From an uncultured Anaerolineae bacterium (lineage in GTDB: Bacteria; Chloroflexota; Anaerolineae; Fen-1058), in NCBI GenBank assembly GCA_964550855.1, contig CAZKBQ010000009.1, positions 6,009-70,008 of the forward strand: a stretch of 64,000 bases of DNA, written 5' to 3'. The notes under the pieces are model-generated. The model was given only the letters and a program-made list of their open reading frames with translations, was not told the DNA's origin and did no database searches. The translations under genes were made by a program, and so were the position numbers. This document shows, piece after piece, positions 1 to 64,000 of the stretch (position 1 is the stretch's first letter; every line of letters starts with the position of its first letter).

Positions 1-1
1 G

Positions 2-283
2 GGCGCGGCGCAGGTGGAAGCCTATGAGTTTAGCGCGCCCGGCACGACCGGCCCTAAACGGCTGGACGTTTACTGGTACGAATGCCCATCCATCGCGATC
101 TCGCTGCCGTACCCGACGGACTGCACCGACTCGTCGGAGATCAAGATCAACGCCACGCGCGTGGCCCGGATCGACAAGCTGGGCAATCGAGTGATCATCA
201 ACGATCAGGACGACGGCGTCGCCGACGGCCGCATTCAGCTGACCATTCAATCGAGTCCGATCTACATCGACTATCAACCATGA
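2..283 (+). CDS. C-terminal end of an upstream gene (partial, unknown function)
   Basis: The frame is open from the window edge to TGA 281-283. The stop overlaps the next start (ATGA at 280-283), so this gene heads the same operon. The ~93 visible residues carry no motif I recognise. Confidence 0.45.
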   Translation, partial: GAAQVEAYEFSAPGTTGPKRLDVYWYECPSIAISLPYPTDCTDSSEIKINATRVARIDKLGNRVIINDQDDGVADGRIQLTIQSSPIYIDYQP

Positions 284-1899
284 ACCGACCGCCCGCCCGC
301 CCATGGCCCGCCATCGTAAACTTCAGTGCGGCGCTCGCCATGGTGCTGGGGCTGGGAATGGTCATTGCCGTCACGCTGCACTCCGCAGCCGCTGCTGGCC
401 CCGATCGCGCTCACCCGCCGATCGGGGCCGAGTTGTCTGCCGCCCCCCACAGCGTGGCGCTGCCCCTCATCGCCAGCGGCTTTCCGGGCTACGCCAACTG
501 TCGGCTGGGCGTGGGCGGCGTCATCAGCCCGGCTTACAACGTCGGCGCGCTCAACCTGGGCTGGACGATGGATTGGACGGCGCGGCTCAACCCGCCCGCG
601 CCCAACGGCGTCGATTACGTGCAGGTGGTGCGCATCGATTCCGACGAGACCAACGTCTATACTTTTACGCCGCCGCTGCCCGTCCTGTACCAGATTGCCG
701 ATCAAAACCCCGGCGCGATCTGGCTGCTGGGCAACGAACCCGACAGCCCCTTTCAAGATAATCTGCCGCCCGATCGGTATGCACAGGCCTATCACGATCT
801 GTATCACTGGCTGAAGCAGCGCGATCCAGCGGCACGCATTGGCGCGGGCAGCATCGTGCAACCCACCCCGATCCGGCTGCAATATCTCGATCGCGTCCTC
901 AGCGCCTACTGGCAGTTGTATGGTCAGGGCCTGCCCGCCGATGTGTGGAGCGTGCACTCGTACATCTTGCGCGAGATCGACGCCTCCGATCCACAGGCCT
1001 GCGCCGACGGCATCGACTGCCACGAGCCGCCCTATCTGTTGTGGGGCGCGTTCATGCCGCCCGGCTCGCTGCCTGCGGTCACGCGCGGCGTGCTGTACAC
1101 TTTCTCCAACATGTTCGATACCGCCATCTTCCTCCAGCGGCTGATCGATTTTCGGGTCTGGCTGCGCGATCGCGGCTACCGTGAAGTGCCTTTGTATATT
1201 ACCGAATTCGGCACACTGTTTCCCTATCCGCCCTTCATCGAAGGCGATCCGTACGTCGATGAATTCGGCGTGCCCATGACCCAGGCGCGCACGGCCGGTT
1301 TCATGACTCGCACCTTTGAGCTGCTGCGCACCGCCACCAATGCCGCCACCGGCCTGCCCGCCGACGACAACCGGCTGGTGCAGCGCTGGCTATGGTACAG
1401 CTTCGACGATCCCGGCTTCGGCGGCGCGCTGTATGATCGGAACACCGGCCAGCGCACCCTGCTGGGCAACACGTTGGCCGCTTACGCGCAGGCCATCACG
1501 CCGTCGATCGATCTGCTGGCCGTGCGCGCCGACGCCGATGCGGTGCAGCTGCCGATCGGTCAGACCACGGTGACAGGCACCGTCGCCGCGCTGATCGCCA
1601 ATTCCGGCAACATCTCAACCGGCGCGGCCATCACGGTGACGTTCCGCGCCGGATCGATCGCGCAGCCCGGGGCCGTCATCGGCGCGCCCGTCGTCCTCAC
1701 GCGCAGCCTGCCGGGCTGCGGCGAATCGCTGATCGTCACCGCAACCTGGCCTGACCTCACCGTCGGCGCACATCCCTTCCACTTTGTGATTACGACCGGC
1801 GCCGCCGAATCAAACACAGTGAACAACCAGTCACAGGGCACACTGCTCGTCGCCAGTCAACGCCTGATGCTGCCCGTCGTGGTGCGAACGCCGCGGTGA
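280..1899 (+). CDS. Secreted clan GH-A glycoside-hydrolase-like protein (glycosyl hydrolase catalytic core type) with C-terminal CARDB-like domain
   Basis: 539 aa from ATG 280; the ORF-track start at 82 would overlap the upstream gene. N-terminal signal anchor AIVNFSAALAMVLGLGMVIAV. TIM-barrel signatures WLLGNEPD (acid/base Glu) and LYITEFG (nucleophile Glu). C-terminal IANSGNISTG...ESNTVNN beta-sandwich. Colinear paralog of 5415-6914. Confidence 0.8.
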   Translation: MNRPPARPWPAIVNFSAALAMVLGLGMVIAVTLHSAAAAGPDRAHPPIGAELSAAPHSVALPLIASGFPGYANCRLGVGGVISPAYNVGALNLGWTMDWTARLNPPAPNGVDYVQVVRIDSDETNVYTFTPPLPVLYQIADQNPGAIWLLGNEPDSPFQDNLPPDRYAQAYHDLYHWLKQRDPAARIGAGSIVQPTPIRLQYLDRVLSAYWQLYGQGLPADVWSVHSYILREIDASDPQACADGIDCHEPPYLLWGAFMPPGSLPAVTRGVLYTFSNMFDTAIFLQRLIDFRVWLRDRGYREVPLYITEFGTLFPYPPFIEGDPYVDEFGVPMTQARTAGFMTRTFELLRTATNAATGLPADDNRLVQRWLWYSFDDPGFGGALYDRNTGQRTLLGNTLAAYAQAITPSIDLLAVRADADAVQLPIGQTTVTGTVAALIANSGNISTGAAITVTFRAGSIAQPGAVIGAPVVLTRSLPGCGESLIVTATWPDLTVGAHPFHFVITTGAAESNTVNNQSQGTLLVASQRLMLPVVVRTPR

Positions 1900-1903
1900 T
1901 CAC

Positions 1904-3460
1904 ATGGGGCTGATCAAGACGATCGGGCGGATTGAACGCCGCCGCCTGCCGGGGCTGATACTGGCCGCCGTTCTCGCGCTCAACATCTTCATCTCAGTGC
2001 GCTGGCTCGAACATGCCACAGTCGGCTGGGACGCGCTGGGTTACCGGATTGCGGCGCAGCAGATTGCGCGGGGCGAAGGGCCGCTGATCGCCAATCGGTT
2101 TAACGCGCAATTCGGCCCGTATTTCAGTTATGCGGCGTTCAACGTTCATCGCCCGCAGGAACCCGAACGGCTGTACCTCAACTATCCGCCAGGTTTTCCG
2201 CTGTTGCTGGCGCTGCCGCAGTGGCTGGGCTTGCCCGATGCCGTGGTGCTGCCGCTGATGAGCGCGCTCAACGTGCTGGCGACGTTTGCGCTGGGCAGCC
2301 TGCTGGTCGATCGCTGGACCGGGGTGCTGGGCGCAACCATCATCGGCCTGACGCCCGCGCACCTGGAATGGAGCACCTCGTTCTGGGCCGATCTGCCCGG
2401 AGCTGCGCTGGCGCTGACCGCGCTGACGATCTATCTGTATGCCGATCGGTGTTCGCGCGCCCGACAGGTTGTGTTGGGCCTTGCGGCCGGCCTGCTGGCG
2501 GCGGGGGCCTTCTTCATCAAGTACGCCTATGTCGTCATGCTGCTGCCGCTGTTGATCTACGCGCTCTACGCGCAGCGGTGGAGCATCTTTAAGCGGCCGG
2601 TTAACTGGGCCTTTGGGGCGACGGCGGCGCTGGGTCTGTTGGGATTGGCGGCTTACAATCAATGGCTGTTTGGCGGGCCGTTTAACACTTACTACACCTC
2701 GCCTTCGGCGGGCTTTGGCTTTCCGCAGATGAGCTTGAGCTACGCGCTGGGGCCCAGCCCGGCCGGCGGCTATTCGCTGCCGGCGGCGCTGGAAACGCTG
2801 TGGTTCAACTTCGGGTGGATACTTATCCTAAGCGCGCTGGGACTGCGCGTCGTGCGCGGTGCGTCGCGCCTGCTGCTGGTGTCGTACGCGCTGGCCTTTG
2901 TGGCGCTGGCCAGCGTGTTTGCCTGGGCGCCGCGCAACGAAGACACGCGCTATCTGGTGGCTGCCTTCGCGCCGATCGCGCTGTTGGCGGCGGCCGGTCT
3001 GCGCCGGCTGGCGCCGTCAGCCGGGGCATGGCGCAAACCACTGTTCGGCGTTATCATTGCGGCGCTGGGTGTGACGCTGCTGGCGTCGCTGTGGACGACA
3101 CTGCCCCGACTGTCGGCGCGCAATGCGGGCAGCGCGCAGGTGCTGGCCTTGGCGCGCGCGCAAGTCAGCGGCAGTGAGCCGGATGCGGTTTTTCTGGCCT
3201 ATCTCTGGAACGACCCGATCGGGCACGCGGGCCAACGCACGACCCTGTTTTACCGCCGCATCCTGGGCGCGGACGACCGGTTTGAGCAGCAGCTGGTCGA
3301 GGTAGTGAACGGTCTGCTGGCCGAGGGCACGCCGGTGTACTACGTGGCAGATCGCGTGCCGCCGCTGCGCGACAGCCTGGCCATCTTGCAGCGCCATTTT
3401 GAGGTGCGGGTCTGGAAGCCCGCGCCGCTGGCCGTGTTTCGCGTCACCCCCAAATCATAA
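1904..3460 (+). CDS. GT-C fold integral-membrane glycosyltransferase (GT39 / ArnT / PMT_2-like)
   Basis: 518 aa with about a dozen hydrophobic helices. ATG lies 4 nt after the previous stop. It has an acidic first loop (GWDALGY), an NYPPGFPLLLALP segment and a soluble C-terminal domain, as in polyprenyl-phosphate-sugar dependent transferases. Confidence 0.8.
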   Translation: MGLIKTIGRIERRRLPGLILAAVLALNIFISVRWLEHATVGWDALGYRIAAQQIARGEGPLIANRFNAQFGPYFSYAAFNVHRPQEPERLYLNYPPGFPLLLALPQWLGLPDAVVLPLMSALNVLATFALGSLLVDRWTGVLGATIIGLTPAHLEWSTSFWADLPGAALALTALTIYLYADRCSRARQVVLGLAAGLLAAGAFFIKYAYVVMLLPLLIYALYAQRWSIFKRPVNWAFGATAALGLLGLAAYNQWLFGGPFNTYYTSPSAGFGFPQMSLSYALGPSPAGGYSLPAALETLWFNFGWILILSALGLRVVRGASRLLLVSYALAFVALASVFAWAPRNEDTRYLVAAFAPIALLAAAGLRRLAPSAGAWRKPLFGVIIAALGVTLLASLWTTLPRLSARNAGSAQVLALARAQVSGSEPDAVFLAYLWNDPIGHAGQRTTLFYRRILGADDRFEQQLVEVVNGLLAEGTPVYYVADRVPPLRDSLAILQRHFEVRVWKPAPLAVFRVTPKS

Positions 3461-3478
3461 GGCAGTCCAGACAGCCGC

Positions 3479-4630
3479 ATGCCCGCCACCCGCCCCGAAC
3501 TTTCGGTCATCATGCCGTGCCTCAACGAAGCCGACACGATCGGCGAGTGCGTGGCGCGCGCCCGGCGGGCGATTGAACAGCTTGGCATCGATGCGGAAGT
3601 GGTGGTGGTGGACAACGGCTCCACCGACGGCTCACCTGAGCTGGCCGCCGCGCACGGCGCGCGGGTCATCCATCAACCGGTGCGCGGTTATGGCAGCGCC
3701 TATCTCAAAGGGCTGGCCGAAACGTGCAGTCCGTATATTATCATGGCCGATTCGGACAACACCTACGATCTGAGTGAAATCGGCCGCTTTCTCGAACCGC
3801 TGCGTGGCGGCTGCGATCTGGTGATGGGCTCGCGCTTCAAGGGCACCATCCTGCCGGGCGCGATGCCGTGGCTGCATCGCTACCTCGGCAACCCCGTGCT
3901 GACCGGCCTGCTCAATCGCCTCTTTCACACGCACGTCTCCGACGCGCACTGCGGCCTGCGCGGCCTGACGCGCGCCGCCGCCGAGCGGATGCAGCTGCGC
4001 ACGCTGGGCATGGAGTTCGCCTCGGAGATGGTGATCCGCGCCGCGCAGGAAAAGATGCAGATTACCGAGGTGCCCATCACTTACTATCCCCGCGTCGGCC
4101 AATCCAAACTGCGCTCGCTGTCCGACGGCTGGCGGCACCTGCGCTTCATGCTGCTCTATAGTCCCACTTATCTGCTGCTGGCGCCGGGCGCCGTGATGTG
4201 GTGGCTGGGCATGCTCATCGTGCTGGTGCTGCTGCCCGGGCCGCTGCCGGTGGGCGGCCACGCCTATGATATTCACTTTATGATCCTGGGCGCGTCGCTG
4301 GCGCTGCTCGGCTTTCAGGTGTTCAGCCTGGGCCTGTACGCCCGGACCTACGCCATTACCGAGCACTTCGATCGGCGCGACACCTTTCTGGACTGGTTCT
4401 GGCGGCATTTTTCGCTGGAAAAAGGCCTGATCATCGGCTCAGTATTATTCCTGATCGGGCTGGCCGTGGACGGCTACATCCTGCTACAGTGGATCACCCG
4501 CGACTTTGGGCCGCTGTACGAGGTGCGCACGGCCATCGCCGCCATGGTGCTGCTGGTGCTGGGCGCGCAGACGATCTTCGCGTCGTTCTTCCTGAGCATG
4601 CTGGGCATCCGCCGGATCGATCAAGCATGA
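3479..4630 (+). CDS. GT2 polyprenyl-phosphate glycosyltransferase (DPM1 / GtrB / ArnC-like) with C-terminal TM helices
   Basis: 383 aa. GT-A signatures LSVIMPCLNEA, VVVDNGSTDGS and DSDNTYD (DxD). Four hydrophobic helices follow residue ~230. Confidence 0.9.
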   Translation: MPATRPELSVIMPCLNEADTIGECVARARRAIEQLGIDAEVVVVDNGSTDGSPELAAAHGARVIHQPVRGYGSAYLKGLAETCSPYIIMADSDNTYDLSEIGRFLEPLRGGCDLVMGSRFKGTILPGAMPWLHRYLGNPVLTGLLNRLFHTHVSDAHCGLRGLTRAAAERMQLRTLGMEFASEMVIRAAQEKMQITEVPITYYPRVGQSKLRSLSDGWRHLRFMLLYSPTYLLLAPGAVMWWLGMLIVLVLLPGPLPVGGHAYDIHFMILGASLALLGFQVFSLGLYARTYAITEHFDRRDTFLDWFWRHFSLEKGLIIGSVLFLIGLAVDGYILLQWITRDFGPLYEVRTAIAAMVLLVLGAQTIFASFFLSMLGIRRIDQA

Positions 4631-5400
4631 CCGAGTTCGATCGCGGTTCGGAACGCGGTTACTACGATTCATTTTTCGACAGCCCGGAGGCACGGGCGCT
4701 CGATCGGGGAACGGGCTTTCGGGCGCTGCGCGCCGCGCAGGCGCAGTTCATCGCACACCAGCTTCGCGCGTTGACGAGCGCGCAGACGATTTTAAGCGTC
4801 GGCTGCGGCAACGGCGCCATTGAACAACACCTGATCGATCCGCGCTGGCGGCTGTATGCGTTCGATCTGTCCTTCGCCGGGCCGGCGCTGGGCCGGCGAC
4901 AGGTTCAGGCGCACGGGCGGGCCGGTCTGAGCTTCGCGCAGGCGGCCATCGCGCCGCTGCCCGTGCGGGACGATCAGTTCGACGGGGTGCTGGCCTTGAG
5001 CGTGCTGCATCACCTGACCGCTGCCGGGCGCGAGCGAGCCTTGCGTGAAGCGCATCGCGTGCTGCGCCCCGGCGGCTGGTTCATCGCCTACGATCCCAGT
5101 CGCTGGCGGGCGCTGCGCCTCGTCAAGTGGCTGGTGCGGCGGCGATATGATCTGATGCACAGCCCTGATGAAGAGGAACTCAATCCGCGCGAGATGCAGC
5201 AGTTGGCCGCACACTGCGGTTTCGCCCCGGCTCGATTGATCTTCTTTGACCATTTCGTCGATCCGTTGACGTGGCTGTTTCCGGCCATGCCGCCGGGGTT
5301 GTTCCGGGTATTGTACCGGCTCGATCGAATTCTGGTGCGACTGCCGGGCCGGCAGCTGGCGTCCAATTTTTTCTTGATCGCCCGGAAGCCAGTTTCCTGA
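4627..5400 (+). CDS. Class I SAM-dependent methyltransferase
   Basis: ATG 4627 overlaps the GT2 stop (ATGA); the ORF-track start at 4489 lies inside the GT2 gene. Motif I ILSVGCGNG, post-I YAFDLS, and VLRPGGWFIAYDP (Methyltransf_11-like). Confidence 0.85.
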   Translation: MTEFDRGSERGYYDSFFDSPEARALDRGTGFRALRAAQAQFIAHQLRALTSAQTILSVGCGNGAIEQHLIDPRWRLYAFDLSFAGPALGRRQVQAHGRAGLSFAQAAIAPLPVRDDQFDGVLALSVLHHLTAAGRERALREAHRVLRPGGWFIAYDPSRWRALRLVKWLVRRRYDLMHSPDEEELNPREMQQLAAHCGFAPARLIFFDHFVDPLTWLFPAMPPGLFRVLYRLDRILVRLPGRQLASNFFLIARKPVS

Positions 5401-5414
5401 TTGCGAGGCTGCCT

Positions 5415-6914
5415 GTGATCGATCGCACTCGCTGGTTGATACTGGGGCTGGTGCTGGCCCTGGGCGCGGCGCTGCTGACAGCGGCGCTGGCCTCGACCGC
5501 CGCACCAGCCGATCGGGCGGCGGCCGCGCCGCGTTCCGACGATTTTGCCAACTGCCGGTTTGGCGTGGGCGTGGCGCGCAACTCGATCAGTGTTTATCCT
5601 TATACGGCCACGCGCGCCGGCTTCTACGTCAACTGGCTGGCCGCCGACGGGGCCGCGCCGGGCCTGTCGTTCTTCGCCACCATCCGCCTGCGGCAGGTGG
5701 TGTCCAATGGCGTGTACCTGCCGCAATACGTCATCTCGCCCACGCTCGATTTTGCGCCGGGCGGGCTGGGGCCGCTGGTGCTGGCCAATCCGGGCCGCCT
5801 GTGGCTGGTGGGCAACGAAATGGATCGTCCGTACTATCAGGACGAAATGCTGCCGGACATGTACGCGCAGGCCTACCACGACGCGTACACCTTCATCAAA
5901 GGGTTGGATGCCACCGCCCGGGTCGGCATCGGCGGCGTGATCCAGCCCACCCCGGTGCGACTGCAGTATCTCGATCAGATCCTCGACGCCTACCGGCGCA
6001 AGTTCGGCGGCCGCCTGCCCGTCGATGTGTGGAACACGCACCTGTACATTTTGCAGGAGACGCGGCTGTCATGGGGGGCCGGCATCCCGCCCGGCATCGA
6101 TCTGATCACCGGCACGCTGTACACCATTCCGCAGAGCGTGGACGCCGTCGTCTTCGCCGGTCTCATCCGCGATCTGCGCGGCTGGCTGAAGGCGCGCGGC
6201 TATCAGTACACGCCCTTAATCGTCACCGAGTACGGCCTGCTGTTTCCGCTGGACATCCTGGAGAGCCAGGGCGTGACCCTGGCGCAGATGAAACAGTTCT
6301 TGAGCAACGTCATCCACTACATGAACACGGCCTGGGACGCCGAGCTGGGTGATCCGGCCGACAACTACCGGCTGGTGCAGCAGGCCGCCATCTACAGCCT
6401 GGATGATGATTCCACCGACGACCAGGGTTTCTACCGCTGGGGCAGCTTCCTTCACCAGTCGTCGCCGCCCTACACGCAGACCGCCATCGGCGCGCACTAC
6501 AACAACGTGCTGGCCGCGCTGCCCGCGCAGGTCGATTTGATCGCCATGCACGCGCAGGCTGACCCCGGCGCGCTGATTGTGCAACCCGGCGAAACGATCT
6601 CGACTGTGGTCAGCGTCCGGATCGGCAACGGTGGCAACACGCCGTTCAACGCGCCCGTCGTGGTGCGCTTCCGCGAGGTGACGGGCGGGCAGATCGGCGG
6701 AACATGGGAGGCCAGCCTGTCGCCGATGGGCGGCTGCGGACAGACGCGCGAGGTCAGCTTCACGTGGCCCAACCTGGCGATCGGCGCGCACACCGTGCAG
6801 ATAGAAGTGAATCCCGATCGCCACCTTGAAGAGACCAACTATCAGAACAACGCCCTGACACTCACTCTGGTAGCCGGGCCGCACGCGTTCTATCTGCCCG
6901 CGCAGGCACGCTGA
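5415..6914 (+). CDS. Secreted clan GH-A glycoside-hydrolase-like protein with C-terminal CARDB-like domain (paralog of 280-1899)
   Basis: GTG 5415 is the first start after the methyltransferase stop (start uncertain; CTG 5397 is possible). Signal anchor WLILGLVLALGAALLTAAL. WLVGNEMD and LIVTEYG catalytic-Glu motifs. Shared ANCRFGVG and QPTPVRLQYLD blocks. C-terminal IGNGGNTPF...ETNYQNN CARDB. Confidence 0.8.
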   Translation: MIDRTRWLILGLVLALGAALLTAALASTAAPADRAAAAPRSDDFANCRFGVGVARNSISVYPYTATRAGFYVNWLAADGAAPGLSFFATIRLRQVVSNGVYLPQYVISPTLDFAPGGLGPLVLANPGRLWLVGNEMDRPYYQDEMLPDMYAQAYHDAYTFIKGLDATARVGIGGVIQPTPVRLQYLDQILDAYRRKFGGRLPVDVWNTHLYILQETRLSWGAGIPPGIDLITGTLYTIPQSVDAVVFAGLIRDLRGWLKARGYQYTPLIVTEYGLLFPLDILESQGVTLAQMKQFLSNVIHYMNTAWDAELGDPADNYRLVQQAAIYSLDDDSTDDQGFYRWGSFLHQSSPPYTQTAIGAHYNNVLAALPAQVDLIAMHAQADPGALIVQPGETISTVVSVRIGNGGNTPFNAPVVVRFREVTGGQIGGTWEASLSPMGGCGQTREVSFTWPNLAIGAHTVQIEVNPDRHLEETNYQNNALTLTLVAGPHAFYLPAQAR

Positions 6915-6929
6915 GCGTGATCACACAAA

Positions 6930-6960
6930 CGCCCGGCCGCTGAAGGTCAGCGGCCGGGCG
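6930..6960. terminator. Hairpin terminator between convergent genes
   Basis: 14-bp perfect stem CGCCCGGCCGCTGA / TCAGCGGCCGGGCG with a 3-nt loop. On the minus strand it is followed by TTTGTGTG. It sits between the stop at 6914 (+) and the stop at 6982 (-). Confidence 0.65.
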
Positions 6961-6981
6961 AAGTCTCATCGCAGCGTTGGG

Positions 6982-7503
6982 CTACAGGCGGATGTACCGC
7001 TTCCACTCCGGGCGAATGTCCGACGACAGGATCAGGTAGTTGGTGCGCGGCATCTTCGGCTCAAAATTGGGATTGTGAAAGCGCATGCCCGCTTCGTGCA
7101 TGGAGCGGCCACCCTTGCGCTGCTGGCAGCGCGGGCAGCTGGCCACCGTGTTGCTCCACGTATTGGGCGGGATATTTTTGGCGCGGCACTCCCACTGCGG
7201 GATCACGTGATCGATGGTAGCCTCGCGCGGGGCCAAGTGCTTGCCGCAATACTGGCACACGTGATGATCGCGCGCCAGCACGCCGCGCCGGCTCCAGCCT
7301 ACGCCGCGCCGCGGCACGTTGACGTAGTACCGCAGCCGCAGGACGCTGGGCATGGGTTGCCGCGTGCTCTTGGAGCGCAGCTCGCGCCCCGGCACCGCTT
7401 CGATCAGGTCCACTTTGCCGTCCATCAACAGCCCAATGGCGCGGCTCAACTTGACGACGGCCAGCGGCTCAAATGAGGCATTGAGAAGCAGCACGCTCGA
7501 CAT
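6982..7503 (-). CDS. HNH endonuclease family protein
   Basis: 173 aa from ATG 7503 (MSSVLLLNASFEPL...). DHHVCQYCG...IDHVIP...CPRCQQRKG gives the HNH His-Asn-His core flanked by two Cys pairs. The longer 241-aa form adds a non-conserved leader. Confidence 0.85.
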   Translation of the reverse strand: MSSVLLLNASFEPLAVVKLSRAIGLLMDGKVDLIEAVPGRELRSKSTRQPMPSVLRLRYYVNVPRRGVGWSRRGVLARDHHVCQYCGKHLAPREATIDHVIPQWECRAKNIPPNTWSNTVASCPRCQQRKGGRSMHEAGMRFHNPNFEPKMPRTNYLILSSDIRPEWKRYIRL

Positions 7504-7621
7504 GGTGCATCGATCCTGATGATACCCGCCCGCTTCAAAATCCGTGTTAAGGTCGAATGATCCTTTCTTTACAAACGTGAAGTATAGCAGAAGAATGCCC
7601 GATCCCAAAATTCCGATCCGG

Positions 7622-7650
7622 TTGACGCGGGCTGCGTCACGCGGTACACT
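7622..7650 (+). promoter_or_regulatory. Candidate sigma-70 promoter for the peptidase gene
   Basis: TTGACG (7622-7627), 17-nt spacer, TACACT (7645-7650). AAGGAG RBS at 7678-7683, 6 nt before GTG 7690. Confidence 0.45.
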
Positions 7651-7689
7651 TGCCGGGCCGATTGAGCCGCTTGCCCCAAGGAGACCCGC

Positions 7690-9282
7690 GTGACTCACCC
7701 GTTGCAAACGTTCATCGACGATTACACGGCCCAGTTGGCCCCCCTGCTCACCGCGCGCAACCTGGCCTCGTGGCGGTTCTCCACGCAGGGCGACGCAACC
7801 GCACAGGCCGAATATGCCCGCCTCAGCACCGAGCTACGCCTGCTGCACGCCGACGCCGACCGCTTCGCGCGGCTCAAGGCGCTCTCGGCATCGCCCAGCG
7901 GCGACGCGCTGCTGGACCGGCAGGCGCAGTTGGCTCGTTACAGCTTCCAGTCGCAGCAGATGCCGCGCGATCTGATCGAGCAGATCGTGGCGCTGGAGAC
8001 GGAGATCGAGGCCGAGTTCAACGCCTATCGCGGCGTCATCGACGGACGCACCTACACCGACAACGAACTCAAGGCCCTGCTGCGCGACTCCAACGATGTG
8101 GCCCTGCGGCGGGCGGCCTGGGAAGCCAGCAAGCAGATCGGCGCGCAGGTGGCCGGGCGCGTGTTGAAGACAGTGGCCCTGCGTAATCAGGCCGCCCGCG
8201 CCATGGGCTTCGACAACTTCTACACCATGAGCCTGGCATTACAGGAGTTGGACGAAGCGCAGTTGTTCGATCTGTTTGATCGTCTGGAGCAGCTGACCCG
8301 CCCCTTGTTTGCCGCTTACAAAGCCGATCTCGATCGCCGGTTGGCCGATCGGTTTGGAATCCAACCCGATCGGCTGCGCCCCTGGCACTACGCCGATCCG
8401 TTCTTCCAGGAAGTGCCCGCCGATCCCGAACTCGACCTCGATCGCTTCTACGCGGATCAAGACGTGGTGGCGCTGACGCAGCAGTTCTATCAGGCCATCG
8501 GCCTGCCCATCGAAGACATCATCGCGCGCAGCGATTTGTACGAGCGGCCCGGCAAGTACCAACACGCCTATTGCGAAGACATGGATCGAGCGGGCGACGT
8601 GCGAGTCGTGTGCAACGTGCAGCCCAACGAATACTGGCTCAGCACGATGCTGCACGAGTACGGGCATGCCGTATACTTCAAGTATCTGGACTCGACGCTG
8701 CCGTTTTTACTGCGCGATCCCGCGCACACACTGAGCACCGAAGCGGTGGCGATGTTAATGGGCCGCCTCAGCGCCAACGGCGACTGGCTCAAGCGCTACG
8801 TCGGCGCGGCACCCGGTGAGATCGCGCAACTCGAAGGCCGCCTCGCCGCGCAGCAGCACGCCTCGCTGCTGGTCTTTACGCGCTGGGCGTTGACGATGTG
8901 CCACTTCGAGCGCGAACTGTATCGCGATCCACAGCAGGACTTGAACACGTCGTGGTGGAACCTTGTCGAAAAGTACCAGCTGGTCAGGCGCCCCGACGAT
9001 CGCCGCGCGCCCGATTGGGCCGCCAAAATTCATCTGGCGTGCTACCCGGCATATTATCAAAACTACATGCTGGGCGAGATGACGGCCTCGCAGCTGCTGG
9101 AATACATCACGCAGCGCGTGCTGAACGGCGAACGTGCGCGCTTTGTGGACAGCCCGCAAGTAGGCACGTATTTGAAAGAACGCTTCTTTCAGTTGGGCGC
9201 GCGCTTCGATTGGAACGGCGCGTTGAAAGCGGCCACCGGTGAAGAATTAAAGCCGGAGTATTTTGCCAGGCACCTGTCGTGA
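7690..9282 (+). CDS. Gluzincin zinc metallopeptidase (M2/M3-like peptidyl-dipeptidase / oligoendopeptidase)
   Basis: 530 aa with a GTG start behind a strong RBS. HEYGHAVY (HExxH) is followed about 25 aa later by STEAVAM (third-ligand Glu). The overall helical composition is typical of M2/M3 enzymes. Confidence 0.85.
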   Translation: MTHPLQTFIDDYTAQLAPLLTARNLASWRFSTQGDATAQAEYARLSTELRLLHADADRFARLKALSASPSGDALLDRQAQLARYSFQSQQMPRDLIEQIVALETEIEAEFNAYRGVIDGRTYTDNELKALLRDSNDVALRRAAWEASKQIGAQVAGRVLKTVALRNQAARAMGFDNFYTMSLALQELDEAQLFDLFDRLEQLTRPLFAAYKADLDRRLADRFGIQPDRLRPWHYADPFFQEVPADPELDLDRFYADQDVVALTQQFYQAIGLPIEDIIARSDLYERPGKYQHAYCEDMDRAGDVRVVCNVQPNEYWLSTMLHEYGHAVYFKYLDSTLPFLLRDPAHTLSTEAVAMLMGRLSANGDWLKRYVGAAPGEIAQLEGRLAAQQHASLLVFTRWALTMCHFERELYRDPQQDLNTSWWNLVEKYQLVRRPDDRRAPDWAAKIHLACYPAYYQNYMLGEMTASQLLEYITQRVLNGERARFVDSPQVGTYLKERFFQLGARFDWNGALKAATGEELKPEYFARHLS

Positions 9283-9373
9283 CGAGTAACGAGCAATGAG
9301 TAACGACTAACTCCGGGCTACTCATTACTCATTACTCGTTACTCATTAACATTACTCGTCACCCATTACTCAC
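9283..9373. repeat. Inverted heptanucleotide-repeat element (GAGTAAC x4 / TTACTCR x8)
   Basis: CGAGTAAC GAGCAAT GAGTAAC GACTAAC, then the loop TCCGGG, then CTACTCA TTACTCA TTACTCG TTACTCA TTAACA TTACTCG TCACCCA TTACTCA. It is AT-rich relative to its flanks and fills the spacer between the peptidase stop and the crotonase RBS. Confidence 0.85.
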
Positions 9374-9385
9374 GATGGAGCCCAC

Positions 9386-10171
9386 ATGGCCTACACCACC
9401 ATCCTGTACGACGTGGCCGACGGCGTTGCCACGCTGACGTTCAATCGGCCCGAAGTGCGCAACGCCTTCAACGACCTGATGGCCGAAGAGGTGCAAGCCG
9501 CCCTCAAAGCCGCCGAGCGTGACGAAGCGGTGCGCTGCCTCGTGATCACGGGTGCAGGGACGGGTTTCTGCGCCGGACAGGATTTGGCCGCCATCCAGGC
9601 GCGCGGCGATGACGCTTCATTCCGCGATCATCTGCTGAAGACCTACAACCCCATCGTGCTAAAGCTGCGCACCATCGAGAAGCCCGTCATCGCCGCCGTC
9701 AACGGTGCGGCGGCGGGCGCGGGCTGGGGCATGGCGCTGGCCTGCGATCTGCGCTACGCGGCCGAGAGCGCCAAATTCCGCTTTGCGTTTACGGGCATCG
9801 GCCTCACCGCCGATTCGGGCACATCGTTCTTTCTGCCCCGGCTGGTCGGCCTGGGCAAAGCGCTGGAACTGGCCTATACCAACGCCGTCGTCGATGCGAA
9901 TACGGCCCTATCGTTAGGGCTGATCAACGGCGTATTCGCGCCCGATCGGTTGATGCCGGCCACTTTGGACCTGGCCCGCCAATTGGCGCAGGCCCCCACG
10001 CGCGGCCTGGGTCTGACCAAGCGCGCCATGAATCACGCCCTCAACGTCGATCTGGCCGACGCGCTGGATTACGAAGCGCATTTGCAAGAGATCGCGGGCC
10101 GCACGGCGGATTATCGCGAAGGCGTGCAAGCCTTCCTCGAAAAACGCGCGCCCCGTTTCGCGGGAAAATGA
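9386..10171 (+). CDS. Enoyl-CoA hydratase/isomerase (crotonase) family protein
   Basis: 261 aa. LTFNRPEVRNAFN, GAGTGFCAGQDL and AAVNGAAAGAG oxyanion-hole segments. GGAG RBS upstream. Confidence 0.9.
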   Translation: MAYTTILYDVADGVATLTFNRPEVRNAFNDLMAEEVQAALKAAERDEAVRCLVITGAGTGFCAGQDLAAIQARGDDASFRDHLLKTYNPIVLKLRTIEKPVIAAVNGAAAGAGWGMALACDLRYAAESAKFRFAFTGIGLTADSGTSFFLPRLVGLGKALELAYTNAVVDANTALSLGLINGVFAPDRLMPATLDLARQLAQAPTRGLGLTKRAMNHALNVDLADALDYEAHLQEIAGRTADYREGVQAFLEKRAPRFAGK

Positions 10172-10179
10172 CCCCTGCT

Positions 10180-10251
10180 CAATGACAAATGACAAAACCC
10201 CATGGGGGCGCTTGCGTCATTTGTCATTGGTCGTTTTTCATTGGCCATTGG
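10180..10251. repeat. Inverted heptanucleotide-repeat element (AATGACA / TGTCATT type) with central CCCCATGGGG palindrome
   Basis: CAATGACAAATGAC (10180-10193) is the perfect reverse complement of GTCATTTGTCATTG (10216-10229). The loop contains the palindrome CCCCATGGGG (10198-10207). Further units GTCGTTT TTCATTG GCCATTG follow. Confidence 0.85.
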
Positions 10252-10259
10252 AGATTGCC

Positions 10260-10925
10260 ATGGAAACCACCTGGCGTCCGGTGCTGATCGCCGAAACCGA
10301 AAAGCCTTACTGGAAGCCCTTGCAGCAATTTGTGCGCGACGAGCGCAGCAAATACCAGGTCTTTCCGCCGGACAAGGAAGTCTTTGCTGCGCTGCACCTC
10401 ACGCCTTACGAAAAGGTCAGCGTGCTGATCTTAGGGCAGGACCCTTATCACGGCCCCGGCCAGGCGCACGGCCTGTGCTTCTCGGTGCGGCCCGGCGTGG
10501 ACGTGCCGCCGTCGCTGGTCAACATCTTCAAGGAACTGCACGACGATCTGGGCTGCAAAATTCCGAATCACGGCAACCTGACGCACTGGGCCGAGCAGGG
10601 CGTGCTGCTGCTCAACGCCGTGCTGACGGTGCGCGCCCATCAGGCCAACTCGCACGCCGGCAAAGGCTGGGAGAACTTTACCGACGCCGTCATCCGCGCG
10701 GTCAGCGCCAAACCCGATCGGGTGGTCTTTGTCCTGTGGGGCGCATACGCGCGCAAGAAGAAGCCGCTCATCGACATTTCGCGGCACGTCATCATCGAAT
10801 CGGCGCACCCGTCGCCGCTGTCGGCTGCCAACGGCTTCTTTGGCAGCCGCCCGTTCTCCAAGATCAACGCCGCGTTGCGCGAGGCCGGCAAGCCGGAGAT
10901 CGACTGGCAGATACCGGATATGTAA
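10260..10925 (+). CDS. ung: Uracil-DNA glycosylase, family 1
   Basis: 221 aa from ATG 10260; the 10182 start would translate the repeat element. Motifs GQDPYHGPGQAHGLCFSV and ESAHPSPLSA. Confidence 0.9.
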   Translation: METTWRPVLIAETEKPYWKPLQQFVRDERSKYQVFPPDKEVFAALHLTPYEKVSVLILGQDPYHGPGQAHGLCFSVRPGVDVPPSLVNIFKELHDDLGCKIPNHGNLTHWAEQGVLLLNAVLTVRAHQANSHAGKGWENFTDAVIRAVSAKPDRVVFVLWGAYARKKKPLIDISRHVIIESAHPSPLSAANGFFGSRPFSKINAALREAGKPEIDWQIPDM

Positions 10926-10998
10926 CGAGTAACCAGTAACGAGTTATCAACGGGCGGCGGTTGTGCCTTACGCCTTGCTCGTTACACATTACTCATTA
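10922..10998. repeat. Inverted heptanucleotide-repeat element (GTAACGA x4 / TTACTCR x5)
   Basis: GTAACGA GTAACCA GTAACGA GTTATCA, a GC-rich spacer, then TTACGCC TTGCTCG TTACACA TTACTCA TTA. It overlaps the ung stop and ends at the hbd RBS (TTAGAGG). Confidence 0.85.
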
Positions 10999-11007
10999 GA
11001 GGTCGGC

Positions 11008-11862
11008 ATGGACATCATCGGCATTCTGGGCGCAGGCACCATGGGCGCGGGCATCGCGCAGGTGGCCGCCAGCCACGGGCACAACGTGGTGCTGTACGAC
11101 GTGCAGGCGCAGTTCGCCCAGCGCGGCCTGGATCGCATCCGCCGCGAGCTGGAGCGCGCCGTCAAGAAGAGCCGCCTCACGCCGCAGGACATGGACGCCA
11201 CGCTGTCACACCTGTGGACGACAACCGATCTGTCCGATCTGCATACAGCTACCATCGTGATTGAAGCCGTGCCCGAAGACCTGGCGCTGAAACGCGACAT
11301 CTTCCGCTCGCTCGATCACCTGTGCTGCCCGGAAACGATCCTGTGCTCCAACACCTCGTCGCTGTCCATCGCCGCGCTGGCCGGCGTCACGGAACGGGCC
11401 GATCGGGTGGCCGGCCTGCACTTCTTCAACCCCGCGCCGGTCATGCCGCTAATCGAAGTCGTGCGCGCCGATTACACGTCCGATGAAACGATCAGCCACC
11501 TGCTCGATCTGGCGCGCCGTTGGGGCAAGACGCCCATCGTGGTCAGAGACACGCCGGGCTTCATCGTCAATCGGGTGGCGCGGCCGTTTTACGCCGAAGC
11601 GCTGCGCCTGCTCGATCATCATGTGGCCGATCCGGCTACAATCGATCGCATCGCGCGGGCGGCCGGCTTCAAGCTGGGGCCGTTTGAGCTGCTGGATCTG
11701 ATCGGGTTGGACGTGAACTTCGCCGTGACGCAGTCGATCTACAACGCGTTCTTTCAAGAACCGCGCTTCAAGCCGCATCCCATCCAGCAGCGCATGGTCG
11801 AAGCGAAGCGGCTGGGCCGCAAGACCGGCCACGGCTTCTACGACTATCCCGCCGAAAAGTAA
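11008..11862 (+). CDS. hbd: 3-hydroxybutyryl-CoA / 3-hydroxyacyl-CoA dehydrogenase
   Basis: 284 aa from ATG 11008. GAGTMGAGIA Rossmann loop, NTSS, HFFNPAPVMPLIE (catalytic His), and a C-terminal GRKTGHGFYDY dimerisation domain. Confidence 0.9.
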   Translation: MDIIGILGAGTMGAGIAQVAASHGHNVVLYDVQAQFAQRGLDRIRRELERAVKKSRLTPQDMDATLSHLWTTTDLSDLHTATIVIEAVPEDLALKRDIFRSLDHLCCPETILCSNTSSLSIAALAGVTERADRVAGLHFFNPAPVMPLIEVVRADYTSDETISHLLDLARRWGKTPIVVRDTPGFIVNRVARPFYAEALRLLDHHVADPATIDRIARAAGFKLGPFELLDLIGLDVNFAVTQSIYNAFFQEPRFKPHPIQQRMVEAKRLGRKTGHGFYDYPAEK

Positions 11863-11961
11863 TCTTCACCTGACTGGCGCGGTGCGCCTCACGTCTCGGG
11901 CCGCTTTCAAGGCGGTGCTTCACGTTGCGACCTCAACCCTTTGCTCAGGAGAATGACTGCC

Positions 11962-14900
11962 ATGCGTAACCGAGTCTTCAATCTTGTGATCGTGATCGCG
12001 CTGCTGCTGGGGACGTTCCCGGCCGCCGCCGCTCCGCTGGATCGCGGGCAGACCGATCGGGGAACGGCCAGGCCGCCGGCTCCGATCGCCGACAACCCGC
12101 CCCCGGCGATCTTTGTGACCCGTCCCAACGATAACAACATCCAGTACATCGGGCTGGGTCACATGTCGCAAGACAGCCTGTATCGCGTGCCGTTCGGCGT
12201 GGTCAATCCCAATACGCCCGTCACCCTGCGCTTCCGCACGCTGGCCAACGATGTCACCGGCGTGCGCGTGCGCTTTTACGACACCTCCATCGCCAGCGAA
12301 TTTTTCCGCGATATGACGGTGGCCGCCGGCGATGTGCCGTGTGACACGCCCGATCTGGCCGCGAATACGTGCGACTACTGGCAAACCGTCATCACCCCCA
12401 CGCAGCGGATGAACCTGTATTATCGCTTCATCGTCACCGACGGCACGGCCACCGCCTACTACGCCGACGACAATTTTTCGGACGGCGGCTGGGGCGCGGC
12501 CACGCCCAATATGGTTGATTACAGCTACGCCATCAACGTGGTCGATCCGAACTTCGCCGTCATCGATTGGATGCAGAATGCGATCGTGTATCAGATCTTC
12601 CCCGATCGGTTCCGCAACGGCGATAAGACGAATGATCCGCAGACCGGCGATGTGCGCTACGACGATCCGGTCATCAGCCTGCCGTGGGCCACCTTCCCCG
12701 AAGGCTACTGCCGCCAGTACACCGGCGCGAATCCCACCACCTGTCCGTGGCGCTTCGGCGCGCCGAGCTGGGCGGTGCCGCCCACGGCCACCGTGCCGCT
12801 GCCCGAGACGCCGCGCGGCCGCGATTACCTGGGCGGCGATTTGCGCGGCGTGATTGAGAAACTGGATTACCTGCAGGCGCTGGGCGTCAACGTGCTGTAC
12901 TTCAACCCGATCTTCGACGCGGGTTCCAACCACGGCTACGACACGCAGGACTACTTCAAAATCGATCCATACTTTGGCACGGAGCAGGACTGGAACGATC
13001 TGGTGGCCGCTGCCCACGCGCGCGGCATGAAGATCATCCTGGACGGCGTGTTCAACCACCTGTCATCGGACAGCCCGTACTTCGATCGGTACGGGCACTA
13101 TCCCGAAGTGGGCGCGTGTGAAGCGATCTCGTCCACCTATCGATCGTGGTTCTACTTCACCGATGTCGCGCCGGGGACGGGGACATGTGCGGGCGCCGGC
13201 GGCCCCAATTCGGCCACCTACACCGGCTGGTTCGGCTTCGACAGCATCCCGGTGCTGAATAAGGAGAACCCCGAAGTCCGCACGCTGTTCTATTCTGCCA
13301 CGCAGACCATCACCGAGCCGGTGGCGCAGTACTGGCTCAATCGCGGCGCGTCCGGCTGGCGGCTGGACGTGATGGGCGATCCGTCGTTCCCCGACTCCTA
13401 CTGGCGCGAGTTTCGCGCGGCGGTCAAAGCCGTCGATCCCCAGGCCGTCATCATCGGCGAGTTGTGGAAGAAGGGCGAGCTGCTGCCCAAGAGCGAAGGG
13501 GACATGGCCGACACCGGCATGCACTATCGCTTCCGCAACGCCATCCTGGGCTTCTTCGGCACGGTGGACGACAAGGGCTTCCCCGACGATGGGCAGAGCA
13601 ATCAGCCGCCGTCGCTCTTCGCGCGCAAACTGCTGTCCATTCGCGAAGACTATCCCGACGCCACATACTTCACATTGATGAACCTGCTGACCAGCCACGA
13701 CACGCGCCGCATTCTGTGGCTGCTCACGCCGGGCGCGCGCACCCGCGACGACAAAGAGTTCAACGCCGCCAACCTGGCGACCGGCAAGCAAATGCTGAAG
13801 CTGGCGGCGCTGGTGCAGATGACGACGCCCGGCGCGCCGACGATCTACTACGGCGACGAGATCGCCTTGACCGGCGACGACGATCCTGACGATCGCCGCA
13901 CCTTCATCTGGGCGGGCCTGTATCTGCCGGTGGTGCTGCGCAACAGCGGCGGCGCGCCGGCGCTGTCACTGACCGGCGGTGGTTCATTCGACACTTATGG
14001 CGCGGGCGGCGATTGGGACATGCTGGCGACTTATCGCGGCTTGACGGCTTTGCGCCAATCCCGATCGGTTTTCCGCACCGGCCGGCTCAGCTTCCCATCA
14101 ATCGACGACGCCAATCGCACGCTGGCCTATCTGCTGCGCTCGCCCGATGACGCCGCCCTCGTCGCGCTCAATCGCAATACCGTGACCAAAACGCTGACCA
14201 TCACCGTCACCGGCCAGCTGCCCGATGCCGTGCAGCTGCTGCCCGCTTACGCGGTGTCTGGCCATGCCCCGCTCGGCGGCGGCGGGCCGATCGTGACCGC
14301 GACGAATGGTGTGCTCACTTACACGCTGCCGCCGCTCAGCGCCGAAGTGCTGGTGCCTGTTGACGGGCAAGACCTCATCGCGCCGAGTGCGCCGCTGTCG
14401 TTGACGGCGCAGGCCGGCAACGCGCAGGTGGCGTTGAGCTGGAACAGTGTCGTCGATGCCGTGCGCTACGACGTTTACCGCAGCTACGTCATCGGCGGGG
14501 GTTACCGCTGGATCACGACGACGACTTCGACGGCGATCACCGACACCACCGTGACCAACGGCCAGCGCTACTACTATGTCGTCAACGCGACCGACGCGGC
14601 CGGGAATAAGGGCGGCTACTCAAATGAAGCGGCTGCCACGCCTTCGGTGCAGATCAGCTACGCCATCCTGGAGTCGCCCAAGACCCTCACGCACACCATC
14701 GGCATTACGCCCACCGTGCCCCTCTACGGTCGCGTGGGCGTGCCGGGCGTCACCGATGTGGACGGCAATCAGAATCAGGTCATGGCGCAGGTGGGCTTTG
14801 GCACGGGCGCGCCGGCCGCCTGGACAACGTGGACGCCCATGGCCTTCAACGCGCGCTTCGGCAGCCAGTATGAATATCAGGCCAGCCTGCGCCCTGAGAT

Positions 14901-15648
14901 CACCGGCACGTTCGATCTGCTGGTGCGCTTCTCCACCAACGGCGGCCTCGACTGGACTTACGGCGATCAAAACGGCCTGGGCACAGCCAATCCCGGCGTG
15001 CTGAACGTGATCGCCGATGCCGACATCACCCCGCCCGATGCGCCCACGTTGAGCCTGGCCGGCAGCGCCGCCAGCTACGTCGCGCTGCAGTGGACCACCG
15101 TCAGCGACGCGGCCGAATACTGGCTCTATCGTCACGGGCCGGGCGGCTCATTCGATCTGCCGCTGGTCAAACTCCCCGCGCCGACGACGGCCTTCACCGA
15201 CACGAACGTCACCACCAACGTCACGTACACCTACGCGGTGAAAGCCGTCGATTACGCGCTGAACCGATCGGCGTACAGCAATCAGGTCGAGGGTATTCCC
15301 GCGCCGCGCACCGTCACGGTGACGTTCAGCGTCACTGTGCCGACCAACACCCCGGCCGATAAGACTGTTTACATCGTGGGCAACCAGCCCGCCATCTGCA
15401 ACTGGTGCAATCCGCACACCGTGGCGCTGACCAAGGTTGCCAGCTACACATGGAGCATCGATCTGAACTTCCTGGAGACCACACAGCTCGAATGGAAGTA
15501 CACGCTCGGCTCGTGGGACTTCGTGGAAAAGGGCGCAACGTGCGAAGAATTGAGCAACCGGCAGGCCACCATCTCCGGCCTGAGCGCGACCCAGTTGATC
15601 ACGGGCACGGTGCTGAACTGGCGCAACGTTGCGCCGTGCGGCAATTGA
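11962..15648 (+). CDS. Secreted GH13 alpha-amylase-family enzyme with Fn3 repeats and C-terminal starch-binding-like module
   Basis: AGGAGA RBS at 11946-11951, then ATG 11962 (1228 aa). Signal peptide MRNRVFNLVIVIALLLGTFPAAAAP. GH13 regions DGVFNH, GWRLDVMGD, IIGELW and LLTSHDTRR. Two Fn3-like segments (AQVALSWNSV..., YVALQWTTV...). C-terminal VTVTFSV...YIVGN...WKYTLGSWDFVE CBM-like domain. Confidence 0.9.
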   Translation: MRNRVFNLVIVIALLLGTFPAAAAPLDRGQTDRGTARPPAPIADNPPPAIFVTRPNDNNIQYIGLGHMSQDSLYRVPFGVVNPNTPVTLRFRTLANDVTGVRVRFYDTSIASEFFRDMTVAAGDVPCDTPDLAANTCDYWQTVITPTQRMNLYYRFIVTDGTATAYYADDNFSDGGWGAATPNMVDYSYAINVVDPNFAVIDWMQNAIVYQIFPDRFRNGDKTNDPQTGDVRYDDPVISLPWATFPEGYCRQYTGANPTTCPWRFGAPSWAVPPTATVPLPETPRGRDYLGGDLRGVIEKLDYLQALGVNVLYFNPIFDAGSNHGYDTQDYFKIDPYFGTEQDWNDLVAAAHARGMKIILDGVFNHLSSDSPYFDRYGHYPEVGACEAISSTYRSWFYFTDVAPGTGTCAGAGGPNSATYTGWFGFDSIPVLNKENPEVRTLFYSATQTITEPVAQYWLNRGASGWRLDVMGDPSFPDSYWREFRAAVKAVDPQAVIIGELWKKGELLPKSEGDMADTGMHYRFRNAILGFFGTVDDKGFPDDGQSNQPPSLFARKLLSIREDYPDATYFTLMNLLTSHDTRRILWLLTPGARTRDDKEFNAANLATGKQMLKLAALVQMTTPGAPTIYYGDEIALTGDDDPDDRRTFIWAGLYLPVVLRNSGGAPALSLTGGGSFDTYGAGGDWDMLATYRGLTALRQSRSVFRTGRLSFPSIDDANRTLAYLLRSPDDAALVALNRNTVTKTLTITVTGQLPDAVQLLPAYAVSGHAPLGGGGPIVTATNGVLTYTLPPLSAEVLVPVDGQDLIAPSAPLSLTAQAGNAQVALSWNSVVDAVRYDVYRSYVIGGGYRWITTTTSTAITDTTVTNGQRYYYVVNATDAAGNKGGYSNEAAATPSVQISYAILESPKTLTHTIGITPTVPLYGRVGVPGVTDVDGNQNQVMAQVGFGTGAPAAWTTWTPMAFNARFGSQYEYQASLRPEITGTFDLLVRFSTNGGLDWTYGDQNGLGTANPGVLNVIADADITPPDAPTLSLAGSAASYVALQWTTVSDAAEYWLYRHGPGGSFDLPLVKLPAPTTAFTDTNVTTNVTYTYAVKAVDYALNRSAYSNQVEGIPAPRTVTVTFSVTVPTNTPADKTVYIVGNQPAICNWCNPHTVALTKVASYTWSIDLNFLETTQLEWKYTLGSWDFVEKGATCEELSNRQATISGLSATQLITGTVLNWRNVAPCGN

Positions 15649-15684
15649 CGATCAGGCGCGCCATCACCCGCCATTGAACTCGCC

Positions 15685-15715
15685 GCCCCGATCGGCCAGC
15701 TAAGCCGATCGGGGC
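15685..15715 (+). terminator. Hairpin after the amylase gene
   Basis: 12-bp stem GCCCCGATCGGC / GCCGATCGGGGC with a 7-nt loop. There is no T-tract, so termination efficiency is uncertain. Confidence 0.5.
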
Positions 15716-15724
15716 GACCGTGCA

Positions 15725-15752
15725 TTGCCGAAATTTCCGGCTATGCTAAAAT
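15725..15752 (+). promoter_or_regulatory. Candidate sigma-70 promoter for pdaD
   Basis: TTGCCG (15725-15730), 16-nt spacer, TAAAAT (15747-15752) preceded by TGC. GGAG RBS at 15777-15780. Confidence 0.4.
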
Positions 15753-15790
15753 GACGCCTCATCCTGGATCAAGCTCGGAGTCAAGCCGCA

Positions 15791-16261
15791 ATGAAGATTT
15801 ATCTCACGGTGGGGCGCGGCGACGGCCCCACGCCGCTGGCCGCGTTTGACAATGCAATGTATGACGCGCACGTGGGCAACTACAACTTGATTCACCTGTC
15901 GTCGGTCATCCCGCCGTACAGCACCATTCTGCGCGAGCCGTTTGTGGGCGAGCCAAAAGATTACGGCGATCGGTTGTATGTGGTGCTGGCCAGCCAGACC
16001 GAGACTGTGCCGGGCCAGTGGGCGTGGGCGGGGCTGGCCTGGACGCAGGAACCCACTACGCTGCGCGGCCTGTTTGTGGAGCAGCACGGTTCGTCGGAAG
16101 CCGAAGTGCGCCGCAACCTGGATTTGACCATTCGTTCGCTGATGGAGCGCCGCCCCTACGACTACGGGGAAATACATATGGAGGTGGCCGGCGTGGAATG
16201 CCAGGATGCGCCCGTGTGCGTCATGGTGGTGGCCGCGTACAAGTCGCTGGGCTGGCACTGA
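15791..16261 (+). CDS. pdaD: Pyruvoyl-dependent arginine decarboxylase
   Basis: 156 aa. GDGPTPLAAFDNA...NLIHLSSVIPP contains the Ser-Ser self-cleavage site typical of PdaD proenzymes. Confidence 0.9.
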   Translation: MKIYLTVGRGDGPTPLAAFDNAMYDAHVGNYNLIHLSSVIPPYSTILREPFVGEPKDYGDRLYVVLASQTETVPGQWAWAGLAWTQEPTTLRGLFVEQHGSSEAEVRRNLDLTIRSLMERRPYDYGEIHMEVAGVECQDAPVCVMVVAAYKSLGWH

Positions 16262-16275
16262 ACCGAGATTGAGCC

Positions 16276-17061
16276 ATGTCGCCTCGAGCTGTCGGCTCCA
16301 AAGTCCTCCTCGTCGGTGAACCGCCGCTGATCGACGATCTGTCCGCGCTGTGCGTGGACGCCGGCCACGAAGTGGCGGTCCACGTGCTCGAAGGCGTGAT
16401 CGAGGGGGACAGTCTGCGCCGATTGGCCGACGATGCGAAGACGGCCCGTTTCGCCATCGACGGCGTGATCGAATCGCTGGCAACCAAGCGCGACGTTGTG
16501 CGCGTCCTCGACCAATCGCTACCCGCCGATGCGCCGATCTTGAGCGCGGCGCTGTCCGTGACCGCCACGCAGATCGGCGCGTGGGCGCGTCAGCCCGATT
16601 GGATCGTGGGTTTTGGCGCGCTGCCGCCCCTGTCGCGCGGCGGCCTCGTGGAACTGGCCGCCGGGCTGGAAACAGACCCATCGACGCTGGGCAAAGCCCA
16701 AAGTTTCTTTCAGTCGCTGGGACTGGAAACCGCCATCGTCCAGGACAGCGTGGGGTTGGTGCTGCCGCGCATCGTGTGCTGCCTGGTGAATGAGGCCAGC
16801 TACGCGCTGCTGGAAGGCGTGGCGTCGCCCAACGACATCGACATCGCCATGCAGCTGGGCACCAACTATCCGCGCGGGCCGCTGGCCTGGGGCGATCTGA
16901 TCGGCCTAGATATTGTGCTGGCCGTGCTGCGCGGCCTGTTTGACGAATACGGCGACGATCACTATCGACCGTCGCCGCTGCTCAAGCAGTTGGTGCGCGC
17001 CGGCCGGCTGGGCCAGAAGACCGGTCGCGGTTTTTACGAATACGCCGGTAATCGCGCCTAG
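16276..17061 (+). CDS. 3-hydroxyacyl-CoA dehydrogenase-like protein with degenerate NAD and catalytic motifs
   Basis: 261 aa. The C-terminal domain is well conserved ([43 protein letters not shown]). The Gly-rich loop reads LLVGEPPL, and the HFFNP catalytic-His segment reads GFGALPP (compare the bona fide paralog at 11008-11862). Confidence 0.8.
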
Positions 17062-17750
17062 GTCAGATGTTGCGCAAACCACGCCAGCGTCTTCTGCCAC
17101 GCATCCTGCGCCGCGGCCGCCTTGTAGATGTGCGGGCGCGTGTCGTTGAAGAAAGCGTGCTCGGCCTCAGGATAAATGTGAATCGCGTGGGGCACGCCGT
17201 GCTGTTCTAACTCCGCTTCAAACGCCCGCACCGCCTCCACCGGGATGCCGCGATCGCGATCGGCGTACAGCCCCAGCACCGGCACTTTCAGCCGCGTGGT
17301 GTCGCCCGCGGTTAGCGGCCGCCCGTAAAAGGCCACCGCCGCACCGAACAGGTCGCCGTGATGAGCTGCCGCCGACAGCGACAGTCCGCCGCCCATGCAC
17401 CAGCCGACTACGCCGATCGATTTGGGCGCAACGCGATCCAGCTTCTTCAGATAACGCGCCGCGGCTGCGATCTCCTGCACGGCCCGATTGGCATCCAGGC
17501 CCATCGCCAATTTCCGCGCCTCATCAGGCTCTTCGGCGGCCTGGCCATGATACAGGTCAGGCGCCAGCGCCACGTAACCTTCGCGCGCGAAGCGATTGGC
17601 CACGTCTTTGATGTGCGGCACCAGCCCCCACCATTCCTGAATGACGACAATCGCCGGGTGGGGTAGATCATCGTCGGGCTGGGCCAGATAACCCGGCGTC
17701 GCGTGTGCATTGATCGGATACTCAATCATCTTCGAAACAATCTTTGTCAT
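17058..17750 (-). CDS. Dienelactone hydrolase family protein
   Basis: 230 aa. [10 protein letters not shown], nucleophile elbow VVGWCMGGG, and a C-terminal HAFFND His. Its stop overlaps the convergent stop of 16276-17061 (CTAG). Confidence 0.9.
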
Positions 17751-17778
17751 GGTCAGTGCCTCCCCTTAATCGCTGCCC

Positions 17779-17841
17779 TTACGTTTTACGTTTTACGTTT
17801 TACGTATTGCGTATTGCGTGTCACGTCTCACGTTTCACTCG
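17779..17841. repeat. Tandem heptanucleotide array (TTACGTN x9)
   Basis: TTACGTT x3, TTACGTA, TTGCGTA, TTGCGTG, TCACGTC, TCACGTT, TCACTCG. It has exact 7-nt phasing over 63 nt and lies in the spacer between two minus-strand genes. Confidence 0.9.
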
Positions 17842-17853
17842 CCGCCCGTTCGC

Positions 17854-19290
17854 TCAATACGCGCCCTCACCCGACAACACCTTGGGGATCATTCGCAGCA
17901 AAATCTTGATGTCCAGCGCGGGCGACCAGTTCTCGATGTAGTAGATGTCCAGCAGACATTGCTCGTCGAAGCTGAGCTGCGCGCGCCCCGACACCTGCGA
18001 CAGGCCCGCCATGCCCGGCGGCGCTTCCAGCACCTGCCGCTGCCAGTCCTGATACTGCGCCACTTCCGAGGCGATGTGCGGCCGCGGCCCCACCAGGCTC
18101 ATCTCGCCCTTCAATACGTTGAAAAGCTGCGGCAGCTCGTCCAGGCTGGTCTTGCGCAAAAAACGCCCCAGGCGTGTGCGGCGTGGATCGGCGCGCATCT
18201 TGAACAGCGGCCCGTCCATCTCGTTGAGATCACGCAGCTGCTCCTTCTCTTCCTCCGCGCCGGCCCGCATCGAGCGGAACTTGTACAGCACAAATTCCTG
18301 GCCGCGCAGGCCCACACGGCGCTGCTTGAAGATGACCGGCCCCGGCGAATCCAGCTTGATCGCCAGCGCCAGCAGCCCCATGAGCGGCAGCGCCGCGATC
18401 GAGATGATCAAGCCCAGCGCCAGATCCATCGCGCGCTTCACCACGCGATTGGTGCCGTGAATGGCGCCCGCCTTCAGGCCGATGAGCGGCACGCCGCCCA
18501 GATCCTCCACATCCACCCGGTTCAGGCTGAGCTGAAACAGATCGGGCACGGTGCGCGCCCGCACGCCGATTCGCTCGCACTGCTGAAAGATGTCCAGGAT
18601 GCGCTGCGGCTCCGTCCACGGCAGCGCGATGATCACCTCGTCCACACGTTGATCGGTCACGATGTACGGGATGCGGTACAGCCCTTCGAGCGCGGGAATC
18701 GGCCCGATGTTGCGCGTCACGTCCAGCCGATCGTCCACCACGCCCACCACGCGGTACCCCAGTTCCGGCAGCGCCATGATATTGCGGATCACTGTGCGGC
18801 CTACTTCGCCCGCGCCCACCACCAGCACGCGCGCCACCCCCCGGCCGCGTTTGCGCAGCCGACTTATCATCACCCCCCACGCGAAACGCCCGGCGCCCAA
18901 CGCCAGCACGATCAGCACCACGGCATACAGGAAAATCAATCGGGAATAGAAGAACGGCTGAAAGAAAAACGTGATGGCGATCATGAGCAGCATCGCCATC
19001 ATGGTGGCACGCGCGATGCGCCACATCTGATCGAGCCACAGGCTCAACCGGCGCAGCACGTACACTCCGTCGATCTTGAACGACATCAGCAGCAGCGCCG
19101 TCAACACCACCTGAAAGGGCAGAAAAACTTCGGGGGGATTGTCAAACGCCGGATCAACCTGCAGAAACAGCTGCAGGCGATAGCGCAGATAATAGGCCAA
19201 TAGAAACGCGGCGTTGATCAGCAGCACGTCGCTGATTACCACGCCCCACATCAGCCAGCGCGGATATTTGGATTCAGGTCGCAAGGCCAT
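17854..19290 (-). CDS. Polyprenyl-phosphate phosphoglycosyl transferase (bacterial sugar transferase, WbaP/EpsL-like)
   Basis: 478 aa from ATG 19290, abutting the upstream small ORF. N-terminal TM helices and a central Rossmann segment RVLVVGAGEVG. C-terminal PGPVIFKQRRVG...FRSM...SLDELPQLFNVLKGEMSLVGPRP. Confidence 0.9.
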   Translation of the reverse strand: MALRPESKYPRWLMWGVVISDVLLINAAFLLAYYLRYRLQLFLQVDPAFDNPPEVFLPFQVVLTALLLMSFKIDGVYVLRRLSLWLDQMWRIARATMMAMLLMIAITFFFQPFFYSRLIFLYAVVLIVLALGAGRFAWGVMISRLRKRGRGVARVLVVGAGEVGRTVIRNIMALPELGYRVVGVVDDRLDVTRNIGPIPALEGLYRIPYIVTDQRVDEVIIALPWTEPQRILDIFQQCERIGVRARTVPDLFQLSLNRVDVEDLGGVPLIGLKAGAIHGTNRVVKRAMDLALGLIISIAALPLMGLLALAIKLDSPGPVIFKQRRVGLRGQEFVLYKFRSMRAGAEEEKEQLRDLNEMDGPLFKMRADPRRTRLGRFLRKTSLDELPQLFNVLKGEMSLVGPRPHIASEVAQYQDWQRQVLEAPPGMAGLSQVSGRAQLSFDEQCLLDIYYIENWSPALDIKILLRMIPKVLSGEGAY

Positions 19291-19295
19291 GACGC

Positions 19296-19604
19296 TCACA
19301 ACGCTCCGGCGCGCGTCAACTGCATGGTGCCGATGATGATCATGATCAGGCCCGCGGCGAAGGCCAAGATATTGAGCGCCGGCCACCACCAGCCCGGCCC
19401 GGTGGAGTGAAACCGGCCCGATCGGTACAGCGCATCGAGCAGGTTGGCCGCCGGCCGCGAGCAGATGAACAGGCCCAGCAGCACACCCACCACGCCATCA
19501 AACTGGCGGCTGCCGGACATCAGTTGGCGCTGGGCAATCAGCGCCGCGTACACCGCCGCCGCGCCCGTCAAGATGACCAGCCCGATCGTCGATCTCAGGT
19601 TCAC
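19296..19604 (-). CDS. Small hydrophobic membrane protein (3 predicted TM helices), unknown function
   Basis: 102 aa with a GTG start. It fits exactly into the 300-nt gap between the GT4 stop (19609) and the transferase start (19290). Its composition is membrane-like and not an Arg/Pro-rich shadow ORF. Confidence 0.55.
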   Translation of the reverse strand: MNLRSTIGLVILTGAAAVYAALIAQRQLMSGSRQFDGVVGVLLGLFICSRPAANLLDALYRSGRFHSTGPGWWWPALNILAFAAGLIMIIIGTMQLTRAGAL

Positions 19605-19608
19605 GCGT

Positions 19609-20742
19609 TCACCCGGCTGCAGCGCGATATGCGGCCGCCGTGACCCGCGCGGTTTCAGTCCATGAAAATCGCCGCGCCTGCGTCAAGCCGCGTTCGCTCA
19701 GATCAGCCCGCAGCGCGGCATCGCTCCACAGGCGGCGCATGGCGTGCGACCAGCCGCTCACATCGTCGGGCGCGACATTAAGCCCGGCTTCGCCCACCAC
19801 TTCCGGCAGCGAGGCCGCGTTGGATACGATCACGGGCGTCCCGCACGCCATCGCTTCCAGCGGCGGCAGCCCAAAACCCTCATAGATCGACGGGTAAACG
19901 AAGGCGGTCGCCGCCGCATACCACAGGGCCTTTTCCTCGGCGGGTACAAAGCCCGGCAGGATGACACTGTCTCTCACCCCTGATCGATCGATCTCGGCGA
20001 AGACATCGTCGGCCAGCCAGCCCACGCCGCCCGCCAGCACCAGCATCGCGTCGGGCCGTTCGCGCTTGAGCTGCGCAAAAGCCTGGATCATCATAACCAG
20101 GTTCTTGCGCGGCTCCAGCGTGCCCAGAAACAGCAGAAACCGATCGGGCAGCTGCTTCCGGCGCTTGAACTCCGCCACGCTCTCAGGCGCAGCCGGCGTC
20201 AAGGCCGCATCCACGCCCGGATAGGCCACGTCGATCCGATCGAGCGGCACGTCATACAGCCGGTGGATGTCGCGCCGCGTGTGCTCCGAAATCGCCAGCA
20301 CGCGCCGCGCCCGCCGCGCCGATCGGCGCGTGCCGATCCGCAAATAGGCCTGATTGAGGCCGCGAAAATACTGCGGAAACAGGGCAAAACTCAGATCGTA
20401 GATGGTGACCACCGTGGGACGCCAACAGATTTGCGGCGCGACGAAGGCCGAAGCGTGCACCACGTCGAAGCGGCTAGCGGCCAGCGGCAGACGCAGCTGC
20501 TCCCACAGGATGCGCAACGCGGGTCGCCCGGTGGGCCAGCGCGTGGCGCGCGGCTCGATGGCGCTGCTCAAGCCGTCGGGCACATGGCGCGCAAACAGCG
20601 TCAGCCGCAGCTCGGGATCGACTTCCGGCAGACGCCGCACCGTCTGTTCGATATACGTATGGATGCCCGCGTTGCGGTAACCCGCGCCGCGCGGCGCCAA
20701 CAGATGCGCGCTAATCGCCACGCGCAGCGAGCGGTGAGACAT
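19609..20742 (-). CDS. GT4-family (GT-B fold) glycosyltransferase
   Basis: 377 aa from ATG 20742 (MSHRSLRVAISAHLL). The C-terminal EGFGLPPLEAMACGTPVIVSN motif is present. Confidence 0.9.
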   Translation of the reverse strand: MSHRSLRVAISAHLLAPRGAGYRNAGIHTYIEQTVRRLPEVDPELRLTLFARHVPDGLSSAIEPRATRWPTGRPALRILWEQLRLPLAASRFDVVHASAFVAPQICWRPTVVTIYDLSFALFPQYFRGLNQAYLRIGTRRSARRARRVLAISEHTRRDIHRLYDVPLDRIDVAYPGVDAALTPAAPESVAEFKRRKQLPDRFLLFLGTLEPRKNLVMMIQAFAQLKRERPDAMLVLAGGVGWLADDVFAEIDRSGVRDSVILPGFVPAEEKALWYAAATAFVYPSIYEGFGLPPLEAMACGTPVIVSNAASLPEVVGEAGLNVAPDDVSGWSHAMRRLWSDAALRADLSERGLTQARRFSWTETARVTAAAYRAAAG

Positions 20743-20780
20743 GAGCAGATTATACCAGTGCGAAAGAAGGATGGAGATAG

Positions 20781-20816
20781 GTAATGGGTAACGAGCAACG
20801 AACACTCGTTTGTTAC
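20781..20816. repeat. Short heptanucleotide-repeat hairpin (GTAATGG GTAACGA GCAACGA / TCGTT-T-GTTAC)
   Basis: It uses the same GTAACGA unit as the elements at 9283 and 10922. The imperfect inverted arms are GTAAC..AACGA / TCGTT.GTTAC. It lies between the two GT4 genes. Confidence 0.7.
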
Positions 20817-20833
20817 AGGGCGCTCATTTCCCG

Positions 20834-21946
20834 CTACAACGTTCGTTGCAGCCGCCGGTACACGTCGGCCGTGCGGCGCGCAATCTGCGCCTGCGTAAAC
20901 TGATCAAGCACGCGCTGGCGGCCGCGCTGCGCCAGCGCCTGACGCAAGGCAGCGTCGCCTTGCAGGCGCTGCAGATGCGCACTCAGCGCCGCCGCGTCTT
21001 CCTCGGGAAAGATCAGGCCCGCGTCGCCGATGACGTTGGGAATTTCGCCGCAGGTGGTGCCGACGACGGGCACGCCGCAGGCCATGGCTTCCACCAGCGT
21101 GCGGCCAAACTGCTCCAGCCAGTTGGGACGGCTGCGAGAAGGCAAGACGAGCACATCGAGAGTGCGATAGAACGCGGGCACTTCTGCCGAGGGCAGCCAC
21201 GCTTTGAACTCAACGCGCGGCGCGATGTTGAGCTGCCGCGCCAGCGCCTGCAAATTGTCACGTTCCGGGCCGCTGCCGATGAGGACGGCCTGCCAGTCAC
21301 CGGTCAGCTGCGCCAGCGCGCGCAGCAGCAGATCGACCCCTTTATCTTTGATCAGGCGGCCCGCGTAGCCCACCACAAACCGATCGGTGTGCGGCCGATC
21401 GATCGGGCTGAATACAACCGGATCGACGCCGAACTGAGGAATGACATCGATGGGGCCGCGATACCCTTTGTCGCGCCAGACCTGCGCTGCAGCCTGATTG
21501 CCCGCCAGGCAGGCGTCGGCCTGCGCCAGCACCTGTTGTTCAATCCAGTTGAACGGAAACGGATAGCGCCGGCAAAGGTTTTGCCAGCTGAAGAATAATG
21601 CGCGCGCGCCGCTACGCTTCGCCGCGCGCAGCGCCAGCCACGTGGCCAGGTTGTACGGCTCTTCGTCGATGTGGACTAGATCGGGTTTGATTTGATTGAG
21701 CAGCTGCCCAAACTGCGGATAGTAGTGCAGGTGAAAACTGCCGTTGAAGCGGATCGGCGTCACGATCAGCCGGTACGGCCCGATTGGGTTGGCGAGTTCC
21801 AATCGGATTTCGCCGCGCTCGTCGCGCCAGGCGGGCGGCACCACGGCGATCAGATCAATGTCGGGCAGGGCGGCCAGTTCGGCCAGCTTGCTGTGATAGG
21901 CGCCCACCACCAGCGCTTTGGACAACATGACGACTTTCAATACCAT
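20834..21946 (-). CDS. GT4-family (GT-B fold) glycosyltransferase
   Basis: 370 aa. EQFGRTLVEAMACGVPVVGT motif and an N-terminal KVVMLSKALVVGAY Rossmann-like start. Confidence 0.9.
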   Translation of the reverse strand: MVLKVVMLSKALVVGAYHSKLAELAALPDIDLIAVVPPAWRDERGEIRLELANPIGPYRLIVTPIRFNGSFHLHYYPQFGQLLNQIKPDLVHIDEEPYNLATWLALRAAKRSGARALFFSWQNLCRRYPFPFNWIEQQVLAQADACLAGNQAAAQVWRDKGYRGPIDVIPQFGVDPVVFSPIDRPHTDRFVVGYAGRLIKDKGVDLLLRALAQLTGDWQAVLIGSGPERDNLQALARQLNIAPRVEFKAWLPSAEVPAFYRTLDVLVLPSRSRPNWLEQFGRTLVEAMACGVPVVGTTCGEIPNVIGDAGLIFPEEDAAALSAHLQRLQGDAALRQALAQRGRQRVLDQFTQAQIARRTADVYRRLQRTL

Positions 21947-22028
21947 CTCCGCTTTGAAATGGAGTGTATTGGCAAGTCTACTGCGCTTTCGGCAATTGGC
22001 AAGGCGCAGTTGTCAAGGCACAAAACAA

Positions 22029-22065
22029 CCGCCGTGATCGAGCGTTGCCGACTCGATCACGGCGG
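22029..22065 (-). terminator. Intrinsic terminator of the cytochrome c gene
   Basis: 14-bp stem CCGCCGTGATCGAG / CTCGATCACGGCGG. On the minus strand it is followed by TTGTTTTGTG. Confidence 0.7.
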
Positions 22066-22088
22066 CAGTTGGCGATGGCGCGGCCGGG

Positions 22089-22961
22089 CTATTTGGCGTC
22101 CAGAAATGCGCTCAGCGCGGCAATTTCAGTGTCGCTCAGCTGCAAATTGGGCATCACGGTGTTGGGCTTCAGCTGCGCGGGATTCTTCAACCACTGGCTC
22201 AGAAAGGCCGCGCTGTATTTGCCCGGCACCAGATGCGGCGGCTCATCGCCGATCCAGACCGGCCCGAACTTCGGCTTCACCTCGGGATGAGCATGGCACA
22301 TCACGCAGCCTTTATCGATGAACAGTGCCCGGCCCAGCGCGGCTTGATCGCTGCCGGCTGCAGTGCCTCCGATTGGAGCCGGCAGCGCAACGCTGGTACC
22401 GGTAGCGACGAAGCCCACTACGCCGATAAGCACAGCTGCAGCGGCGATAAGCAAAGCGTAGCGAGCGCGTGTGCGCCGCCAGAACAAGGCAGCCACCATC
22501 GCCACGATCGTTCCGCCTGTGCCGACGGCCAGCGGTGCCGCATCGGTGACAGGCCCGGCGGTCGCCGGCAGCAATGCGGGCACAAACTCCGCCGCGACGA
22601 GTGGCGCCATATCCTCCGTTGCCATACCGAATTGTTCGATGTCCACTCGCCAGTTCCATGTGCCAGCGGCGGGCAGTGTAACCTCGGCAGTATAGTGGCC
22701 GGGTGAACCGGAACGCTGAGCGGTAACCGTGTACGAGCCGGGTGCATCACTACGCTCGAAGGCGACAATCGGCGTCAGATCGTCGCGCAGGATGCGGCCG
22801 TGTTGGCGCACCGTAAACCCGATCGAGAAAGCCCGGCCCGCTACGATTTGATCCGGCAGCGTGTCCAGGGTCACAACTGCCCAGCCGCCTGCTTCGGCGA
22901 TCAGCGCCGTCGCCAGCAGCAGCACCAGCGCCGCAATTAACGAACGTGTCAGTTTGTGCAT
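22089..22961 (-). CDS. Membrane-anchored c-type cytochrome with N-terminal YtkA/FixH-like beta-sandwich
   Basis: 290 aa. GGGAGG RBS, a signal peptide, a beta-rich N-domain and a central TM helix. The C-terminal CVMCH heme-binding site has a downstream Met ligand (NTVMPN). Confidence 0.8.
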   Translation of the reverse strand: MHKLTRSLIAALVLLLATALIAEAGGWAVVTLDTLPDQIVAGRAFSIGFTVRQHGRILRDDLTPIVAFERSDAPGSYTVTAQRSGSPGHYTAEVTLPAAGTWNWRVDIEQFGMATEDMAPLVAAEFVPALLPATAGPVTDAAPLAVGTGGTIVAMVAALFWRRTRARYALLIAAAAVLIGVVGFVATGTSVALPAPIGGTAAGSDQAALGRALFIDKGCVMCHAHPEVKPKFGPVWIGDEPPHLVPGKYSAAFLSQWLKNPAQLKPNTVMPNLQLSDTEIAALSAFLDAK

Positions 22962-23030
22962 GTCAGCCTCCCTTGACTGTGGTTGAGTTGCACTGGTATT
23001 ACAGCGCTCGCGCGGCGCGGGTTCCCGCGG

Positions 23031-23846
23031 TCACTTCAACGTCTCGGCAAAGGCTATGGCTTCCGCCAGACTCAGCGGCGTTTCCAATCGATAGGTGGTG
23101 TCGGTGTCGCCTGCACGCGTCTCCCAGATCAGCGTGTTGGCGTTGACGGGACGCTCACTGTCAAAGACGGGCTTGCCCTGTGCGTCCAACGTCATCAGGA
23201 TGTGCGGCGCGCCTGTCAACCACACGGCGCGCTGGCCGTTGACGACTGTCTCTGTGATAACAGTGCCGGCATCGGGGCGGCTGTTGATGGCTTTCTGGTA
23301 AAGCCACCATTGAGCCTGATACAGGACGAAACGCGGACGGGCCGGATCGCCGAAGATGAAGATGATTTGCTGAGCGTCGCTGCCGAGGCCGAAGACCTGA
23401 TCTTGAACGAAGACTTGCGAAGGCCGCTCGACCGGCGGCAGCAGCAGTTTGAACCGGGCCATGCGCTGCGCTTCAGCCAGCGTGGTTGGACAGCACTGCT
23501 TGAACGGCACGACGCCGGGCGTGGGTGTGGGCGCTGGGGTGGCCGCGGCCACAGTCGGCGTCGGCGGCACTTCGATGAGGTGAATGGTGCGCAATCCCAG
23601 AATCTGCGCGATGGCTTCGCGCGTCTGCGGGATGGCGATGAGCAGGGCCAGCCCGATGACGACGGCCACAGCCACGATCAACGCCGGGCGCAACCACAGC
23701 GGACGGCGGGCCGAGAAGCGCGATCGGGCTGCGGGCAGCCGCGGGCGCACCCGCGCGGCAAGGTTCGGGGTGGCAGGATAATCGATCGAGCGACCGGCTT
23801 CGATCAGCGCTTGTTCAAGTCGGGCAAAGTCGGAATCGTCAGCCAT
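23031..23846 (-). CDS. Anti-sigma factor-like membrane protein (DUF4367-type extracytoplasmic domain)
   Basis: 271 aa. Its start overlaps the sigma-factor stop by 8 nt. It has a single TM helix (ALIVAVAVVIGLALLIAI) and a C-terminal VNGQRAVW...YRLETPLSLAEAIAFAETL domain. Confidence 0.7.
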   Translation of the reverse strand: MADDSDFARLEQALIEAGRSIDYPATPNLAARVRPRLPAARSRFSARRPLWLRPALIVAVAVVIGLALLIAIPQTREAIAQILGLRTIHLIEVPPTPTVAAATPAPTPTPGVVPFKQCCPTTLAEAQRMARFKLLLPPVERPSQVFVQDQVFGLGSDAQQIIFIFGDPARPRFVLYQAQWWLYQKAINSRPDAGTVITETVVNGQRAVWLTGAPHILMTLDAQGKPVFDSERPVNANTLIWETRAGDTDTTYRLETPLSLAEAIAFAETLK

Positions 23847-24417
23847 GTTGGATCAAATCGATTAGATCAGGGTAGTCGGTCTGGATGATCGCGCGCAGGC
23901 GCGCCAGTGTCCGATGCAGACGGGATTTCACCGTGCCGATGGGGATCTTCAGTGTCTCGGCCACTTCTGCTTCGGGCAACTCCAGAAAATAGCGCAGCGC
24001 AATCAGCCGGCCTTGATCGGGCGAGAGCTGTTCAACCGCCTCTAACAGGCGGCGCTGCTGTTCGCGTTTGACGACGTGACCGTCGATGGACAATGAGCCG
24101 GCGCCCTCCACCAGCGTTTGCCGCGTGTAGCGCTCCGTCATGCGCGCGCGGCGCTGCGCCGCCAGCCGCCGGTTGAGCGCCAGATTGGTGACAATGCGCA
24201 GCAGCCACGGTCGCAGCGGCCGGCCAAGCTGAAAAGTCGGCAGCGCATCATAGGCACGCAGAAAGCCGTCCTGGGCGGCATCGGCCGCTTCCTGCTCATC
24301 ACGCGTGATGAGATACGCCGCGCGAAACGCGACTTCCTGATGCAGCCTGACAAGCGCTTCGTAGGCCGGCCCGTCGCCCTGCTGGGCGCGGGCGATCAAA
24401 CGCTGTTCGTCATCCAA
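23839..24417 (-). CDS. ECF-type RNA polymerase sigma-70 family factor
   Basis: 192 aa. Region 2 (YEALVRLHQEVAFRAAYLITRDEQEAADAAQDGFLRAY) and region 4 HTH (LPEAEVAETLKIPIGTVKSRLHR). Confidence 0.9.
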   Translation of the reverse strand: MDDEQRLIARAQQGDGPAYEALVRLHQEVAFRAAYLITRDEQEAADAAQDGFLRAYDALPTFQLGRPLRPWLLRIVTNLALNRRLAAQRRARMTERYTRQTLVEGAGSLSIDGHVVKREQQRRLLEAVEQLSPDQGRLIALRYFLELPEAEVAETLKIPIGTVKSRLHRTLARLRAIIQTDYPDLIDLIQHG

Positions 24418-24490
24418 ACGATGTCTCCCGCCCTCGACGGTGGTTCACTTGTTATACACCGACCACGCCCGGTTGGTTCCCTGCCGTGCG

Positions 24491-24518
24491 TTGACACGCA
24501 AACCTATTGTGTTATACT
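24491..24518 (+). promoter_or_regulatory. Candidate sigma-70 promoter for the GT39 gene
   Basis: TTGACA (24491-24496), 16-nt spacer, and extended -10 TGTTATACT (24510-24518), 50 nt upstream of ATG 24569. Confidence 0.5.
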
Positions 24519-24568
24519 GGACGCGCTTTGGCAAGAGGACGATACCGATTGCAATTCCCCGTTGATCC

Positions 24569-26611
24569 ATGCGCAACTGGCTGAAAGAATGGGCCCCGGT
24601 CATTGGCTTGATGCTCCTGGCCGGGGTCTTGCGTTTCTATGAACTGGGGGCCTGGCCGCCGGGCCTGTATCACGACGAGGCCTTCTACGGTCTGGACGCG
24701 CTGCGCGTGCTGGCCGGCGAGCGGCCGCTGTACTTTGCCGCCAACAACGGCCGCGAGCCGATGTTCATTTATCTGGTCGCACTCAGCATCGGCTGGCTGG
24801 GACGCAGCGTTTACGCGGTGCGCCTGCCCGCAGCCGTCATCAGCGTGTTGACCATCCCGGCCGTGTACTGGATGACGCGCCAGCTGTTTGCACGCGAGCC
24901 GCACGGCCGCCGTGTGGCGCTGCTGGCGGCGGCCTTCACCACCATCACGTTGTGGCCTGTTCATCTGGGTCTCATCGGTTTTCGCGCCGGGCTGCTGCCG
25001 CTGTTTGCCGCCCTGTCCATCGGCGCGGGGGTGCGCGCCTACCGATCGGGGCGCAGCTGGGACTGGCTGACCGCGGGCGTGATCTACGGCCTGTCGTTTT
25101 ACACCTATCTGGCCAGCCGCTTCACGCCGCTGGCGCTGCTGGTGTTCTTAGTGGTTATACTGATAGCGCGCCGCGCCCGGCGGCTGTGGCCGGGCGGGCT
25201 GATCTTCGCCATGGCGGCGGCTGTCACCGTCGCGCCGCTGGCCATCACCGCGCTCAACAACTGGGAGGTGGTGATGGGCCGCCCCGGCGAAGTGTCCATC
25301 TTCAACCCGGACATCAACCACGGCAACGTGGCGGGCACGGCCCTGCGCAGCGTCATCGGGACGCTGGGCATGTTCAACTTTCAGGGCGACCGCATCCCGC
25401 GCCACAACGTGCCCTATCGTCCCGTCTTCGACGCACTGGTGACGATTGTGTTCATTTATGGCCTGGTGCGATTGATCCTGGGCGCAATCCAGAAAACCCG
25501 ATCGACCCCGGCGGCCCTGCCGGACTTCCTGCAGCCTGATCTGGCCTCGACGACGCGGCTGTCGCTGCCGGGCCGGCTGACCAGCTGGTTTGTGCTGATC
25601 TGGCTGGGCGTGATGCTGATGCCCACCATGCTGGCCGAAGATGCGCCGCACTTTTTGCGCGCCGTGGGCGTGCTGCCCGCGGCCATGATCGTGCCGGCCG
25701 TTGGCCTGGATACGCTGCTGCGCTGGTTTGAAGCACGGCGCTGGCGCGCGATTGGACATGGACTGGCCGCCGGCCTGCTCATCGCCTCGCTGTTTATCAC
25801 GGTGACTGATTACAGCCGCTATGCCGTCGATCCGGAGACCGCCCACGCCTTTGAAGCGGCGGGCACGCAGCTGGCCGCGGAAGCGCGCACGGCCATTCTG
25901 GCGCGGCAGCGCGCGGTCATCGCCGACCGCTTCACGCGCGACTGGGCCAGCGTGCCCTTTTTACTGGGGCACAGTTACCAACCGCTCGGCGACGACGGCC
26001 GCCTGAGCGGAGTAGAGACCGACGCCTCATATGTGTTGTTTCTCTGGCCGTATGACACGGCGGCGGGGCCGTGGTGGCAGACGCTGAGCGCTTTTCCGCC
26101 GCCGCGCACAGTGCGCGTCACCGCCGGCCCCTCGGCGCGCGGCGATCTCGATCTGCAACCACACGTGGGTTACCTCAAAGTGCAAGTCGATCCGCAGACG
26201 CAGACTTTGTCGCCGGAAGCGGCGTTTGATAACGGCGTGGAATTGCTGGGGCATTCGATTCAGGCGCTGGATAACAATCAGTGGCGCGTGCAGACGTTGT
26301 GGCGCAGCAGCGGCACAGTGACCGACACCCAGACGTTCTTCGTCCACCTGCGGCGAGCCAATGCGCTGGCGAGCACGCGCGACGGCGACAGCGGCGACGG
26401 TTTCTATCCGCTGGCAGTGTGGCGGCCCGGCGATGTCATCATCGACGAACGGACGTTGGATGTGCCGGCCGGGGCGGATCCGGCCACGCTGCTGGTGGAG
26501 GTGGGCATTTATGATCGGGCCGGCGGACAGCGCGCCAAGGTATTGACCAACACTCAGGCGGTCATCGACAATGCGATTTTGCTGGGCGGGCCGGGGGCGG
26601 TGGGACCCTGA
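24569..26611 (+). CDS. GT-C fold membrane glycosyltransferase (GT39 / ArnT-like) with C-terminal beta-sandwich domain
   Basis: 680 aa. N-terminal LRFYELGAWPPGLYHDEAFYGLDA (acidic first loop), about 13 TM helices, and a soluble C-terminus (PLAVWRPGDVIIDERTLDVP...VEVGIYD). Confidence 0.9.
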   Translation: MRNWLKEWAPVIGLMLLAGVLRFYELGAWPPGLYHDEAFYGLDALRVLAGERPLYFAANNGREPMFIYLVALSIGWLGRSVYAVRLPAAVISVLTIPAVYWMTRQLFAREPHGRRVALLAAAFTTITLWPVHLGLIGFRAGLLPLFAALSIGAGVRAYRSGRSWDWLTAGVIYGLSFYTYLASRFTPLALLVFLVVILIARRARRLWPGGLIFAMAAAVTVAPLAITALNNWEVVMGRPGEVSIFNPDINHGNVAGTALRSVIGTLGMFNFQGDRIPRHNVPYRPVFDALVTIVFIYGLVRLILGAIQKTRSTPAALPDFLQPDLASTTRLSLPGRLTSWFVLIWLGVMLMPTMLAEDAPHFLRAVGVLPAAMIVPAVGLDTLLRWFEARRWRAIGHGLAAGLLIASLFITVTDYSRYAVDPETAHAFEAAGTQLAAEARTAILARQRAVIADRFTRDWASVPFLLGHSYQPLGDDGRLSGVETDASYVLFLWPYDTAAGPWWQTLSAFPPPRTVRVTAGPSARGDLDLQPHVGYLKVQVDPQTQTLSPEAAFDNGVELLGHSIQALDNNQWRVQTLWRSSGTVTDTQTFFVHLRRANALASTRDGDSGDGFYPLAVWRPGDVIIDERTLDVPAGADPATLLVEVGIYDRAGGQRAKVLTNTQAVIDNAILLGGPGAVGP

Positions 26612-26637
26612 GGCTGAAGCGAAGTGAATAAGGGTGG

Positions 26638-26674
26638 AAAACCGATCGGGTATACTTGAACCGATCGGTTTTTT
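26638..26674 (+). terminator. Rho-independent terminator
   Basis: 12-bp stem AAAACCGATCGG / CCGATCGGTTTT with an 11-nt loop, running into a T-tract (TTTTTT). Confidence 0.8.
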
Positions 26675-26692
26675 GGGAGATTCAAAGGAATC

Positions 26693-28999
26693 ATGTTCAC
26701 ACGTCGTCTGGCTGTCCTGGCCGTGATCGTTTCGATCGCACTGGGGCTGCTTCCCCCCTATCACACATCGGCCGCGCCGTCGTCGCAGTCGGGCAATCTT
26801 TTGACGAATGGCAACTTTGAGGGCGCGTTTCCCCAAGTCAACTCCAAGGCGCAAGTCGCGGCTGGCTGGACGCCGTTCTGGCTGTCGGGGGAGCCTCCAG
26901 AATTGTATCGACAGCCCACTTATGAACCCAGCGCCAACTGTTCCAAGACGTGCGATCACCGGATTCATTCGGGTGGTAACGCGCAGCGCATGTTCCAGTT
27001 TTTCGGCGCGTATCAGGCCGGCCTGTATCAGGTGGTCAATGTGCCGGAGAACGCCGATCTGCGCTTCAGCCTGTTCGCGCAGGGCTGGTCGTCGGAAGCG
27101 GACAACCCGGAGAATGTGTCCGTCAACGGCACGGACATGCGCATGCGCATCGGCATCGATCCGCTGGGCGGCACCAACCCACAAGACCCGCGCGTGGTCT
27201 GGTCACAGCCGGTCAATGCGCTGGATTCCTGGTATCAGTTCACCGTGTATGCACGGGCGCAGGGCACCCGCGTGACGGTGTTTGCGCTGGCCGCCCCCTT
27301 CGACGCGCGCCGCAAGAACGAAGTTTACTGGGACGACGCAGAGCTGATCGCCTTGAGCGGCGATCTGCAAGCGACGGCGCAGGCCAGCTATCCCACGCCC
27401 ACGCCGCTGCCGTTTGTGCCCACCCCCACGCCGGTCAGTGTGGCGCTGGGGCAGAATTTGCTGACGGATGGCGGCTTTGAAGGCCCGCTCTATATTCCGT
27501 GCAGCCTCAACGATCTAATACCGTGGCGGCATATTTCGTGCGACGGGCTGGACCTTGACGAGCGCCTGCCCGACGGCCGCCGCAAGTACCGCATGTGGAA
27601 CACGGTGCAAGTGCCCATTGGCTGGAAGGGCTGGTGGCTGACGCCCAACAACGATCACGCCGCCCGCGATTATTACAGCAATCACCCCGCCAACTGCTAC
27701 GAAGATGCGCCGGAGGGCTGCGTGGCGTGGCACAATCCCGAATTTCGCGACACAAAGGGTATTGTGTTGGGACCGTCGCGCATCCGATCCGGCACCAACT
27801 CGGTGAAGTATTTTACGTTGTGGAGCGCGCACGAGGCCGGCTTGTTGCAAACAGTGGCCGTGCCGGCAGGCACCACGGTGCGCTTTGGGGTGTATATGCA
27901 GGCGTGGTCGTCTGACAACGATCCCCGCGAGGAATTTCCCAACACCTATCTGTCAGCCGGGCAGACTAGTATGCACATGAAGGTCGGGATCGATCCGTAC
28001 GGCGGTGATGATCCATGGAGCCCCAACATCGTGTGGTCCACCGAGCACGATTCGTATGATAGCTGGGGATATTACGAAGTCCGCGCGGTGGCGCAGACCG
28101 ATAAAGTAACGGTATTTACGCACTCCATGCCGGAAAAGGGCCTTAAGCATAATGACGTGTACGTGGACGACGCCGAATTGGTGGCCATCGACGGCGCGAC
28201 GGCCTTCTCACCGCCGGCTGCGCCAGAACAACCCGCTGCGGCGCCCAGTGCACCCAGTGTACCCAATGTATCTGCGGCCGCGGCGCCCACCGCGTTGCCA
28301 CGCCCCAACGGCGCGCTGGTGCACATCGTGCAGGCCGGCGATACCGTCTTTGGCCTGTCGCTGCAATACGGCGTGCCCATGGACCAGATCTTCCAGCTGA
28401 ATGGGCTGACCAAGGATTCGTACCTGCTCGTCGGGCAGGAGCTGATCATCGCGGGCGGCCAACCCACTGCGCCTGCCACCTCCGAGTCAACGCCGACGGC
28501 AGAGTCCGTATCCGTCGAGCCAACGCCCACGCCCACGCCGCTGGCGGTCGCGGCGGCCAATCCCGCGGCGGCGCTGTTGTGCGTGCGCGCCTTTGAAGAC
28601 ACTAATGCCGACGGTGTGTACGAAGATCGCGACGCGCTGATCCAGGGCACAGTCTTCAACGTAAGCAACGCGCAGGGCAAGCCGGTGGTCAGTTACACCT
28701 CTGACGGGGTGAGCGAGCCTCACTGCTTTACGCGCCTGCAGCCCGGCAACTACACCATCTCGATTGAACCGGCGGCCGATACGACGGCCACTTCCGATCG
28801 GCGCTGGAGCGTAACGCTGCTGCCGGGAAGTACCGTTAACGTGAACTTCGGCAGCCGGCTGAGCACTGTGCCGTCTTCTAAAACTACGACGGCGGGCGAC
28901 GGGGCGGGCGCGGTGACCACGGCGGGTATCGCCGTGCTGGTGATGGCAGGCCTGGGCTTCTGGCTATGGCAGCGCCGACGTAAGCCGGCGCTGATGTAG
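26693..28999 (+). CDS. Secreted multidomain protein: two CBM4_9-like modules, LysM, SdrD-B/Cna-B-like domain, C-terminal TM anchor
   Basis: 768 aa with a signal peptide. Duplicated NLLTNGNFEG... / NLLTDGGFEG... modules each end in VYWDDAELIA / VYVDDAELVA. LysM: VHIVQAGDTVFGLSLQYGVPMDQIFQLNGL. Also CVRAFEDTNADGVYE...GNYTISIEP. The tail is AGIAVLVMAGLGFWLWQRRRKP. Confidence 0.8.
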   Translation: MFTRRLAVLAVIVSIALGLLPPYHTSAAPSSQSGNLLTNGNFEGAFPQVNSKAQVAAGWTPFWLSGEPPELYRQPTYEPSANCSKTCDHRIHSGGNAQRMFQFFGAYQAGLYQVVNVPENADLRFSLFAQGWSSEADNPENVSVNGTDMRMRIGIDPLGGTNPQDPRVVWSQPVNALDSWYQFTVYARAQGTRVTVFALAAPFDARRKNEVYWDDAELIALSGDLQATAQASYPTPTPLPFVPTPTPVSVALGQNLLTDGGFEGPLYIPCSLNDLIPWRHISCDGLDLDERLPDGRRKYRMWNTVQVPIGWKGWWLTPNNDHAARDYYSNHPANCYEDAPEGCVAWHNPEFRDTKGIVLGPSRIRSGTNSVKYFTLWSAHEAGLLQTVAVPAGTTVRFGVYMQAWSSDNDPREEFPNTYLSAGQTSMHMKVGIDPYGGDDPWSPNIVWSTEHDSYDSWGYYEVRAVAQTDKVTVFTHSMPEKGLKHNDVYVDDAELVAIDGATAFSPPAAPEQPAAAPSAPSVPNVSAAAAPTALPRPNGALVHIVQAGDTVFGLSLQYGVPMDQIFQLNGLTKDSYLLVGQELIIAGGQPTAPATSESTPTAESVSVEPTPTPTPLAVAAANPAAALLCVRAFEDTNADGVYEDRDALIQGTVFNVSNAQGKPVVSYTSDGVSEPHCFTRLQPGNYTISIEPAADTTATSDRRWSVTLLPGSTVNVNFGSRLSTVPSSKTTTAGDGAGAVTTAGIAVLVMAGLGFWLWQRRRKPALM

Positions 29000-29016
29000 A
29001 CGCGCGGCGGCCGGCA

Positions 29017-29054
29017 AAATTTACGCGGAACCTCGGGCGAGGTTCCGCGTTTTG
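29017..29054. terminator. Bidirectional intrinsic terminator between convergent genes
   Basis: 12-bp stem ACGCGGAACCTC / GAGGTTCCGCGT with a 4-nt loop. It is flanked by AAAATTT on one side and TTTTG on the other. Confidence 0.75.
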
Positions 29055-29066
29055 CATGTCGTCAGA

Positions 29067-31256
29067 TCAGCGCACGGTCGCGGGCAGGAACAGGGCGTGA
29101 GATAGCGGAAGCGCCTGCACCACGTTGGATGTATCCAGCGCCGTCGGGCCGGTACTCATCGCCTGCACGGTAACCGTGTATGGCAGACCGTCAGTCAGAC
29201 CAGTCAGCATCAGGCCGGCTGCTAAGCCGACTTCGATGGTCGTCCCTTCGTTAGGCGGGGCGGCGTCGGCAGAAGGTTCTACTGTCACGAGGTAATGATC
29301 GACCTGGGCGGCCAGGTGCGGCTCGGTCAGCCATGAAGCATACAGCCGCCCATGGCCGACGGGGGCAGCCACCAGAACCATCGGCAAGTATTCATCTGCG
29401 CCGATATCGGGCGGCGCCAACAATGTCCGAGATTCACCGTCGATGTCGATGGTCAGTCCGCTGCCTACCGCCGCGTCGCGCGCCGCAGACCGGCCAAAGA
29501 TGTGATAGTCAAAATCGGGCGCGCCAGGCGATACAAAATTCGCCGTGCCGGTAATCATCGTCTCCAGCCCCGTTATCACGCCGCGATAGGCGACGTTGAT
29601 GTTGGTTTCGGGAAATTGATTGTTGCTCCACAAGCCGCGGGTCAGAGTAACGATCGATCCGGGCTGCACGTGGAGGGCGTGCCCTGCACCGATGTGTTCG
29701 ATGCCGCCTGCATGATCGGCAAACAATGTGTAATCGAACACCACGCGCGACTCCGGCATGGTGGGCTTGACGGGGCCAATCACGATGGCGCCCGGCGCAA
29801 ACAGGCCGTCGCTAACGGTGTTGCCGGCGATGGTGGTATGCGAGATTACACCGGCCATGCCTTGAAGCCACAGACCGCCGCCACCGCCGCCATAGATCGT
29901 ACCGGTGATGGCCAACAGGGCGTGGTTGGAGCCGATGATGCTGTTTTTGAGGATGACGTTGCCAAAGACTGGATCGAAGTGCGTAAAGGCCAATCCACCG
30001 CCGCCCACCGGCCCCCGATAGTAACCGCCGTTGCCGCCGCGCGCCACATTGTTGACAACCAGCGCTCGATCCATGGCGACATTAGCATCATCGGATTGCA
30101 GCGCGCCGCCTTCGGCAATGGCCGCGCCCGGCGTTGGATTAAGGCCGTCGCCGCCCTGCGCCAGATTATCGCGCAGTACGGTATCCACGTATTGAGCCTG
30201 GCCGTGTTCAAGGTAGAACGCCCCGCCGAAGGCGCCGCCGGCATCCCCGTTGGGCGCATTGCCGCCCAGCGCCCGATTGCCGATGGCCGTAACGTGAGAG
30301 AAGTTGGCCACGGAGCCGTTGTAGAACGCGGCCGCGCCGCCCTGCGCGTCGGCGTAGAGGTAGTATTGAAAAGAATCGAACCACTCGCGGCCGGAGCCGT
30401 TGGTGTCGCCGGCCTGCGCCAGATTGTTGGTAAACGTGACGTACGAGGCGCTGACGATGACGCTGTAGACGTGCAGCGCGCCGCCCACTGCCACGCCGCC
30501 CAGGTTTTGGCCGCGCCCACCTTGCGCCACGTTGTCCTCGAATCGCACGTTTTCCAGCAGGTTGAAAGTGGGCGGCGACAGGTAATTGCTCATCGATAAA
30601 GCGGCGCCCACCGCCCGCCCGCCGATGGTCATATCCACCGCGCCGCCCTGCGCGCGGTTGTTGCGGAAGATCAGATTGCGCAGCGTGAGCGATGAATAGA
30701 CCGACTGTATGGCGCCCCCGTAAGCGGAAGTCTCGACTATCGAGCCGTAGTACACGCCTGCTGCCAGGCAGTTTTGCAGGATGAAGCCTTCCAGGCGCAG
30801 GGCCGAACTCTTAACCAGGATACCGCGATTCTCGCCTCCACCGTCGATGATAGTGGGATAGCGCTCCCAATCGGCAGTCGTCCAGTCATCGCCTGAGTAT
30901 CCGCCCAAAATCGTGAGGTCTTTCTTGTTGATACACAATACCGCCGTGGTGTAGCCCAAGTCATAGCATTTGACCTGATTGGGTGGCAGCCGGTACGTGC
31001 CCTGCGCCACCAGGATTGTATCGCCGGAAACCGCGCGGGTGAGGGCGTAGCTGATCGATCGACAGGGCATCTCAGGCGAGCCACAATCTCGATCGTCAAG
31101 GCCGGTGGTCGAAACGCGAATCGTGCCGGTGCCGCGTTGTGACGCGACGGGCGGCACGCTGGAAGTCAAGAGCATCAGCGCAGCGCCAATCATCATGCCC
31201 GCCAGGAAAGGGCGGAACGATCGGGAATGCCAGAAGAGCGTCAGGAGGGTTTTCAA
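29067..31256 (-). CDS. Secreted right-handed parallel beta-helix protein (choice-of-anchor-Q-like) with C-terminal Fn3-like domain
   Basis: 729 aa if it starts at TTG 31256 (ATG 31196 is the alternative). Signal anchor present. N-terminal cap CGSPEMPCRSISYALTRAVSGDTILVAQGTY. Many Gly/Asn-rich beta-helix coils (NN.A.GG). DIGADEY motif, then an Fn3-like tail. Confidence 0.85.
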   Translation of the reverse strand: MKTLLTLFWHSRSFRPFLAGMMIGAALMLLTSSVPPVASQRGTGTIRVSTTGLDDRDCGSPEMPCRSISYALTRAVSGDTILVAQGTYRLPPNQVKCYDLGYTTAVLCINKKDLTILGGYSGDDWTTADWERYPTIIDGGGENRGILVKSSALRLEGFILQNCLAAGVYYGSIVETSAYGGAIQSVYSSLTLRNLIFRNNRAQGGAVDMTIGGRAVGAALSMSNYLSPPTFNLLENVRFEDNVAQGGRGQNLGGVAVGGALHVYSVIVSASYVTFTNNLAQAGDTNGSGREWFDSFQYYLYADAQGGAAAFYNGSVANFSHVTAIGNRALGGNAPNGDAGGAFGGAFYLEHGQAQYVDTVLRDNLAQGGDGLNPTPGAAIAEGGALQSDDANVAMDRALVVNNVARGGNGGYYRGPVGGGGLAFTHFDPVFGNVILKNSIIGSNHALLAITGTIYGGGGGGLWLQGMAGVISHTTIAGNTVSDGLFAPGAIVIGPVKPTMPESRVVFDYTLFADHAGGIEHIGAGHALHVQPGSIVTLTRGLWSNNQFPETNINVAYRGVITGLETMITGTANFVSPGAPDFDYHIFGRSAARDAAVGSGLTIDIDGESRTLLAPPDIGADEYLPMVLVAAPVGHGRLYASWLTEPHLAAQVDHYLVTVEPSADAAPPNEGTTIEVGLAAGLMLTGLTDGLPYTVTVQAMSTGPTALDTSNVVQALPLSHALFLPATVR

Positions 31257-31277
31257 GGGCCTCGATTATATTCACAC

Positions 31278-31317
31278 AAAAAAAATCGACCTGTCAGGCG
31301 ATTCTGACAGGTCGATT
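31278..31317 (-). terminator. Rho-independent terminator of 31353-33503
   Basis: 14-bp stem AATCGACCTGTCAG / CTGACAGGTCGATT. On the minus strand it is followed by TTTTTTTT. Confidence 0.8.
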
Positions 31318-31352
31318 GTAGGTCAAGACTCGACCAGGGTCAAGCGTTGATT

Positions 31353-33503
31353 TTAGCGAAAAGTACCGGGCAGTCTTACCGCATATGGATACGGTGTGGC
31401 CGGGGTCGCATTGGAGCTGTCCAGCAGCGTATTGGAACTGTTGTAAGCCGCCAGCGTGAAGACATATTCCCGACCGTTGGTTAAGCCGGTCAAAGTCAGC
31501 GTCGATTTCAGGCCAACGTTGATCGTCGAGCCTTGAGCGGGCGGCGTGGCGCCGGGCGGCGTGACGACCGTGATGACGTAGTGATGGGTGCTGGCGGCCA
31601 GCAGATCGTTGGTCAGCCAGCTGAGTGTGATGCGACCGCTGCCGGTGGGGGCCGCGCCGAACACAAACGGGATATACTCGTCGGCACCGATGTCGGCCGG
31701 CGCAAATTCCGTGCGCGATTCGACATCCAGGTCCACCTGGTCGTCGCTATCCACGGCCTGGTTGCGCGCGGCCGAGTTGCCCAGGATATGATAGTTGTAG
31801 TCGGGCGCGCCCGGCGACGCGAAGCGGGCGGCGCCGCTGAGCATGGTGCCCAGACCGTTGATGGTGCCTGCCGCGTAACCGCCGCTGTTGGTGTTGAGCG
31901 TGTTGTTGCTCCACAGGCCGCGCTTCAGGTTGATGGTGCTGCCCGCCTGAACATAGACCGCGCCGCTGCCGCCGGTGTGATCGGCAATGATCAGGTAATT
32001 GGCGTTAACGGTGGTGCCCGCGGCCGGCCCATACGGCCCGATGACCACTATCCCTGATCCGACCAGCCCACTATCGACGGTGTTGCGCGCCAGCGTCGAA
32101 TGGGTGAGATTAACCGTCAACCCTTGCAACCACAATCCGCCGCCGCCGCCGCCCTGTAGCTGCCCGGTCGTGGCCAGCTGTACACGATTGTCGGCAATGA
32201 TGCTGTTATTGACGTTGATCGTGAAATTGGAGGATTCAATACCGGTGAACGAAGCGCCACCGCCGCCCGCCGGCCCTTTGTACACGGTTCCATTGCCGCC
32301 GCGCACGGTGTTGTTGATGATGGTCACTCGCTCCAGCGTGATATTGGCATCATCGCTGTGAAACGCCCCGCCTTCGGCCAGGCCGCCCGCGCCGGCAGCG
32401 GTGTTCGCACCGTCGCCGCCCTGGACCAGATTGTCACGCAATTCGGCATCGCGCAACGTTGTGTTGGCGTGTTCCACATAGAAGGCCCCGCCAAACGCCG
32501 CGCCCGATGTCCCGTTGGGTGTATTGCCGCCGAAAACCTGGTTGCCTGTGGCGGTCACGTACTGAAAATCGCCGACGGAATCGTTGTAGATCGACACGGC
32601 GCCGCCCTGCGCATCAGAATAGATGTAACCGCCCAGACCGCTGCCGTTGGATGAACCCGACTGCGCCACGTTGCCGGTGAAGGTGAGGCGCCGGCCGGTC
32701 ACATACACCCGATAAGCGTGCATGGCCCCGCCGATGGCATTGCCGCCGCGCTGCACGCCGGTGCCGCCGATTGCCGAGTTGTTCTCAAAGACCACATTGT
32801 CCAGCCAGACGTTGTACGGCGTCGTTCCGAAATTGTTGAACGCTAAGGCCGCGCCTACAGCGCTCCCGCCATATTCCAGATTGGTGTTACCGCCACGCGC
32901 CTGGTTGTGGCGGAAGATCATGTTGCGCAGTGTGATCGGCGCGAGCGTGGCCGACATTCCGCCGCCATAGGCGTGAATCGCCAGTTCAGTACCGCTGGAT
33001 GCGCCCTGCGCCAGACCGTCCTTGATGATAAAACCTTCCACCCGATAAGTGCCGTTCTGTAGCGCCATGCCGCGATATTGGTTCTGGCCGTCAATAACGG
33101 TGAGATACCGCGCCGGATCGGCCGCCGTCCAATCGTAACCCGAATACCCGCCCAGGATCGTCAGGTCTTTGCCGTTCACACACACCACTGCGCTGGTCAC
33201 ACCAAAGTCAGGGCAGGGCGTCGTCGGCGCGCTGGCTGCATCGTACGTGTAGACCCCTTCCGCCACCAGCACCGTGTCGCCCGACAGCGCGCGGCGGGTG
33301 CCATACTGGACTGTGCGGCACGGATTCTGCTCGGAGCCGCAGCTCTGATCATTCTGCCCCCACGGAGCCACCCGCACGATGCCGGTTCCGCGCTGCGCAT
33401 ATGAGATCGGTGTGTTGACGCTCAACGCGGCGGTCAGCAAACTGACCACCATTCCAACGATGGCGATTCTTGATAAGGTGTATTTGGGTGCTCTGGTATT
33501 CAT
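31353..33503 (-). CDS. Secreted right-handed parallel beta-helix protein (paralog of 29067-31256)
   Basis: 716 aa from ATG 33503 (MNTRAPKYTLSRIAIVGMVVSLLTAAL). CGSEQNPCRTVQYGTRRALSGDTVLVAEGVY cap. Colinear with its neighbour (roughly half the residues identical by eye), including GGGGGGLWLQG and DIGADEY. Confidence 0.85.
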   Translation of the reverse strand: MNTRAPKYTLSRIAIVGMVVSLLTAALSVNTPISYAQRGTGIVRVAPWGQNDQSCGSEQNPCRTVQYGTRRALSGDTVLVAEGVYTYDAASAPTTPCPDFGVTSAVVCVNGKDLTILGGYSGYDWTAADPARYLTVIDGQNQYRGMALQNGTYRVEGFIIKDGLAQGASSGTELAIHAYGGGMSATLAPITLRNMIFRHNQARGGNTNLEYGGSAVGAALAFNNFGTTPYNVWLDNVVFENNSAIGGTGVQRGGNAIGGAMHAYRVYVTGRRLTFTGNVAQSGSSNGSGLGGYIYSDAQGGAVSIYNDSVGDFQYVTATGNQVFGGNTPNGTSGAAFGGAFYVEHANTTLRDAELRDNLVQGGDGANTAAGAGGLAEGGAFHSDDANITLERVTIINNTVRGGNGTVYKGPAGGGGASFTGIESSNFTINVNNSIIADNRVQLATTGQLQGGGGGGLWLQGLTVNLTHSTLARNTVDSGLVGSGIVVIGPYGPAAGTTVNANYLIIADHTGGSGAVYVQAGSTINLKRGLWSNNTLNTNSGGYAAGTINGLGTMLSGAARFASPGAPDYNYHILGNSAARNQAVDSDDQVDLDVESRTEFAPADIGADEYIPFVFGAAPTGSGRITLSWLTNDLLAASTHHYVITVVTPPGATPPAQGSTINVGLKSTLTLTGLTNGREYVFTLAAYNSSNTLLDSSNATPATPYPYAVRLPGTFR

Positions 33504-33603
33504 TTGCCCGCTCCAATTTTCTAACCTTTGTAAACAACCACGACACAAGTCTAACCTTATGATACACCGACCTCAATAGAGAGGAAGTCATGTTGAGGCG
33601 ATC

Positions 33604-33652
33604 CCAACACTTTCCCAACGGTACTTTAATCCTACGCCAACATTTTGCCAAC
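33604..33652 (-). promoter_or_regulatory. Helically phased direct repeats (4 x GTTGG on the minus strand) upstream of the beta-helix gene
   Basis: On the plus strand, CCAAC occurs at 33604, 33615, 33637 and 33648 (spacings 11, 22, 11 nt), as CCCAAC-N5-CCCAAC and GCCAAC-N5-GCCAAC. This lies 101-149 nt upstream of ATG 33503. Confidence 0.4.
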
Positions 33653-33676
33653 GCTTTCCAGCGCGTTCAGCGGCGG

Positions 33677-36232
33677 TCACCGAGGGACTATCTGCACCCG
33701 ATCGATCACGAAGCCCAACGTGCGATCGTCGGCGCTGAGGTGCAAGGCAGCGGGGTTAAAACTCGCGGTGTCAAAAGCCAATGTCGATGAGTCGCCGGCC
33801 GGCCGGGATTGAACCTGAAACGCATAAGTCTGCCATTCCCCATAGCGCGGTGTAAAGCGCCCAATCTCGCGCCCGTCCAATGACACGCTCACTTCGGCGG
33901 GCGGCAGATCCTCCGGGCGAAACGTCATCGCGCGCACCGTGATCGTGATCGGAGCCGCCTCCGCCAACGGCAGATCGATGATGGCCCGATCGCTCGTCCA
34001 GCGCGCCGACGTCCCATCGGGCAAAATATCCTTGGCGTAAAAACCTGATCGTAGATAAGCTGCATCCAATGTGCCGACGTCGATCTCAATCGGCAGTGGC
34101 GCAGCACGCAAGTCTTTACGCTGCACATCATAGATCTCAAAGCCGTAATACGCCGGCTGAATCACCGCTGGATAATCGTAAAACGTCCCCATCAAAGCGC
34201 GCAAAGTTGTGGAATACAGGCCCGCCGGCTTCAGATCGATAGCGTGATGCACCGCCGCCGGCAGGGGATCGATCGTCAGCAGCTGCACCGGCCGATTGGA
34301 TGCGGCGGCCTGCGCCAAAACCCGATCGAGCACGGCGGCGACCGCGGCTTCGTCTTCGCTGCGGATCGTCGCCACATCGTGTCCAAAGGTAAAACGCAGC
34401 GGCACGCCCAACGCATCGGCCAGTGACGATTCCGGCGGATCGACCATGACCACGATGGCGTTCGGCTTCAGCTGCGCATTGAGCGCGGTCAGCGCATCCA
34501 CCGCGCCAAAGAAATCACGCTGCGGCAGCACAAACCGTGCCTGATAGATCAGCCCGGCCATCAGGCCCAGCGTCAATGCCAGCGCCGCGCCACGAGTGAG
34601 CCAGCGCCGACGCCAGTCCCACATTCCCCACAAGGCGTAAGCCGCAAAGATCATCAGCGTCGGCAGAACAATGGGCACATAGCGGCGCATGGCGTAGATG
34701 TGATACGGGGTGTTGAAGATGTTATACACGTATTGAATCGTCGTCAGCACGCCCACCGACAGGAACAGGCCCAGCCGCAGCAGCGCAGCGCGGCGCACCA
34801 GCCAAGCCGCGCCCCACGTCGCCAGCCCGATGCCGAGCGGCGTGATGTACCAGCCTATCCGCACCCAGTTCTGCGCGTCGAGCACGGGATACTGCACGTT
34901 GCCGGGCCAGGCCGTGACAAAGCGGATCGGCTCGATGACGGGGCGCACGAAATAAGCAAAAATACTGATCGCCGTCAGCCCGCCCGCCAGCAGCCAGCGG
35001 GCGCGCTGCCGCGCCGCCGATGACAATGTCCGGCGACGCCAGCGCCGCCGCAGCGCGCTGACGGCGATGACCGTCGCCAGCATGCCGGCCGCGCCGCCGG
35101 CGGCGATCACCGGCGAGCGCTCCAGCAGGCGCGCCACACTGCCATACGTGTTCCAGGCATACGGCCAGTTGATGGCGATCAGATCGATCAACATGTGAAC
35201 GGTGAAGATGCCCAGCGTCAGCGTGAACCACGTCCACGCGCGCGTCCACTGCCCGCGCGCCCGCACGGCGATCAACGCCACGCCGATCAACGCCAGCACC
35301 AGCGGCAGATCGATGCGCGTCAGCACGGCCGCGCCGAAGGCCGCGCCGCCGAAGACGCCCCAGATGGCGGGCGCCGATCGATCGTCGATCAGGACTTGAA
35401 AAGCCAGCAGGCCGCTGAAGACCAGCAGCAGCGTCAGCGGCTCGGTGGTGGGGTAGCGCGCAAAGTAGATGTGCGTGGGCGTGAGCGCCAGCAGCGTCGC
35501 GGCCAGCAGCGCCACCCGCCGATCGAACAGCTGTCGCGCCGCAAAATACACCGCCGCCAGGCTCAGCACACCCCACAGCGGCGTGACCAGCAGGCCCAGC
35601 TTCAGGCCGCCCAGACTGGTGCCTACGGCGACGAGCGCGGGATGCAGGGGCAAAAACTGAGGGATGATGCGCCCGGCGTCCGCGTCGTCCAGGTAATAGC
35701 CGACAAACTGTAGATAGCGCGTCTGCCACGCGGGCGGCTGCCGGCGCAGGGTCACGTCGGGATAGTCGCGCATGAGCCGCGACCAATCGTCGCCGGTCAC
35801 GACAAATTGGCCGGTCTGCGCCAGGGTGCTGCTGATGTTCAGATACGTGCCCGCATCGGTGCCGCCCAGCACGTACTCGTGCGGCCGGAAGTACACCACG
35901 GCGCTGCCGATAAGCAGGACTGCTAAACCGACTTCGTATCGTGTGGGGGCGCGGAAGATCGATCGGGGACGGCGGCGAAGCCAAAAGAGCAGCCCCACGG
36001 AGCAGACCCATTCGATCAGGCCGATCCAGCCGATCGAGTACGAGTTGATTGACGCCAGGATCACGCCGATCCAGCCGGTGACGATGACGGCGCTGATGAC
36101 GGCGAGGAATACGGCCAGCGGCCAGTCGAGCGGGCGCGCGCTGGCGGCCCAGGCCAGCAACGCAGTGGTGATCAACGCGAGGCAGCCGGTGACGAACAGG
36201 ATCGCGGCCGGCGCGTCAACTACGCCGATCAT
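33677..36232 (-). CDS. Large GT-C-like polytopic membrane glycosyltransferase with C-terminal extracytoplasmic domain
   Basis: 851 aa with about 15 TM helices. The YVLGGTDAGTYLN loop and ALTPTHIYFARYPTTEPL segment resemble ArnT/PMT_2-type enzymes. A ~290-aa soluble C-terminus ends in DDRTLGFVIDRVQIVPR. The start overlaps the wzt-like stop (ATGA). Confidence 0.8.
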   Translation of the reverse strand: MIGVVDAPAAILFVTGCLALITTALLAWAASARPLDWPLAVFLAVISAVIVTGWIGVILASINSYSIGWIGLIEWVCSVGLLFWLRRRPRSIFRAPTRYEVGLAVLLIGSAVVYFRPHEYVLGGTDAGTYLNISSTLAQTGQFVVTGDDWSRLMRDYPDVTLRRQPPAWQTRYLQFVGYYLDDADAGRIIPQFLPLHPALVAVGTSLGGLKLGLLVTPLWGVLSLAAVYFAARQLFDRRVALLAATLLALTPTHIYFARYPTTEPLTLLLVFSGLLAFQVLIDDRSAPAIWGVFGGAAFGAAVLTRIDLPLVLALIGVALIAVRARGQWTRAWTWFTLTLGIFTVHMLIDLIAINWPYAWNTYGSVARLLERSPVIAAGGAAGMLATVIAVSALRRRWRRRTLSSAARQRARWLLAGGLTAISIFAYFVRPVIEPIRFVTAWPGNVQYPVLDAQNWVRIGWYITPLGIGLATWGAAWLVRRAALLRLGLFLSVGVLTTIQYVYNIFNTPYHIYAMRRYVPIVLPTLMIFAAYALWGMWDWRRRWLTRGAALALTLGLMAGLIYQARFVLPQRDFFGAVDALTALNAQLKPNAIVVMVDPPESSLADALGVPLRFTFGHDVATIRSEDEAAVAAVLDRVLAQAAASNRPVQLLTIDPLPAAVHHAIDLKPAGLYSTTLRALMGTFYDYPAVIQPAYYGFEIYDVQRKDLRAAPLPIEIDVGTLDAAYLRSGFYAKDILPDGTSARWTSDRAIIDLPLAEAAPITITVRAMTFRPEDLPPAEVSVSLDGREIGRFTPRYGEWQTYAFQVQSRPAGDSSTLAFDTASFNPAALHLSADDRTLGFVIDRVQIVPR

Positions 36233-37485
36233 GCCCGGCCCGCGATGACGGTTTCTGCTTGCGGCGCATGCTGCCAGCGGGCGGGCAGATGCACCACGCC
36301 GGACTCATTCCAGCCGGTGCGTGAGCGAACTTCAAGCGGATAAAGGCGGTGATGGTGATCGATGGCGACGGTGGAGTCGCGGTTGTAGATGGCGACGGTG
36401 AGCTCGTATTCGCCGGGATTGAGCGGGAGCGCGTCGATGATGTAGTCCACCGTGCCGTCGCCTTCGATGTAGGGGATGTCGTAGCCGTCGGCCACCGAGT
36501 TGGGACCGTTGATGTGCAGGCCGTCGCGGCGGTAAAACGCCAGTCCAAACGTGGGCGTCTCCAGCCGCTCGTGTGCGCGGTAATGCAGGCGCAGCGTAAA
36601 GGCTTCGCCGGTCTTGAATTGGGTGCGAGGTTGACCGTCGGCGCCCAACAGTTCCACCTGCACGATCTCGGCTTGATAGGTGCCAAAGCGATTGGCCGAG
36701 CGCGCGGCGATGGTGGGCGCTCGGCGCTTGATCTTGACCTGGGCCTGCTCGTCCGTGTACTCGCCGCCGAGCAGCGCCGGGTCGCCGTCGGCGCGCAGCA
36801 AGCCGTCGGAGATCCACAAGGCCCGGTTGCACAACTGCTGAATCTGGCCCATGCTGTGCGAGACCAGCACCAGCGTAACACCCTGCGTCTGCAATTCCGT
36901 CAGCCTTTCGGCGCACTTGCGTTGAAAGGCCGCGTCGCCCACGGCCAGCACCTCGTCGATCAGCAGGATGTCGGGGTTAAGCGCGGTGCTCACGGCAAAG
37001 CCCAGCCGCACGATCATGCCCGACGAGTAGTTGCGAACCTGCACGTCGATGAACGGGCCGATGTCGGCGAAATCGATGATGGCGTCCAGCTGGCGTTTGA
37101 TCTCGGCCCGGGAGATGCCCAGGATGGAGGCGTTGAGAAAAATGTTCTCGCGCCCGGTCAGATCGGGGTGAAAGCCGGTACCCAATTCCAGCAACCCGGC
37201 GATGCGTCCCTGCGTGTGGATGCGGCCGGTGGTCGGCTCGATCACACGACTCATGAGCTTGAGCAGCGTGCTCTTGCCGGAGCCGTTGGTGCCGATGATG
37301 CCCACGCGCTCGCCGGGCTGAATCTCAAACGACACGTCGCGCAACGCCCAGAAGGTGCCGCCGCTGACGCGTTCGTGGTCGGCGCGCTGGCGCCGCCGGA
37401 TCAGCAGCTCCTGCAGCGAGCGAGCGCGCCCCAGGTTGAGGTCGAACTTTTTGGCGACGTGATCGAAGACGATGGCCGGCGTCAC
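36229..37485 (-). CDS. Wzt/TagH-type polysaccharide-export ABC ATPase with C-terminal carbohydrate-binding (Wzt_C-like) domain
   Basis: 418 aa with a GTG start. Walker A GTNGSGKST, signature YSSGM, Walker B ILLIDEVLAVGD. A ~150-aa beta-rich C-terminal extension (GEAFTLRLHYRA...FGLAFYRRDG...GEYELTVAIY). Confidence 0.9.
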   Translation of the reverse strand: MTPAIVFDHVAKKFDLNLGRARSLQELLIRRRQRADHERVSGGTFWALRDVSFEIQPGERVGIIGTNGSGKSTLLKLMSRVIEPTTGRIHTQGRIAGLLELGTGFHPDLTGRENIFLNASILGISRAEIKRQLDAIIDFADIGPFIDVQVRNYSSGMIVRLGFAVSTALNPDILLIDEVLAVGDAAFQRKCAERLTELQTQGVTLVLVSHSMGQIQQLCNRALWISDGLLRADGDPALLGGEYTDEQAQVKIKRRAPTIAARSANRFGTYQAEIVQVELLGADGQPRTQFKTGEAFTLRLHYRAHERLETPTFGLAFYRRDGLHINGPNSVADGYDIPYIEGDGTVDYIIDALPLNPGEYELTVAIYNRDSTVAIDHHHRLYPLEVRSRTGWNESGVVHLPARWQHAPQAETVIAGRA

Positions 37486-37497
37486 GACGAATACACC

Positions 37498-38520
37498 TTA
37501 TGCGAACAAGTGCGGGTTGGCGTCGATCCACTGCCACAGGCGGGCGACGCCATCGGGCATGGCGACGCGCGGCTGCCAGTGAAGATCGCGCTGTGCTTTG
37601 CGAATATCGCTGATATACACCGGTTGATCGCCGGGTCGCCAGTCGCCGCGGGCGACTGCGATCGATCGGCCGGCGAGCGACTCCAAAAATGGGCCGAATT
37701 CCGCCCAGATTGACATGGTGCTGTCCGGGCCGCCGCCAATGTTGTAAACCTGTCCGGCGGCAGTGTCGATGTGGTCGGCCGCGGCCTGATAAGCGGCAAT
37801 CAGATCGTCGATCCACAGCACGTCGCGTACTTGCTTGCCGTCGCCGTAGATCGTGATGGGGCGGCCGAGCCGCGCCGCGATGCAGAAGTGGGCCACCCAG
37901 CCCTGATCTTCCACGCCGAACTGGCGCGGGCCATAGATGCAGCTCTGCCGGAAGACCACGGTTTTCAGCCCGTAAATGCGGTGATAATCACGCACATACT
38001 GATCGCCGGCGCCTTTGCTGCAGCCATAAGGCGAATGGAAATCGAGCAGGCGATCTTCAGGAACGCCCAACGGCAGATCGCGATAGCGATAGCGCGTCAC
38101 TTCTTCCACGATGGCGATGTCTTCCATGCCGCCGTAGACTTTGTTGGTGGACGCGTAAAAGACCACGGCGTGCGGGGCATTGGCGCGCACCGCCTCCAGC
38201 ACGTTGAAGGTGCCCAGCGCATTGATCTCAAAATCTTCGCGGGGATCCTTGACCGAGGTGGTGACGGCCACCTGGCCGGCGAAGTGATAGACCCGATCGA
38301 TCTCGGCGGGCAGGGCGGCCTGCAGCGCCTCAAAGTCGCGCACGTCGCCGTGGATAAAGGCCAGCCGTTCGCCGTGGCGCTGTCGCAGCCAATCCAGGTT
38401 GAGCGGCGCGCCGCGGCGCGATAAGTTGTCGAAGACGATCACGTAATCGCCGCGTGCCAGATGATAATCGGCCAGGTTGGCGCCGATGAAGCCGGCGCCG
38501 CCGGTAATAAAGACGTTCAC
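37498..38520 (-). CDS. NAD-dependent nucleotide-sugar epimerase/dehydratase (SDR family)
   Basis: 340 aa from GTG 38520, giving (M)NVFITGGAGFIGANL. GGGAG lies 10 nt upstream. ATG 38574 would add an 18-aa non-conserved leader. YGCSK catalytic Tyr-x3-Lys. Confidence 0.85.
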   Translation of the reverse strand: MNVFITGGAGFIGANLADYHLARGDYVIVFDNLSRRGAPLNLDWLRQRHGERLAFIHGDVRDFEALQAALPAEIDRVYHFAGQVAVTTSVKDPREDFEINALGTFNVLEAVRANAPHAVVFYASTNKVYGGMEDIAIVEEVTRYRYRDLPLGVPEDRLLDFHSPYGCSKGAGDQYVRDYHRIYGLKTVVFRQSCIYGPRQFGVEDQGWVAHFCIAARLGRPITIYGDGKQVRDVLWIDDLIAAYQAAADHIDTAAGQVYNIGGGPDSTMSIWAEFGPFLESLAGRSIAVARGDWRPGDQPVYISDIRKAQRDLHWQPRVAMPDGVARLWQWIDANPHLFA

Positions 38521-38592
38521 GCTGCCGGTGCTCCCATCCAATCGATTGTGATGCGAACGGCTATTATACTGCATTCGCCCGGGGGCACGGGG

Positions 38593-39576
38593 TCAATCGC
38601 GGGCGGGTTTGTCGGTGTCGGCCGCGGCGCGCTCGCGCTCAATCTCTGCGCGGCGCTGGCGATAGAGTATTTCTTCCATCAGACGGCGGCTCTCGCCGAT
38701 GCGATCGGCCAGCAGGCCGAAGATCATCACCAGGAAGCCCACGATCAGCGCCATCACGGCGACGATCAGCGACTGCACGTTGCCGGGCAGGTTGAAGTCA
38801 CGGCTGATGAAAATGATCAGCAGCCGCGCAAAGAGCACCGCGGCCAGCAGCCAGAACGGCACTGACAGGTAAAAGAACGTCTTGAGCGGCTCGTACGTGG
38901 CGTAGGCGCGCACGATGGTGGCGGCCTGCCGCTTGACAAAGTGCCACGAGCCGCGGTGCAGCTTGGAGGGGCGCGTGGGATTGGTGGTGATGGGCACGTG
39001 CGCCACTTTAAGTCCACGCTTGCCGGCTTGAATGAGATTGTCGAGCGTGTACGAAAAATCGGAGGTGACGAACAACCGCAGAGCGGCTTCCCGACTGTAC
39101 GCCCGAAAGCCGCTGGGCGCATCGGGCACACTGGTGCCGCTGGCCATGCGCACGATCCAGCTGCCGAAGCGTTCCAGCACGCGTTTTTGCGCCGAAAAAT
39201 GCTCGATCTGGCCCACCTGTCGATCGCCGATGACGAGATCGGCGGCCTGATCGAGCAGGGGTTTGATCAGGGCGGGGATGTGTTCGCCGGGATACTGGTG
39301 ATCGCCGTCGGTGTTGACGATGAGATCCGCACCCAGCCGCAAGCCGGCATCCAGGCCGGCCTGAAACGCAAACGCCAGGCCGCGGTTGAGCGGCAGCGAG
39401 ACGATGTGATCGGCGCCCGCGGCGCGGGCCTCGGCCACCGTGCCGTCGCGCGAGCCATCGTCGATGACCAGCACTTCCACGCGGTCAACGCCGTCGATCT
39501 GGCGCGGCACATCACGAATGACCTGCGCGATGGTGGCCTCTTCGTTGAAGGCCGGAATTTGCACGATAAGTTTCAT
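38593..39576 (-). CDS. GT2 polyprenyl-phosphate glycosyltransferase (DPM1/GtrB-like) with two C-terminal TM helices
   Basis: 327 aa. IVQIPAFNEE, VLVIDDGSRDGT and NTDGDHQY (DxD). C-terminal hydrophobic hairpin. Confidence 0.9.
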   Translation of the reverse strand: MKLIVQIPAFNEEATIAQVIRDVPRQIDGVDRVEVLVIDDGSRDGTVAEARAAGADHIVSLPLNRGLAFAFQAGLDAGLRLGADLIVNTDGDHQYPGEHIPALIKPLLDQAADLVIGDRQVGQIEHFSAQKRVLERFGSWIVRMASGTSVPDAPSGFRAYSREAALRLFVTSDFSYTLDNLIQAGKRGLKVAHVPITTNPTRPSKLHRGSWHFVKRQAATIVRAYATYEPLKTFFYLSVPFWLLAAVLFARLLIIFISRDFNLPGNVQSLIVAVMALIVGFLVMIFGLLADRIGESRRLMEEILYRQRRAEIERERAAADTDKPARD

Positions 39577-39602
39577 TCGCCTGCAGCCTGTGACATGGTA
39601 AA

Positions 39603-40958
39603 ATGGCGCGCGTGACGACTCTATCCGTTGATCGCCGTTGGTTGCGCGCCATACCGATCGGGTTGTATCTAGTGCTCAGTGCATTGTACTTGCTGGCCGT
39701 GCCGCCCGGCGAAGCCCCCGACGAGCCTTCGCATCTGCAGTGCATCGAGCAGGTCAGCCTGCTGGGACGCCTGCCCGAAGTTGAACCCAGGCCCACCGGC
39801 GTGTGGTGGTCGCGCACGCATGTAATCAGCGGCTATCTGTGTCAACACCTGCCGCTGTATTATCTGATCGCGGGCGGGATTCAGCAAGCCGTTCACGCCC
39901 TGACCAACACGCCCATCCATTTTGAGTTTCCGCCCAACTACCCGCAAGGCCCGCAGCCTGCGATGTTTCAACATGCCCGGCCAGCACTGGCGCTGAGCGA
40001 TTCGCCCGCGGTGTTAGCCCTGCGCGTGCTATCCATCGGGCTGGGATTGGTCACGGTGTGGACGGCTTACCGCGTCACGCGCTCCATTCTACCAGACAAC
40101 GCGCCCGGCTGGCCGGCTGTGGCCGCCGCGACGCTGGTCGCGGGCTGGCCGCAATTCCTGTTTATGAGCCGTGCGATCAACAACGATGTGCTGGCGACGG
40201 CGCTGGCCGCGCTGGTGCTGTTGATCCTGCTGCCGGTGGGTCGTCCGCGCCGATTGATCTTCGCGACGATTACGGCCTGCCTGGCTGTGCTGGCCAAGCT
40301 CAACATGATCTTCACGCTGGGGGCTGTCGGCGCGGCCTATCTCATCGAGTTTGCGGCCTATCGCGATCAACGCCGCGCTTATGCCTTCTCGGCCGCCATC
40401 AGCGTCGGGGTCAGCGTGGGCGCGGCGGCGCTCACCCTCTTACAGCCCACGGTGGGCGCCCATCTGGTGCGTGATCTGCAGGCCTTCAACGGCAGCGCGC
40501 CGCAGGCCCTCACCCTCACTTACTGGCTGGATGTGCTGGGCTGGTCGATGAGTTCGGGGTATGCGCGGCTGGGCTGGATGAATGTGCCGGCTCCCGACTG
40601 GCAGGCGCTGGCGTGGTGGGTGTTCATCGGCGTCACGGCACTGATCGGCGCGGTAACAGCTGTGCGCAACGCGACCGATCGACCTCGGCGCGTCCGGTTG
40701 ATGGTGCTGGGCGTCTGGGCGCTGGCCGTGCTGGCCGCTTACGTGAAGCTCAACTTAAGCCGCTTCCAGCCACAGTTCCGCTACGTTTTTGCGTTGCTGC
40801 CGGTGCTGACGGCGGTTGCGGCCATCGGCTACCATCGCTTGCTGCCCTCATCATCTCGCGCGCAGCGGGCCAGCTTACTGGGCCTGGCCCTGGCGCTGCT
40901 GGCAATCAACGTCTGGATCGTCTTCGGCTTGATCGCGCCAACCTACGCGAGCGGTTGA
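39603..40958 (+). CDS. Polytopic membrane protein, DUF2142-like putative GT-C glycosyltransferase
   Basis: 451 aa. The N-terminal loop PPGEAPDEPSHLQCIEQV matches the PDE..H signature I associate with DUF2142. About 11 TM helices. It is divergent from the GT2 gene, with only 26 nt between the start codons. Confidence 0.75.
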   Translation: MARVTTLSVDRRWLRAIPIGLYLVLSALYLLAVPPGEAPDEPSHLQCIEQVSLLGRLPEVEPRPTGVWWSRTHVISGYLCQHLPLYYLIAGGIQQAVHALTNTPIHFEFPPNYPQGPQPAMFQHARPALALSDSPAVLALRVLSIGLGLVTVWTAYRVTRSILPDNAPGWPAVAAATLVAGWPQFLFMSRAINNDVLATALAALVLLILLPVGRPRRLIFATITACLAVLAKLNMIFTLGAVGAAYLIEFAAYRDQRRAYAFSAAISVGVSVGAAALTLLQPTVGAHLVRDLQAFNGSAPQALTLTYWLDVLGWSMSSGYARLGWMNVPAPDWQALAWWVFIGVTALIGAVTAVRNATDRPRRVRLMVLGVWALAVLAAYVKLNLSRFQPQFRYVFALLPVLTAVAAIGYHRLLPSSSRAQRASLLGLALALLAINVWIVFGLIAPTYASG

Positions 40959-41047
40959 CGCCTCCAATCCACCGGTCTTCCTCGAGATGCCGCTGCCTCA
41001 GCGCGCCGCCCCGCTTAAATCAGCAGAACCCCTGAGTGAAGGCTGCC

Positions 41048-42868
41048 TCATCGCGCGGCGGGCGTGATGGGCAGGCCCGTCACACGGAAATTGTCGAAGC
41101 GGGCATCCGATTTGGGTGTCACCTCGTACGGGATGGTGATGACGCCCACACCGGTCAGACCGGTGATCGAACCATCTGACCAGGTCAAATACGAGTAGCC
41201 GTTGGCGCCCACCGAAATCTGATCGGCGTTGCGCGTGACCTTCAGGTGATTGGGCGTGCCGTAATTGTTCAGGCCCGGCACCAGGCCGCCGTTGAGGTAG
41301 GTGTAGCCGTTCGCGTCGAAGCGATACAGTGCGAAGCCGCCGTAATCGGTGCTGACAATGAACAGGTAGTAGCGACTGAAGTCGGCTGTGACGCCGAAGA
41401 TCAGCCCGTAGAATTTGCCAGGTGTGCCTTCCCAGCGCGCATCAACTTCCACCACGTAGTTCTGCCGACTGCAGGTGGGGGCGCGGAATGCATAGCTGTA
41501 TCCGCTGTGCTTGCTGTAGACCCGGAACTCGCCGTTCAGATATTGCGACAGCACGTTCCCGTCTTCAACCACCAGCCAGCCGCTGGCGGGATTACTAAAA
41601 TCATCAAAGTAATCCGGGCAGTTGTTGTAGTTGCGGGCCGTCATCGGTTGAAAGACTTGACGAATGGGATCGGCCGGATCAAACTCATAGGCCCCGATGT
41701 CGCAACGCGCGACGGTGTCGCCGTCGCCATCCACCGGGCGCGGCCGGCCCCGTTGATCCGATGTGAGAACCTCGCCCTGATGATTCAAACAGCCGGCCGG
41801 ATCACCGTGATCGATGGCGGCGCTGCCGGCGAACAAGGCGTAGCTGCCGCCCAGCAGCAAGCCGTTCGCTTTCACGTTGAGCCGATCGCCGGTGGACGCC
41901 GTAAACGAGCAGCCCGATGTCGTGCTGACGAGGTTATAGCCCTCACTGGTGAGGGCGCCGGCGCAGTCGGACTTGCCCGCGTTGCGCACACGATTATCCG
42001 CAATCAGGCTGTTGCGCAACGTCAGCGCACCCACGTTGTTTGCCACACCGGCCCCGCTCAGGCCGCCTTCGTTCTCAGTCACTGTGACATTATTGAGTTC
42101 GACACTGCCGCCATAATAGTTGTACACTCCGCACCCGCTGAAGCCGCAGGTGTTGCGACTGATGGTGCTGTTGTCCAGCACCACCGTCCCCCACGAGTTG
42201 TACAGGCCGCCTACCAGTCCACCGCCCGATGAGTTGTGCCCGATAAATGAATTGATCACGCTCAGCTGGCTGCCCACATTGTAAATGCCGCCAACGTCGC
42301 TGATGATCTGGCTGCCGGTGATCGTCATCACCCCGGCGTTGACGATGCCGCCTTTTTCGGAAAAGCTGTTGTTATCCGCCACGATGGAATTGGTCAGGGT
42401 CAACACGCCATTGTTCTGGATGCCGCCCGCTTCGTTGTCGTTGACGGGGTGATAACCGTGTCGCACGGTAAACCGATCGAGACTGGCAGTTACGCCATTG
42501 CCCACCGTCAGCCCGCGCCGCGTGGCTTCGCCATCGATAATCGATTCTCCGGTCTGCGCCGTAAACGCGGCATCCCAGCCGCCTGTCAGCGCGAGGTCTT
42601 TGTCAATGACCACCACGGCTGTGCCTGCGGCGGCTGTGTAAACGCCCGCTGCTACTCGCACGCTATCGCCGGCCGCCGCCTTGCCGATGGCGGCGTTGAT
42701 GGTGGCGCAGGGAGCGTTCGGCGAGAGGCAGTCATTGGCATCGCTGCCGCCTGGGGCCACATACCATCCATCCGATGCAAAAACTGTCCTGGACGCCAGC
42801 TGCATCGCGATGATCCCCGACGCCATCAGCAGCATGGGAAACAGGACACGGACGAGTTGTCTCAACAT
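41048..42868 (-). CDS. Secreted beta-helix protein (choice-of-anchor-Q-like) fused to a C-terminal lectin/LamG- or DUF1080-like beta-sandwich
   Basis: 606 aa from ATG 42868 (MLRQLVRVLFPMLLMASGIIAM). Cap DANDCLSPNAPCATINAAIGKAAAGDSVRVAAGVY. The beta-helix coils end in RCDIGAYEF, followed by a ~190-aa domain (FDDFSNPASGW...FRVY...YYLFIV...FDNFRV). Confidence 0.85.
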   Translation of the reverse strand: MLRQLVRVLFPMLLMASGIIAMQLASRTVFASDGWYVAPGGSDANDCLSPNAPCATINAAIGKAAAGDSVRVAAGVYTAAAGTAVVVIDKDLALTGGWDAAFTAQTGESIIDGEATRRGLTVGNGVTASLDRFTVRHGYHPVNDNEAGGIQNNGVLTLTNSIVADNNSFSEKGGIVNAGVMTITGSQIISDVGGIYNVGSQLSVINSFIGHNSSGGGLVGGLYNSWGTVVLDNSTISRNTCGFSGCGVYNYYGGSVELNNVTVTENEGGLSGAGVANNVGALTLRNSLIADNRVRNAGKSDCAGALTSEGYNLVSTTSGCSFTASTGDRLNVKANGLLLGGSYALFAGSAAIDHGDPAGCLNHQGEVLTSDQRGRPRPVDGDGDTVARCDIGAYEFDPADPIRQVFQPMTARNYNNCPDYFDDFSNPASGWLVVEDGNVLSQYLNGEFRVYSKHSGYSYAFRAPTCSRQNYVVEVDARWEGTPGKFYGLIFGVTADFSRYYLFIVSTDYGGFALYRFDANGYTYLNGGLVPGLNNYGTPNHLKVTRNADQISVGANGYSYLTWSDGSITGLTGVGVITIPYEVTPKSDARFDNFRVTGLPITPAAR

Positions 42869-43122
42869 GCTAACCCTCGATTCTTTCAGATGAATTATCC
42901 CGGTTGGCCGCACTCAACCAATCGAGAGGCGCGGCGCCCATCAGCGTACTCTTACGTCAGTATAGGGCGGCTGCGCCGCGCGCGTCAATTGACGAATGTC
43001 ACCGCTGTGCGCGCCTCCGTCCAAAGTCCTAGATTCAGCTTGACCGGTTAGCGGATTGACGCGCCGGGAAAAACCTGTACCATAGTCCTGACGGGCTGCC
43101 GTCAGGAAAGGTAGAAAACCGT

Positions 43123-44520
43123 ATGACTAAGTTGAGCCGTATTGTCCTCGCGTTGGTTCTCATCGCCGGTGTTGTGACCGCCTGTATGCCGCAACCGGCC
43201 GCCGCGCCGATGCCCACAGTTGCGCCCACGGCTGCCTCCCAGCCCACGCCCGACTCGGCCACGGCGCAGGATGCCATTGCCGCTACCAATCAATTGATCG
43301 GCCAGCTGGCTGCCGGCGACTACGCCGCGGCTGTCAGCCGCTTCGACGCCGACATGCTGGCGGCCCTGCCCGAAGCCAAGCTGAAGCAGGCGTGGGAGAG
43401 TCTCTCGCCGCAGTTTGGCGCTTATAAGGGCACCGTGGCCATTCAGCCGGCCGGCCGCAAAGATGCCTATGACATCGTGGTGGCCACGCTGGAGTTTGAG
43501 AAGGGCCGGCTGGGGTTGCGCGTCAGCGTCAACTCGGACACCGGCCAGATTGGCGGGTTGTTCTTCACCGCGGCCGATCAGCCTCCGGCGGCAGCCTACG
43601 AGCCGCCGGCCTACGTTGATACGAACAAATTCGTAGAACGTGACGTGACGGTGGGGGACGGCAGCAAGTGGGCGCTGCCCGGCACCCTGACCACGCCGAA
43701 GGGCGACGGCCCGTTTCCGGCAGTGGTGCTGGTGCACGGTTCAGGGGCCAACGATCGAGACGAAACAATCGGGCCGAATAAGCCCTTCAAAGACATTACC
43801 TGGGGGCTGGCATCGCAGGGCATCGCCGTGCTGCGCTATGATAAACGCACCAAGGTATACGGCGACAAGATCGCGCTGCTCGATCAGTTCACGGTGAAGG
43901 AAGAATCCATCGACGATGCGGCCGCCGCGGTGGAACTGCTGAAGCAAACGCCGAACATCGATCCACAGCGGGTGTATGTGCTGGGGCACAGTCTGGGTGG
44001 TTACCTGGCGCCGCGCATCGCGCAGGCCCGACCGGATATAGCCGGCCTCATCGTGCTGGCCGGCCTGACGCGCCCCATCGAAGATGCGATGCTGGAGCAG
44101 GTGACGTACCTCTTCTCGCTCAACGGCACGTCAAACGCCGAGCAGCTGGCTGAGCTCAAAAAGCAGGTGGAAGCGGTCAAGGCCGTGTCTGCCGCCGAGG
44201 CCGCAGCTGGCACCCAGCTGCTCAATGCGCCTGCCTCATACTGGTTTGATTTGAAGGACTATCACCCCGCCGAGATGGCGCGCACTCAGACCGTGCCGAT
44301 GCTGATCCTGCAAGGTGAGCGCGATTATCAGGTAACGATGGTGGATTTTGAGAATTGGCGGGCAGCGCTGTCGGCGCGCAGCGATGTGCAATTCAAGTCG
44401 TATCCTGATCTCAACCATCTGTTCATCACGGGCGAGGGCAAGAGCCGTCCCGAAGAATATCAGCAGCCCGGCCACGTGGCGCAGGCCGTCGTCGACGACA
44501 TCGCGGCGTGGGTGAAGTAG
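43123..44520 (+). CDS. Lipoprotein alpha/beta hydrolase with N-terminal DUF3887-like domain
   Basis: 465 aa. Lipobox LIAGVVTAC. N-domain GDYAAAVSRFDADMLAALP. Hydrolase core LVHGSGANDRDE, nucleophile elbow GHSLGG, and a C-terminal DLNHLF His. Confidence 0.85.
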   Translation: MTKLSRIVLALVLIAGVVTACMPQPAAAPMPTVAPTAASQPTPDSATAQDAIAATNQLIGQLAAGDYAAAVSRFDADMLAALPEAKLKQAWESLSPQFGAYKGTVAIQPAGRKDAYDIVVATLEFEKGRLGLRVSVNSDTGQIGGLFFTAADQPPAAAYEPPAYVDTNKFVERDVTVGDGSKWALPGTLTTPKGDGPFPAVVLVHGSGANDRDETIGPNKPFKDITWGLASQGIAVLRYDKRTKVYGDKIALLDQFTVKEESIDDAAAAVELLKQTPNIDPQRVYVLGHSLGGYLAPRIAQARPDIAGLIVLAGLTRPIEDAMLEQVTYLFSLNGTSNAEQLAELKKQVEAVKAVSAAEAAAGTQLLNAPASYWFDLKDYHPAEMARTQTVPMLILQGERDYQVTMVDFENWRAALSARSDVQFKSYPDLNHLFITGEGKSRPEEYQQPGHVAQAVVDDIAAWVK

Positions 44521-44553
44521 GGTTGGCCGGCCGTCGACCCGCGCCGTCATACG

Positions 44554-44595
44554 ACGTATTACGTATTGCGTATTACGTAAGGCGTGATACGCATC
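44554..44595. repeat. Tandem heptanucleotide array (RCGTATT x6)
   Basis: ACGTATT ACGTATT GCGTATT ACGTAAG GCGTGAT ACGCATC. It shares the exact 14-mer ACGTATTGCGTATT with the array at 17779-17841. It lies directly upstream of the ABC ATPase RBS. Confidence 0.85.
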
Positions 44596-44607
44596 CAGCG
44601 AGGACAC

Positions 44608-45537
44608 ATGATCCGCACCGAAGGTTTGACAAAAGAATTTCAGGGCGACAAGCGCACCGGCCGCATTCAGGCCGTGAAGGATCTGACGCTAGACATTCAG
44701 CGCGGCGAGGTGTTCGGTTTTCTGGGGCCGAACGGCGCGGGCAAGACGACCACCGTCCGCATGCTGGCGGCCTTAATCGCGCCGAGTGCCGGTCAGGCCT
44801 GGGTGAATGATCTCGAAGTCGGCAAGGACGATCAGGCCATCCGCGCCTCGATCGGCATTCTCACCGAACAGCCCGGCATGTACGATCGGCTGAGCGCCGA
44901 AAAGAACCTGACGATCTATGCGCGGCTGTACGGCGTAAAGGACGCGCCCGGCCAGGTGGAGAAGTATCTGCGCATGTTGGGGTTGTGGGAACGCCGGCGC
45001 GATCCGGCCGGATCGTTCAGCAAGGGCATGAAGCAGAAACTGGCCATCGCCCGCGCCATCCTGCACGAGCCGCGCACGGTGTTTCTGGATGAGCCGACAG
45101 CCGGGCTGGACCCGGAAGCGGCCAAACTGGTGCGCGAATTCATCGAGGAGTTGAAGACCGAAGGGCGCACCATTTTCCTGTGCACGCATAATCTGGACGA
45201 AGCCGATCGGTTGTGCGACCGCATCGCCGTGTTCAAGCAGCACCTCATCCGGGTGGATTCACCCGCCCGCCTGCGCGCAGCAGTGTTTGGCCGCACCATC
45301 GAATTTCGCCTGCGCGGGCTGACCCCGGCCATGACTGACAGCCTGAAACAGTTTGAGTTTGCCAGGTCGGTCGAGGTCGACAACGGCGCGCTGCGCGTGG
45401 GGCTGGACGATCCTGATTCGCAGAATCCGCTGATCGTGAAGGCGCTGGTGGAAGCGGGCGCTGAAGTGCAGTACGTCAGCGAAGTGCGCCATTCGCTGGA
45501 AGACGTGTACCTGTCGCTGATTAACGGGCAGAATTGA
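44608..45537 (+). CDS. ABC transporter ATP-binding protein (ABC-2 / DrrA-NatA-like subfamily)
   Basis: 309 aa from ATG 44608 (RBS GAGGAC). Walker A GPNGAGKTT, signature FSKGMKQKL, Walker B VFLDEPTAGLD. Confidence 0.9.
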   Translation: MIRTEGLTKEFQGDKRTGRIQAVKDLTLDIQRGEVFGFLGPNGAGKTTTVRMLAALIAPSAGQAWVNDLEVGKDDQAIRASIGILTEQPGMYDRLSAEKNLTIYARLYGVKDAPGQVEKYLRMLGLWERRRDPAGSFSKGMKQKLAIARAILHEPRTVFLDEPTAGLDPEAAKLVREFIEELKTEGRTIFLCTHNLDEADRLCDRIAVFKQHLIRVDSPARLRAAVFGRTIEFRLRGLTPAMTDSLKQFEFARSVEVDNGALRVGLDDPDSQNPLIVKALVEAGAEVQYVSEVRHSLEDVYLSLINGQN

Positions 45538-45547
45538 GAGGATCGCC

Positions 45548-46333
45548 ATGCGCATTCGAACCATCATCGACAAAGAGTGGGCCGAAGTCTTCAAGAACAA
45601 GCTGGTGCTGAGCGTGGTGCTGGCCATGCCGTTGATATTCATGGTCATGCCGCTGGTGCAGCTGGCCGTCACGCGCGACATCCCAGCCAGCCAAACCCAC
45701 AATATGCCGGGCAACATCGAAGCGCTGTGTCAGGCACAAAATCTGACCGACGTGGAATGCGTGCAGGGCTTCCTCGTCAATCAGTTCATGCTGTTGTTCC
45801 TGCTGCTGCCGCTGGCTATTCCGGTGACCATCGCCTCATACAGCATTGTGGGCGAAAAAGCCACGCGGTCGCTGGAGCCGCTGCTGGCCACGCCCACTTC
45901 CACCGCCGAGATCATCCTGGGCAAAGGGTTGGCCGCCGCGCTGCCGGCCGTTGTCGCCACCTGGTTGTCGTTTGCCATTTACATGGTGGCGGCGCGCTTC
46001 CTGGTGGTCAGCGACCGGGTGTACGCAGCCATCACCAACCCCATGTGGCTGGTGGGCATGATCTTCGTGGCGCCGCTGCTGTGTGTGCTGGCCGTGATGG
46101 TGGCCGTCATCATCTCGTCGCGCGTCAACGATCCGCGCGCCGCCGAGCAGCTGGGCTTTGTCGTGATGCTGCCCATTCTGGCGCTGTTCTTCGGCCAGAT
46201 CTTCGGCGTCATCGCCTTGAACACGGCCAGCATGGCGCTGTTCGGCGTGGTGATGCTGGCGGTCGATGCGGCATTGGTGGCCGTGGCCGTCAGACTGTTC
46301 AGGCGCGAGACCATTCTGACCCAGTGGAAGTGA
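45548..46333 (+). CDS. ABC-2 type transporter permease
   Basis: 261 aa with six hydrophobic helices. The start lies 10 nt after the ATPase stop. The N-terminal KEWAEVFKNK is typical of ABC-2 permeases. Confidence 0.8.
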   Translation: MRIRTIIDKEWAEVFKNKLVLSVVLAMPLIFMVMPLVQLAVTRDIPASQTHNMPGNIEALCQAQNLTDVECVQGFLVNQFMLLFLLLPLAIPVTIASYSIVGEKATRSLEPLLATPTSTAEIILGKGLAAALPAVVATWLSFAIYMVAARFLVVSDRVYAAITNPMWLVGMIFVAPLLCVLAVMVAVIISSRVNDPRAAEQLGFVVMLPILALFFGQIFGVIALNTASMALFGVVMLAVDAALVAVAVRLFRRETILTQWK

Positions 46334-46374
46334 TCGGCGGCCGGGCGCGATTGCCTTTTGAATTCGGAAATGCT

Positions 46375-46400
46375 AAACTAGCGGCACGCGCCGCTAGTTT
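46375..46400 (+). terminator. Hairpin after the ABC-2 operon
   Basis: 11-bp perfect stem AAACTAGCGGC / GCCGCTAGTTT with the 4-nt loop ACGC. Confidence 0.6.
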
Positions 46401-46436
46401 GCTGTGTGGCGCCGGTTACTGTGCAAGGAGACACCG

Positions 46437-47129
46437 ATGTCTGCCATTCCGCCCGACCAACCCAACGCCGCAGCCGGTGCTGCGCCTGCCCCGGCGCCCA
46501 GCGCGGTTGTGCCTGCTCCGCCTCCGCCGCCTGCAACTGTCATCTATGCCGCGCCGGCCAGCCCGCCGCCGGTCAGTCGCCCCCGGCGCTTCTGGAACGC
46601 CGTCAAGAACATCTCGCTGCTCGTATCGATGATCGTCAACCTGGTCCTCATCATCGTGGTCGTGATCCTGCTGAGCCAGGTGGGCAACATCAAGCTGACG
46701 CTGGCGAGTGTGCTGGGCCAGCTGGACTCCGCCTTTGAGGGGCTGGGCGCCTCCACCATTGAGGATTCCATTGCCATCAGTCAGCAGGTGCCGGTGAACT
46801 TTACCCTGCCGCTCGACCAGGACACGACGGTGGTGACCACCGGGCCGGTGCCCATCAACGTGCCGGCCACTTTCTCGCTGGGGCCATATGGCACCATCAA
46901 CGGCATCGTCAGCCTGCAGCTGGCGCCCGGCACGGCGCTGCCGGTGCACATCGCCATGAACGTGCCGGTCAGCAACTCCATCCCGGTGGTCTTCACACAA
47001 CCGATCGCGATCCCGCTGGCCGATAAGGGCCTGAGGCCGGTCGTGGAGAAGCTGCGCAGCGCCATCGGGCCGCTCATCACCCTGGTGCAGGACCTGCCCG
47101 ACCGCTTTGTCATCTTCGGCTTCCAATAG
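46437..47129 (+). CDS. Hypothetical membrane-anchored protein with Pro/Ala-rich N-terminus
   Basis: 230 aa from ATG 46437, behind the AAGGAG RBS (46425-46430). A PA-rich cytoplasmic head, one TM helix (ISLLVSMIVNLVLIIVVVILL) and a beta-rich ectodomain. I recognise no family. Confidence 0.65.
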   Translation: MSAIPPDQPNAAAGAAPAPAPSAVVPAPPPPPATVIYAAPASPPPVSRPRRFWNAVKNISLLVSMIVNLVLIIVVVILLSQVGNIKLTLASVLGQLDSAFEGLGASTIEDSIAISQQVPVNFTLPLDQDTTVVTTGPVPINVPATFSLGPYGTINGIVSLQLAPGTALPVHIAMNVPVSNSIPVVFTQPIAIPLADKGLRPVVEKLRSAIGPLITLVQDLPDRFVIFGFQ

Positions 47130-47139
47130 CCGCGGGGAC

Positions 47140-47153
47140 GTTTCACGTGAAAC
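47140..47153. promoter_or_regulatory. Perfect 14-bp palindrome GTTTCACGTGAAAC (candidate operator)
   Basis: The palindrome is perfect by direct reading. It lies 11 nt after the stop at 47129 and 56 nt before ATG 47209. It is too short for a stable terminator (5-bp stem at best). Confidence 0.35.
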
Positions 47154-47208
47154 CCCGACGTGCCCGCCTGTCCGATCGAGCCATTCATCGGCTTAATTGA
47201 GGTGCCCC

Positions 47209-48363
47209 ATGTCCGACCTGCGCCGCATCTGCACCGACCTGCAGCCCCAAACTCTGACCCTGCTCAAAGCGCTGTGCGCCATCGAGTCGCCGTCTGACAA
47301 CCCGGCCGCCGTGGACGCCTGCGCCGCGGTCGTCGCCGACCGGTTTCGCGCTTTGGGGGCAGTGGTCCAATCTTTGCCGGCGGCCGGCGGCCGGACGCAT
47401 CTGTCAGCCGATTGGGCAGGCGAGCCAGCCGGCCACCGCGCCGCCGACGAGCGCCCGTTCCTGGCGGTGTGCCATCTGGACACGGTCTGGCCGATCGGCA
47501 CGCTGGCGCACATGCCGCTGCGCGAAGCCGAGGGCAAGCTGTTCGGCCCCGGCGTCTACGACATGAAATCCGGCGTCGCCATCCTGTGGGCGGCACTGCG
47601 CGCCCTGCAAATCGCCGGGCAAGCCCCGCGCCGCCCGGTGCGTATGCTGTTCACCGCCGATGAAGAGCTCGGCAGCCCCACCTCACGCGCCCTCATCGAG
47701 GCCGAGGCGCCGCGTGCCGCGTTGGTGCTGGTGCTGGAACCCGCCATGGCCGGCGGCCAGCTGAAGACCTTCCGCAAGGGCGTGGGCGAATTCCACATCA
47801 TCGCCCACGGCCGCTCGGCGCACGCCGGTGTCGATCACCAGAAGGGCATTAACGCCATCGAGGAACTCGCCCACCACATCGTGCGCCTGCAGCAGTTAAC
47901 CGACTACTCGCAGGGCACCACCGTCAACGTGGGCACCATCACTGGCGGCTCGGCCGGCAATGTGGTGCCAGATCGGGCTGAGATGACCGTGGACTTTCGC
48001 GTGTCACGCATGAGCGAGATCGATCGCATCGTGCCGGCCATCGCCGGTCTGCAGCCGGTGGTGCCGGGGGCGCGGCTGGAGATAACCGGCGGGCTGAACC
48101 GTCCGCCGATGGAGCGAACGGCGACCATGGCGGCCACCTTTGAACGGGTGCGCCAGATCGGGCAGGGCATCGGGCTGCAGCTGGAGGAAGGCGCCACCGG
48201 CGGCGCCAGTGACGGTAATTTCACCGCCGCGCTGGGCATTCCCACACTGGACGGGCTGGGCGCACGCGGCGACGGCGCGCACGCCGTCCACGAGCACATT
48301 GTCATCGACAGCCTGGCCGAGCGCGCGGCCCTGCTGGCCGCCATCTTCACAGAATGGGACTGA
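47209..48363 (+). CDS. M20 family metallopeptidase (carboxypeptidase G2 / glutamate carboxypeptidase-like)
   Basis: 384 aa from ATG 47209. CHLDTVWP, GPGVYDMKSG, TADEELGS and the dimerisation-domain pattern. Confidence 0.9.
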   Translation: MSDLRRICTDLQPQTLTLLKALCAIESPSDNPAAVDACAAVVADRFRALGAVVQSLPAAGGRTHLSADWAGEPAGHRAADERPFLAVCHLDTVWPIGTLAHMPLREAEGKLFGPGVYDMKSGVAILWAALRALQIAGQAPRRPVRMLFTADEELGSPTSRALIEAEAPRAALVLVLEPAMAGGQLKTFRKGVGEFHIIAHGRSAHAGVDHQKGINAIEELAHHIVRLQQLTDYSQGTTVNVGTITGGSAGNVVPDRAEMTVDFRVSRMSEIDRIVPAIAGLQPVVPGARLEITGGLNRPPMERTATMAATFERVRQIGQGIGLQLEEGATGGASDGNFTAALGIPTLDGLGARGDGAHAVHEHIVIDSLAERAALLAAIFTEWD

Positions 48364-48366
48364 GCG

Positions 48367-49746
48367 TCACGGCGCGGACTTAAAGGCGGCCACAGCCCGC
48401 TGCAGGGCATCAACCGTCAGGATGCTGGAGGCGCGCTCGAGGAAGTCACGGATCGTCGGGCTGTAATAGCGCAGCGCCACCACATTCGGCCCCACCGGAT
48501 CACTGCCCGAAGCGCCGGGCTGGTCGGCATAGGCGCCGTAAAACGCAAAATAAGCCTGATTCAACTTGCGAATGCCGTATCCCTGGCTGTTGATATATTG
48601 CCGCCGCTGCTCCATGTAAGTCTCGGCCGCCTTAATGCGTTCATCCGCCTCCGATTGTTTCCCCTGCGCCTCAAGGTCCCGCGCCTGCGCCAGCAACCGA
48701 TCCACTTCCACCCGCGTCTCGTGCATGGCCCGACTGAAACTAAACGCACCCGGTTCGGGCGCGGGCGAAGTCTGCGGCGACGGCGGCACAGGCAAGGCGG
48801 GCGGCCTGGGCTCAACCTGGTCGGGATGGGTGCGCTTCAGTTCATCCAGATAGAAACGCCTCATCACCTTCAGGCCGATCTCATCGCCAAAGATCGACGC
48901 CACCGTCTCGTTGATGGTGCGGGCGTCGGGTGTGTTCGGGTCGACGTAGGCCAGCCCCAACGGACGGAAGTACAACCAGTGGTGCGACCATTCGTGTGAG
49001 ATGGTCTGCACCAAAAAGAGCAGATCGGTCGTTTCCAGAATCATCGACGGATAATCGGCCAGCCCCCCGATGGGCACCACCAGCGCCGAATGATTCGTCT
49101 CGCTCAACACGCGCGCCTCAATCGTTTCCGCCTGATCGACGCTCAACCCGGTTTGCAAACCGTCGCTCGTCACGCGCCGGATGTCGTCGCGCGGCGAGAC
49201 GATGAGCACGTAAGGCAGCGGCGTGATGCGGGCCGCCACCGGCGGCAGCACTTCGCCGCCTACGCCAAAGCCCTCGTCGTCCAACACAGCCGCCACCTGC
49301 TGCTGAAGAATCGCCTCGGCTGTGGGCCGGCGGCGCTCCACCTCGGCGCGTACGGCGTCACGCTGCGCGCGCAGTTCGGCCGAAGCGCCGGCCGGATCAG
49401 TTTGCGCGGCGTCGATGTAAATACGGCGCACCTGCTCTTCCAGGTCCCAATACTTGCGCGTCAGACTCATAAAGTCCAGCACGAACTGACGCTGTTGATC
49501 CGCGTTCAGATAATCCTGCACCGGCACCGCCAGCTGCGCGCCCTTTTCCAGCCACGCCCCCAGCGTCCATTGCATAAAGTCAAAGTGCTCCGCGCCGACG
49601 ATCAGCCCTACGCGCGTTTCAAGGTCGCCGGGCGGGCGGTATTCCTGTTGAAGCATAAGCGCCAGTGTGGCGAAGAAAGTGGCATACAACACCACCAGCC
49701 CTGTCTGGCGGGCGGCGAGGCGAAGACGATTAAAGCGAGTGGGCAC
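48367..49746 (-). CDS. Membrane-anchored hypothetical protein with HExxH motif (putative zinc metalloprotease)
   Basis: 459 aa with a GTG start and an N-terminal TM helix. TISHEWSHHW (HExxH) is followed by INETVASIFGDE (candidate third ligand). I recognise no named family. Confidence 0.7.
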   Translation of the reverse strand: MPTRFNRLRLAARQTGLVVLYATFFATLALMLQQEYRPPGDLETRVGLIVGAEHFDFMQWTLGAWLEKGAQLAVPVQDYLNADQQRQFVLDFMSLTRKYWDLEEQVRRIYIDAAQTDPAGASAELRAQRDAVRAEVERRRPTAEAILQQQVAAVLDDEGFGVGGEVLPPVAARITPLPYVLIVSPRDDIRRVTSDGLQTGLSVDQAETIEARVLSETNHSALVVPIGGLADYPSMILETTDLLFLVQTISHEWSHHWLYFRPLGLAYVDPNTPDARTINETVASIFGDEIGLKVMRRFYLDELKRTHPDQVEPRPPALPVPPSPQTSPAPEPGAFSFSRAMHETRVEVDRLLAQARDLEAQGKQSEADERIKAAETYMEQRRQYINSQGYGIRKLNQAYFAFYGAYADQPGASGSDPVGPNVVALRYYSPTIRDFLERASSILTVDALQRAVAAFKSAP

Positions 49747-49889
49747 GGTTCATCTCGATCGGGCAACCAAGTTTTGCCGATTATACCCCACCCGATCGAT
49801 CCTCTACCTGTCACAGCTTGTCATTTGTCAGATTGGCCTTCACCATCCGTGCTATAATCGCCATCCAGATTGGGGACAGGACTGATGCC

Positions 49890-50864
49890 ATGCGCTTTCT
49901 CATCACCGGCGGCGCGGGATTCTTGGGGGCGGCGCTAGCCAATCGGCTGGTGAAGCAGGGCCATGTCGTACGCGTGCTGGACGATCTCACCAGCGGCGAT
50001 CCCGCCCGGCTCGATCCGGCGGTTCTCTTCACGCGCGGCGACGTGGCTGATGTGCCCAAATTGTGGACACTGCTCCAGGATGTGGACTGCGTTTACCACC
50101 TGGCTGCGCGCGTCTCGGTGCCGGAATCGATCCTGTATCCGCGCGAGTACAACACCGTGAATGTCGGCGGCACCGTGGCGGTGATGGAAGCCATCCGGGA
50201 CGCGGGCGTCAAGCGCGTGGTGCTGGCCTCGTCGGGCGCGGTGTACGGCGCGCAGGACCAACAACCCGTGCACGAGGGACTGCCGCCGCATCCCGATTCA
50301 CCTTATGCCGTCAGCAAGCTGGCCGCCGAGCACTACGTGCACACCATCGGCGCGTTGTGGAAGATCGAGACGGTGAGTCTGCGCATCTTCAACGCTTACG
50401 GGCCGGGTCAGCAGCTGCCGCCGTCGCACGCACCCGCGATTCCGCAGTTTCTAAAGCAGGCGCTGACCGACGGCTCGCTGGTGGCGTTTGGCGACGGCCG
50501 GCAAACCCGCGACTTTGTCTATGTGGACGATGTCGTTAACGCGCTGGAGGCCGCTGCAACGGCGCGCAACGTCAACCGCGAGATCATCAACATCGGCGGC
50601 GGTGCCGAAACCTCGATCGACCAGTTGATCGAGCTGATCGGCCGCGTCACACAGACGCCGCTGCTGCCGCTGCGCAACCCCAGCGGCGGCGGCGTCTCGC
50701 GGCTCTGGGCCAATATCGACAAGGCCCGCCGGCTGCTGGGCTATTCGCCCGGCGTGACGCTGGACGAGGGGCTGCGCCTGACCCTGAGCCACGACGCGCG
50801 CTTCAGCGCGCTGCTTGCCAGCGCGGCGGCCCGCCGTGAAAAGCGGCCGGCCGCCGTCCGATAG
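49890..50864 (+). CDS. NAD-dependent nucleotide-sugar epimerase (UDP-glucose 4-epimerase-like SDR)
   Basis: 324 aa from ATG 49890 (MRFLITGGAGFLGAAL). SPYAVSK catalytic Tyr-x3-Lys. Confidence 0.9.
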   Translation: MRFLITGGAGFLGAALANRLVKQGHVVRVLDDLTSGDPARLDPAVLFTRGDVADVPKLWTLLQDVDCVYHLAARVSVPESILYPREYNTVNVGGTVAVMEAIRDAGVKRVVLASSGAVYGAQDQQPVHEGLPPHPDSPYAVSKLAAEHYVHTIGALWKIETVSLRIFNAYGPGQQLPPSHAPAIPQFLKQALTDGSLVAFGDGRQTRDFVYVDDVVNALEAAATARNVNREIINIGGGAETSIDQLIELIGRVTQTPLLPLRNPSGGGVSRLWANIDKARRLLGYSPGVTLDEGLRLTLSHDARFSALLASAAARREKRPAAVR

Positions 50865-50884
50865 GCGGGCCAAGCGAGTACGAC

Positions 50885-51343
50885 ATGACGCGTATCACCG
50901 AATCGCAACGGGCCGAAGTGGCCGCCTTCCTCAAGCGCCACACCACCCTCTCCCTCGCCACCGTCGATCGCGACGGCTGGGCGCAGAACGCCAACCTGTT
51001 CTACGTGAACGACGACGCGCTAAACCTGTTCTGGGTATCGGGCGAGAAGAGCCGCCACTCACAAAACCTGGCGCGCGTCAGCCGCGTGGCGGTGACGATC
51101 TGTCATGAGACGTGGGACTGGCGCGACATTCATGGCGTGCAGATCGAAGGGGTGGCACGCCGCCTGATCGACCCCGATGAAACCGATCGGGCCTGGGCGA
51201 TCTTCCGTGACAAGTTTCCGTTCACAGCCGAATTCACGGATCAGATCGCGCGCAGCGCTTTCTATACGCTTAAGCCGCAGTGGATCCGTCTGATCGACAA
51301 CTCGAAGTATTTCGGGCATCGCGAAGAGTTTACGCTACCGTGA
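50885..51343 (+). CDS. Pyridoxamine 5-prime-phosphate oxidase-like FMN-binding split-barrel protein
   Basis: 152 aa. LSLATVDRDGWAQNANLFYV...LFWVSGEKSRHSQNL pattern. Confidence 0.75.
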   Translation: MTRITESQRAEVAAFLKRHTTLSLATVDRDGWAQNANLFYVNDDALNLFWVSGEKSRHSQNLARVSRVAVTICHETWDWRDIHGVQIEGVARRLIDPDETDRAWAIFRDKFPFTAEFTDQIARSAFYTLKPQWIRLIDNSKYFGHREEFTLP

Positions 51344-52101
51344 CTTCCCACTCCGCCGATCATCCCGTCGTCTCGGACAAAGCCGCGCTGCGCGGCGAGC
51401 CGTCCAAAGTGTGGCGTTACGGCCAGACCCGTCGCCTGGACATGATCGTTGGCGCGCTGCCCATCGATGCGCGCCGTGTCCTGGTGGACGGCTGCGGTTT
51501 TGGCCTGTACGTGCGCCATCTGGCCGAGCTGGGCTATCACACCCTGGGACTGGACATCGATTTTGAGCGCGTGCGCGAGGGCAGTCGGGCCGGCGTGGAG
51601 CTGCTGCACGTGGCGGCCGGTGAGCATCTGCCGTATCCCGACGGCACGTTCGATGCCGTCCTTTCGCACGAAGTGATCGAGCACGTGGCCGACGACCGCC
51701 TGGCCGCGCGCGAGATGCTGCGCGTACTGCGACCCGGCGGTCGCGTCATCTTGTTCTGCCCCAATCGGCTGTATCCATTTGAGACGCACGGCCACTACTG
51801 GCGCGGTCAGTATCATTTTGGCAATACGCCGCTCATCAACTACTTGCCCGACGGACTGCGCAACCGCTTTGCGCCGCATGTGCGCGCTTATACGCGCGGC
51901 GGCCTGCGCCGCTTGTTCCGCGATCCAACGGCGCGTGTCATTATGCACACGCAGATTTATCCGGGCTACGACAACATTGTCGCACGGCGGCCGGCGTTGG
52001 GCCGGGCTTTGCGCGTCATCACGTATGCGTTTGAACACACGCCGCTGCGCAGCCTGGGCCTGTCACACTTCCTCGTCGTCGAAAAACTGCCGGCGCCGTA
52101 G
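51340..52101 (+). CDS. Class I SAM-dependent methyltransferase
   Basis: 253 aa from GTG 51340, overlapping the previous stop (GTGA). Motif I VLVDGCGFG, then LGLDID and LRPGGRVILFCPN. Confidence 0.85.
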   Translation: MTSHSADHPVVSDKAALRGEPSKVWRYGQTRRLDMIVGALPIDARRVLVDGCGFGLYVRHLAELGYHTLGLDIDFERVREGSRAGVELLHVAAGEHLPYPDGTFDAVLSHEVIEHVADDRLAAREMLRVLRPGGRVILFCPNRLYPFETHGHYWRGQYHFGNTPLINYLPDGLRNRFAPHVRAYTRGGLRRLFRDPTARVIMHTQIYPGYDNIVARRPALGRALRVITYAFEHTPLRSLGLSHFLVVEKLPAP

Positions 52102-52121
52102 GCGCGCCGCAAGCCGCGTCA

Positions 52122-54032
52122 ATGAACGCCGCCGCCCGCCACTTTATCCGCCGGCATTGGTTCAGCCTGAGCCTGATCGCGCTAACCCTGCTGCTGTATG
52201 CGCCATCGCTGCAATACGGCTTGATCTGGGACGATCCCCGCTGGTATGCGCAGGGCAAAGGGCAGACGTTGTGGCAGTTGTTCACCTCGCTGGACACGTA
52301 TCAGTTCTATCGCCCTATCGCCGTATGGTTCAATCGGCAGCTGGTGGCCGCGAATGATGTTGTGGCCGCGCAGACCGCGCACTTCGTCCAGATCGCCGCG
52401 CATACGCTGGCGGTGCTGGCCGCAGTACCCGTGCTGCGCGTCTTCAATTTCGAGCGCACGCCCGCGCGTCTGGCGGCGCTGATCTTCGCGCTTTATCCGC
52501 TGTCGTATCAGGCCGTGGCCTGGCAGGCGCCGCAGCAACCCGTCGCCATGCTGGCAGTATTCGTGTCCATTCTGCTGGCCGCGCGTTACGCGCAGCGCCG
52601 ACAGACCTCCCGGCTGATCGCTTCTCTGGCGATGTATGCCTTTGCCCTGCTCTTTCAAGAAAGCGCGCTGCCGTTGGTGGTGATGTTCTTCTGGCTGGCC
52701 TTCTGCAACGGGCCGGTCACACGCGCCTCGTTTCAACGCCGCAATGGGTGGCCGCTGCTGCACCTGCTGCTGGCGCTGGTCTACCTGCTGATCTGGCTCA
52801 ATGTGCCGCGCGATACCGGCGTGACCGGGCGCGCTCTTGATATGCGTGTTTTGGCGTATGGCCTGCAGGGCGTGGTCTTTCCCGCGGCGGCGCTGCTGTC
52901 GCCGTTCATCAGCGGCCTGCCCGCGCCGACGATGATTCTCGTATTTGGGGCGGGCGGGTTGGTGCTGGCGCTGGGCGTCTGGCTATGGCAGGGTTGGCGC
53001 CGCGCGGCGCTGGGCGCGGTCTGGGTGGCGGCCGGCCTGCTGCCGGTGGTGATCGGCCTCTCGTGGAATTACACGCGCATCGGTTCGCGGCTACTGTATC
53101 CGGCCGCGCTGGGCATGGCCGTGTTGTGGGGCGGCTGGCTGGCCCAGCTGTTTGCGCCGGACGTCTGGCGGCGCGCGATCGGGCTGATCGCCGCCGCCAG
53201 TGTGATGATCGTCTCGATCGGGCAGTGGTCGGCCTTTCAACAGCTGTATCAACAGGGGACGCATTTTCTCGATAAGACCATTGAGGCGCTGAGCCAACAA
53301 CCCGATCGATCGATCTTGCTCGTCAATTATCCCGATCGACTGTGGCTGCAGCCCGCGCCGTATCCGCTGGGCGAGTGGGGGCTGATCCTGGCGCCGGTGG
53401 TGCAGGACGTGTCCGATTATGCCGTGGCGCACGCCGGCCGCAGTGCCCGGACGCAATCGCTGTCGGCGTTTCGCGTGGGAGCCGATCAGCGCGGCGCATA
53501 TCCGTATGAGGTTTTGATGCGCGGCGAAGATACCCCGCCGGAAAAACTGGCCGAAGTCGCCGCGAAGAGCGATCGGGTGTGGCTGACCGACTATGCGCCC
53601 GACGGCGAACTGACTTTGCGCGATGTCGGCGCGATCCGCCCGTCGGCAACATCGACGTATCGTGCTCAGTTTGGGCCGGCCGCCGCGCAGTTGATCGACG
53701 CCCGCCTCGACGGCCATACGCTCGAACTCGTATGGCGGGCGTTGACGCCGCTGCGCGACAATGACACGATCTTTGTGCACGTGTGGCGCGACGACGCCCT
53801 GATCGCCACGTTTGACGGCGACAGCCTGGGCGGCTTGCTCCCGCTGGCGAACTGGCCGCCGGGGGTTGAGGTGGTGGACGTGCGCTCGCTTTCGGGCCTG
53901 CCGGCGGGACGCTACGAGGTGCGGGTGGGGGTGTATCAGCGCGGCGATGGCGCGCGCTATGCGGCATATGATGCGCTGGGCCGCCGCCTGCCGGACGACG
54001 CCGTAACCATCGGGCGGCTGGAGGTCCATTGA
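52122..54032 (+). CDS. Polytopic GT-C-like membrane protein (PMT_2/TMTC-like first-loop WDD motif) with C-terminal beta-sandwich
   Basis: 636 aa. YAPSLQYGLIWDDPRWY first loop and about 11 TM helices. The soluble C-terminus ends in PLANWPPGVEVVDVR...YEVRVGVYQ, like 24569-26611. Confidence 0.8.
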   Translation: MNAAARHFIRRHWFSLSLIALTLLLYAPSLQYGLIWDDPRWYAQGKGQTLWQLFTSLDTYQFYRPIAVWFNRQLVAANDVVAAQTAHFVQIAAHTLAVLAAVPVLRVFNFERTPARLAALIFALYPLSYQAVAWQAPQQPVAMLAVFVSILLAARYAQRRQTSRLIASLAMYAFALLFQESALPLVVMFFWLAFCNGPVTRASFQRRNGWPLLHLLLALVYLLIWLNVPRDTGVTGRALDMRVLAYGLQGVVFPAAALLSPFISGLPAPTMILVFGAGGLVLALGVWLWQGWRRAALGAVWVAAGLLPVVIGLSWNYTRIGSRLLYPAALGMAVLWGGWLAQLFAPDVWRRAIGLIAAASVMIVSIGQWSAFQQLYQQGTHFLDKTIEALSQQPDRSILLVNYPDRLWLQPAPYPLGEWGLILAPVVQDVSDYAVAHAGRSARTQSLSAFRVGADQRGAYPYEVLMRGEDTPPEKLAEVAAKSDRVWLTDYAPDGELTLRDVGAIRPSATSTYRAQFGPAAAQLIDARLDGHTLELVWRALTPLRDNDTIFVHVWRDDALIATFDGDSLGGLLPLANWPPGVEVVDVRSLSGLPAGRYEVRVGVYQRGDGARYAAYDALGRRLPDDAVTIGRLEVH

Positions 54033-54138
54033 CACATCCCTATCGGCCAGTTCCTTGCACAAAAGCCCTTAAGCCGTTAAGATTGCGCGACCGGCGGCGA
54101 TGCGGCCGCCAATAGTTTGATCAGGAATAGAGTGGAGT

Positions 54139-57090
54139 ATGCAGGCAAACATCGATCCGAGAATTCACGTCATCGTCTCGCGCCGGCAGCGCGTGCGCAC
54201 CCGGCAGGGCAAGGGCCAGCTGGCGTGGCGACTGGCCGCCAGCGGCGTTTTGGCGGTGATGCTGAGCTGCGCCGTGTTCTTCGCTTCGGGCGTGGGCGGC
54301 GCGGTGGCCGTGTACGTGGGCCTCACCAGCGATCTGCCCGATCCGTCGCAGATTGAAGCGCGCTTTACCACGCAGAGTCAGGAATTCTTCGAGACGACCA
54401 AGATCTACGATCGCACGGGACAACATCTGCTGTATGAAGTGATCGATCCGCGCGGCGGCGACCGGCAGTGGGTGTCGCTGGAGAATATCCCGGCCTACTG
54501 CCGGCAGGCGGCGATCGCGTTGGAAGATCGCAGCTTTTACGAAAATCCGGGCTTCGATCTGCGCGGCATCGCGCGCGCCTTTGTCAGCAACCTGCAGGGC
54601 GGCGACACGCAGGGCGCGTCGTCCATCACGCAGCAGCTGGTCAAGAACACGCTGGTCGATCCTGAAGAACGCACGCTGCGCGAAGGGATCGAAGGCTATC
54701 AACGCAAGGCCAAGGAAGTGCTGCTGGCAGCCGAAGTGGGCCGCCGCTACTCCAAAGACCAGATTCTGGAGTGGTATCTCAATACGAATTTCTACGGCAA
54801 CCTGGCCTACGGGCTGCAGGCTGCGGCCAAGGTTTATTTCAACAAGCCGGTGGAGCAATTGAACCTGGCCGAGTGCGCGATGCTGGCGCCGATCCCGCAG
54901 TATCCCGCGCAAAACCCGATCGATAACCCCACAAATGCCGTCGAGCGTCAGGCGCTGGCCCTCGACGCGATGCTGCGCGAAGGCTACATCACCGCCGACG
55001 AGGCGGTGGCGGCCAAGGCCGAGAAGCTGCACGTGGGCGGCGGCGTGGAAGAACGCTTCGATATTCTGGCGCCGCACTTCTCCGTGTACGTGCGCAAGTG
55101 GCTGGAAGACAAGTTCGGCGCGGACGCGGTCTATCGCGGCGGGCTGAAGGTGTACACCACGCTCGATCTGGATCTGCAGAATTACGCGCAGCAGGCCATC
55201 ACCGATCAGGTGGCCAAGCTCACTGCCGAAGGCCATAACGCCAACAACGGCTCGGCGGTGGTCATCCGCCCGAAGACGGGCGAGATTCTGGCGATGGTGG
55301 GCAGCGCCAACTACTGGGACGACGCCATCGACGGCAAGTTTAACGTGGCCACCGGCCTGCGCCAGCCCGGATCGTCCTTCAAGCCCTTTACGTATCTCAC
55401 CCTGCTGTCGCAGGGCGTGCCGGCGTCGTACGGCTTTCTGGACGTGCGCACGGAATTTCAACAGCCGGGCGCGAATCCGCCGATTTACGTACCCGAGAAC
55501 TACGACCGCCAGTACCACGGCTACGCCCGCATGCGATTAGCGCTGGCGCGCTCGTACAACATCCCGGCCGTCAAGGCGCTGCAAATGGCCGGCGTGGACA
55601 ATGTGATCCGCATGGCGCACCGGTTGGGCATTACCACACTGGATCGTGGGTTGGATTTCTATGGTCTGGCGCTGACGCTGGGCGGCGGCGAAGTGAAACT
55701 GCTGGATATGGTGTACGCCTTCAGCGTCTTCGCCAATAACGGTTACATGGCCGGCCTGAAGATTCCCGAAGATCAGCTGCGCCCCGGCTATCGCGAGCGC
55801 GATCCGGTGCCGGTGCTGCGTGTGGAAAACAGCAAAGGCGACATTCTGTTTGAGTATGGCGCCGCTGACGCGCAGTACGTCATCGACGAGCGGCTGGCCT
55901 ACATCATCACTAACTTCCTGTCGGACAACCAGGCGCGCTGGGCGGCCTTTGGCAACCCCAACGTGTTGGAGCTCGATCGGCCGGCCGCCGTAAAGACCGG
56001 CACGACCAATGACTACAAGGACAACTGGACGATCGGCTACACGCCGCAGGTCGCCATCGGCGTCTGGATCGGCAACACCGACAACAGTCCCATGAAGAAA
56101 GTGTCGGGCATCACGGGCGCGGCACCGGTATGGAATCAGCTCATGACGTATTATCTGAAAGACAAGCCGGTGGAGCCGTTTGTGCGGCCGCCCGGGCTGG
56201 AAGAAGCGACGGTCTGCGCCACTACCGGCCTGCTACCCACCAAGTATTGCCCGACGACGAAAGAATTGTTCATCCCCGGCACCGAGCCGACGGCGTACGA
56301 CACGCTCTCGCAGGCGTTCTTGATCGATCGGGAAACGGGACAGCTCGCCACCGCCTATACGCCGCCCGACAAAGTGGAAGAGAAAGTCTTCGAGATTTAT
56401 CCGCCGGAAGCGGCCGACTACGTGCGCGAGGCCAACATCCCGCAGCCGCCGTCCACGTATGATACTGTTTACGGACCGCCGCCCAACGCCTTTGGCGACG
56501 TGGCCATCATCCAGCCGGGCGCATATTCGTACATCGGCGGCAGCACCATCATCACCGGTAACGCCAAAGGCGGTGACTACAATCACTACCGCATCGACTT
56601 TGGGCGTGGACTGAATCCCACCGAATGGCAGCAGATCGGCCCTGACCATGGCGAGCCGGTGGATAACGGCCCGCTGGAATACTGGGACGTCTCCAACCTC
56701 GACGGCCTGTTCACTCTCCGATTGACCGTCTTCCGCAATGACGGCCAGACGCAGACGGCCGTGGTGCCGGTGACCGTGGACAACATCACGCCGACGATCA
56801 AGATCATCTATCCCAATGACGGCGACGGCTATACCTTTGGCACCGACGAGTGGGTGAACATCCAGCTGGATGTGCAGGACAACGTCGCCATCGGCCGCGT
56901 GGAGATCTACGTGGACGACAACCCGGAGCCGTGGTCGGTGCGCAACGCACCGCCCTTCGGCGACAAGTGGCTGCTGGACTCCGGCGCGAAACTGGGCACG
57001 CACACTTTCTTCGCGCGGGTGTACGACAAGGCCGGCAACATGGCAGAGAGCAACAAGGTGAAGATCATAGTGACGGCGAAGAAGAACTGA
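54139..57090 (+). CDS. Class A penicillin-binding protein (bifunctional GT51 transglycosylase / transpeptidase) with C-terminal Ig-like domains
   Basis: 983 aa. GT51 motifs ALEDRSFYENPGFD and GASSITQQLVKN. Transpeptidase motifs SSFKP, SYN and KTGTTND. A ~230-aa beta-sandwich extension. Confidence 0.95.
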   Translation: MQANIDPRIHVIVSRRQRVRTRQGKGQLAWRLAASGVLAVMLSCAVFFASGVGGAVAVYVGLTSDLPDPSQIEARFTTQSQEFFETTKIYDRTGQHLLYEVIDPRGGDRQWVSLENIPAYCRQAAIALEDRSFYENPGFDLRGIARAFVSNLQGGDTQGASSITQQLVKNTLVDPEERTLREGIEGYQRKAKEVLLAAEVGRRYSKDQILEWYLNTNFYGNLAYGLQAAAKVYFNKPVEQLNLAECAMLAPIPQYPAQNPIDNPTNAVERQALALDAMLREGYITADEAVAAKAEKLHVGGGVEERFDILAPHFSVYVRKWLEDKFGADAVYRGGLKVYTTLDLDLQNYAQQAITDQVAKLTAEGHNANNGSAVVIRPKTGEILAMVGSANYWDDAIDGKFNVATGLRQPGSSFKPFTYLTLLSQGVPASYGFLDVRTEFQQPGANPPIYVPENYDRQYHGYARMRLALARSYNIPAVKALQMAGVDNVIRMAHRLGITTLDRGLDFYGLALTLGGGEVKLLDMVYAFSVFANNGYMAGLKIPEDQLRPGYRERDPVPVLRVENSKGDILFEYGAADAQYVIDERLAYIITNFLSDNQARWAAFGNPNVLELDRPAAVKTGTTNDYKDNWTIGYTPQVAIGVWIGNTDNSPMKKVSGITGAAPVWNQLMTYYLKDKPVEPFVRPPGLEEATVCATTGLLPTKYCPTTKELFIPGTEPTAYDTLSQAFLIDRETGQLATAYTPPDKVEEKVFEIYPPEAADYVREANIPQPPSTYDTVYGPPPNAFGDVAIIQPGAYSYIGGSTIITGNAKGGDYNHYRIDFGRGLNPTEWQQIGPDHGEPVDNGPLEYWDVSNLDGLFTLRLTVFRNDGQTQTAVVPVTVDNITPTIKIIYPNDGDGYTFGTDEWVNIQLDVQDNVAIGRVEIYVDDNPEPWSVRNAPPFGDKWLLDSGAKLGTHTFFARVYDKAGNMAESNKVKIIVTAKKN

Positions 57091-57109
57091 TCGGGAACCG
57101 CGATCGATC

Positions 57110-57143
57110 AAAAAGCCCGTTCTCACGCGAGAGCGGGCTTTTT
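57110..57143 (+). terminator. Rho-independent terminator of the PBP gene
   Basis: 10-bp stem GCCCGTTCTC / GAGAGCGGGC (one G-U pair) with the loop ACGC. It is flanked by AAAAA and followed by TTTTT. Confidence 0.8.
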
Positions 57144-57195
57144 GATCGAAAAGTGCGGTATACTCCGATCATCTGATCAATCCCCAGGAGCCAAC

Positions 57196-57933
57196 ATGAA
57201 CATCCTCGTGACCAATGACGACGGCGTCACCGCCCCCGGACTTTTGATCTTGAAGCAGGCGCTGGAAAAAGTAGGCGTGGTGGTGGTGGTGGCGCCTGAT
57301 CAAAACTGGAGTGCGGGCGGCCACGTCAAGACGCTGCACAAGCCGCTGCGCCTGAGCGAAGTCAAACTGGCCGACGGCAGCGACGCCTACGCCAGCAGCG
57401 GCGCGCCCAGCGATTGTGTGGCGCTGGTGCTACTGGGCGCCATCAACTTCAAGCCCGATCTCATCGTGTCCGGCATCAATCCCTTCGCCAACCTGAGCCA
57501 CGACGTAACCTACTCGGGCACGGTGACGGCCGCCATGGAAGGCGCGCTGGAAGGCATTCCATCGATCGCGGTGTCGGTGGACGATGCCGCCGCGTACGAG
57601 CAGGCCGCCGATTTTGCCGCGCGGCTGGCACGCATCACCGCCGAACACGGCCTGCCGCGCAACATCCTGCTCAACGTCAACGTGCCGGCCGGCCCCATCA
57701 AAGGCGTGCAGATTACGCGGCTGGGCACGCGCGTCTATCACGACGAACTCGTCGCCCGCATCGATCCGCGCGGCAAACCCTATTACTGGATCGGCGGCGC
57801 GGCCCCCACCGGCATCCCCGACGACGGCACCGACGTGGGCGCCCTGAGCCACGGCTATATCTCCGTGACGCCCATTCAAATGGATATGACCGCCTACCAG
57901 TTCATGGAGACCTTGGGAACGTGGGAGATGTAG
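57196..57933 (+). CDS. surE: 5-prime/3-prime-nucleotidase SurE
   Basis: 245 aa from ATG 57196 (AGGAG RBS at 57186-57190). MNILVTNDDGVTAPGL and YSGTVTAAMEG motifs. Confidence 0.9.
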   Translation: MNILVTNDDGVTAPGLLILKQALEKVGVVVVVAPDQNWSAGGHVKTLHKPLRLSEVKLADGSDAYASSGAPSDCVALVLLGAINFKPDLIVSGINPFANLSHDVTYSGTVTAAMEGALEGIPSIAVSVDDAAAYEQAADFAARLARITAEHGLPRNILLNVNVPAGPIKGVQITRLGTRVYHDELVARIDPRGKPYYWIGGAAPTGIPDDGTDVGALSHGYISVTPIQMDMTAYQFMETLGTWEM

Positions 57934-57942
57934 TCCGGCTGA

Positions 57943-58212
57943 TCGACACCTGGATGTATTTCCCCAAACACAGTCAGTTTGCCTGCCAGCCTATGGGGCG
58001 GCTCCACGATCAGCGGCTTTCGCAAGCGGGGGCTGTATACGGCGCTGCTGGCCGTGCGCGCGCAAGAAGCCAACGCGCGCGGGGTGCGCTACCTGACCGT
58101 GAACGCCAGCGCTATGAGCCGCCCGATTCTGGAGAAGTTCGGGTTTGAGGTGATAGCCTATTCCCATCCGTGCAAATGGATATTCAAGGCCACTGAACCC
58201 CGCGCGGAGTAA
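57943..58212 (+). pseudogene. Truncated GNAT acetyltransferase remnant (C-terminal half only)
   Basis: The open frame is only ~89 codons. It retains the acetyl-CoA motif-A-like region GFRKRGLYTALLAVRAQEANARGVRYLTVNAS...FGFE but has no N-terminal beta-strands. No plausible RBS or ATG is present (the ORF-track start is TTG 57979). Confidence 0.4.
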
Positions 58213-58245
58213 GGCCGGCGCGCGCTTCGCAGCGGATTTTTGCGG

Positions 58246-58274
58246 TTGACAGCGCCTGATCGCTCAAGTATATT
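58246..58274 (+). promoter_or_regulatory. Candidate sigma-70 promoter for the HMG-CoA reductase-like gene
   Basis: TTGACA (58246-58251), 17-nt spacer, TATATT (58269-58274). GGGGGAG RBS at 58336-58342. Confidence 0.5.
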
Positions 58275-58349
58275 TGTCGCACATCAGCGGGGGCGCAATG
58301 CTGTCGTCGCTTCAGCCCTTCGCCTTCAGCCTTCACAGGGGGAGCCGCC

Positions 58350-59891
58350 ATGATCATTCCGAGCATGCTGCTGAAGAAGCTGTACACACTGGGCAGCCTC
58401 AAGAACACCGAGGCGGGGGTGCAATTTTCCATCAAGAATCGCCTGAGCGATGTGGAACTGATCGGGCTGCGCGCCATTTACATCAACGGCACACCCGTCG
58501 CGCTTGATCACGTATCGCTCATCCTGGCCGATGGGCAGCGCCTCTCGCCCTACGAGATCTCGGCGGCGCGCCCGCTGGCCTTTCCGCTGCGCGCGGTCGT
58601 CACCATCCAGACTCCGCTGCCCGCGCTGCCACTGGGCAAACACGAGATCGAGATCGTCTTTGAAACCCGCGCCTTTGGCAAACTCCAGTTCAAAGTCGAA
58701 GACGCCATCTCTGAAAAAGAGCCGGAGCAGGTCAAGATTCCGCGCGACACTGCCGACGACTACAGCCCCGAGATCATCCAGCGGCGGCAGGCGTTGATCG
58801 AACAGTTCACCGGCACGCAGCCCGTGCATCTGTGGAAGTACTCGTTCGATCCGCACGTCACCAAAGGCAACATCGAAAACTTCACCGGCGCGGCGCAGAT
58901 CCCGATCGGCTTTGCCGGCCCGATACGCATCAACGGCGAGCACGCCATCGGCGATTTCCTGATCCCCCTCGCCACCACCGAAGGCACGCTGGTCGCCTCG
59001 TACAACCGCGGCATGAAGATCACCAACCTCAGCGGCGGCGTCAAAGTCACCGTGGTGGCCGACGCCATGCAGCGCGCGCCCGTCTTTGTCTTTGAGGACG
59101 CCCGCGCCGCCCGCGACTTCGCCGCGTGGGTGCAGGCCAATTTCGACGCGATCAAAGAAGAAGCCGAGGCCACCTCCAGTGTCGCCAAGCTCTTCAACAT
59201 CGACTCGTATCTGTCCAACAAGTTTGCCTATCTGCGCTTCAACTACACCACCGGCGATGCCGCCGGCCAGAACATGGTGGGCCGCGCCACCTTTGCCGCG
59301 TGCAGCTGGATCATCGATCACTACGCGGGCATCACCAATTTCTATCTGGAGTCCAACTTCGCCACGGACAAGAAGGCGTCGCAGATCAACATCATGCGCA
59401 CGCGCGGCAAGCGCGTCACCGCCGAAGCCACCATCTTGCGCGATGTGCTCATTCAGCACATGCGCGTGGAGCCGGAGAAGTTGTTCTATCATTACGGCGT
59501 CGCCAACATCGGCGGCTTTTTGTCCGGCGTCAACAACAACGGCTTGCATTCGGCCAACGGCATCACCGCCATGTTCATCGCCACCGGCCAGGACGTGGCC
59601 AACGTGGCCGAATCGTCGGCGGGCCTGATGTACACCGAGCTCACACCCAGAGGCGATCTGTACATGTCGCTGACCATTCCCTCGCTCATCGTGGCCACGC
59701 ACGGCGGCGGAGTGGGCCTTCCGACGCAGCGCGAGTGTTTGGAGATTCTGGGCTGCGTGGGGCGCGGCAAAGTCAATCGGCTGGCCGAGATCATCGCGGC
59801 CGTGGCGCTGGCCGGCGAAATCTCGCTGGCTTCGGCCATCTCGTCGTCCGACTGGGTATCGAGCCATGAAAAGTACGGGCGCAATCGCTGA
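58350..59891 (+). CDS. Class I HMG-CoA reductase homolog with ~125-aa extra N-terminal domain
   Basis: 513 aa. IENFTGAAQIPIGFAGP, IPLATTEGTLVAS, TGDAAGQNMV, ATDKKAS, ATGQDVANV and THGGGVG match class I HMGR blocks. Residues 1-125 (beta-rich) lie outside the HMGR fold. Confidence 0.9.
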   Translation: MIIPSMLLKKLYTLGSLKNTEAGVQFSIKNRLSDVELIGLRAIYINGTPVALDHVSLILADGQRLSPYEISAARPLAFPLRAVVTIQTPLPALPLGKHEIEIVFETRAFGKLQFKVEDAISEKEPEQVKIPRDTADDYSPEIIQRRQALIEQFTGTQPVHLWKYSFDPHVTKGNIENFTGAAQIPIGFAGPIRINGEHAIGDFLIPLATTEGTLVASYNRGMKITNLSGGVKVTVVADAMQRAPVFVFEDARAARDFAAWVQANFDAIKEEAEATSSVAKLFNIDSYLSNKFAYLRFNYTTGDAAGQNMVGRATFAACSWIIDHYAGITNFYLESNFATDKKASQINIMRTRGKRVTAEATILRDVLIQHMRVEPEKLFYHYGVANIGGFLSGVNNNGLHSANGITAMFIATGQDVANVAESSAGLMYTELTPRGDLYMSLTIPSLIVATHGGGVGLPTQRECLEILGCVGRGKVNRLAEIIAAVALAGEISLASAISSSDWVSSHEKYGRNR

Positions 59892-59990
59892 CACTGCCGC
59901 CGGCCGCTAAGGCTTCTGGCGGGGCATCCTTGCCTGGGTGCTTGTCCCACCGCCCAAACCGTGGTATTCTTGCTTCTACAGCAACACGAA

Positions 59991-60018
59991 AGACCCCGCT
60001 CGTGTGGACGCGGGGTCT
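59991..60018 (+). terminator. Possible terminator hairpin downstream of the HMGR-like gene
   Basis: 9-bp stem AGACCCCGC / GCGGGGTCT with a 10-nt loop, followed by TCGATTATT (a weak T-tract). Confidence 0.35.
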
Positions 60019-60041
60019 TCGATTATTGAAAAGGTCGGAGC

Positions 60042-60734
60042 ATGAATCTCGAACAGATCGTTCAAACCTTTGGCTACGCAGGCATTATCGGGATCATCTT
60101 TGCCGAGTCGGGGCTGTTCTTCGGCTTCTTTCTGCCGGGCGACAGTCTGCTGTTGACGGCCGGCTTGCTGGCCTGGCGCATCGACCCGGCCACGGGCCAT
60201 CCGTTCTTGAGCCTGCCGTTTCTACTGATCGCGCTGCCGATTGCGGCGATCCTGGGCGACAACGTGGGCTACTGGTTTGGCAAGAAGACCGGGCCGCGCA
60301 TCTTCAACCGCGAGAATTCGCGCCTGTTCAAGCGCAAAAATCTGCTGGCCGCCAAGGCCTTCTACGACAAGCACGGCGCCAAAACGATCGTGCTGGCGCG
60401 CTTCGTGCCGTTCATCCGCACGTTCGCGCCGATCGTGGCCGGCGCGGTCGAGATGGAGTACCGCACCTTCTTCAGGTGGAACGTGCTGGGCGGCATGATG
60501 TGGGCGGTGGGCGTGACGCTGGTGGGCTACGGCATCGGCACGTTCTTTGGCGCCACAGTTGATCCGGAGACGCTGGACAAGTACTTCCTGCTGCTGATCA
60601 TCGCCGTGATCTTCATCTCGGCGCTGCCGACGTTGATTCACCTGTGGCGCGACAACAAAGACGAAATCCTGCGGCGGCTGCGCCGCCAGCCTGCCCCTCC
60701 GGCCGCGTCTTCAAGAAAAGCGGCGGAGGAATGA
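60042..60734 (+). CDS. DedA family membrane protein
   Basis: 230 aa. FAESGLFFGFFLPGDSLLLTAG, GPRIFNRE...AKAFYDKHGAKTIVLARFVPFIRTFAP signature. Confidence 0.9.
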   Translation: MNLEQIVQTFGYAGIIGIIFAESGLFFGFFLPGDSLLLTAGLLAWRIDPATGHPFLSLPFLLIALPIAAILGDNVGYWFGKKTGPRIFNRENSRLFKRKNLLAAKAFYDKHGAKTIVLARFVPFIRTFAPIVAGAVEMEYRTFFRWNVLGGMMWAVGVTLVGYGIGTFFGATVDPETLDKYFLLLIIAVIFISALPTLIHLWRDNKDEILRRLRRQPAPPAASSRKAAEE

Positions 60735-60742
60735 GCCGGCCC

Positions 60743-60772
60743 ACGGGCGAGTCGAAAGACCCGCCCGTTTTA
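60743..60772 (+). terminator. Intrinsic terminator after the first dedA
   Basis: 7-bp stem ACGGGCG / CGCCCGT followed by TTTTATT. Confidence 0.55.
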
Positions 60773-60827
60773 TTAGGCGCCGACGACCAGTGTTGGGGCA
60801 GAAGTTCATCGGGGGAGGACATACCGC

Positions 60828-61499
60828 ATGGCTGAATTGATGGAACACACGCGCATCCTCATCGAACAGGTGATCCTGGCACTGGGGTATCCCGGCATCG
60901 TGCTGGTGATGATGCTGGAGAATCTGTTCCCGCCCATTCCATCGGAATTGGTGATGCCGCTGGCCGGGTTCCTGGCCGGGCGCGGGCAGGCCGATTTTGT
61001 GGCGATCTGGGCGGCGGGGACGCTGGGCGCAGTGCTGGGGGCGCTGGCCTTGTATGCCGTGGGCTACTGGGCCGATTCGTATGTGCTGCGCCGATTGCTG
61101 CGTCGCTATGGCCGCTGGCTGCAGGTGGATGAAACCGATCTCGATCGGGTGTTGGCGGCCTTCAAGCGCTACGGCGAGGCGCTGGTGTTGTTCGGGCGGC
61201 TGCTGCCGCTGGTGCGCAGTCTGATCTCGCTGCCGGCCGGCATGTGCCGCATGCCAATGGGCAAATTCCTGATCTTCACGACCATCGGCGCGGGGCTGTG
61301 GAACGGCGCACTGGCCGGCGTGGGCCTGGTGCTGGGCGCGCAATGGATGCAGGTGTTGGAGTTTGTGCGCCGCTATGAAACGCTGACGCTGGGCGCACTG
61401 GCATTAGCCGGCGCAGCCGTCGTGGCCCTGTGGCTGATGCGCTGGCGGCGCCGACAGCTGGCAGCAGTGGCCGAGACGATTGAGATCGCCGAAGATTAA
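60828..61499 (+). CDS. DedA family membrane protein (second, divergent copy)
   Basis: 223 aa with a GGGGGAGG RBS. MLENLFPPIPSELVMPLAG, FKRYGEALVLFGRLLPLVRSLISLPAG. Confidence 0.9.
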   Translation: MAELMEHTRILIEQVILALGYPGIVLVMMLENLFPPIPSELVMPLAGFLAGRGQADFVAIWAAGTLGAVLGALALYAVGYWADSYVLRRLLRRYGRWLQVDETDLDRVLAAFKRYGEALVLFGRLLPLVRSLISLPAGMCRMPMGKFLIFTTIGAGLWNGALAGVGLVLGAQWMQVLEFVRRYETLTLGALALAGAAVVALWLMRWRRRQLAAVAETIEIAED

Positions 61500-61500
61500 T

Positions 61501-61525
61501 CATCGGCGGCCTGCGCCGCCCGATG
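61501..61525. terminator. Hairpin between convergent dedA and XRE genes
   Basis: Stem CATCGGCGGC / GCCGCC(C)GATG with the loop CTGC. It fills the whole 27-nt convergent spacer. Confidence 0.5.
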
Positions 61526-61526
61526 G

Positions 61527-61883
61527 TCAGGGCGCGGCCCGACGATTTTGCCGTTCCAGCAAAAATTCCAGATAGGCCAGCGCCGATTCCTTTTCAATCG
61601 GATCAAGCGCCTGATACAGGGTGACCAGCCGCTGCAGATCCGAGTTCGGCTCAAATTCCCAATCGGGCGTGATGCCGCTCACTTCGCGCAGCATGTCCAG
61701 CGAGGTGGTGCCGAACAGGCGCGCCAGCGCGTCCAGCTCCGCCACCGACGGGCTGGTCTTGCCGGTCTCCAGGCTGGAGATGTAGCTGGAGCTGCGATCG
61801 AGACCGGCGCGATCCACCACCTCTTGCTGGGTCCAGCCGTGACGATCACGTTGACGTTTAAGCAGTTGCCCTAAGGTCGGCAT
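61527..61883 (-). CDS. XRE-family helix-turn-helix transcriptional regulator
   Basis: 118 aa. LKRQRDRHGWTQQEVVDRAGLDRSSSYISSLETGKTSPS (HTH_3 pattern). The AAGGAG RBS overlaps the def stop. Confidence 0.85.
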   Translation of the reverse strand: MPTLGQLLKRQRDRHGWTQQEVVDRAGLDRSSSYISSLETGKTSPSVAELDALARLFGTTSLDMLREVSGITPDWEFEPNSDLQRLVTLYQALDPIEKESALAYLEFLLERQNRRAAP

Positions 61884-61891
61884 ACCGCTCC

Positions 61892-62431
61892 TTATCCCAT
61901 CGTTTTCGCTTCCTCGGCTTCTTCGCTGCCGGCCTCGACGCGCCGCAGCGTGTCGGGGATCAGCCGGTCGATGTACAGCACGCCGTCCAGGTGATCGATC
62001 TCGTGCTGGAAGATGCGCGCCAGCCAGCCGCTGGCGTTAATCTTCACCCGCTGCCCCGAACGGTTTAGCCCTTTCACGGCTATCGCTTCGTGCCGCGTCA
62101 CATCGCCCATCCAGCCGGGGATGCTAAGACATCCTTCGGTGCCGTCCACCATCTCGTCGGACGCCCACACGATCTCCGGGTTGACGAGCACATACAGTTT
62201 CTTCTTCGCGGGCTGGTCGTCGTCGTCATCGGCCTCCTCGGCATATTCCACCACGATGACGCGCTCGCCAACGCCCACCTGCGGCGCCGCCAGGCCCACG
62301 CCCGGCGCAGCGCGCATGGTTTCAATCATGTCCGCGATCAGCTGCCGGATCTCCGGCGTGATCTTGTCCACCTTCCTGGCCTTGCGACGCAGCACGGGAT
62401 CATCTATCACTCGAATATCAAGTATCGTCAT
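61892..62431 (-). CDS. def: Peptide deformylase
   Basis: 179 aa from ATG 62431. Motifs GVGLAAPQVG, EGCLSIPG and QHEIDHLDG. An acidic insert EEADDDDDQPAKKK lies between motifs 1 and 2. Confidence 0.9.
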   Translation of the reverse strand: MTILDIRVIDDPVLRRKARKVDKITPEIRQLIADMIETMRAAPGVGLAAPQVGVGERVIVVEYAEEADDDDDQPAKKKLYVLVNPEIVWASDEMVDGTEGCLSIPGWMGDVTRHEAIAVKGLNRSGQRVKINASGWLARIFQHEIDHLDGVLYIDRLIPDTLRRVEAGSEEAEEAKTMG

Positions 62432-64000
62432 CACTCTGCTCCCCGGTCATGACTATCGGCGCGGGCGGCGGCACCGGCGGCCGTGCGCCAAATCGGATTT
62501 GATCATAAGCAGCCAGCCAGTCGCTGAGTTCGTTGCGGCGGCCCTGCGCTTCAGCTTCGGCCCGGCGGCGGTTGAACGCGGCCAATCGCTTGGTGATCTC
62601 GGCCTGCGCCCCCGCCGGGTCTTTGATGTTCACAAAGTCAATGGTGGACCCGGGCACTTTGATTTTGAGCGTGCCATAGCGGATCAACTTCTGGATCGGG
62701 CCGGCGACGTCCAGCTCCGTCGATTGAAAATTGGACAGCGGCGAGGTCTGCCGCCGCTCGGTCAGCGAAAACGGCGTGCGCTCCAGATCGACAATGTGCG
62801 TGGACGTCACCATGTATTCGTCATTGCGCCAGTCCTCAAAGACCCACAGCCACCAGAAGGATATGACGATGATGCCGAACAGGAACGCCAGCCACCAGTT
62901 GTTGTCCTGAAGCAAGGTGCCCAGCGGCGGCTGCGCCAGCCACCAGTTGATCGCCGCCGCCGCCGTCACAATCCACGCCAGGGTGGGCCAGATCAACTTG
63001 CCCCACAGCATAACCCAGTGCTTGCGCCACACAATTGTGTCGCCGCGCCTCTCCACCAGCGGCGGGAAGAAATAGTGCAGCAGTCCGCCTAAAAAGAAGC
63101 GCGTGGTGGCCGGCGGCGGCGCGGCGGGCGGCGCTAACACGATCGGTTCATTGCTGTCGAGCCGCCGGGCCAGGTCCGCCCGAATCTTCTGGCGTTCCGA
63201 AGCGCGGGCGCGCGAACGCAGCTTGTCGATCTCCTCGCGGATCAAGTCCTTGACAGTTTCCGCGTCAGGGATGTCGCGCATGCCCAACGGCGCGGTGAAC
63301 GTCTCCACTTCCAGATCGCCGAAGTTGAACAACATCGGCGCCAGGCCGCTGCGCGAGAACTGAATCTGTGTGACCGATTGCAGCGGAGCTTCAGTGCGCC
63401 GCTTGCGGATGAGAAACAGCTCGTCGGAGTGGACGATGCGCCGGTTGGTGACCACCCAGAAGTCGTTTCGCCAATCGACAAAGTAGTAGGTAAGGATGGC
63501 CAGCGCAATCACACCGGCAATGCCCAGCGCCCAGCCTTCCAGCGCCGGGTTCGTCAGATTGATCGCTTCCACGAACAGCAACAAGATCAACAGGCCCAAC
63601 ACCGGAAAAATGCCGCGCCGCACCAACCCCCACCAGTGCTGGCGCGTGAAGATCACCACCACTTCATCGGGGTCCTGCCAGCCGAAGTGCGGCGCGCGCA
63701 GCCGGCGCGCCACGTCGGCGCTGGGTGTCAAGCGCCCCCACAGGTGCGGATGGGTTTTGCGCAGCGACTGAAACTGATCGCGCTGAAAGACGATGACCAC
63801 CAGATCGGTCTCGGCATGCGCGGTCACGTCGTGTGGCTCGGCCACCAGCAGCGCCGATTCGCCCAGCATGGCGCCGCGCTCGCGAACGCCGGCATCGCGC
63901 ACCGCGCCATCCGGATCGATGTACATGAGATGCACGACGCCGGAATAAATGATGGTCAGCCGGTCGTCACTCTCGCTCTGTCGGTATAAGATGTCGCCGG
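62418..64000 (-). CDS. Membrane protein with N-terminal cyclic-nucleotide-binding-like domain and two bPH_2 (YdbT-like) modules; 5-prime end outside window
   Basis: The frame stays open to the window edge (...GDILYRQSESDDRLTIIYSGVVHLMYID...GAMLGESALL is a CAP/cNMP fold). There are two TM-hairpin + bacterial PH repeats (DWRNDFWVVTNRRIV..., DWRNDEYMVTSTHIV...). The stop overlaps the def start by 14 nt. Confidence 0.8.
   Translation of the reverse strand, partial: GDILYRQSESDDRLTIIYSGVVHLMYIDPDGAVRDAGVRERGAMLGESALLVAEPHDVTAHAETDLVVIVFQRDQFQSLRKTHPHLWGRLTPSADVARRLRAPHFGWQDPDEVVVIFTRQHWWGLVRRGIFPVLGLLILLLFVEAINLTNPALEGWALGIAGVIALAILTYYFVDWRNDFWVVTNRRIVHSDELFLIRKRRTEAPLQSVTQIQFSRSGLAPMLFNFGDLEVETFTAPLGMRDIPDAETVKDLIREEIDKLRSRARASERQKIRADLARRLDSNEPIVLAPPAAPPPATTRFFLGGLLHYFFPPLVERRGDTIVWRKHWVMLWGKLIWPTLAWIVTAAAAINWWLAQPPLGTLLQDNNWWLAFLFGIIVISFWWLWVFEDWRNDEYMVTSTHIVDLERTPFSLTERRQTSPLSNFQSTELDVAGPIQKLIRYGTLKIKVPGSTIDFVNIKDPAGAQAEITKRLAAFNRRRAEAEAQGRRNELSDWLAAYDQIRFGARPPVPPPAPIVMTGEQSDDDT

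What the first reader, a model, noticed from the sequence alone, without database searches (positions are those of the whole stretch)
33677..37485. Wzt-type ABC ATPase is translationally coupled to an 851-aa GT-C protein, with no Wzm permease
The ATPase has all Wzt/TagH hallmarks, including the YSSGM signature. It also has a C-terminal beta-sandwich of the type that recognises the capped end of a glycan in ABC-transporter-dependent O-antigen export.

In characterised systems wzt sits next to wzm, an ABC-2 permease of about 260 aa. Here its stop overlaps (ATGA at 36229-36232) the start of a ~15-TM ArnT/PMT-like protein with a large extracytoplasmic domain. Upstream lies an epimerase.

The only ABC-2 permease in the window (45548-46333) has its own ATPase. 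There are two possibilities. The permease may be encoded elsewhere. Alternatively, the ATPase may work with the GT-C protein, coupling export directly to extracytoplasmic transfer. I do not know of a described arrangement of the second kind.

Two SAM methyltransferases in the region could supply a terminal methyl cap for the Wzt_C-like domain.
Basis: partly seen in the sequence, partly recalled or inferred. Interest (0 to 1): 0.65.

Follow-up and report, generated by a model that had tools for sequence, protein, structure and literature searches.

The report
Wzt ATPase with distant permease gene
The sugar-polymer export ATPase fused end-to-start with a large membrane glycosyltransferase is real. 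It is part of a cell-wall glycan gene cluster common in Chloroflexota, where the missing permease gene normally lies 3-22 kb away, so a permease-free machine is unlikely.

Summary
On the minus strand lie a polyprenyl-phosphate sugar synthase-like GT2, an epimerase, a Wzt ATPase (ABC_tran + Wzt_C) and an 851-aa GT-C. The last two overlap by ATGA at 36229-36232. No Wzm-type permease is present anywhere in the 64 kb.

The exciting reading, that Wzt drives the GT-C without a permease, is not supported. The GT-C defines a conserved Chloroflexota family. Its gene sits directly behind wzt in about 20 of 38 ortholog loci, often with the same 4-bp overlap.

In 17 related contigs that hold both genes, wzm is never next to wzt. 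It lies 3.0-21.7 kb away, at one end of the same cluster, and in two genomes it is followed directly by an LCP wall-ligase gene. Wzm was found only in loci that also hold Wzt (15/33 vs 0/39).

The window carries only the proximal half of this cluster. The half holding the polymerising glycosyltransferases and, in relatives, wzm is elsewhere in the genome.

Best reading: a canonical Wzm/Wzt exporter of a wall-linked glycan, plus an uncharacterised extracytoplasmic GT-C with a CBM-like domain that acts on the exported polymer. It resembles streptococcal GacDE/GacI/GacL and mycobacterial Wzm-Wzt plus GT-C enzymes. Whether the window's own genome encodes a wzm could not be checked.

The parts
39603..40958 (+). 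DUF2142 polytopic membrane protein (451 aa, about 9 TM), divergently transcribed. It recurs next to wzt/GT-C in the window clade and in L018 and L075.
   Evidence: PF09913, 38.1 bits against a cut-off of 30.1. Hydropathy. Synteny.
38593..39576 (-). GT2 (GT-A) glycosyltransferase with two C-terminal TM helices. It resembles polyprenyl-phosphate sugar synthases (GtrB/AglJ/PpgS/ArnC).
   Evidence: PF00535, E 3.8e-21. NCBIfam best hits are AglJ, PpgS, dolichyl-P hexose transferase and ArnC, all below the equivalog cut-offs. TM helices at 239-257 and 270-288.
37498..38574 (-). NAD-dependent sugar-nucleotide epimerase/dehydratase (358 aa).
   Evidence: PF01370 and PF16363, E about 1e-50. Conserved upstream of wzt in the window clade.
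36229..37485 (-). Wzt: the nucleotide-binding subunit of a polysaccharide ABC exporter (418 aa). The NBD is at about residues 44-240.
   Evidence: It is 52% identical over its full length to the Litorilinea Wzt.
36289..36696 (-). Wzt_C carbohydrate-binding beta-sandwich (residues 264-399 of Wzt).
   Evidence: PF14524, E 1.2e-29. It aligns with the A. aeolicus Wzt CBD.
36229..36232 (-). ATGA overlap of the wzt stop and the GT-C start.
   Evidence: The same 4-bp overlap occurs in 11 related loci (one a near-identical copy of the window region), and gaps are at most 53 nt in nearly all others.
33677..36232 (-). 851-aa GT-C glycosyltransferase of an uncharacterised Chloroflexota family with a distant PMT_2 match.
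35978..36214 (-). Three extra N-terminal TM helices (residues 7-85) that precede the canonical GT-C TM1. They are conserved in the family whether or not wzt is adjacent.
   Evidence: AF2 helices 7-29, 37-61 and 67-85. Conserved L25, D36, F42, G53, W54 and L59 in A1, which includes orthologues without an adjacent wzt.
35678..35866 (-). First extracytoplasmic loop carrying invariant acidic residues: PHEYVLGGxDAGTY (E119, D126) and DDAD (D182, D185). This is the presumed catalytic, modified DxD region.
   Evidence: Invariant columns in A1. Motif scan. Position after TM4 in the model. The catalytic role is inferred from what is known of the GT-C class (PMC8035078).
33680..34504 (-). C-terminal extracytoplasmic domain. 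Residues 577-664 form an alpha/beta unit. Residues about 665-850 form a CBM-like beta-sandwich.
   Evidence: AF2 secondary structure. Foldseek hits to CBM6, CBM22, CBM35 and CBM36 modules, E 4e-4 to 1e-3. Weak PF16841 CBM60 hit.
31353..33548 (-). Secreted or anchored beta-helix protein with a C-terminal fn3 domain (731 aa). A homologue follows the GT-C in most ortholog loci.
   Evidence: fn3, E 5.5e-5. Panel synteny, fn717/bhelA. Pel9A-like_beta_helix and fn3 in relatives.
29067..31256 (-). Paralogue of the beta-helix/fn3 protein (729 aa).
41048..42913 (-). Third secreted beta-helix-like protein (621 aa) flanking the module.
   Evidence: Pel9A-like_beta_helix (weak) for the identical gene in L001..

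Best explanation
The locus is the proximal half of a gene cluster, conserved in Chloroflexota, for an ABC-transporter-dependent and probably peptidoglycan-anchored cell-envelope glycan.

Wzt is an ordinary nucleotide-binding subunit. Its C-terminal carbohydrate-binding domain checks the capped end of a polyprenyl-diphosphate-linked polymer. Wzt powers a Wzm permease dimer whose gene is not adjacent.

In relatives, wzm sits at the far end of the same cluster, 3-22 kb away. In two genomes it directly abuts an LCP ligase gene. In this genome the distal half of the cluster has been separated from the window.

The 851-aa GT-C works outside the membrane. Using a polyprenyl-phosphate-linked sugar, it adds sugar to the exported polymer, which its CBM-like C-terminal domain holds. 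In the window clade that donor is probably made by the upstream GtrB-like GT2 from a sugar nucleotide prepared by the epimerase.

The tight wzt/GT-C junction reflects co-expression of an export step and a post-export step. It possibly also reflects physical proximity. It does not indicate a permease-free transporter.

Shown: the domain identities, the synteny, and the location of Wzm in relatives. Inferred: the donor, the acceptor, the wall linkage, and the existence of wzm elsewhere in this particular genome.
For: 1. Identity of the parts.

2. The GT-C family has 147 homologues, nearly all about 850 aa, and the named ones are Chloroflexota. The alignment has 55% mean column identity.

3. The survey covered 79 genome loci plus 13 more from look-ups. 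The conserved core is GT-C, then a methyl- or sulfotransferase, a beta-helix/fn3 protein, GT2, a GT2-GT4 fusion of about 770 aa, a coiled-coil protein of about 228 aa, and GT4.

4. wzt lies directly upstream of the GT-C in about 20 of 38 ortholog loci, spread over several deep clades.

5. Wzm (PF01061) is in the same cluster but never adjacent to wzt. The gaps are 3.0-10.4 kb in 15 loci and 21.7 kb on JADJXA010000004.1. On contig_11295, where wzt is only an IS-disrupted fragment, wzm lies 16.8 kb past the GT-C.

6. Wzm co-occurs only with Wzt: 15/33 vs 0/39, p 9e-7.

7. wzm is directly followed by LytR_cpsA_psr genes in L095 and L096.

8. The window lacks the whole distal half of the cluster.

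9. The window Wzt is 52% identical over both the NBD and the CBD to the Litorilinea Wzt, which has a cluster-encoded Wzm.

10. The GT-C model is a GT-C-A fold with a CBM-like sandwich. Large GT-C enzymes with carbohydrate-binding domains are thought to bind polymer acceptors (PMC8035078).

11. Precedents: GacDE + GacI + GacL + LCP (10.1101/180810, PMC8035078); three-component decoration of ABC-dependent O antigens (PMC11127046); the mycobacterial wzt-glfT1-wzm operon with downstream GT-C arabinosyltransferases, and PpgS/Rv3779 (PMC13018209, PMC5964476).
Against: - No wzm could be shown for the window's own genome or for its closest clade (L002, L006, L085, L087). There, 10 kb on each side shows none.
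- Two Wzm searches returned no hit on the 770,884-bp contig of L002.
- No flippase (GtrA, Wzx or MATE) for a polyprenyl-phosphate sugar was found in the operon.
- The GtrB-like GT2 is linked to the GT-C only in the window clade (plus one opposite-strand copy 4 kb upstream in L017), although the GT-C is universal in the cluster.
- The best structural matches are oligosaccharyltransferases rather than ArnT/PMT. TM-scores are low throughout, 0.29-0.55.
- Donor and acceptor are untested.
Confidence: 0.72

Rival explanations
1. The GT-C is an en bloc transferase (an oligosaccharyltransferase or ligase). It takes the finished polyprenyl-diphosphate-linked glycan delivered by Wzm/Wzt and transfers it whole to an acceptor. 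A likely acceptor is the co-conserved secreted beta-helix/fn3 proteins encoded just downstream. On this reading the wzt-GT-C coupling pairs export with final transfer.
For: - The Foldseek top hits are AglB and STT3 oligosaccharyltransferases (E about 1e-9), ahead of ArnT (1e-7) and Pmt4 (1e-3).
- There is a weak NCBIfam hit to archaeal STT3.
- The GT-C is universal in the cluster, whereas a polyprenyl-phosphate sugar synthase is linked only in the window clade, apart from one opposite-strand copy in L017.
- A beta-helix/fn3 protein follows the GT-C in most loci.
Against: - There is no WWDYG-type motif.
- The STT3 model scores 25 bits against a cut-off of 450.
- TM-scores are only 0.35-0.45.
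- LCP ligase genes directly follow wzm in two genomes, which already supplies a wall-attachment enzyme.
- The C-terminal CBM-like module suggests a glycan acceptor rather than a peptide acceptor.
Confidence: 0.15
2. The GT-C docks physically onto a Wzm2Wzt2 exporter. The glycan emerging from the channel is then modified or handed on directly. The conserved translational coupling keeps the stoichiometry matched. This is compatible with the best explanation but adds a supercomplex.
For: - The wzt-GT-C junction is a 4-bp overlap or at most 53 nt in 24 of 26 loci with wzt upstream of an ortholog, spread over several deep clades, while the rest of the gene order varies.
- wzm is similarly followed directly by the LCP gene in two genomes, with no or almost no gap.
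- The family has three conserved extra N-terminal helices of unknown role.
Against: - About half of the orthologues have no wzt within 10 kb.
- In JADJXA010000004.1, wzt lies 6.3 kb upstream of the GT-C.
- The extra helices are equally conserved in those orthologues.
Confidence: 0.2
3. There is no Wzm at all. The Wzt dimer docks on the GT-C, or on another polytopic protein of the operon such as DUF2142, which then serves as the transmembrane partner. Export and extracytoplasmic transfer would be fused in one machine.
For: - No wzm lies within reach in the window or in any locus of the window clade.
- The coupling is tight and conserved.
- In L085 the GT2-epimerase-Wzt module is tandemly duplicated without a permease gene.
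Against: - Orthologous Wzt proteins in sister clades have a cluster-encoded Wzm.
- Wzm is often beyond 10 kb, so its absence from the flanks is uninformative.
- The window lacks the entire distal half of the cluster, where wzm lies in those two contigs and in L008/L034.
- The GT-C has only very short cytoplasmic loops and no Wzm-like segment.
- GT-C orthologues exist without any nearby Wzt.
- All structurally characterised Wzt/TagH-type NBDs listed pair with Wzm/TarG-type permeases (PMC13018209).
Confidence: 0.04
4. The GT-C is a bacterial protein O-mannosyltransferase (GT39-like). It uses polyprenyl-phosphate mannose made by the upstream GT2 to glycosylate secreted proteins. Its position next to wzt is incidental.
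For: - The PMT_2 match. Some homologues also hit PF02366 PMT, and NCBI names them 'glycosyltransferase family 39'.
- A GT2 of the Dpm1/Ppm1/GtrB type lies upstream.
- Secreted proteins are encoded next door.
Against: - The linkage with wzt and with the polymer-synthesis genes is conserved.
- The profile finds no sequence-level match to any solved PMT.
- The Foldseek match to Pmt4 is weak (E 1e-3).
- The CBM-like domain points to a glycan acceptor.
Confidence: 0.08

Closest known systems
Streptococcal group A carbohydrate pathway (GacDE ABC exporter, GacI polyprenyl-P-GlcNAc synthase, GacL GT-C, LCP ligases), and multi-component transmembrane glycosylation systems of Gram-positive wall polymers in general
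   Same: - The polymer is built on a lipid carrier in the cytoplasm and exported by a Wzm/Wzt-type ABC transporter.
- It is decorated outside by a GT-C that uses a polyprenyl-phosphate sugar made by a membrane GT-A.
- It is linked to peptidoglycan by LCP enzymes (10.1101/180810, PMC8035078).

The Chloroflexota clusters contain each of these gene types.
   Different: - The GT-C belongs to a different, uncharacterised family. It has three extra N-terminal helices and a C-terminal alpha/beta plus CBM-like domain.
- wzt is fused in register to the GT-C gene, and wzm is 3-22 kb away.
- Wzt carries a CBD.
- No flippase gene was identified.
- Nothing has been tested biochemically.
Three-component extracytoplasmic glycosylation of ABC-transporter-dependent O antigens (Citrobacter youngae O1/O2, Klebsiella O2; GtrA/GtrB/Gtr* prototype)
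   Same: - A CBD-bearing Wzt works with a chain terminator.
- A polyprenyl-phosphate sugar synthase, an auxiliary epimerase and a GT-C add side-chain sugars after export (PMC11127046).
   Different: - In those loci wzm and wzt are both present in the locus, and a MATE or GtrA flippase is encoded.
- Here the host is a Chloroflexota member without LPS.
- The GT-C is about 300 aa larger.
- The terminator and polymerase genes are not in the window.
Mycobacterial arabinogalactan assembly (wzt-glfT1-wzm operon, GT-C arabinosyltransferases AftA/Emb, PpgS + Rv3779 GalN transferase, LCP ligase)
   Same: - wzt and wzm are not adjacent; a glycosyltransferase gene lies between them.
- GT-C enzymes act on the exported lipid-linked polymer. 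Some large mycobacterial GT-C enzymes, such as AftD, carry carbohydrate-binding domains.
- An LCP enzyme ligates the product to peptidoglycan (PMC13018209, PMC5964476, PMC8035078).
- AftA is among the Foldseek hits.
   Different: - The mycobacterial Wzt lacks a CBD.
- The separation of wzt and wzm there is one gene, not 3-22 kb.
- There is no sequence-level relationship between the GT-C families.
Aquifex aeolicus / E. coli O9a WzmWzt O-antigen exporter
   Same: - It is the best solved relative of the ATPase (E 2e-65), including the CBD.
- The same signature motifs are present.
   Different: - No adjacent wzm here.
- NCBIfam equivalog cut-offs for TagH and galactan Wzt are not reached.

Membership tests
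Wzt/TagH-type polysaccharide ABC exporter ATPase | ABC NBD with Walker A, a YSSGM-type signature, Walker B and an H-loop | tested here: met
   GTNGSGKS at 65, YSSGM at 153, ILLIDE at 173, SH at 209. PF00005, E 9e-22.
Wzt/TagH-type polysaccharide ABC exporter ATPase | Closest relatives are Wzt/TagH/TarH rather than other ABC subfamilies | tested here: met
   The top PDB sequence hits are A. aeolicus Wzt, TagH, TarH and mycobacterial RfbE/Wzt. The top NCBIfam hits are TagH and galactan Wzt.
Wzt/TagH-type polysaccharide ABC exporter ATPase | Reaches an NCBIfam equivalog cut-off (TagH or galactan Wzt) | tested here: not met
   208.7 bits against 538, 189.7 against 400 and 175.1 against 320. It is a family member but not an equivalog of a named transporter.
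Wzt/TagH-type polysaccharide ABC exporter ATPase | C-terminal carbohydrate-binding domain (Wzt_C) in the CBD-bearing subclass | tested here: met
   PF14524, 103.5 bits against a cut-off of 30.4, residues 264-399. It aligns to the 8dku CBD.
Wzt/TagH-type polysaccharide ABC exporter ATPase | A cognate Wzm (ABC2_membrane, PF01061) permease encoded in the same genome | not testable with these tools
   Absent from the 64-kb window and from 3.3 kb to its left. Present in the same cluster in 17 related contigs. The source genome could not be searched.
GT-C (GT-C-A) membrane glycosyltransferase | Polytopic membrane core with the GT-C fold | tested here: met
   AF2 model with pLDDT 83.6. Foldseek probability is 1.00 to AglB, STT3, ArnT, ALG12, DPY19, PglB, AftA and Pmt4. 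PF13231 is above its cut-off.
GT-C (GT-C-A) membrane glycosyltransferase | Conserved acidic (modified DxD) residues in the first extracytoplasmic loop | tested here: met
   Invariant E119, D126, D182 and D185 in the loop after the fourth helix. The catalytic role is inferred.
STT3/PglB/AglB oligosaccharyltransferase | WWDYG motif and a family-level sequence match | tested here: not met
   No WW[DE][YFW]G motif. TIGR04154 scores 25 bits against 450. No PDB sequence hit with the family profile.
Protein O-mannosyltransferase (GT39) | Match to the PMT family model (PF02366) or to solved PMTs | tested here: inconclusive
   The window protein hits only PF13231 PMT_2. Some homologues also carry PF02366. 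The profile finds no solved PMT. Foldseek to Pmt4 gives E 1e-3.
Multi-component (three-component) transmembrane glycosylation system | Membrane-linked GT-A that makes a polyprenyl-phosphate sugar | tested here: inconclusive
   The GT2 has two C-terminal TM helices, and its best hits are AglJ, PpgS and ArnC, all below cut-offs. Activity is untested.
Multi-component (three-component) transmembrane glycosylation system | Dedicated flippase (GtrA, Wzx or MATE type) in the locus | tested here: not met
   None among the 48 window ORFs scanned with Pfam. Two DedA/VTT proteins at 60042-61499 are the only lipid-carrier-related candidates.
Multi-component (three-component) transmembrane glycosylation system | GT-C transfers the sugar to a polymer outside the membrane | not testable with these tools
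   Only inferred, from the fold, the CBM-like domain and the synteny.
ABC-transporter-dependent glycan assembly cluster | Cytoplasmic polymerising GTs, a terminator or cap enzyme, and Wzm + Wzt in one locus | tested here: not met
   The window holds only Wzt. The GT2, GT2-GT4 fusion, coiled-coil protein, GT4, CmcI-type methyltransferase and Wzm of relatives are absent from it. Between them, the related clusters hold all of these genes; on JADJXA010000004.1 all are present, though wzt is called in two pieces.

The most novel reading that the evidence does not exclude
In the window's clade (the Thermoflexales-like lineage with the order DUF2142 / GT2 / epimerase / wzt / GT-C) there may be no Wzm at all. 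The Wzt dimer would then dock on the GT-C, perhaps through the family-specific N-terminal three-helix extension and the basic cytoplasmic loops. ATP hydrolysis would drive export and extracytoplasmic transfer in one machine.

A milder version, which I rate at about 0.2, is that the GT-C forms a supercomplex with a normal Wzm2Wzt2.
Probability: 0.04. Interest if true: 0.85.

Novelty: new member of a known kind. Interest (0 to 1): 0.33.

Why it matters
The composition of the Chloroflexota cell envelope is poorly known. Its extra layers are thought to be polysaccharide or protein (PMC13319060).

This survey defines a gene cluster shared by Anaerolineae, Caldilineae, Ardenticatenaceae/Promineifilaceae and Thermoflexales-like lineages. 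It combines:
- a CBD-bearing Wzt and a Wzm followed directly by an LCP ligase gene (the latter seen in two genomes);
- a large multi-domain polymerase-like glycosyltransferase;
- cap enzymes (methyl- or sulfotransferases);
- secreted beta-helix/fn3 proteins;
- an uncharacterised family of 850-aa GT-C enzymes.

That makes it a good candidate for the pathway building a major wall-linked glycan in this phylum. One member, Litorilinea aerophila, is cultured, which makes the idea testable.

For the specific claim, the value is mainly corrective. In this lineage wzm and wzt are routinely kilobases apart, so a missing neighbour is not evidence for a new transporter type.

The conserved in-register wzt/GT-C and wzm/LCP junctions hint that export and post-export steps are co-ordinated. 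How those steps are co-ordinated is an open question for Gram-positive wall polymers too (PMC8035078).

Tried and rejected
1. Looking for wzm in the window. Pfam scans of 48 ORFs and a six-frame scan with a Chloroflexota Wzm HMM (--max, E up to 100) found nothing.

2. The 228-aa conserved protein as a hidden permease. It has no TM segment and looks like a coiled coil. Rejected.

3. The window's ABC-2 permease (45548-46333) as the partner. It is PF12679 type, follows its own DrrA-type ATPase after 10 nt, and does not match the Wzm HMM. Rejected.

4. Reaching beyond the 10-kb flanks in the window clade.
- A metagenome scan with the L002 GT4 did not return the L002 contig.
- Matching 'longest_contig' between the Wzm and GT-C hit lists linked six other contigs, but not the 770,884-bp L002 contig.

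5. Extending the window to the left through an identical protein. This gave 3.3 kb more: a Vgb_lyase-like gene, then pyrB, and no wzm.

6. Sequence search of solved structures with the GT-C profile gave no hit. PADLOC gave only generic ATPase hits.

7. Literature searches for a described wzt/GT-C pairing or for this Chloroflexota cluster found none.

8. A multimer prediction of Wzt with the GT-C was not possible with the single-chain tool. The length limit (1269 aa for both chains) also ruled it out.

Full report
**What is in the window**

The minus strand between 39576 and 33677 carries four closely spaced genes (gaps of 18 and 12 nt, then a 4-bp overlap).

- 38593-39576: a GT2 glycosyltransferase with two C-terminal TM helices. 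Its best NCBIfam matches are polyprenyl-phosphate sugar synthases (AglJ, PpgS, dolichyl-phosphate hexose transferase, ArnC). All are below the equivalog cut-offs.
- 37498-38574: an NAD-dependent epimerase/dehydratase.
- 36229-37485: a 418-aa ABC ATPase.
- 33677-36232: an 851-aa polytopic protein.

The ATPase stop and the next start share ATGA at 36229-36232.

The ATPase has ABC_tran plus Wzt_C (103.5 bits against a cut-off of 30.4) and all catalytic motifs, including YSSGM. It aligns with Aquifex aeolicus Wzt through the carbohydrate-binding domain (E 2e-65).

The 851-aa protein matches PMT_2. A DUF2142 membrane protein is divergently transcribed (39603-40958). Three secreted beta-helix/fn3 proteins flank the module.

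**No Wzm in the window**

Pfam scans of 48 ORFs found no PF01061. These cover nearly all ORFs that pass a codon-position GC filter. A Wzm HMM built from Chloroflexota orthologues was run without filters on every six-frame segment. Its best result was E=3.

The single ABC-2 permease (45548-46333) is of a different type and follows its own DrrA-like ATPase.

**The GT-C is a conserved Chloroflexota family**

A protein search returned 147 homologues. Nearly all are about 850 aa and cover the full length. Those with names come from Thermoflexales, Anaerolineae, Ardenticatenaceae, Caldilineaceae and Litorilinea.

Seventeen diverse members align with 55% mean column identity. Invariant acidic residues lie in the first extracytoplasmic loop: PHEYVLGGxDAGTY and DDAD.

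The AF2 model is confident (pLDDT 83.6, pTM 0.84). It shows:
- three extra N-terminal helices before the canonical GT-C core;
- very short cytoplasmic loops;
- a C-terminal extracytoplasmic alpha/beta unit followed by a beta-sandwich.

Foldseek places the core with GT-C-A enzymes: AglB/STT3 at E about 1e-9, ArnT at 1e-7, then ALG12, DPY19, PglB, AftA and Pmt4. It places the sandwich with CBM6, CBM22, CBM35 and CBM36 modules.

There is no sequence-level match to any solved structure and no WWDYG motif. The protein is therefore an uncharacterised GT-C, not a member of the STT3 family.

**Gene neighbourhoods**

A scan of 185,579 species-representative genomes gave 79 loci. Look-ups added 13 more. 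I labelled the genes by phmmer with a panel of cluster proteins.

Orthologues share a core with this order:
1. GT-C
2. a CmcI-type or class I methyltransferase, or a sulfotransferase
3. a secreted beta-helix/fn3 protein
4. GT2
5. a GT2-GT4 fusion of about 770 aa
6. a coiled-coil protein of about 228 aa
7. GT4

This is the make-up of an ABC-transporter-dependent pathway, with a multi-domain polymerase and a cap or terminator (compare PMC11127046).

wzt lies directly upstream of the GT-C in about 20 of 38 ortholog loci. The junction is a 4-bp overlap in 11 related loci (one a near-identical copy of the window region), a 3-nt gap in the window clade, and at most 53 nt in nearly all others. These loci fall in several deep branches of a GT-C similarity tree. 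Two branches have lost the adjacency.

**Where wzm is**

An HMM of the Chloroflexota Wzm found it in 16 of the loci, and never next to wzt.

- In Caldilineae the order is wzm, Vgb_lyase-like, PMT_2, two secreted GH-like/CARDB proteins, wzt, GT-C. The gap between wzm and wzt is about 5.9 kb.
- In Ardenticatenaceae and Promineifilaceae, wzm lies after the coiled-coil gene, about 10 kb downstream.

Six more contigs carry both.

- On JADJXA010000004.1, wzt opens the cluster and wzm closes it. wzm is 21.7 kb from wzt and 12.8 kb past the GT-C.
- On contig_11295, wzm lies 16.8 kb past the GT-C.

In both of these genomes, wzm is directly followed by a LytR-CpsA-Psr (LCP) gene. This points to a polymer ligated to peptidoglycan.

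Wzm occurs only where Wzt occurs: 15 of 33 loci against 0 of 39 (p 9e-7).

Two consequences follow. A wzt with no wzm beside it is the rule in this lineage. And the absence of wzm within 10 kb, as in L002, L006, L018, L085 and L087, says little.

**The window's own arrangement**

The window has the proximal part of the cluster: DUF2142, GT2, epimerase, wzt, GT-C and the beta-helix proteins. It lacks the whole distal part (GT2, GT2-GT4, coiled-coil protein, GT4, cap enzymes), which is also where wzm lies in those two contigs and in L008/L034. The cluster is therefore split in this genome.

The window Wzt is 52% identical over both the NBD and the CBD to the Litorilinea Wzt, whose cluster encodes Wzm. 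By orthology it should use the same kind of partner.

I could not search the source genome, so the existence of its wzm is inferred.

**Mechanism proposed**

- Cytoplasmic glycosyltransferases build a capped polymer on a polyprenyl diphosphate carrier.
- The Wzt CBD recognises the cap, and Wzm2Wzt2 exports the polymer.
- Outside, the GT-C binds the polymer through its CBM-like domain and adds sugar from a polyprenyl-phosphate donor. In the window clade the donor would be supplied by the adjacent GtrB-like GT2 and epimerase.
- An LCP enzyme attaches the product to the wall.

This matches known systems:
- streptococcal GacDE/GacI/GacL plus LCP (10.1101/180810, PMC8035078);
- three-component decoration of ABC-dependent O antigens (PMC11127046);
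- mycobacterial Wzm-Wzt followed by GT-C enzymes, where wzt and wzm are also separated by a glycosyltransferase gene (PMC13018209, PMC5964476).

Large GT-C enzymes with carbohydrate-binding domains are thought to hold polymer acceptors (PMC8035078).

**Rivals**

1. *An en bloc transferase role.* It is favoured by the oligosaccharyltransferase-first Foldseek ranking, the universal presence of the GT-C, and the co-conserved secreted proteins. It is weakened by the LCP genes, the missing OST motifs and the low TM-scores.
2. *A supercomplex of the GT-C with Wzm/Wzt.* It is plausible given the conserved junctions but is untested. About half of the orthologues lack a nearby wzt.
3. *The permease-free model.* It is not excluded for the window clade but has nothing specific in its favour. 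The GT-C has no Wzm-like segment, and its extra helices are equally conserved in orthologues that have no adjacent wzt.

**Verdict**

The finding is a correct observation. Its ordinary explanation is the better one: a canonical Wzt whose permease gene lies elsewhere.

What is new is modest but real. There is an uncharacterised GT-C family, and a widely conserved Chloroflexota wall-glycan cluster with an unusual layout: wzt fused to a GT-C gene, wzm followed directly by an LCP gene, and the two transporter genes kilobases apart.

Noticed in passing
window 282-6914 (and L098:974-10197): A second glycosylation module. In order: a Vgb_lyase-like gene just left of the window, a 481-aa protein, a GH-like protein of about 539 aa, a 518-aa PMT_2 GT-C (1904-3460), a 383-aa GT2 with a C-terminal TM domain (3479-4630), a SAM methyltransferase (about 4627-5400) and a CARDB-like secreted protein (5271-6914). 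It is homologous to the block that lies between wzm and wzt in Caldilineae. Here pyrB flanks it and there is no wzm.
   Followed up: partly
L095:10001-12585 and L096:10001-12489: wzm is directly followed by a LytR-CpsA-Psr (LCP) ligase gene in two Chloroflexota genomes. This mirrors the wzt/GT-C junction and suggests the exported glycan is anchored to peptidoglycan.
   Followed up: partly
L085:2887-9997: The GT2-epimerase-Wzt module is tandemly duplicated in a 66%-identical relative. The two Wzt copies are 68% identical across both the NBD and the CBD. One permease might serve two ATPases with different cap specificities.
   Followed up: partly
window 24569-28999: A third PMT_2 GT-C (680 aa) lies next to a 768-aa secreted protein with LysM and SdrD_B-like domains and a C-terminal TM anchor.
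   Followed up: no
window 17854-21946: A WbaP-like phosphoglycosyltransferase (Bac_transf + CoA_binding_3) and two GT4 genes. These are a possible initiation module for a lipid-linked glycan. They are not orthologues of the cluster's GT4 genes.
   Followed up: no
window 60042-61499: Two tandem DedA/VTT-domain membrane proteins. From general knowledge, this family has been implicated in recycling of polyprenyl-phosphate carriers. They are the only candidates in the window for handling lipid carriers, since no GtrA, Wzx or MATE flippase is present.
   Followed up: no
L094:12591-13433, L094:20085-20924, L097:9051-9851: In some clusters sulfotransferases take the place of the methyltransferases. 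This suggests sulfate rather than methyl caps or decorations on the same kind of polymer.
   Followed up: no
L095:4497-6659: On contig_11295, wzt survives only as a fragment (a 142-aa piece plus a 152-aa Wzt_C piece) next to a DDE transposase. [quoted passage not shown]
   Followed up: no
L032, L033, L036, L039, L057: GT-C orthologues or paralogues sit on contigs assigned to Klebsiella, Binatia, Deltaproteobacteria, Enterobacteriaceae and Zixibacteria MAGs. The cluster context looks Chloroflexota-like, so this is probably mis-binning, less likely horizontal transfer.
   Followed up: no
window 82-283: The longest ORF at 82-1899 overlaps an upstream ORF that runs off the window's left end. The gene call in an identical contig starts about 200 nt later (539 aa), so the 605-aa ORF is over-extended.
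   Followed up: yes

What the first reader, a model, noticed from the sequence alone, without database searches (positions are those of the whole stretch)
58350..59891. HMG-CoA reductase homolog with an extra N-terminal beta-rich domain and Asp at the catalytic-His position
Residues ~130-513 align block by block with class I HMGR, as recalled from the human and archaeal enzymes.

Conserved blocks:
- IENFTG..IPIGFAGP
- ATTEG (catalytic Glu)
- TDKK (catalytic Lys)
- HSANG (Asn)
- TGQDVAN (Asp)
- THGGGVG

In the C-terminal flap the canonical ...[19 protein letters not shown]... reads ...AGEISLASAISSSDWVSSH.... An ungapped alignment therefore puts Asp where the general-acid His sits. That His protonates the departing CoA thiolate.

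In addition, the first ~125 residues (MIIPSMLLKKLYTLGSLKNTEAGVQFSIKN...KLQFKVEDAI) form a separate beta-rich domain. The soluble archaeal and bacterial class I enzymes I know lack this domain.

The gene has its own near-consensus promoter, and no other mevalonate-pathway gene lies in the window. It could be a functional HMGR with a shifted catalytic residue, or an enzyme with altered chemistry or substrate, or a regulated variant.
Basis: partly seen in the sequence, partly recalled or inferred. Interest (0 to 1): 0.7.

Follow-up and report, generated by a model that had tools for sequence, protein, structure and literature searches.

The report
FcrA fatty acyl-CoA reductase, mislabelled HMGR
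This gene looks like the cholesterol-pathway enzyme HMG-CoA reductase but belongs to a published sister family (FcrA) that turns long-chain fatty acyl-CoA into fatty alcohol, and its catalytic histidine is intact, so the reported anomaly is a mis-assigned residue.

Summary
The ORF 58350-59891 (+), 513 aa, is real. It has two domains: a beta-sandwich (residues 7-121, Pfam PF25653) and a class-I HMGR-like core (143-511, PF00368).

The headline claim is wrong. Ungapped alignment to human HMGR puts D501 opposite His861, which is not catalytic. The general-acid His866 aligns with H506 (VSSH). H506 is invariant in relatives, as are E211, K341 and D415.

The real differences lie elsewhere: E334 for Ser684, V384/A385 for Lys735, and W502 for Leu862. 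These are the substitutions that Grossi et al. 2025 (ISME J, PMC11948995) give as hallmarks of FcrA. FcrA is an NADPH-dependent fatty acyl-CoA reductase derived from class-I HMGR. It carries the same N-terminal "Lad" domain. The version from the Chloroflexi bacterium Ca. Promineifilum breve reduces acyl-CoA of C14 or longer but not HMG-CoA.

The window protein is 70-71% identical to Promineifilum-type homologues. It scores below NCBIfam's HMGR equivalog cut-off. The window holds no mevalonate-pathway gene. In 11 of 77 related loci a wax-ester synthase gene lies nearby.

Verdict: a member of an already described family, of low interest. One side result is that the Lad domain is related to the beta subunit of C-glycoside deglycosidases.

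The parts
58246..58274 (+). Sigma-70-type promoter-like site, TTGACA-17 nt-TATATT, about 75 nt upstream of the start codon
   Evidence: 11 of 12 matches. It is the only such site in 57900-60100, against 0.7 expected in shuffles, so it is suggestive but not proof.
58337..58344 (+). Shine-Dalgarno-like AGGGGGAG, 5 nt before the ATG
   Evidence: Read directly from the sequence.
58350..59891 (+). fcrA-type gene: 513-aa HMGR-like fatty acyl-CoA reductase (stop codon included)
   Evidence: The exact protein is present in public collections, where relatives are labelled 'hydroxymethylglutaryl-CoA reductase'.
58368..58712 (+). N-terminal beta-sandwich domain (residues 7-121). It is Pfam PF25653 HMG-CoA_red_N, the 'Lad' long-chain alkyl carrier domain of FcrA.
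   Evidence: E 8e-38. AF2 pLDDT 91.4, pTM 0.83; best PDB matches are the beta subunits of C-glycoside deglycosidases, TM 0.71; the paper's description of Lad.
58713..58775 (+). Linker (residues 122-142), variable at first and then a conserved PRD..DDY motif
   Evidence: for conservation; low pLDDT from about residue 125. The paper describes an unstructured linker.
58776..59882 (+). Class-I HMGR-like catalytic core (residues 143-511)
   Evidence: PF00368, E 8.6e-127; 6hr7, E 3.4e-81; about 38-39% identity to 6hr7 and 31-34% to human HMGR.
58980..58982 (+). E211, equivalent of the catalytic Glu559
   Evidence: alignment; invariant.
59349..59351 (+). E334, replaces the HMG-binding Ser684 (an FcrA hallmark; Glu360 in N. 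pharaonis FcrA)
   Evidence: 'ylESNfatdkk' against 'avSGNyctdkk'. Invariant. Described in the paper.
59370..59372 (+). K341, equivalent of the catalytic Lys691
   Evidence: invariant.
59499..59504 (+). V384-A385, the position of the HMG-carboxylate-binding Lys735. No Lys is present here (an FcrA hallmark; Gly411 in N. pharaonis).
   Evidence: Lys aligns to V384 in the human and Methanothermococcus alignments and to A385 in the Arabidopsis alignment. Both residues are invariant.
59592..59594 (+). D415, equivalent of the catalytic Asp767
   Evidence: invariant.
59850..59852 (+). It aligns with the non-catalytic His861.
   Evidence: The same column is Gln in Arabidopsis HMG1.
59853..59855 (+). 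W502, replaces Leu862 (an FcrA hallmark; Trp528 in N. pharaonis FcrA)
   Evidence: invariant; described in the paper.
59865..59867 (+). H506 (codon CAT), equivalent of the catalytic general acid His866
   Evidence: ungapped alignment, numbering verified; invariant; sequence read.
59987..60027 (+). Terminator-like hairpin with an AUUAUU tail, between fcrA and the next gene (dedA-like, start at 60042)
   Evidence: -22.8 kcal/mol, z = -3.68, 0 of 200 shuffles fold as well. The scan missed it.

Best explanation
The gene encodes an FcrA-type fatty acyl-CoA reductase. FcrA is an enzyme that evolved from class-I HMG-CoA reductase and keeps its fold, its NADPH-dependent four-electron thioester-to-alcohol chemistry, and its catalytic residues.

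Catalytic residues kept: Glu211, Lys341 and Asp415, with Asn403 at the Asn755 position. His506 on the C-terminal helix acts as the general acid for the leaving CoA thiolate.

HMG pocket rebuilt:
- Glu334 replaces Ser684.
- Val384/Ala385 replace Lys735, which removes the salt bridge to the HMG carboxylate.
- Trp502 replaces Leu862.

The result is that long unbranched acyl-CoA (C14 or longer in the characterised homologue) is reduced to fatty alcohol, and HMG-CoA is not a substrate.

The fused N-terminal beta-sandwich ('Lad') is an accessory module tethered by a flexible linker. It is proposed to hold or deliver the alkyl chain.

The gene is probably transcribed on its own: promoter-like site, SD-like sequence, terminator-like hairpin.

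What is shown here: the domain architecture, the residue mapping, the family relationship, and the genomic context.

What is taken from the literature: the activity of the homologue.

What is inferred: that this orthologue has the same activity, that the alcohol feeds wax esters, and what the N-terminal domain does.
For: - Domains: PF25653 plus PF00368.
- Residue map: E211=E559, K341=K691, N403=N755, D415=D767, H506=H866, E334=S684, V384/A385=K735, W502=L862. All are invariant in 20 and 76 relatives.
- These are the hallmarks listed for FcrA by Grossi et al. 2025. N. pharaonis numbering is offset by a constant 26 (25 for the Glu).
- Pb-FcrA from a Chloroflexi bacterium was shown to use NADPH, to reduce acyl-CoA of C14 or longer, not to reduce HMG-CoA, and not to be inhibited by statin.
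- The window protein is 70-71% identical to Promineifilum-type homologues, with an identical C-terminal motif. It is only about 31-39% identical to solved canonical HMGRs.
- It scores 321 bits on TIGR00533, against a cut-off of 441.8.
- No mevalonate-pathway family is present in the other 45 ORFs of the window.
- Among 77 related loci the most frequent neighbour family is WS/DGAT wax-ester synthase (11 loci). Acyl-CoA dehydrogenase (10), AMP-binding acyl-CoA synthetase-like (7), lipase-like hydrolase (7) and a PHA-regulator-like protein (6) follow.
Against: - No enzyme assay exists for this protein.
- The sequence of the characterised Pb-FcrA (CUS01882.1) could not be retrieved, so identity to it is inferred from same-genus homologues.
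- No WS/DGAT or acyl-CoA synthetase gene lies in the 64-kb window, and the gene neighbourhood here (surE, dedA-like genes) says nothing about lipid metabolism.
- My full-length AlphaFold2 model was poor in the catalytic core (pLDDT 50.7). The pocket shape and the reach of H506 rest on sequence alignment and on the paper's AF3 models, not on a model of my own.
- Some Chloroflexi do have a mevalonate pathway, and the rest of this genome was not visible.
Confidence: 0.85

Rival explanations
1. It is a genuine HMG-CoA reductase of a bacterial mevalonate pathway. The N-terminal domain would be a regulatory add-on, and the partner genes would lie elsewhere in the genome.
For: - Strong PF00368 match and a complete catalytic tetrad.
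- Public annotation calls it hydroxymethylglutaryl-CoA reductase (NADPH).
- Some Chloroflexi are known to use a mevalonate pathway (background knowledge; the paper also marks FcrA-clade genomes that have it).
Against: - It is below the NCBIfam equivalog cut-off (321 against 441.8 bits).
- The HMG-carboxylate ligands Ser684 and Lys735 are replaced, and Leu862 is replaced by a bulky Trp.
- The characterised member with the same architecture does not reduce HMG-CoA.
- No mevalonate-pathway gene is in the window.
- In genomes that have both, a separate canonical HMGR serves the pathway.
Confidence: 0.04
2. It is an FcrA-clade reductase, but in this organism it does not serve wax-ester synthesis. 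The alcohol would feed another product (for example ether lipids or glycolipids), or the enzyme would prefer a different acyl thioester from that of Pb-FcrA.
For: - No WS/DGAT gene in 64 kb.
- Only 11 of 77 related loci have WS/DGAT nearby, and these are mostly Acidobacteriota and Rhodothermales rather than Chloroflexota.
- The window is rich in envelope and glycosylation genes.
Against: - Pocket residues are identical to those of the Promineifilum-type proteins, so a different substrate class is unlikely.
- WS/DGAT may simply lie elsewhere in the genome.
- Pb-FcrA produced wax esters when paired with a WS/DGAT.
Confidence: 0.3
3. Asp501 has taken over the general-acid role from histidine.
For: D501 is invariant in the clade and lies on the same C-terminal helix, one turn before H506.
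Against: - H506 aligns without gaps to His866 and is equally invariant.
- The D501 column is His or Gln in canonical enzymes, where it has no catalytic role.
- The paper identifies the His (His532 in N. pharaonis, 4 residues after the Trp, as here) as the conserved catalytic residue.
Confidence: 0.03

Closest known systems
FcrA fatty acyl-CoA reductase (Pb-FcrA of 'Ca. Promineifilum breve', CUS01882.1; N. pharaonis FcrA), Grossi et al., ISME J 2025 (PMC11948995)
   Same: - Two-domain architecture: Lad beta domain, linker, HMGR-like core.
- Catalytic Glu/Lys/Asp/His.
- Glu for Ser684, a small residue for Lys735, and Trp for Leu862, with the Trp-x3-His spacing.
- Chloroflexota host.
- 70-71% identity to Promineifilum-type homologues.
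- WS/DGAT next to the gene in some relatives.
   Different: - Nothing structural was found that sets it apart.
- It comes from a different lineage (best genome match is a Thermoflexales/Anaerolineae MAG, 85% identity).
- No WS/DGAT gene lies in the 64-kb window.
- Its activity is untested.
Canonical class-I HMG-CoA reductase (human HMGCR catalytic portion 1DQ8/1DQA; Methanothermococcus thermolithotrophicus 6HR7; Arabidopsis HMG1 7ULI)
   Same: - Same fold family (PF00368) and the same catalytic tetrad.
- Counterparts of the two conserved glycine-rich class-I HMGR motifs, DAAGQNM and THGGGVG (cofactor binding was not tested here).
- A C-terminal helix carrying the general-acid His.
- The same type of reaction (acyl-CoA to primary alcohol, 2 NADPH).
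   Different: - Only about 31-39% identity.
- HMG-binding Ser684, Lys735 and Leu862 are replaced.
- An extra N-terminal beta-sandwich.
- Below the TIGR00533 cut-off.
- No mevalonate-pathway context.
- The characterised homologue is inactive on HMG-CoA and insensitive to simvastatin.
FarA/AcrB-type bacterial fatty acyl-CoA reductases (Rossmann-fold 'male sterility' NAD_binding_4 family)
   Same: [quoted passage not shown]
   Different: An unrelated fold. According to the paper, FarA and AcrB also reduce free aldehyde whereas FcrA does not.
Beta subunit of C-glycoside deglycosidases (DgpB, DfgB, CarC; Pfam PF19906 CGDB; PDB 7BVR_B, 8QVC_B, 7DNM_B)
   Same: - The N-terminal domain has the same beta-sandwich fold (TM 0.69-0.72 over about 125-133 aligned columns, Foldseek E 2.6e-6).
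- 16 of 50 relatives of the domain also hit PF19906 (best E 3.5e-8).
- Both are small non-catalytic partners of a catalytic domain that handles a hydrophobic substrate moiety. In CGDs the substrate cavity lies at the alpha/beta interface.
   Different: - Only 12-18% identity.
- The window's own domain does not reach PF19906 at E <= 1.
- Here the domain is fused to an HMGR-like core, not paired with a TIM-barrel alpha subunit.
- No CGD alpha-subunit (DgpC-like sugar isomerase/epimerase, TIM-barrel) family was among the Pfam hits of the window ORFs.

Membership tests
FcrA (HMGR-derived fatty acyl-CoA reductase) | Class-I HMGR-like catalytic core | tested here: met
   PF00368, residues 143-511, E 8.6e-127. 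6hr7, E 3.4e-81.
FcrA (HMGR-derived fatty acyl-CoA reductase) | Catalytic Glu559/Lys691/Asp767/His866 equivalents conserved | tested here: met
   E211, K341, D415 and H506; invariant in relatives.
FcrA (HMGR-derived fatty acyl-CoA reductase) | Bulky Trp in place of Leu862 on the C-terminal helix | tested here: met
   W502 pairs with L441 of the 1dq8 chain, which is Leu862. The spacing to the His is 4, as for Trp528/His532 in N. pharaonis FcrA.
FcrA (HMGR-derived fatty acyl-CoA reductase) | Glu in place of Ser684 | tested here: met
   E334 pairs with S263 of the 1dq8 chain, which is Ser684; invariant.
FcrA (HMGR-derived fatty acyl-CoA reductase) | HMG-binding Lys (printed 'Lys795' in the paper; by offset it is Lys735) replaced by a small residue | tested here: met
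   Lys735 aligns to V384 or A385 depending on gap placement. There is no Lys in YHYGVANIGG.
FcrA (HMGR-derived fatty acyl-CoA reductase) | N-terminal Lad beta domain (present in many but not all FcrA) | tested here: met
   PF25653, E 8e-38. The AF2 model is an all-beta sandwich, pLDDT 91.4.
FcrA (HMGR-derived fatty acyl-CoA reductase) | Falls in the FcrA clade with the characterised Pb-FcrA (CUS01882.1) | tested here: inconclusive
   CUS01882.1 was not retrievable. The protein is 70% identical to Candidatus Promineofilum sp. MBX7250511.1, and tblastn gives 69-70% identity to Promineifilum sp. and Promineifilaceae genome loci (L079, L027). No tree was built.
FcrA (HMGR-derived fatty acyl-CoA reductase) | Genome context: no mevalonate pathway; a WS/DGAT partner is often present | tested here: inconclusive
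   The window has neither mevalonate-pathway genes nor WS/DGAT. 11 of 77 related loci have WS/DGAT within the fetched flanks (up to 10 kb each side). The rest of the genome was not available.
FcrA (HMGR-derived fatty acyl-CoA reductase) | NADPH-dependent reduction of long-chain acyl-CoA to alcohol; no activity on HMG-CoA | not testable with these tools
   Shown for Pb-FcrA only.
Canonical class-I HMG-CoA reductase (NADPH), EC 1.1.1.34 | Reaches the NCBIfam equivalog score (TIGR00533) | tested here: not met
   321 bits against a cut-off of 441.8.
Canonical class-I HMG-CoA reductase (NADPH), EC 1.1.1.34 | HMG-moiety ligands Ser684, Lys735 and Leu862 | tested here: not met
   E334, V384/A385 and W502 instead. 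The three solved class-I enzymes aligned all have Ser, Lys and Leu.
Canonical class-I HMG-CoA reductase (NADPH), EC 1.1.1.34 | Catalytic His on the C-terminal helix | tested here: met
H506 = His866.
Class-II (degradative/NADH-type) HMG-CoA reductase | Reaches the TIGR00532 score | tested here: not met
   34.9 bits against a cut-off of 259.95.
CGDB superfamily (C-glycoside deglycosidase beta subunit), N-terminal domain only | Beta-sandwich fold shared with DgpB/CarC, and sequence relationship to PF19906 | tested here: inconclusive
   The fold is shared: TM 0.69-0.72, E 2.6e-6. 16 of 50 domain relatives hit PF19906, best E 3.5e-8. The window domain itself gives no hit.
CGDB superfamily (C-glycoside deglycosidase beta subunit), N-terminal domain only | Encoded next to, and working with, a TIM-barrel alpha subunit (DgpC-like) | tested here: not met
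   The domain is fused to an HMGR-like core, and no DgpC-like (sugar isomerase/epimerase, TIM-barrel) family was among the Pfam hits of the window ORFs. It is not a CGD subunit.

The most novel reading that the evidence does not exclude
The N-terminal 'Lad' domain of FcrA is a true homologue of the beta subunit of C-glycoside deglycosidases (CGDB). On this reading it would not act as a free-swinging alkyl carrier. Instead, as in CGDs, it would dock onto the catalytic domain and complete a hydrophobic substrate cavity at the interface. Free-standing ~120-aa versions of the domain, seen as complete genes in metagenomes, would then be detachable subunits for Lad-less FcrA or for other enzymes.
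Probability: 0.3. Interest if true: 0.35.

Novelty: already known. Interest (0 to 1): 0.15.

Why it matters
- **Annotation.** This protein and thousands of relatives are labelled 'hydroxymethylglutaryl-CoA reductase (NADPH)' in public databases. That label would wrongly suggest a mevalonate pathway in Chloroflexota, Acidobacteriota and other phyla. The correct reading is a fatty-alcohol-forming reductase linked to wax-ester and neutral-lipid metabolism. This matters for metabolic reconstruction of activated-sludge and soil bacteria and for bioprospecting for fatty-alcohol enzymes.
- **No new biology from the flagged anomaly.** The catalytic histidine is present, and the family, its extra domain and its substrate switch were published in 2025.
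- **A modest addition.** The Lad domain shares its fold, and in part its sequence, with the CGD beta subunit. Stand-alone copies of the domain exist.

Tried and rejected
- **Full-length AlphaFold2 model** from 20 close homologues. The catalytic core was modelled poorly (mean pLDDT 50.7), so I did not use it for active-site geometry. The Foldseek search with it only recovered HMGRs, at TM about 0.2.
- **Context look-up for the window's own protein**. Nothing was on record.
- **Retrieving Pb-FcrA (CUS01882.1).** A second homologue search seeded with a Promineifilum sp. locus and cluster look-ups gave Promineifilum sp. proteins but not that accession. P0409, from a 2.9-Mb contig that I guessed might be the Ca. 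P. breve chromosome, turned out to be a metagenome assembly. The paper's supplement holds no sequences.
- **Conserved synteny.** No neighbour is shared by more than 11 of 77 loci, and none of the window's immediate neighbours (surE, two dedA-like genes) recurs. Local context says nothing about function here.
- **D501 as a substitute general acid.** Rejected on the ungapped alignment and on the variability of that column in canonical enzymes.
- **The ~120-aa hits to the N-domain as truncated genes.** Rejected for at least two of them, which are complete ORFs inside their contigs. One is followed by a gcvT-like gene, so it is not a split fcrA.
- **Literature search** for a published link between C-glycoside deglycosidases and HMGR/FcrA. 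None found.
Full report
**Observation.** Its third-position GC is 0.85, like the other genes of this 63.6% GC window. The antisense ORF over it has 0.58. Pfam splits the protein into two domains:
- PF25653 'HMG-CoA_red_N', residues 7-121, E 8e-38.
- PF00368 'HMG-CoA_red', residues 143-511, E 8.6e-127.

So the homology, the motif blocks and the separate N-terminal domain are all confirmed.

**The catalytic histidine.** HMMER alignments to solved class-I enzymes run without any gap through the C-terminal helix:
- window: ...AGEISLASAISSSDWVSSHEKYGRN
- human: ...[25 protein letters not shown]

I checked the numbering by counting along the 1dq8 chain, where chain index + 421 gives the human residue number. 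This puts chain E138 at Glu559, S263 at Ser684, K270 at Lys691, K314 at Lys735 and L441 at Leu862. All of these are residues named in the literature. With that numbering:
- D501 pairs with His861.
- W502 pairs with Leu862.
- H506 pairs with His866.

His866 is the general acid (PMC11948995, citing Istvan et al. 2000). The His861 column is not conserved. It is Gln in Arabidopsis HMG1 and His in Methanothermococcus. H506, E211, K341, N403 and D415 are invariant across 20 and 76 relatives.

**What the protein is.** A literature search found Grossi et al., ISME J 2025 (PMC11948995). The paper describes FcrA, a fatty acyl-CoA reductase evolutionarily derived from class-I HMGR. Many members carry an N-terminal extension of about ten beta strands joined by an unstructured linker, which the authors name Lad (long-chain alkyl carrier domain).

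The enzyme from 'Ca. Promineifilum breve' (Chloroflexi) was expressed and purified. According to the paper it:
- uses NADPH;
- reduces acyl-CoA of C14 or longer to alcohol;
- does not reduce HMG-CoA;
- is not inhibited by simvastatin.

The paper lists the marks that separate FcrA from HMGR:
- the catalytic Glu/Lys/Asp/His are kept;
- Trp replaces Leu862;
- Glu replaces Ser684;
- a small residue replaces the HMG-binding Lys. The text prints 'Lys795', but the N. pharaonis numbering (Gly411 against Lys367) identifies it as Lys735.

The window protein has every one of these marks: W502, E334 and V384/A385. For the last, the Lys falls on V384 or A385 depending on gap placement, and there is no Lys in the segment. 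The window residue numbers differ from the N. pharaonis FcrA numbers by a constant 26 (25 for the Glu). All these residues are invariant in relatives.

**Independent support.**
- NCBIfam's HMGR equivalog model TIGR00533 scores 321 bits against a cut-off of 441.8. The class-II model scores 34.9 against 259.95.
- The protein is 70% identical to a Candidatus Promineofilum sp. protein and 71% to a close relative of it, with an identical C-terminal SSDWVSSHEKYGRNR. It is about 38-39% identical to the nearest solved HMGR and 31-34% to the human enzyme.
- More than 8000 database proteins match. The best 120 all have the same two Pfam domains and are labelled HMG-CoA reductase, mostly from Anaerolineae/Chloroflexota and Bryobacteraceae.
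- The closest genome hit is a Thermoflexales MAG from activated sludge, at 85%.

**Context in the window.** I called 46 ORFs by length and GC3 and scanned the other 45 against Pfam. Nine had no hit at E <= 1e-5. None of the 45 matched a mevalonate-pathway family or WS/DGAT.
- Immediate neighbours are PBP1A and surE upstream, and two dedA/VTT-domain genes downstream.
- Further downstream, on the opposite strand, are an HTH regulator and peptide deformylase.
- A promoter-like TTGACA-17-TATATT site (11/12) lies at 58246-58274. One such hit in 2.2 kb is about what shuffles give, so it is only suggestive.
- An AGGGGGAG sits 5 nt before the ATG.
- A strong hairpin with an AUUAUU tail lies at 59987-60027 (-22.8 kcal/mol, z = -3.7).
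- Together these fit a monocistronic unit.

**Context in relatives.** In 77 related loci from species-representative genomes I clustered neighbouring ORFs and scanned the recurrent families. The counts were:

| Neighbour family | Loci |
|---|---|
| WS/DGAT wax-ester synthase (PF03007 + PF06974) | 11 |
| Acyl-CoA dehydrogenase | 10 |
| AMP-binding acyl-CoA synthetase-like | 7 |
| ABC1 kinase | 7 |
| Lipase-like alpha/beta hydrolase | 7 |
| PHA-regulator-like protein | 6 |

This is a neutral-lipid signature. It was obtained without reference to the paper and fits the fatty-alcohol function. It comes mainly from Acidobacteriota and Rhodothermales loci, so the use of the alcohol in this Chloroflexota organism stays open.

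**The N-terminal domain.**
- Modelled alone with 76 sequences, it gives a confident beta-sandwich (pLDDT 91.4, pTM 0.83).
- Foldseek against the PDB returns as its top 17 hits only C-glycoside deglycosidase structures: 15 beta-subunit chains (DgpB, DfgB, CarC-type) and two chains of the Microbacterium testaceum CGD. For the beta subunits TM is up to 0.72, with 113-149 aligned columns, E down to 2.6e-6 and 12-18% identity.
- The link is also visible in sequence. Of 50 diverse relatives of the domain, 16 also hit Pfam PF19906 'CGDB' (best E 3.5e-8). The window's own domain does not.
- In CGDs the beta-sandwich pairs with the catalytic TIM-barrel subunit, and the substrate cavity lies at the interface (PMC8563793).
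- I found no paper connecting the two families.
- An exhaustive search with residues 1-127 found 503 clusters at 50% identity. Their lengths peak at 120-129 aa. Two of these are complete genes inside their contigs, and one is followed by a gcvT-like gene. Free-standing copies of the domain therefore exist.

**Mechanism, and what rests on what.**
- Shown here: the architecture, the residue equivalences, the family signature, and the context.
- Taken from the paper: the activity and cofactor of the homologue, the elongated pocket in AF3 models, and the proposed Lad role.
- Inferred: this orthologue reduces long-chain acyl-CoA through a thiohemiacetal and aldehyde to the alcohol using two NADPH. 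H506 protonates CoA-S-. E211, K341 and D415 act as in HMGR. E334, A385 and W502 exclude HMG-CoA and favour a straight alkyl chain.

My own full-length model was too poor in the core to check geometry.

**Verdict.** This is a real gene and a clear member of a family described in 2025. It is not a new variant, and the flagged 'Asp at the catalytic His' is a register error. Interest is low. The useful outcomes are the corrected annotation and the side observation that Lad is related to CGDB.

Noticed in passing
window 58368-58712; PDB 7bvr_B, 8qvc_B, 7dnm_B; alignment A3: The FcrA N-terminal 'Lad' domain (PF25653) shares its fold with the beta subunit of C-glycoside deglycosidases (TM about 0.7, E 2.6e-6). 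16 of 50 of its relatives also hit Pfam PF19906 CGDB (best E 3.5e-8). I found no paper linking the two families.
   Followed up: partly
L083:139-510, L084:184-552 (proteins P0260, P0186): Free-standing ~120-aa homologues of the Lad domain exist as complete genes in metagenome contigs. Lengths of hits to the domain peak at 120-129 aa. In L083 the next gene is gcvT-like, so it is not a split fcrA.
   Followed up: partly
window 57979-58212 (+): A 77-aa ORF between surE and fcrA matches only the C-terminal half of a GNAT acetyltransferase (PF13673 positions 63-110 of 128, E 6.4e-5). It is probably a truncated remnant. The fcrA promoter-like site lies just after it.
   Followed up: partly
window 60042-60734 and 60828-61499 (+): Two tandem DedA/VTT-domain membrane protein genes lie directly downstream of fcrA on the same strand, after a terminator-like hairpin. 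The arrangement does not recur in the 77 related loci.
   Followed up: partly
L014, L017, L018, L020, L028, L029, L044, L052, L054, L062, L075: In these relatives (mostly Acidobacteriota and Rhodothermales), fcrA sits within the fetched flanks (up to 10 kb) of a WS/DGAT wax-ester synthase gene. Often an AMP-binding acyl-CoA synthetase-like gene, a lipase-like hydrolase, an ABC1 kinase and a PHA-regulator-like gene are present too. This looks like a neutral-lipid gene cluster.
   Followed up: partly
window 9386-11862 and 16276-17061 (+): Beta-oxidation-type genes: one enoyl-CoA hydratase and two 3-hydroxyacyl-CoA dehydrogenases. The second dehydrogenase matches only the latter part of the NAD-binding domain (profile positions 74-179 of 180).
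   Followed up: no
window 17854-40958: A large envelope and glycosylation cluster. It includes a Bac_transf priming transferase, two GT4 and one GT2 glycosyltransferases, two PMT_2-family membrane proteins (a third lies at 1904-3460), a DUF2142 membrane protein, a Wzt-type ABC ATPase and an epimerase/dehydratase. Two adjacent ORFs of about 730 aa (29067-33548, - strand) have no Pfam hit.
   Followed up: no
PMC11948995, structural comparison section: The paper names the HMG-binding lysine 'Lys795'. The N. pharaonis offsets (Gly411 against Lys367) and the 1dq8 alignment show that the residue meant is human Lys735.
   Followed up: yes
window 6982-7707 (-): An HNH endonuclease-domain gene overlaps by 18 nt the start of the divergently oriented M3/M2-type peptidase gene (7690-9282).
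   Followed up: no
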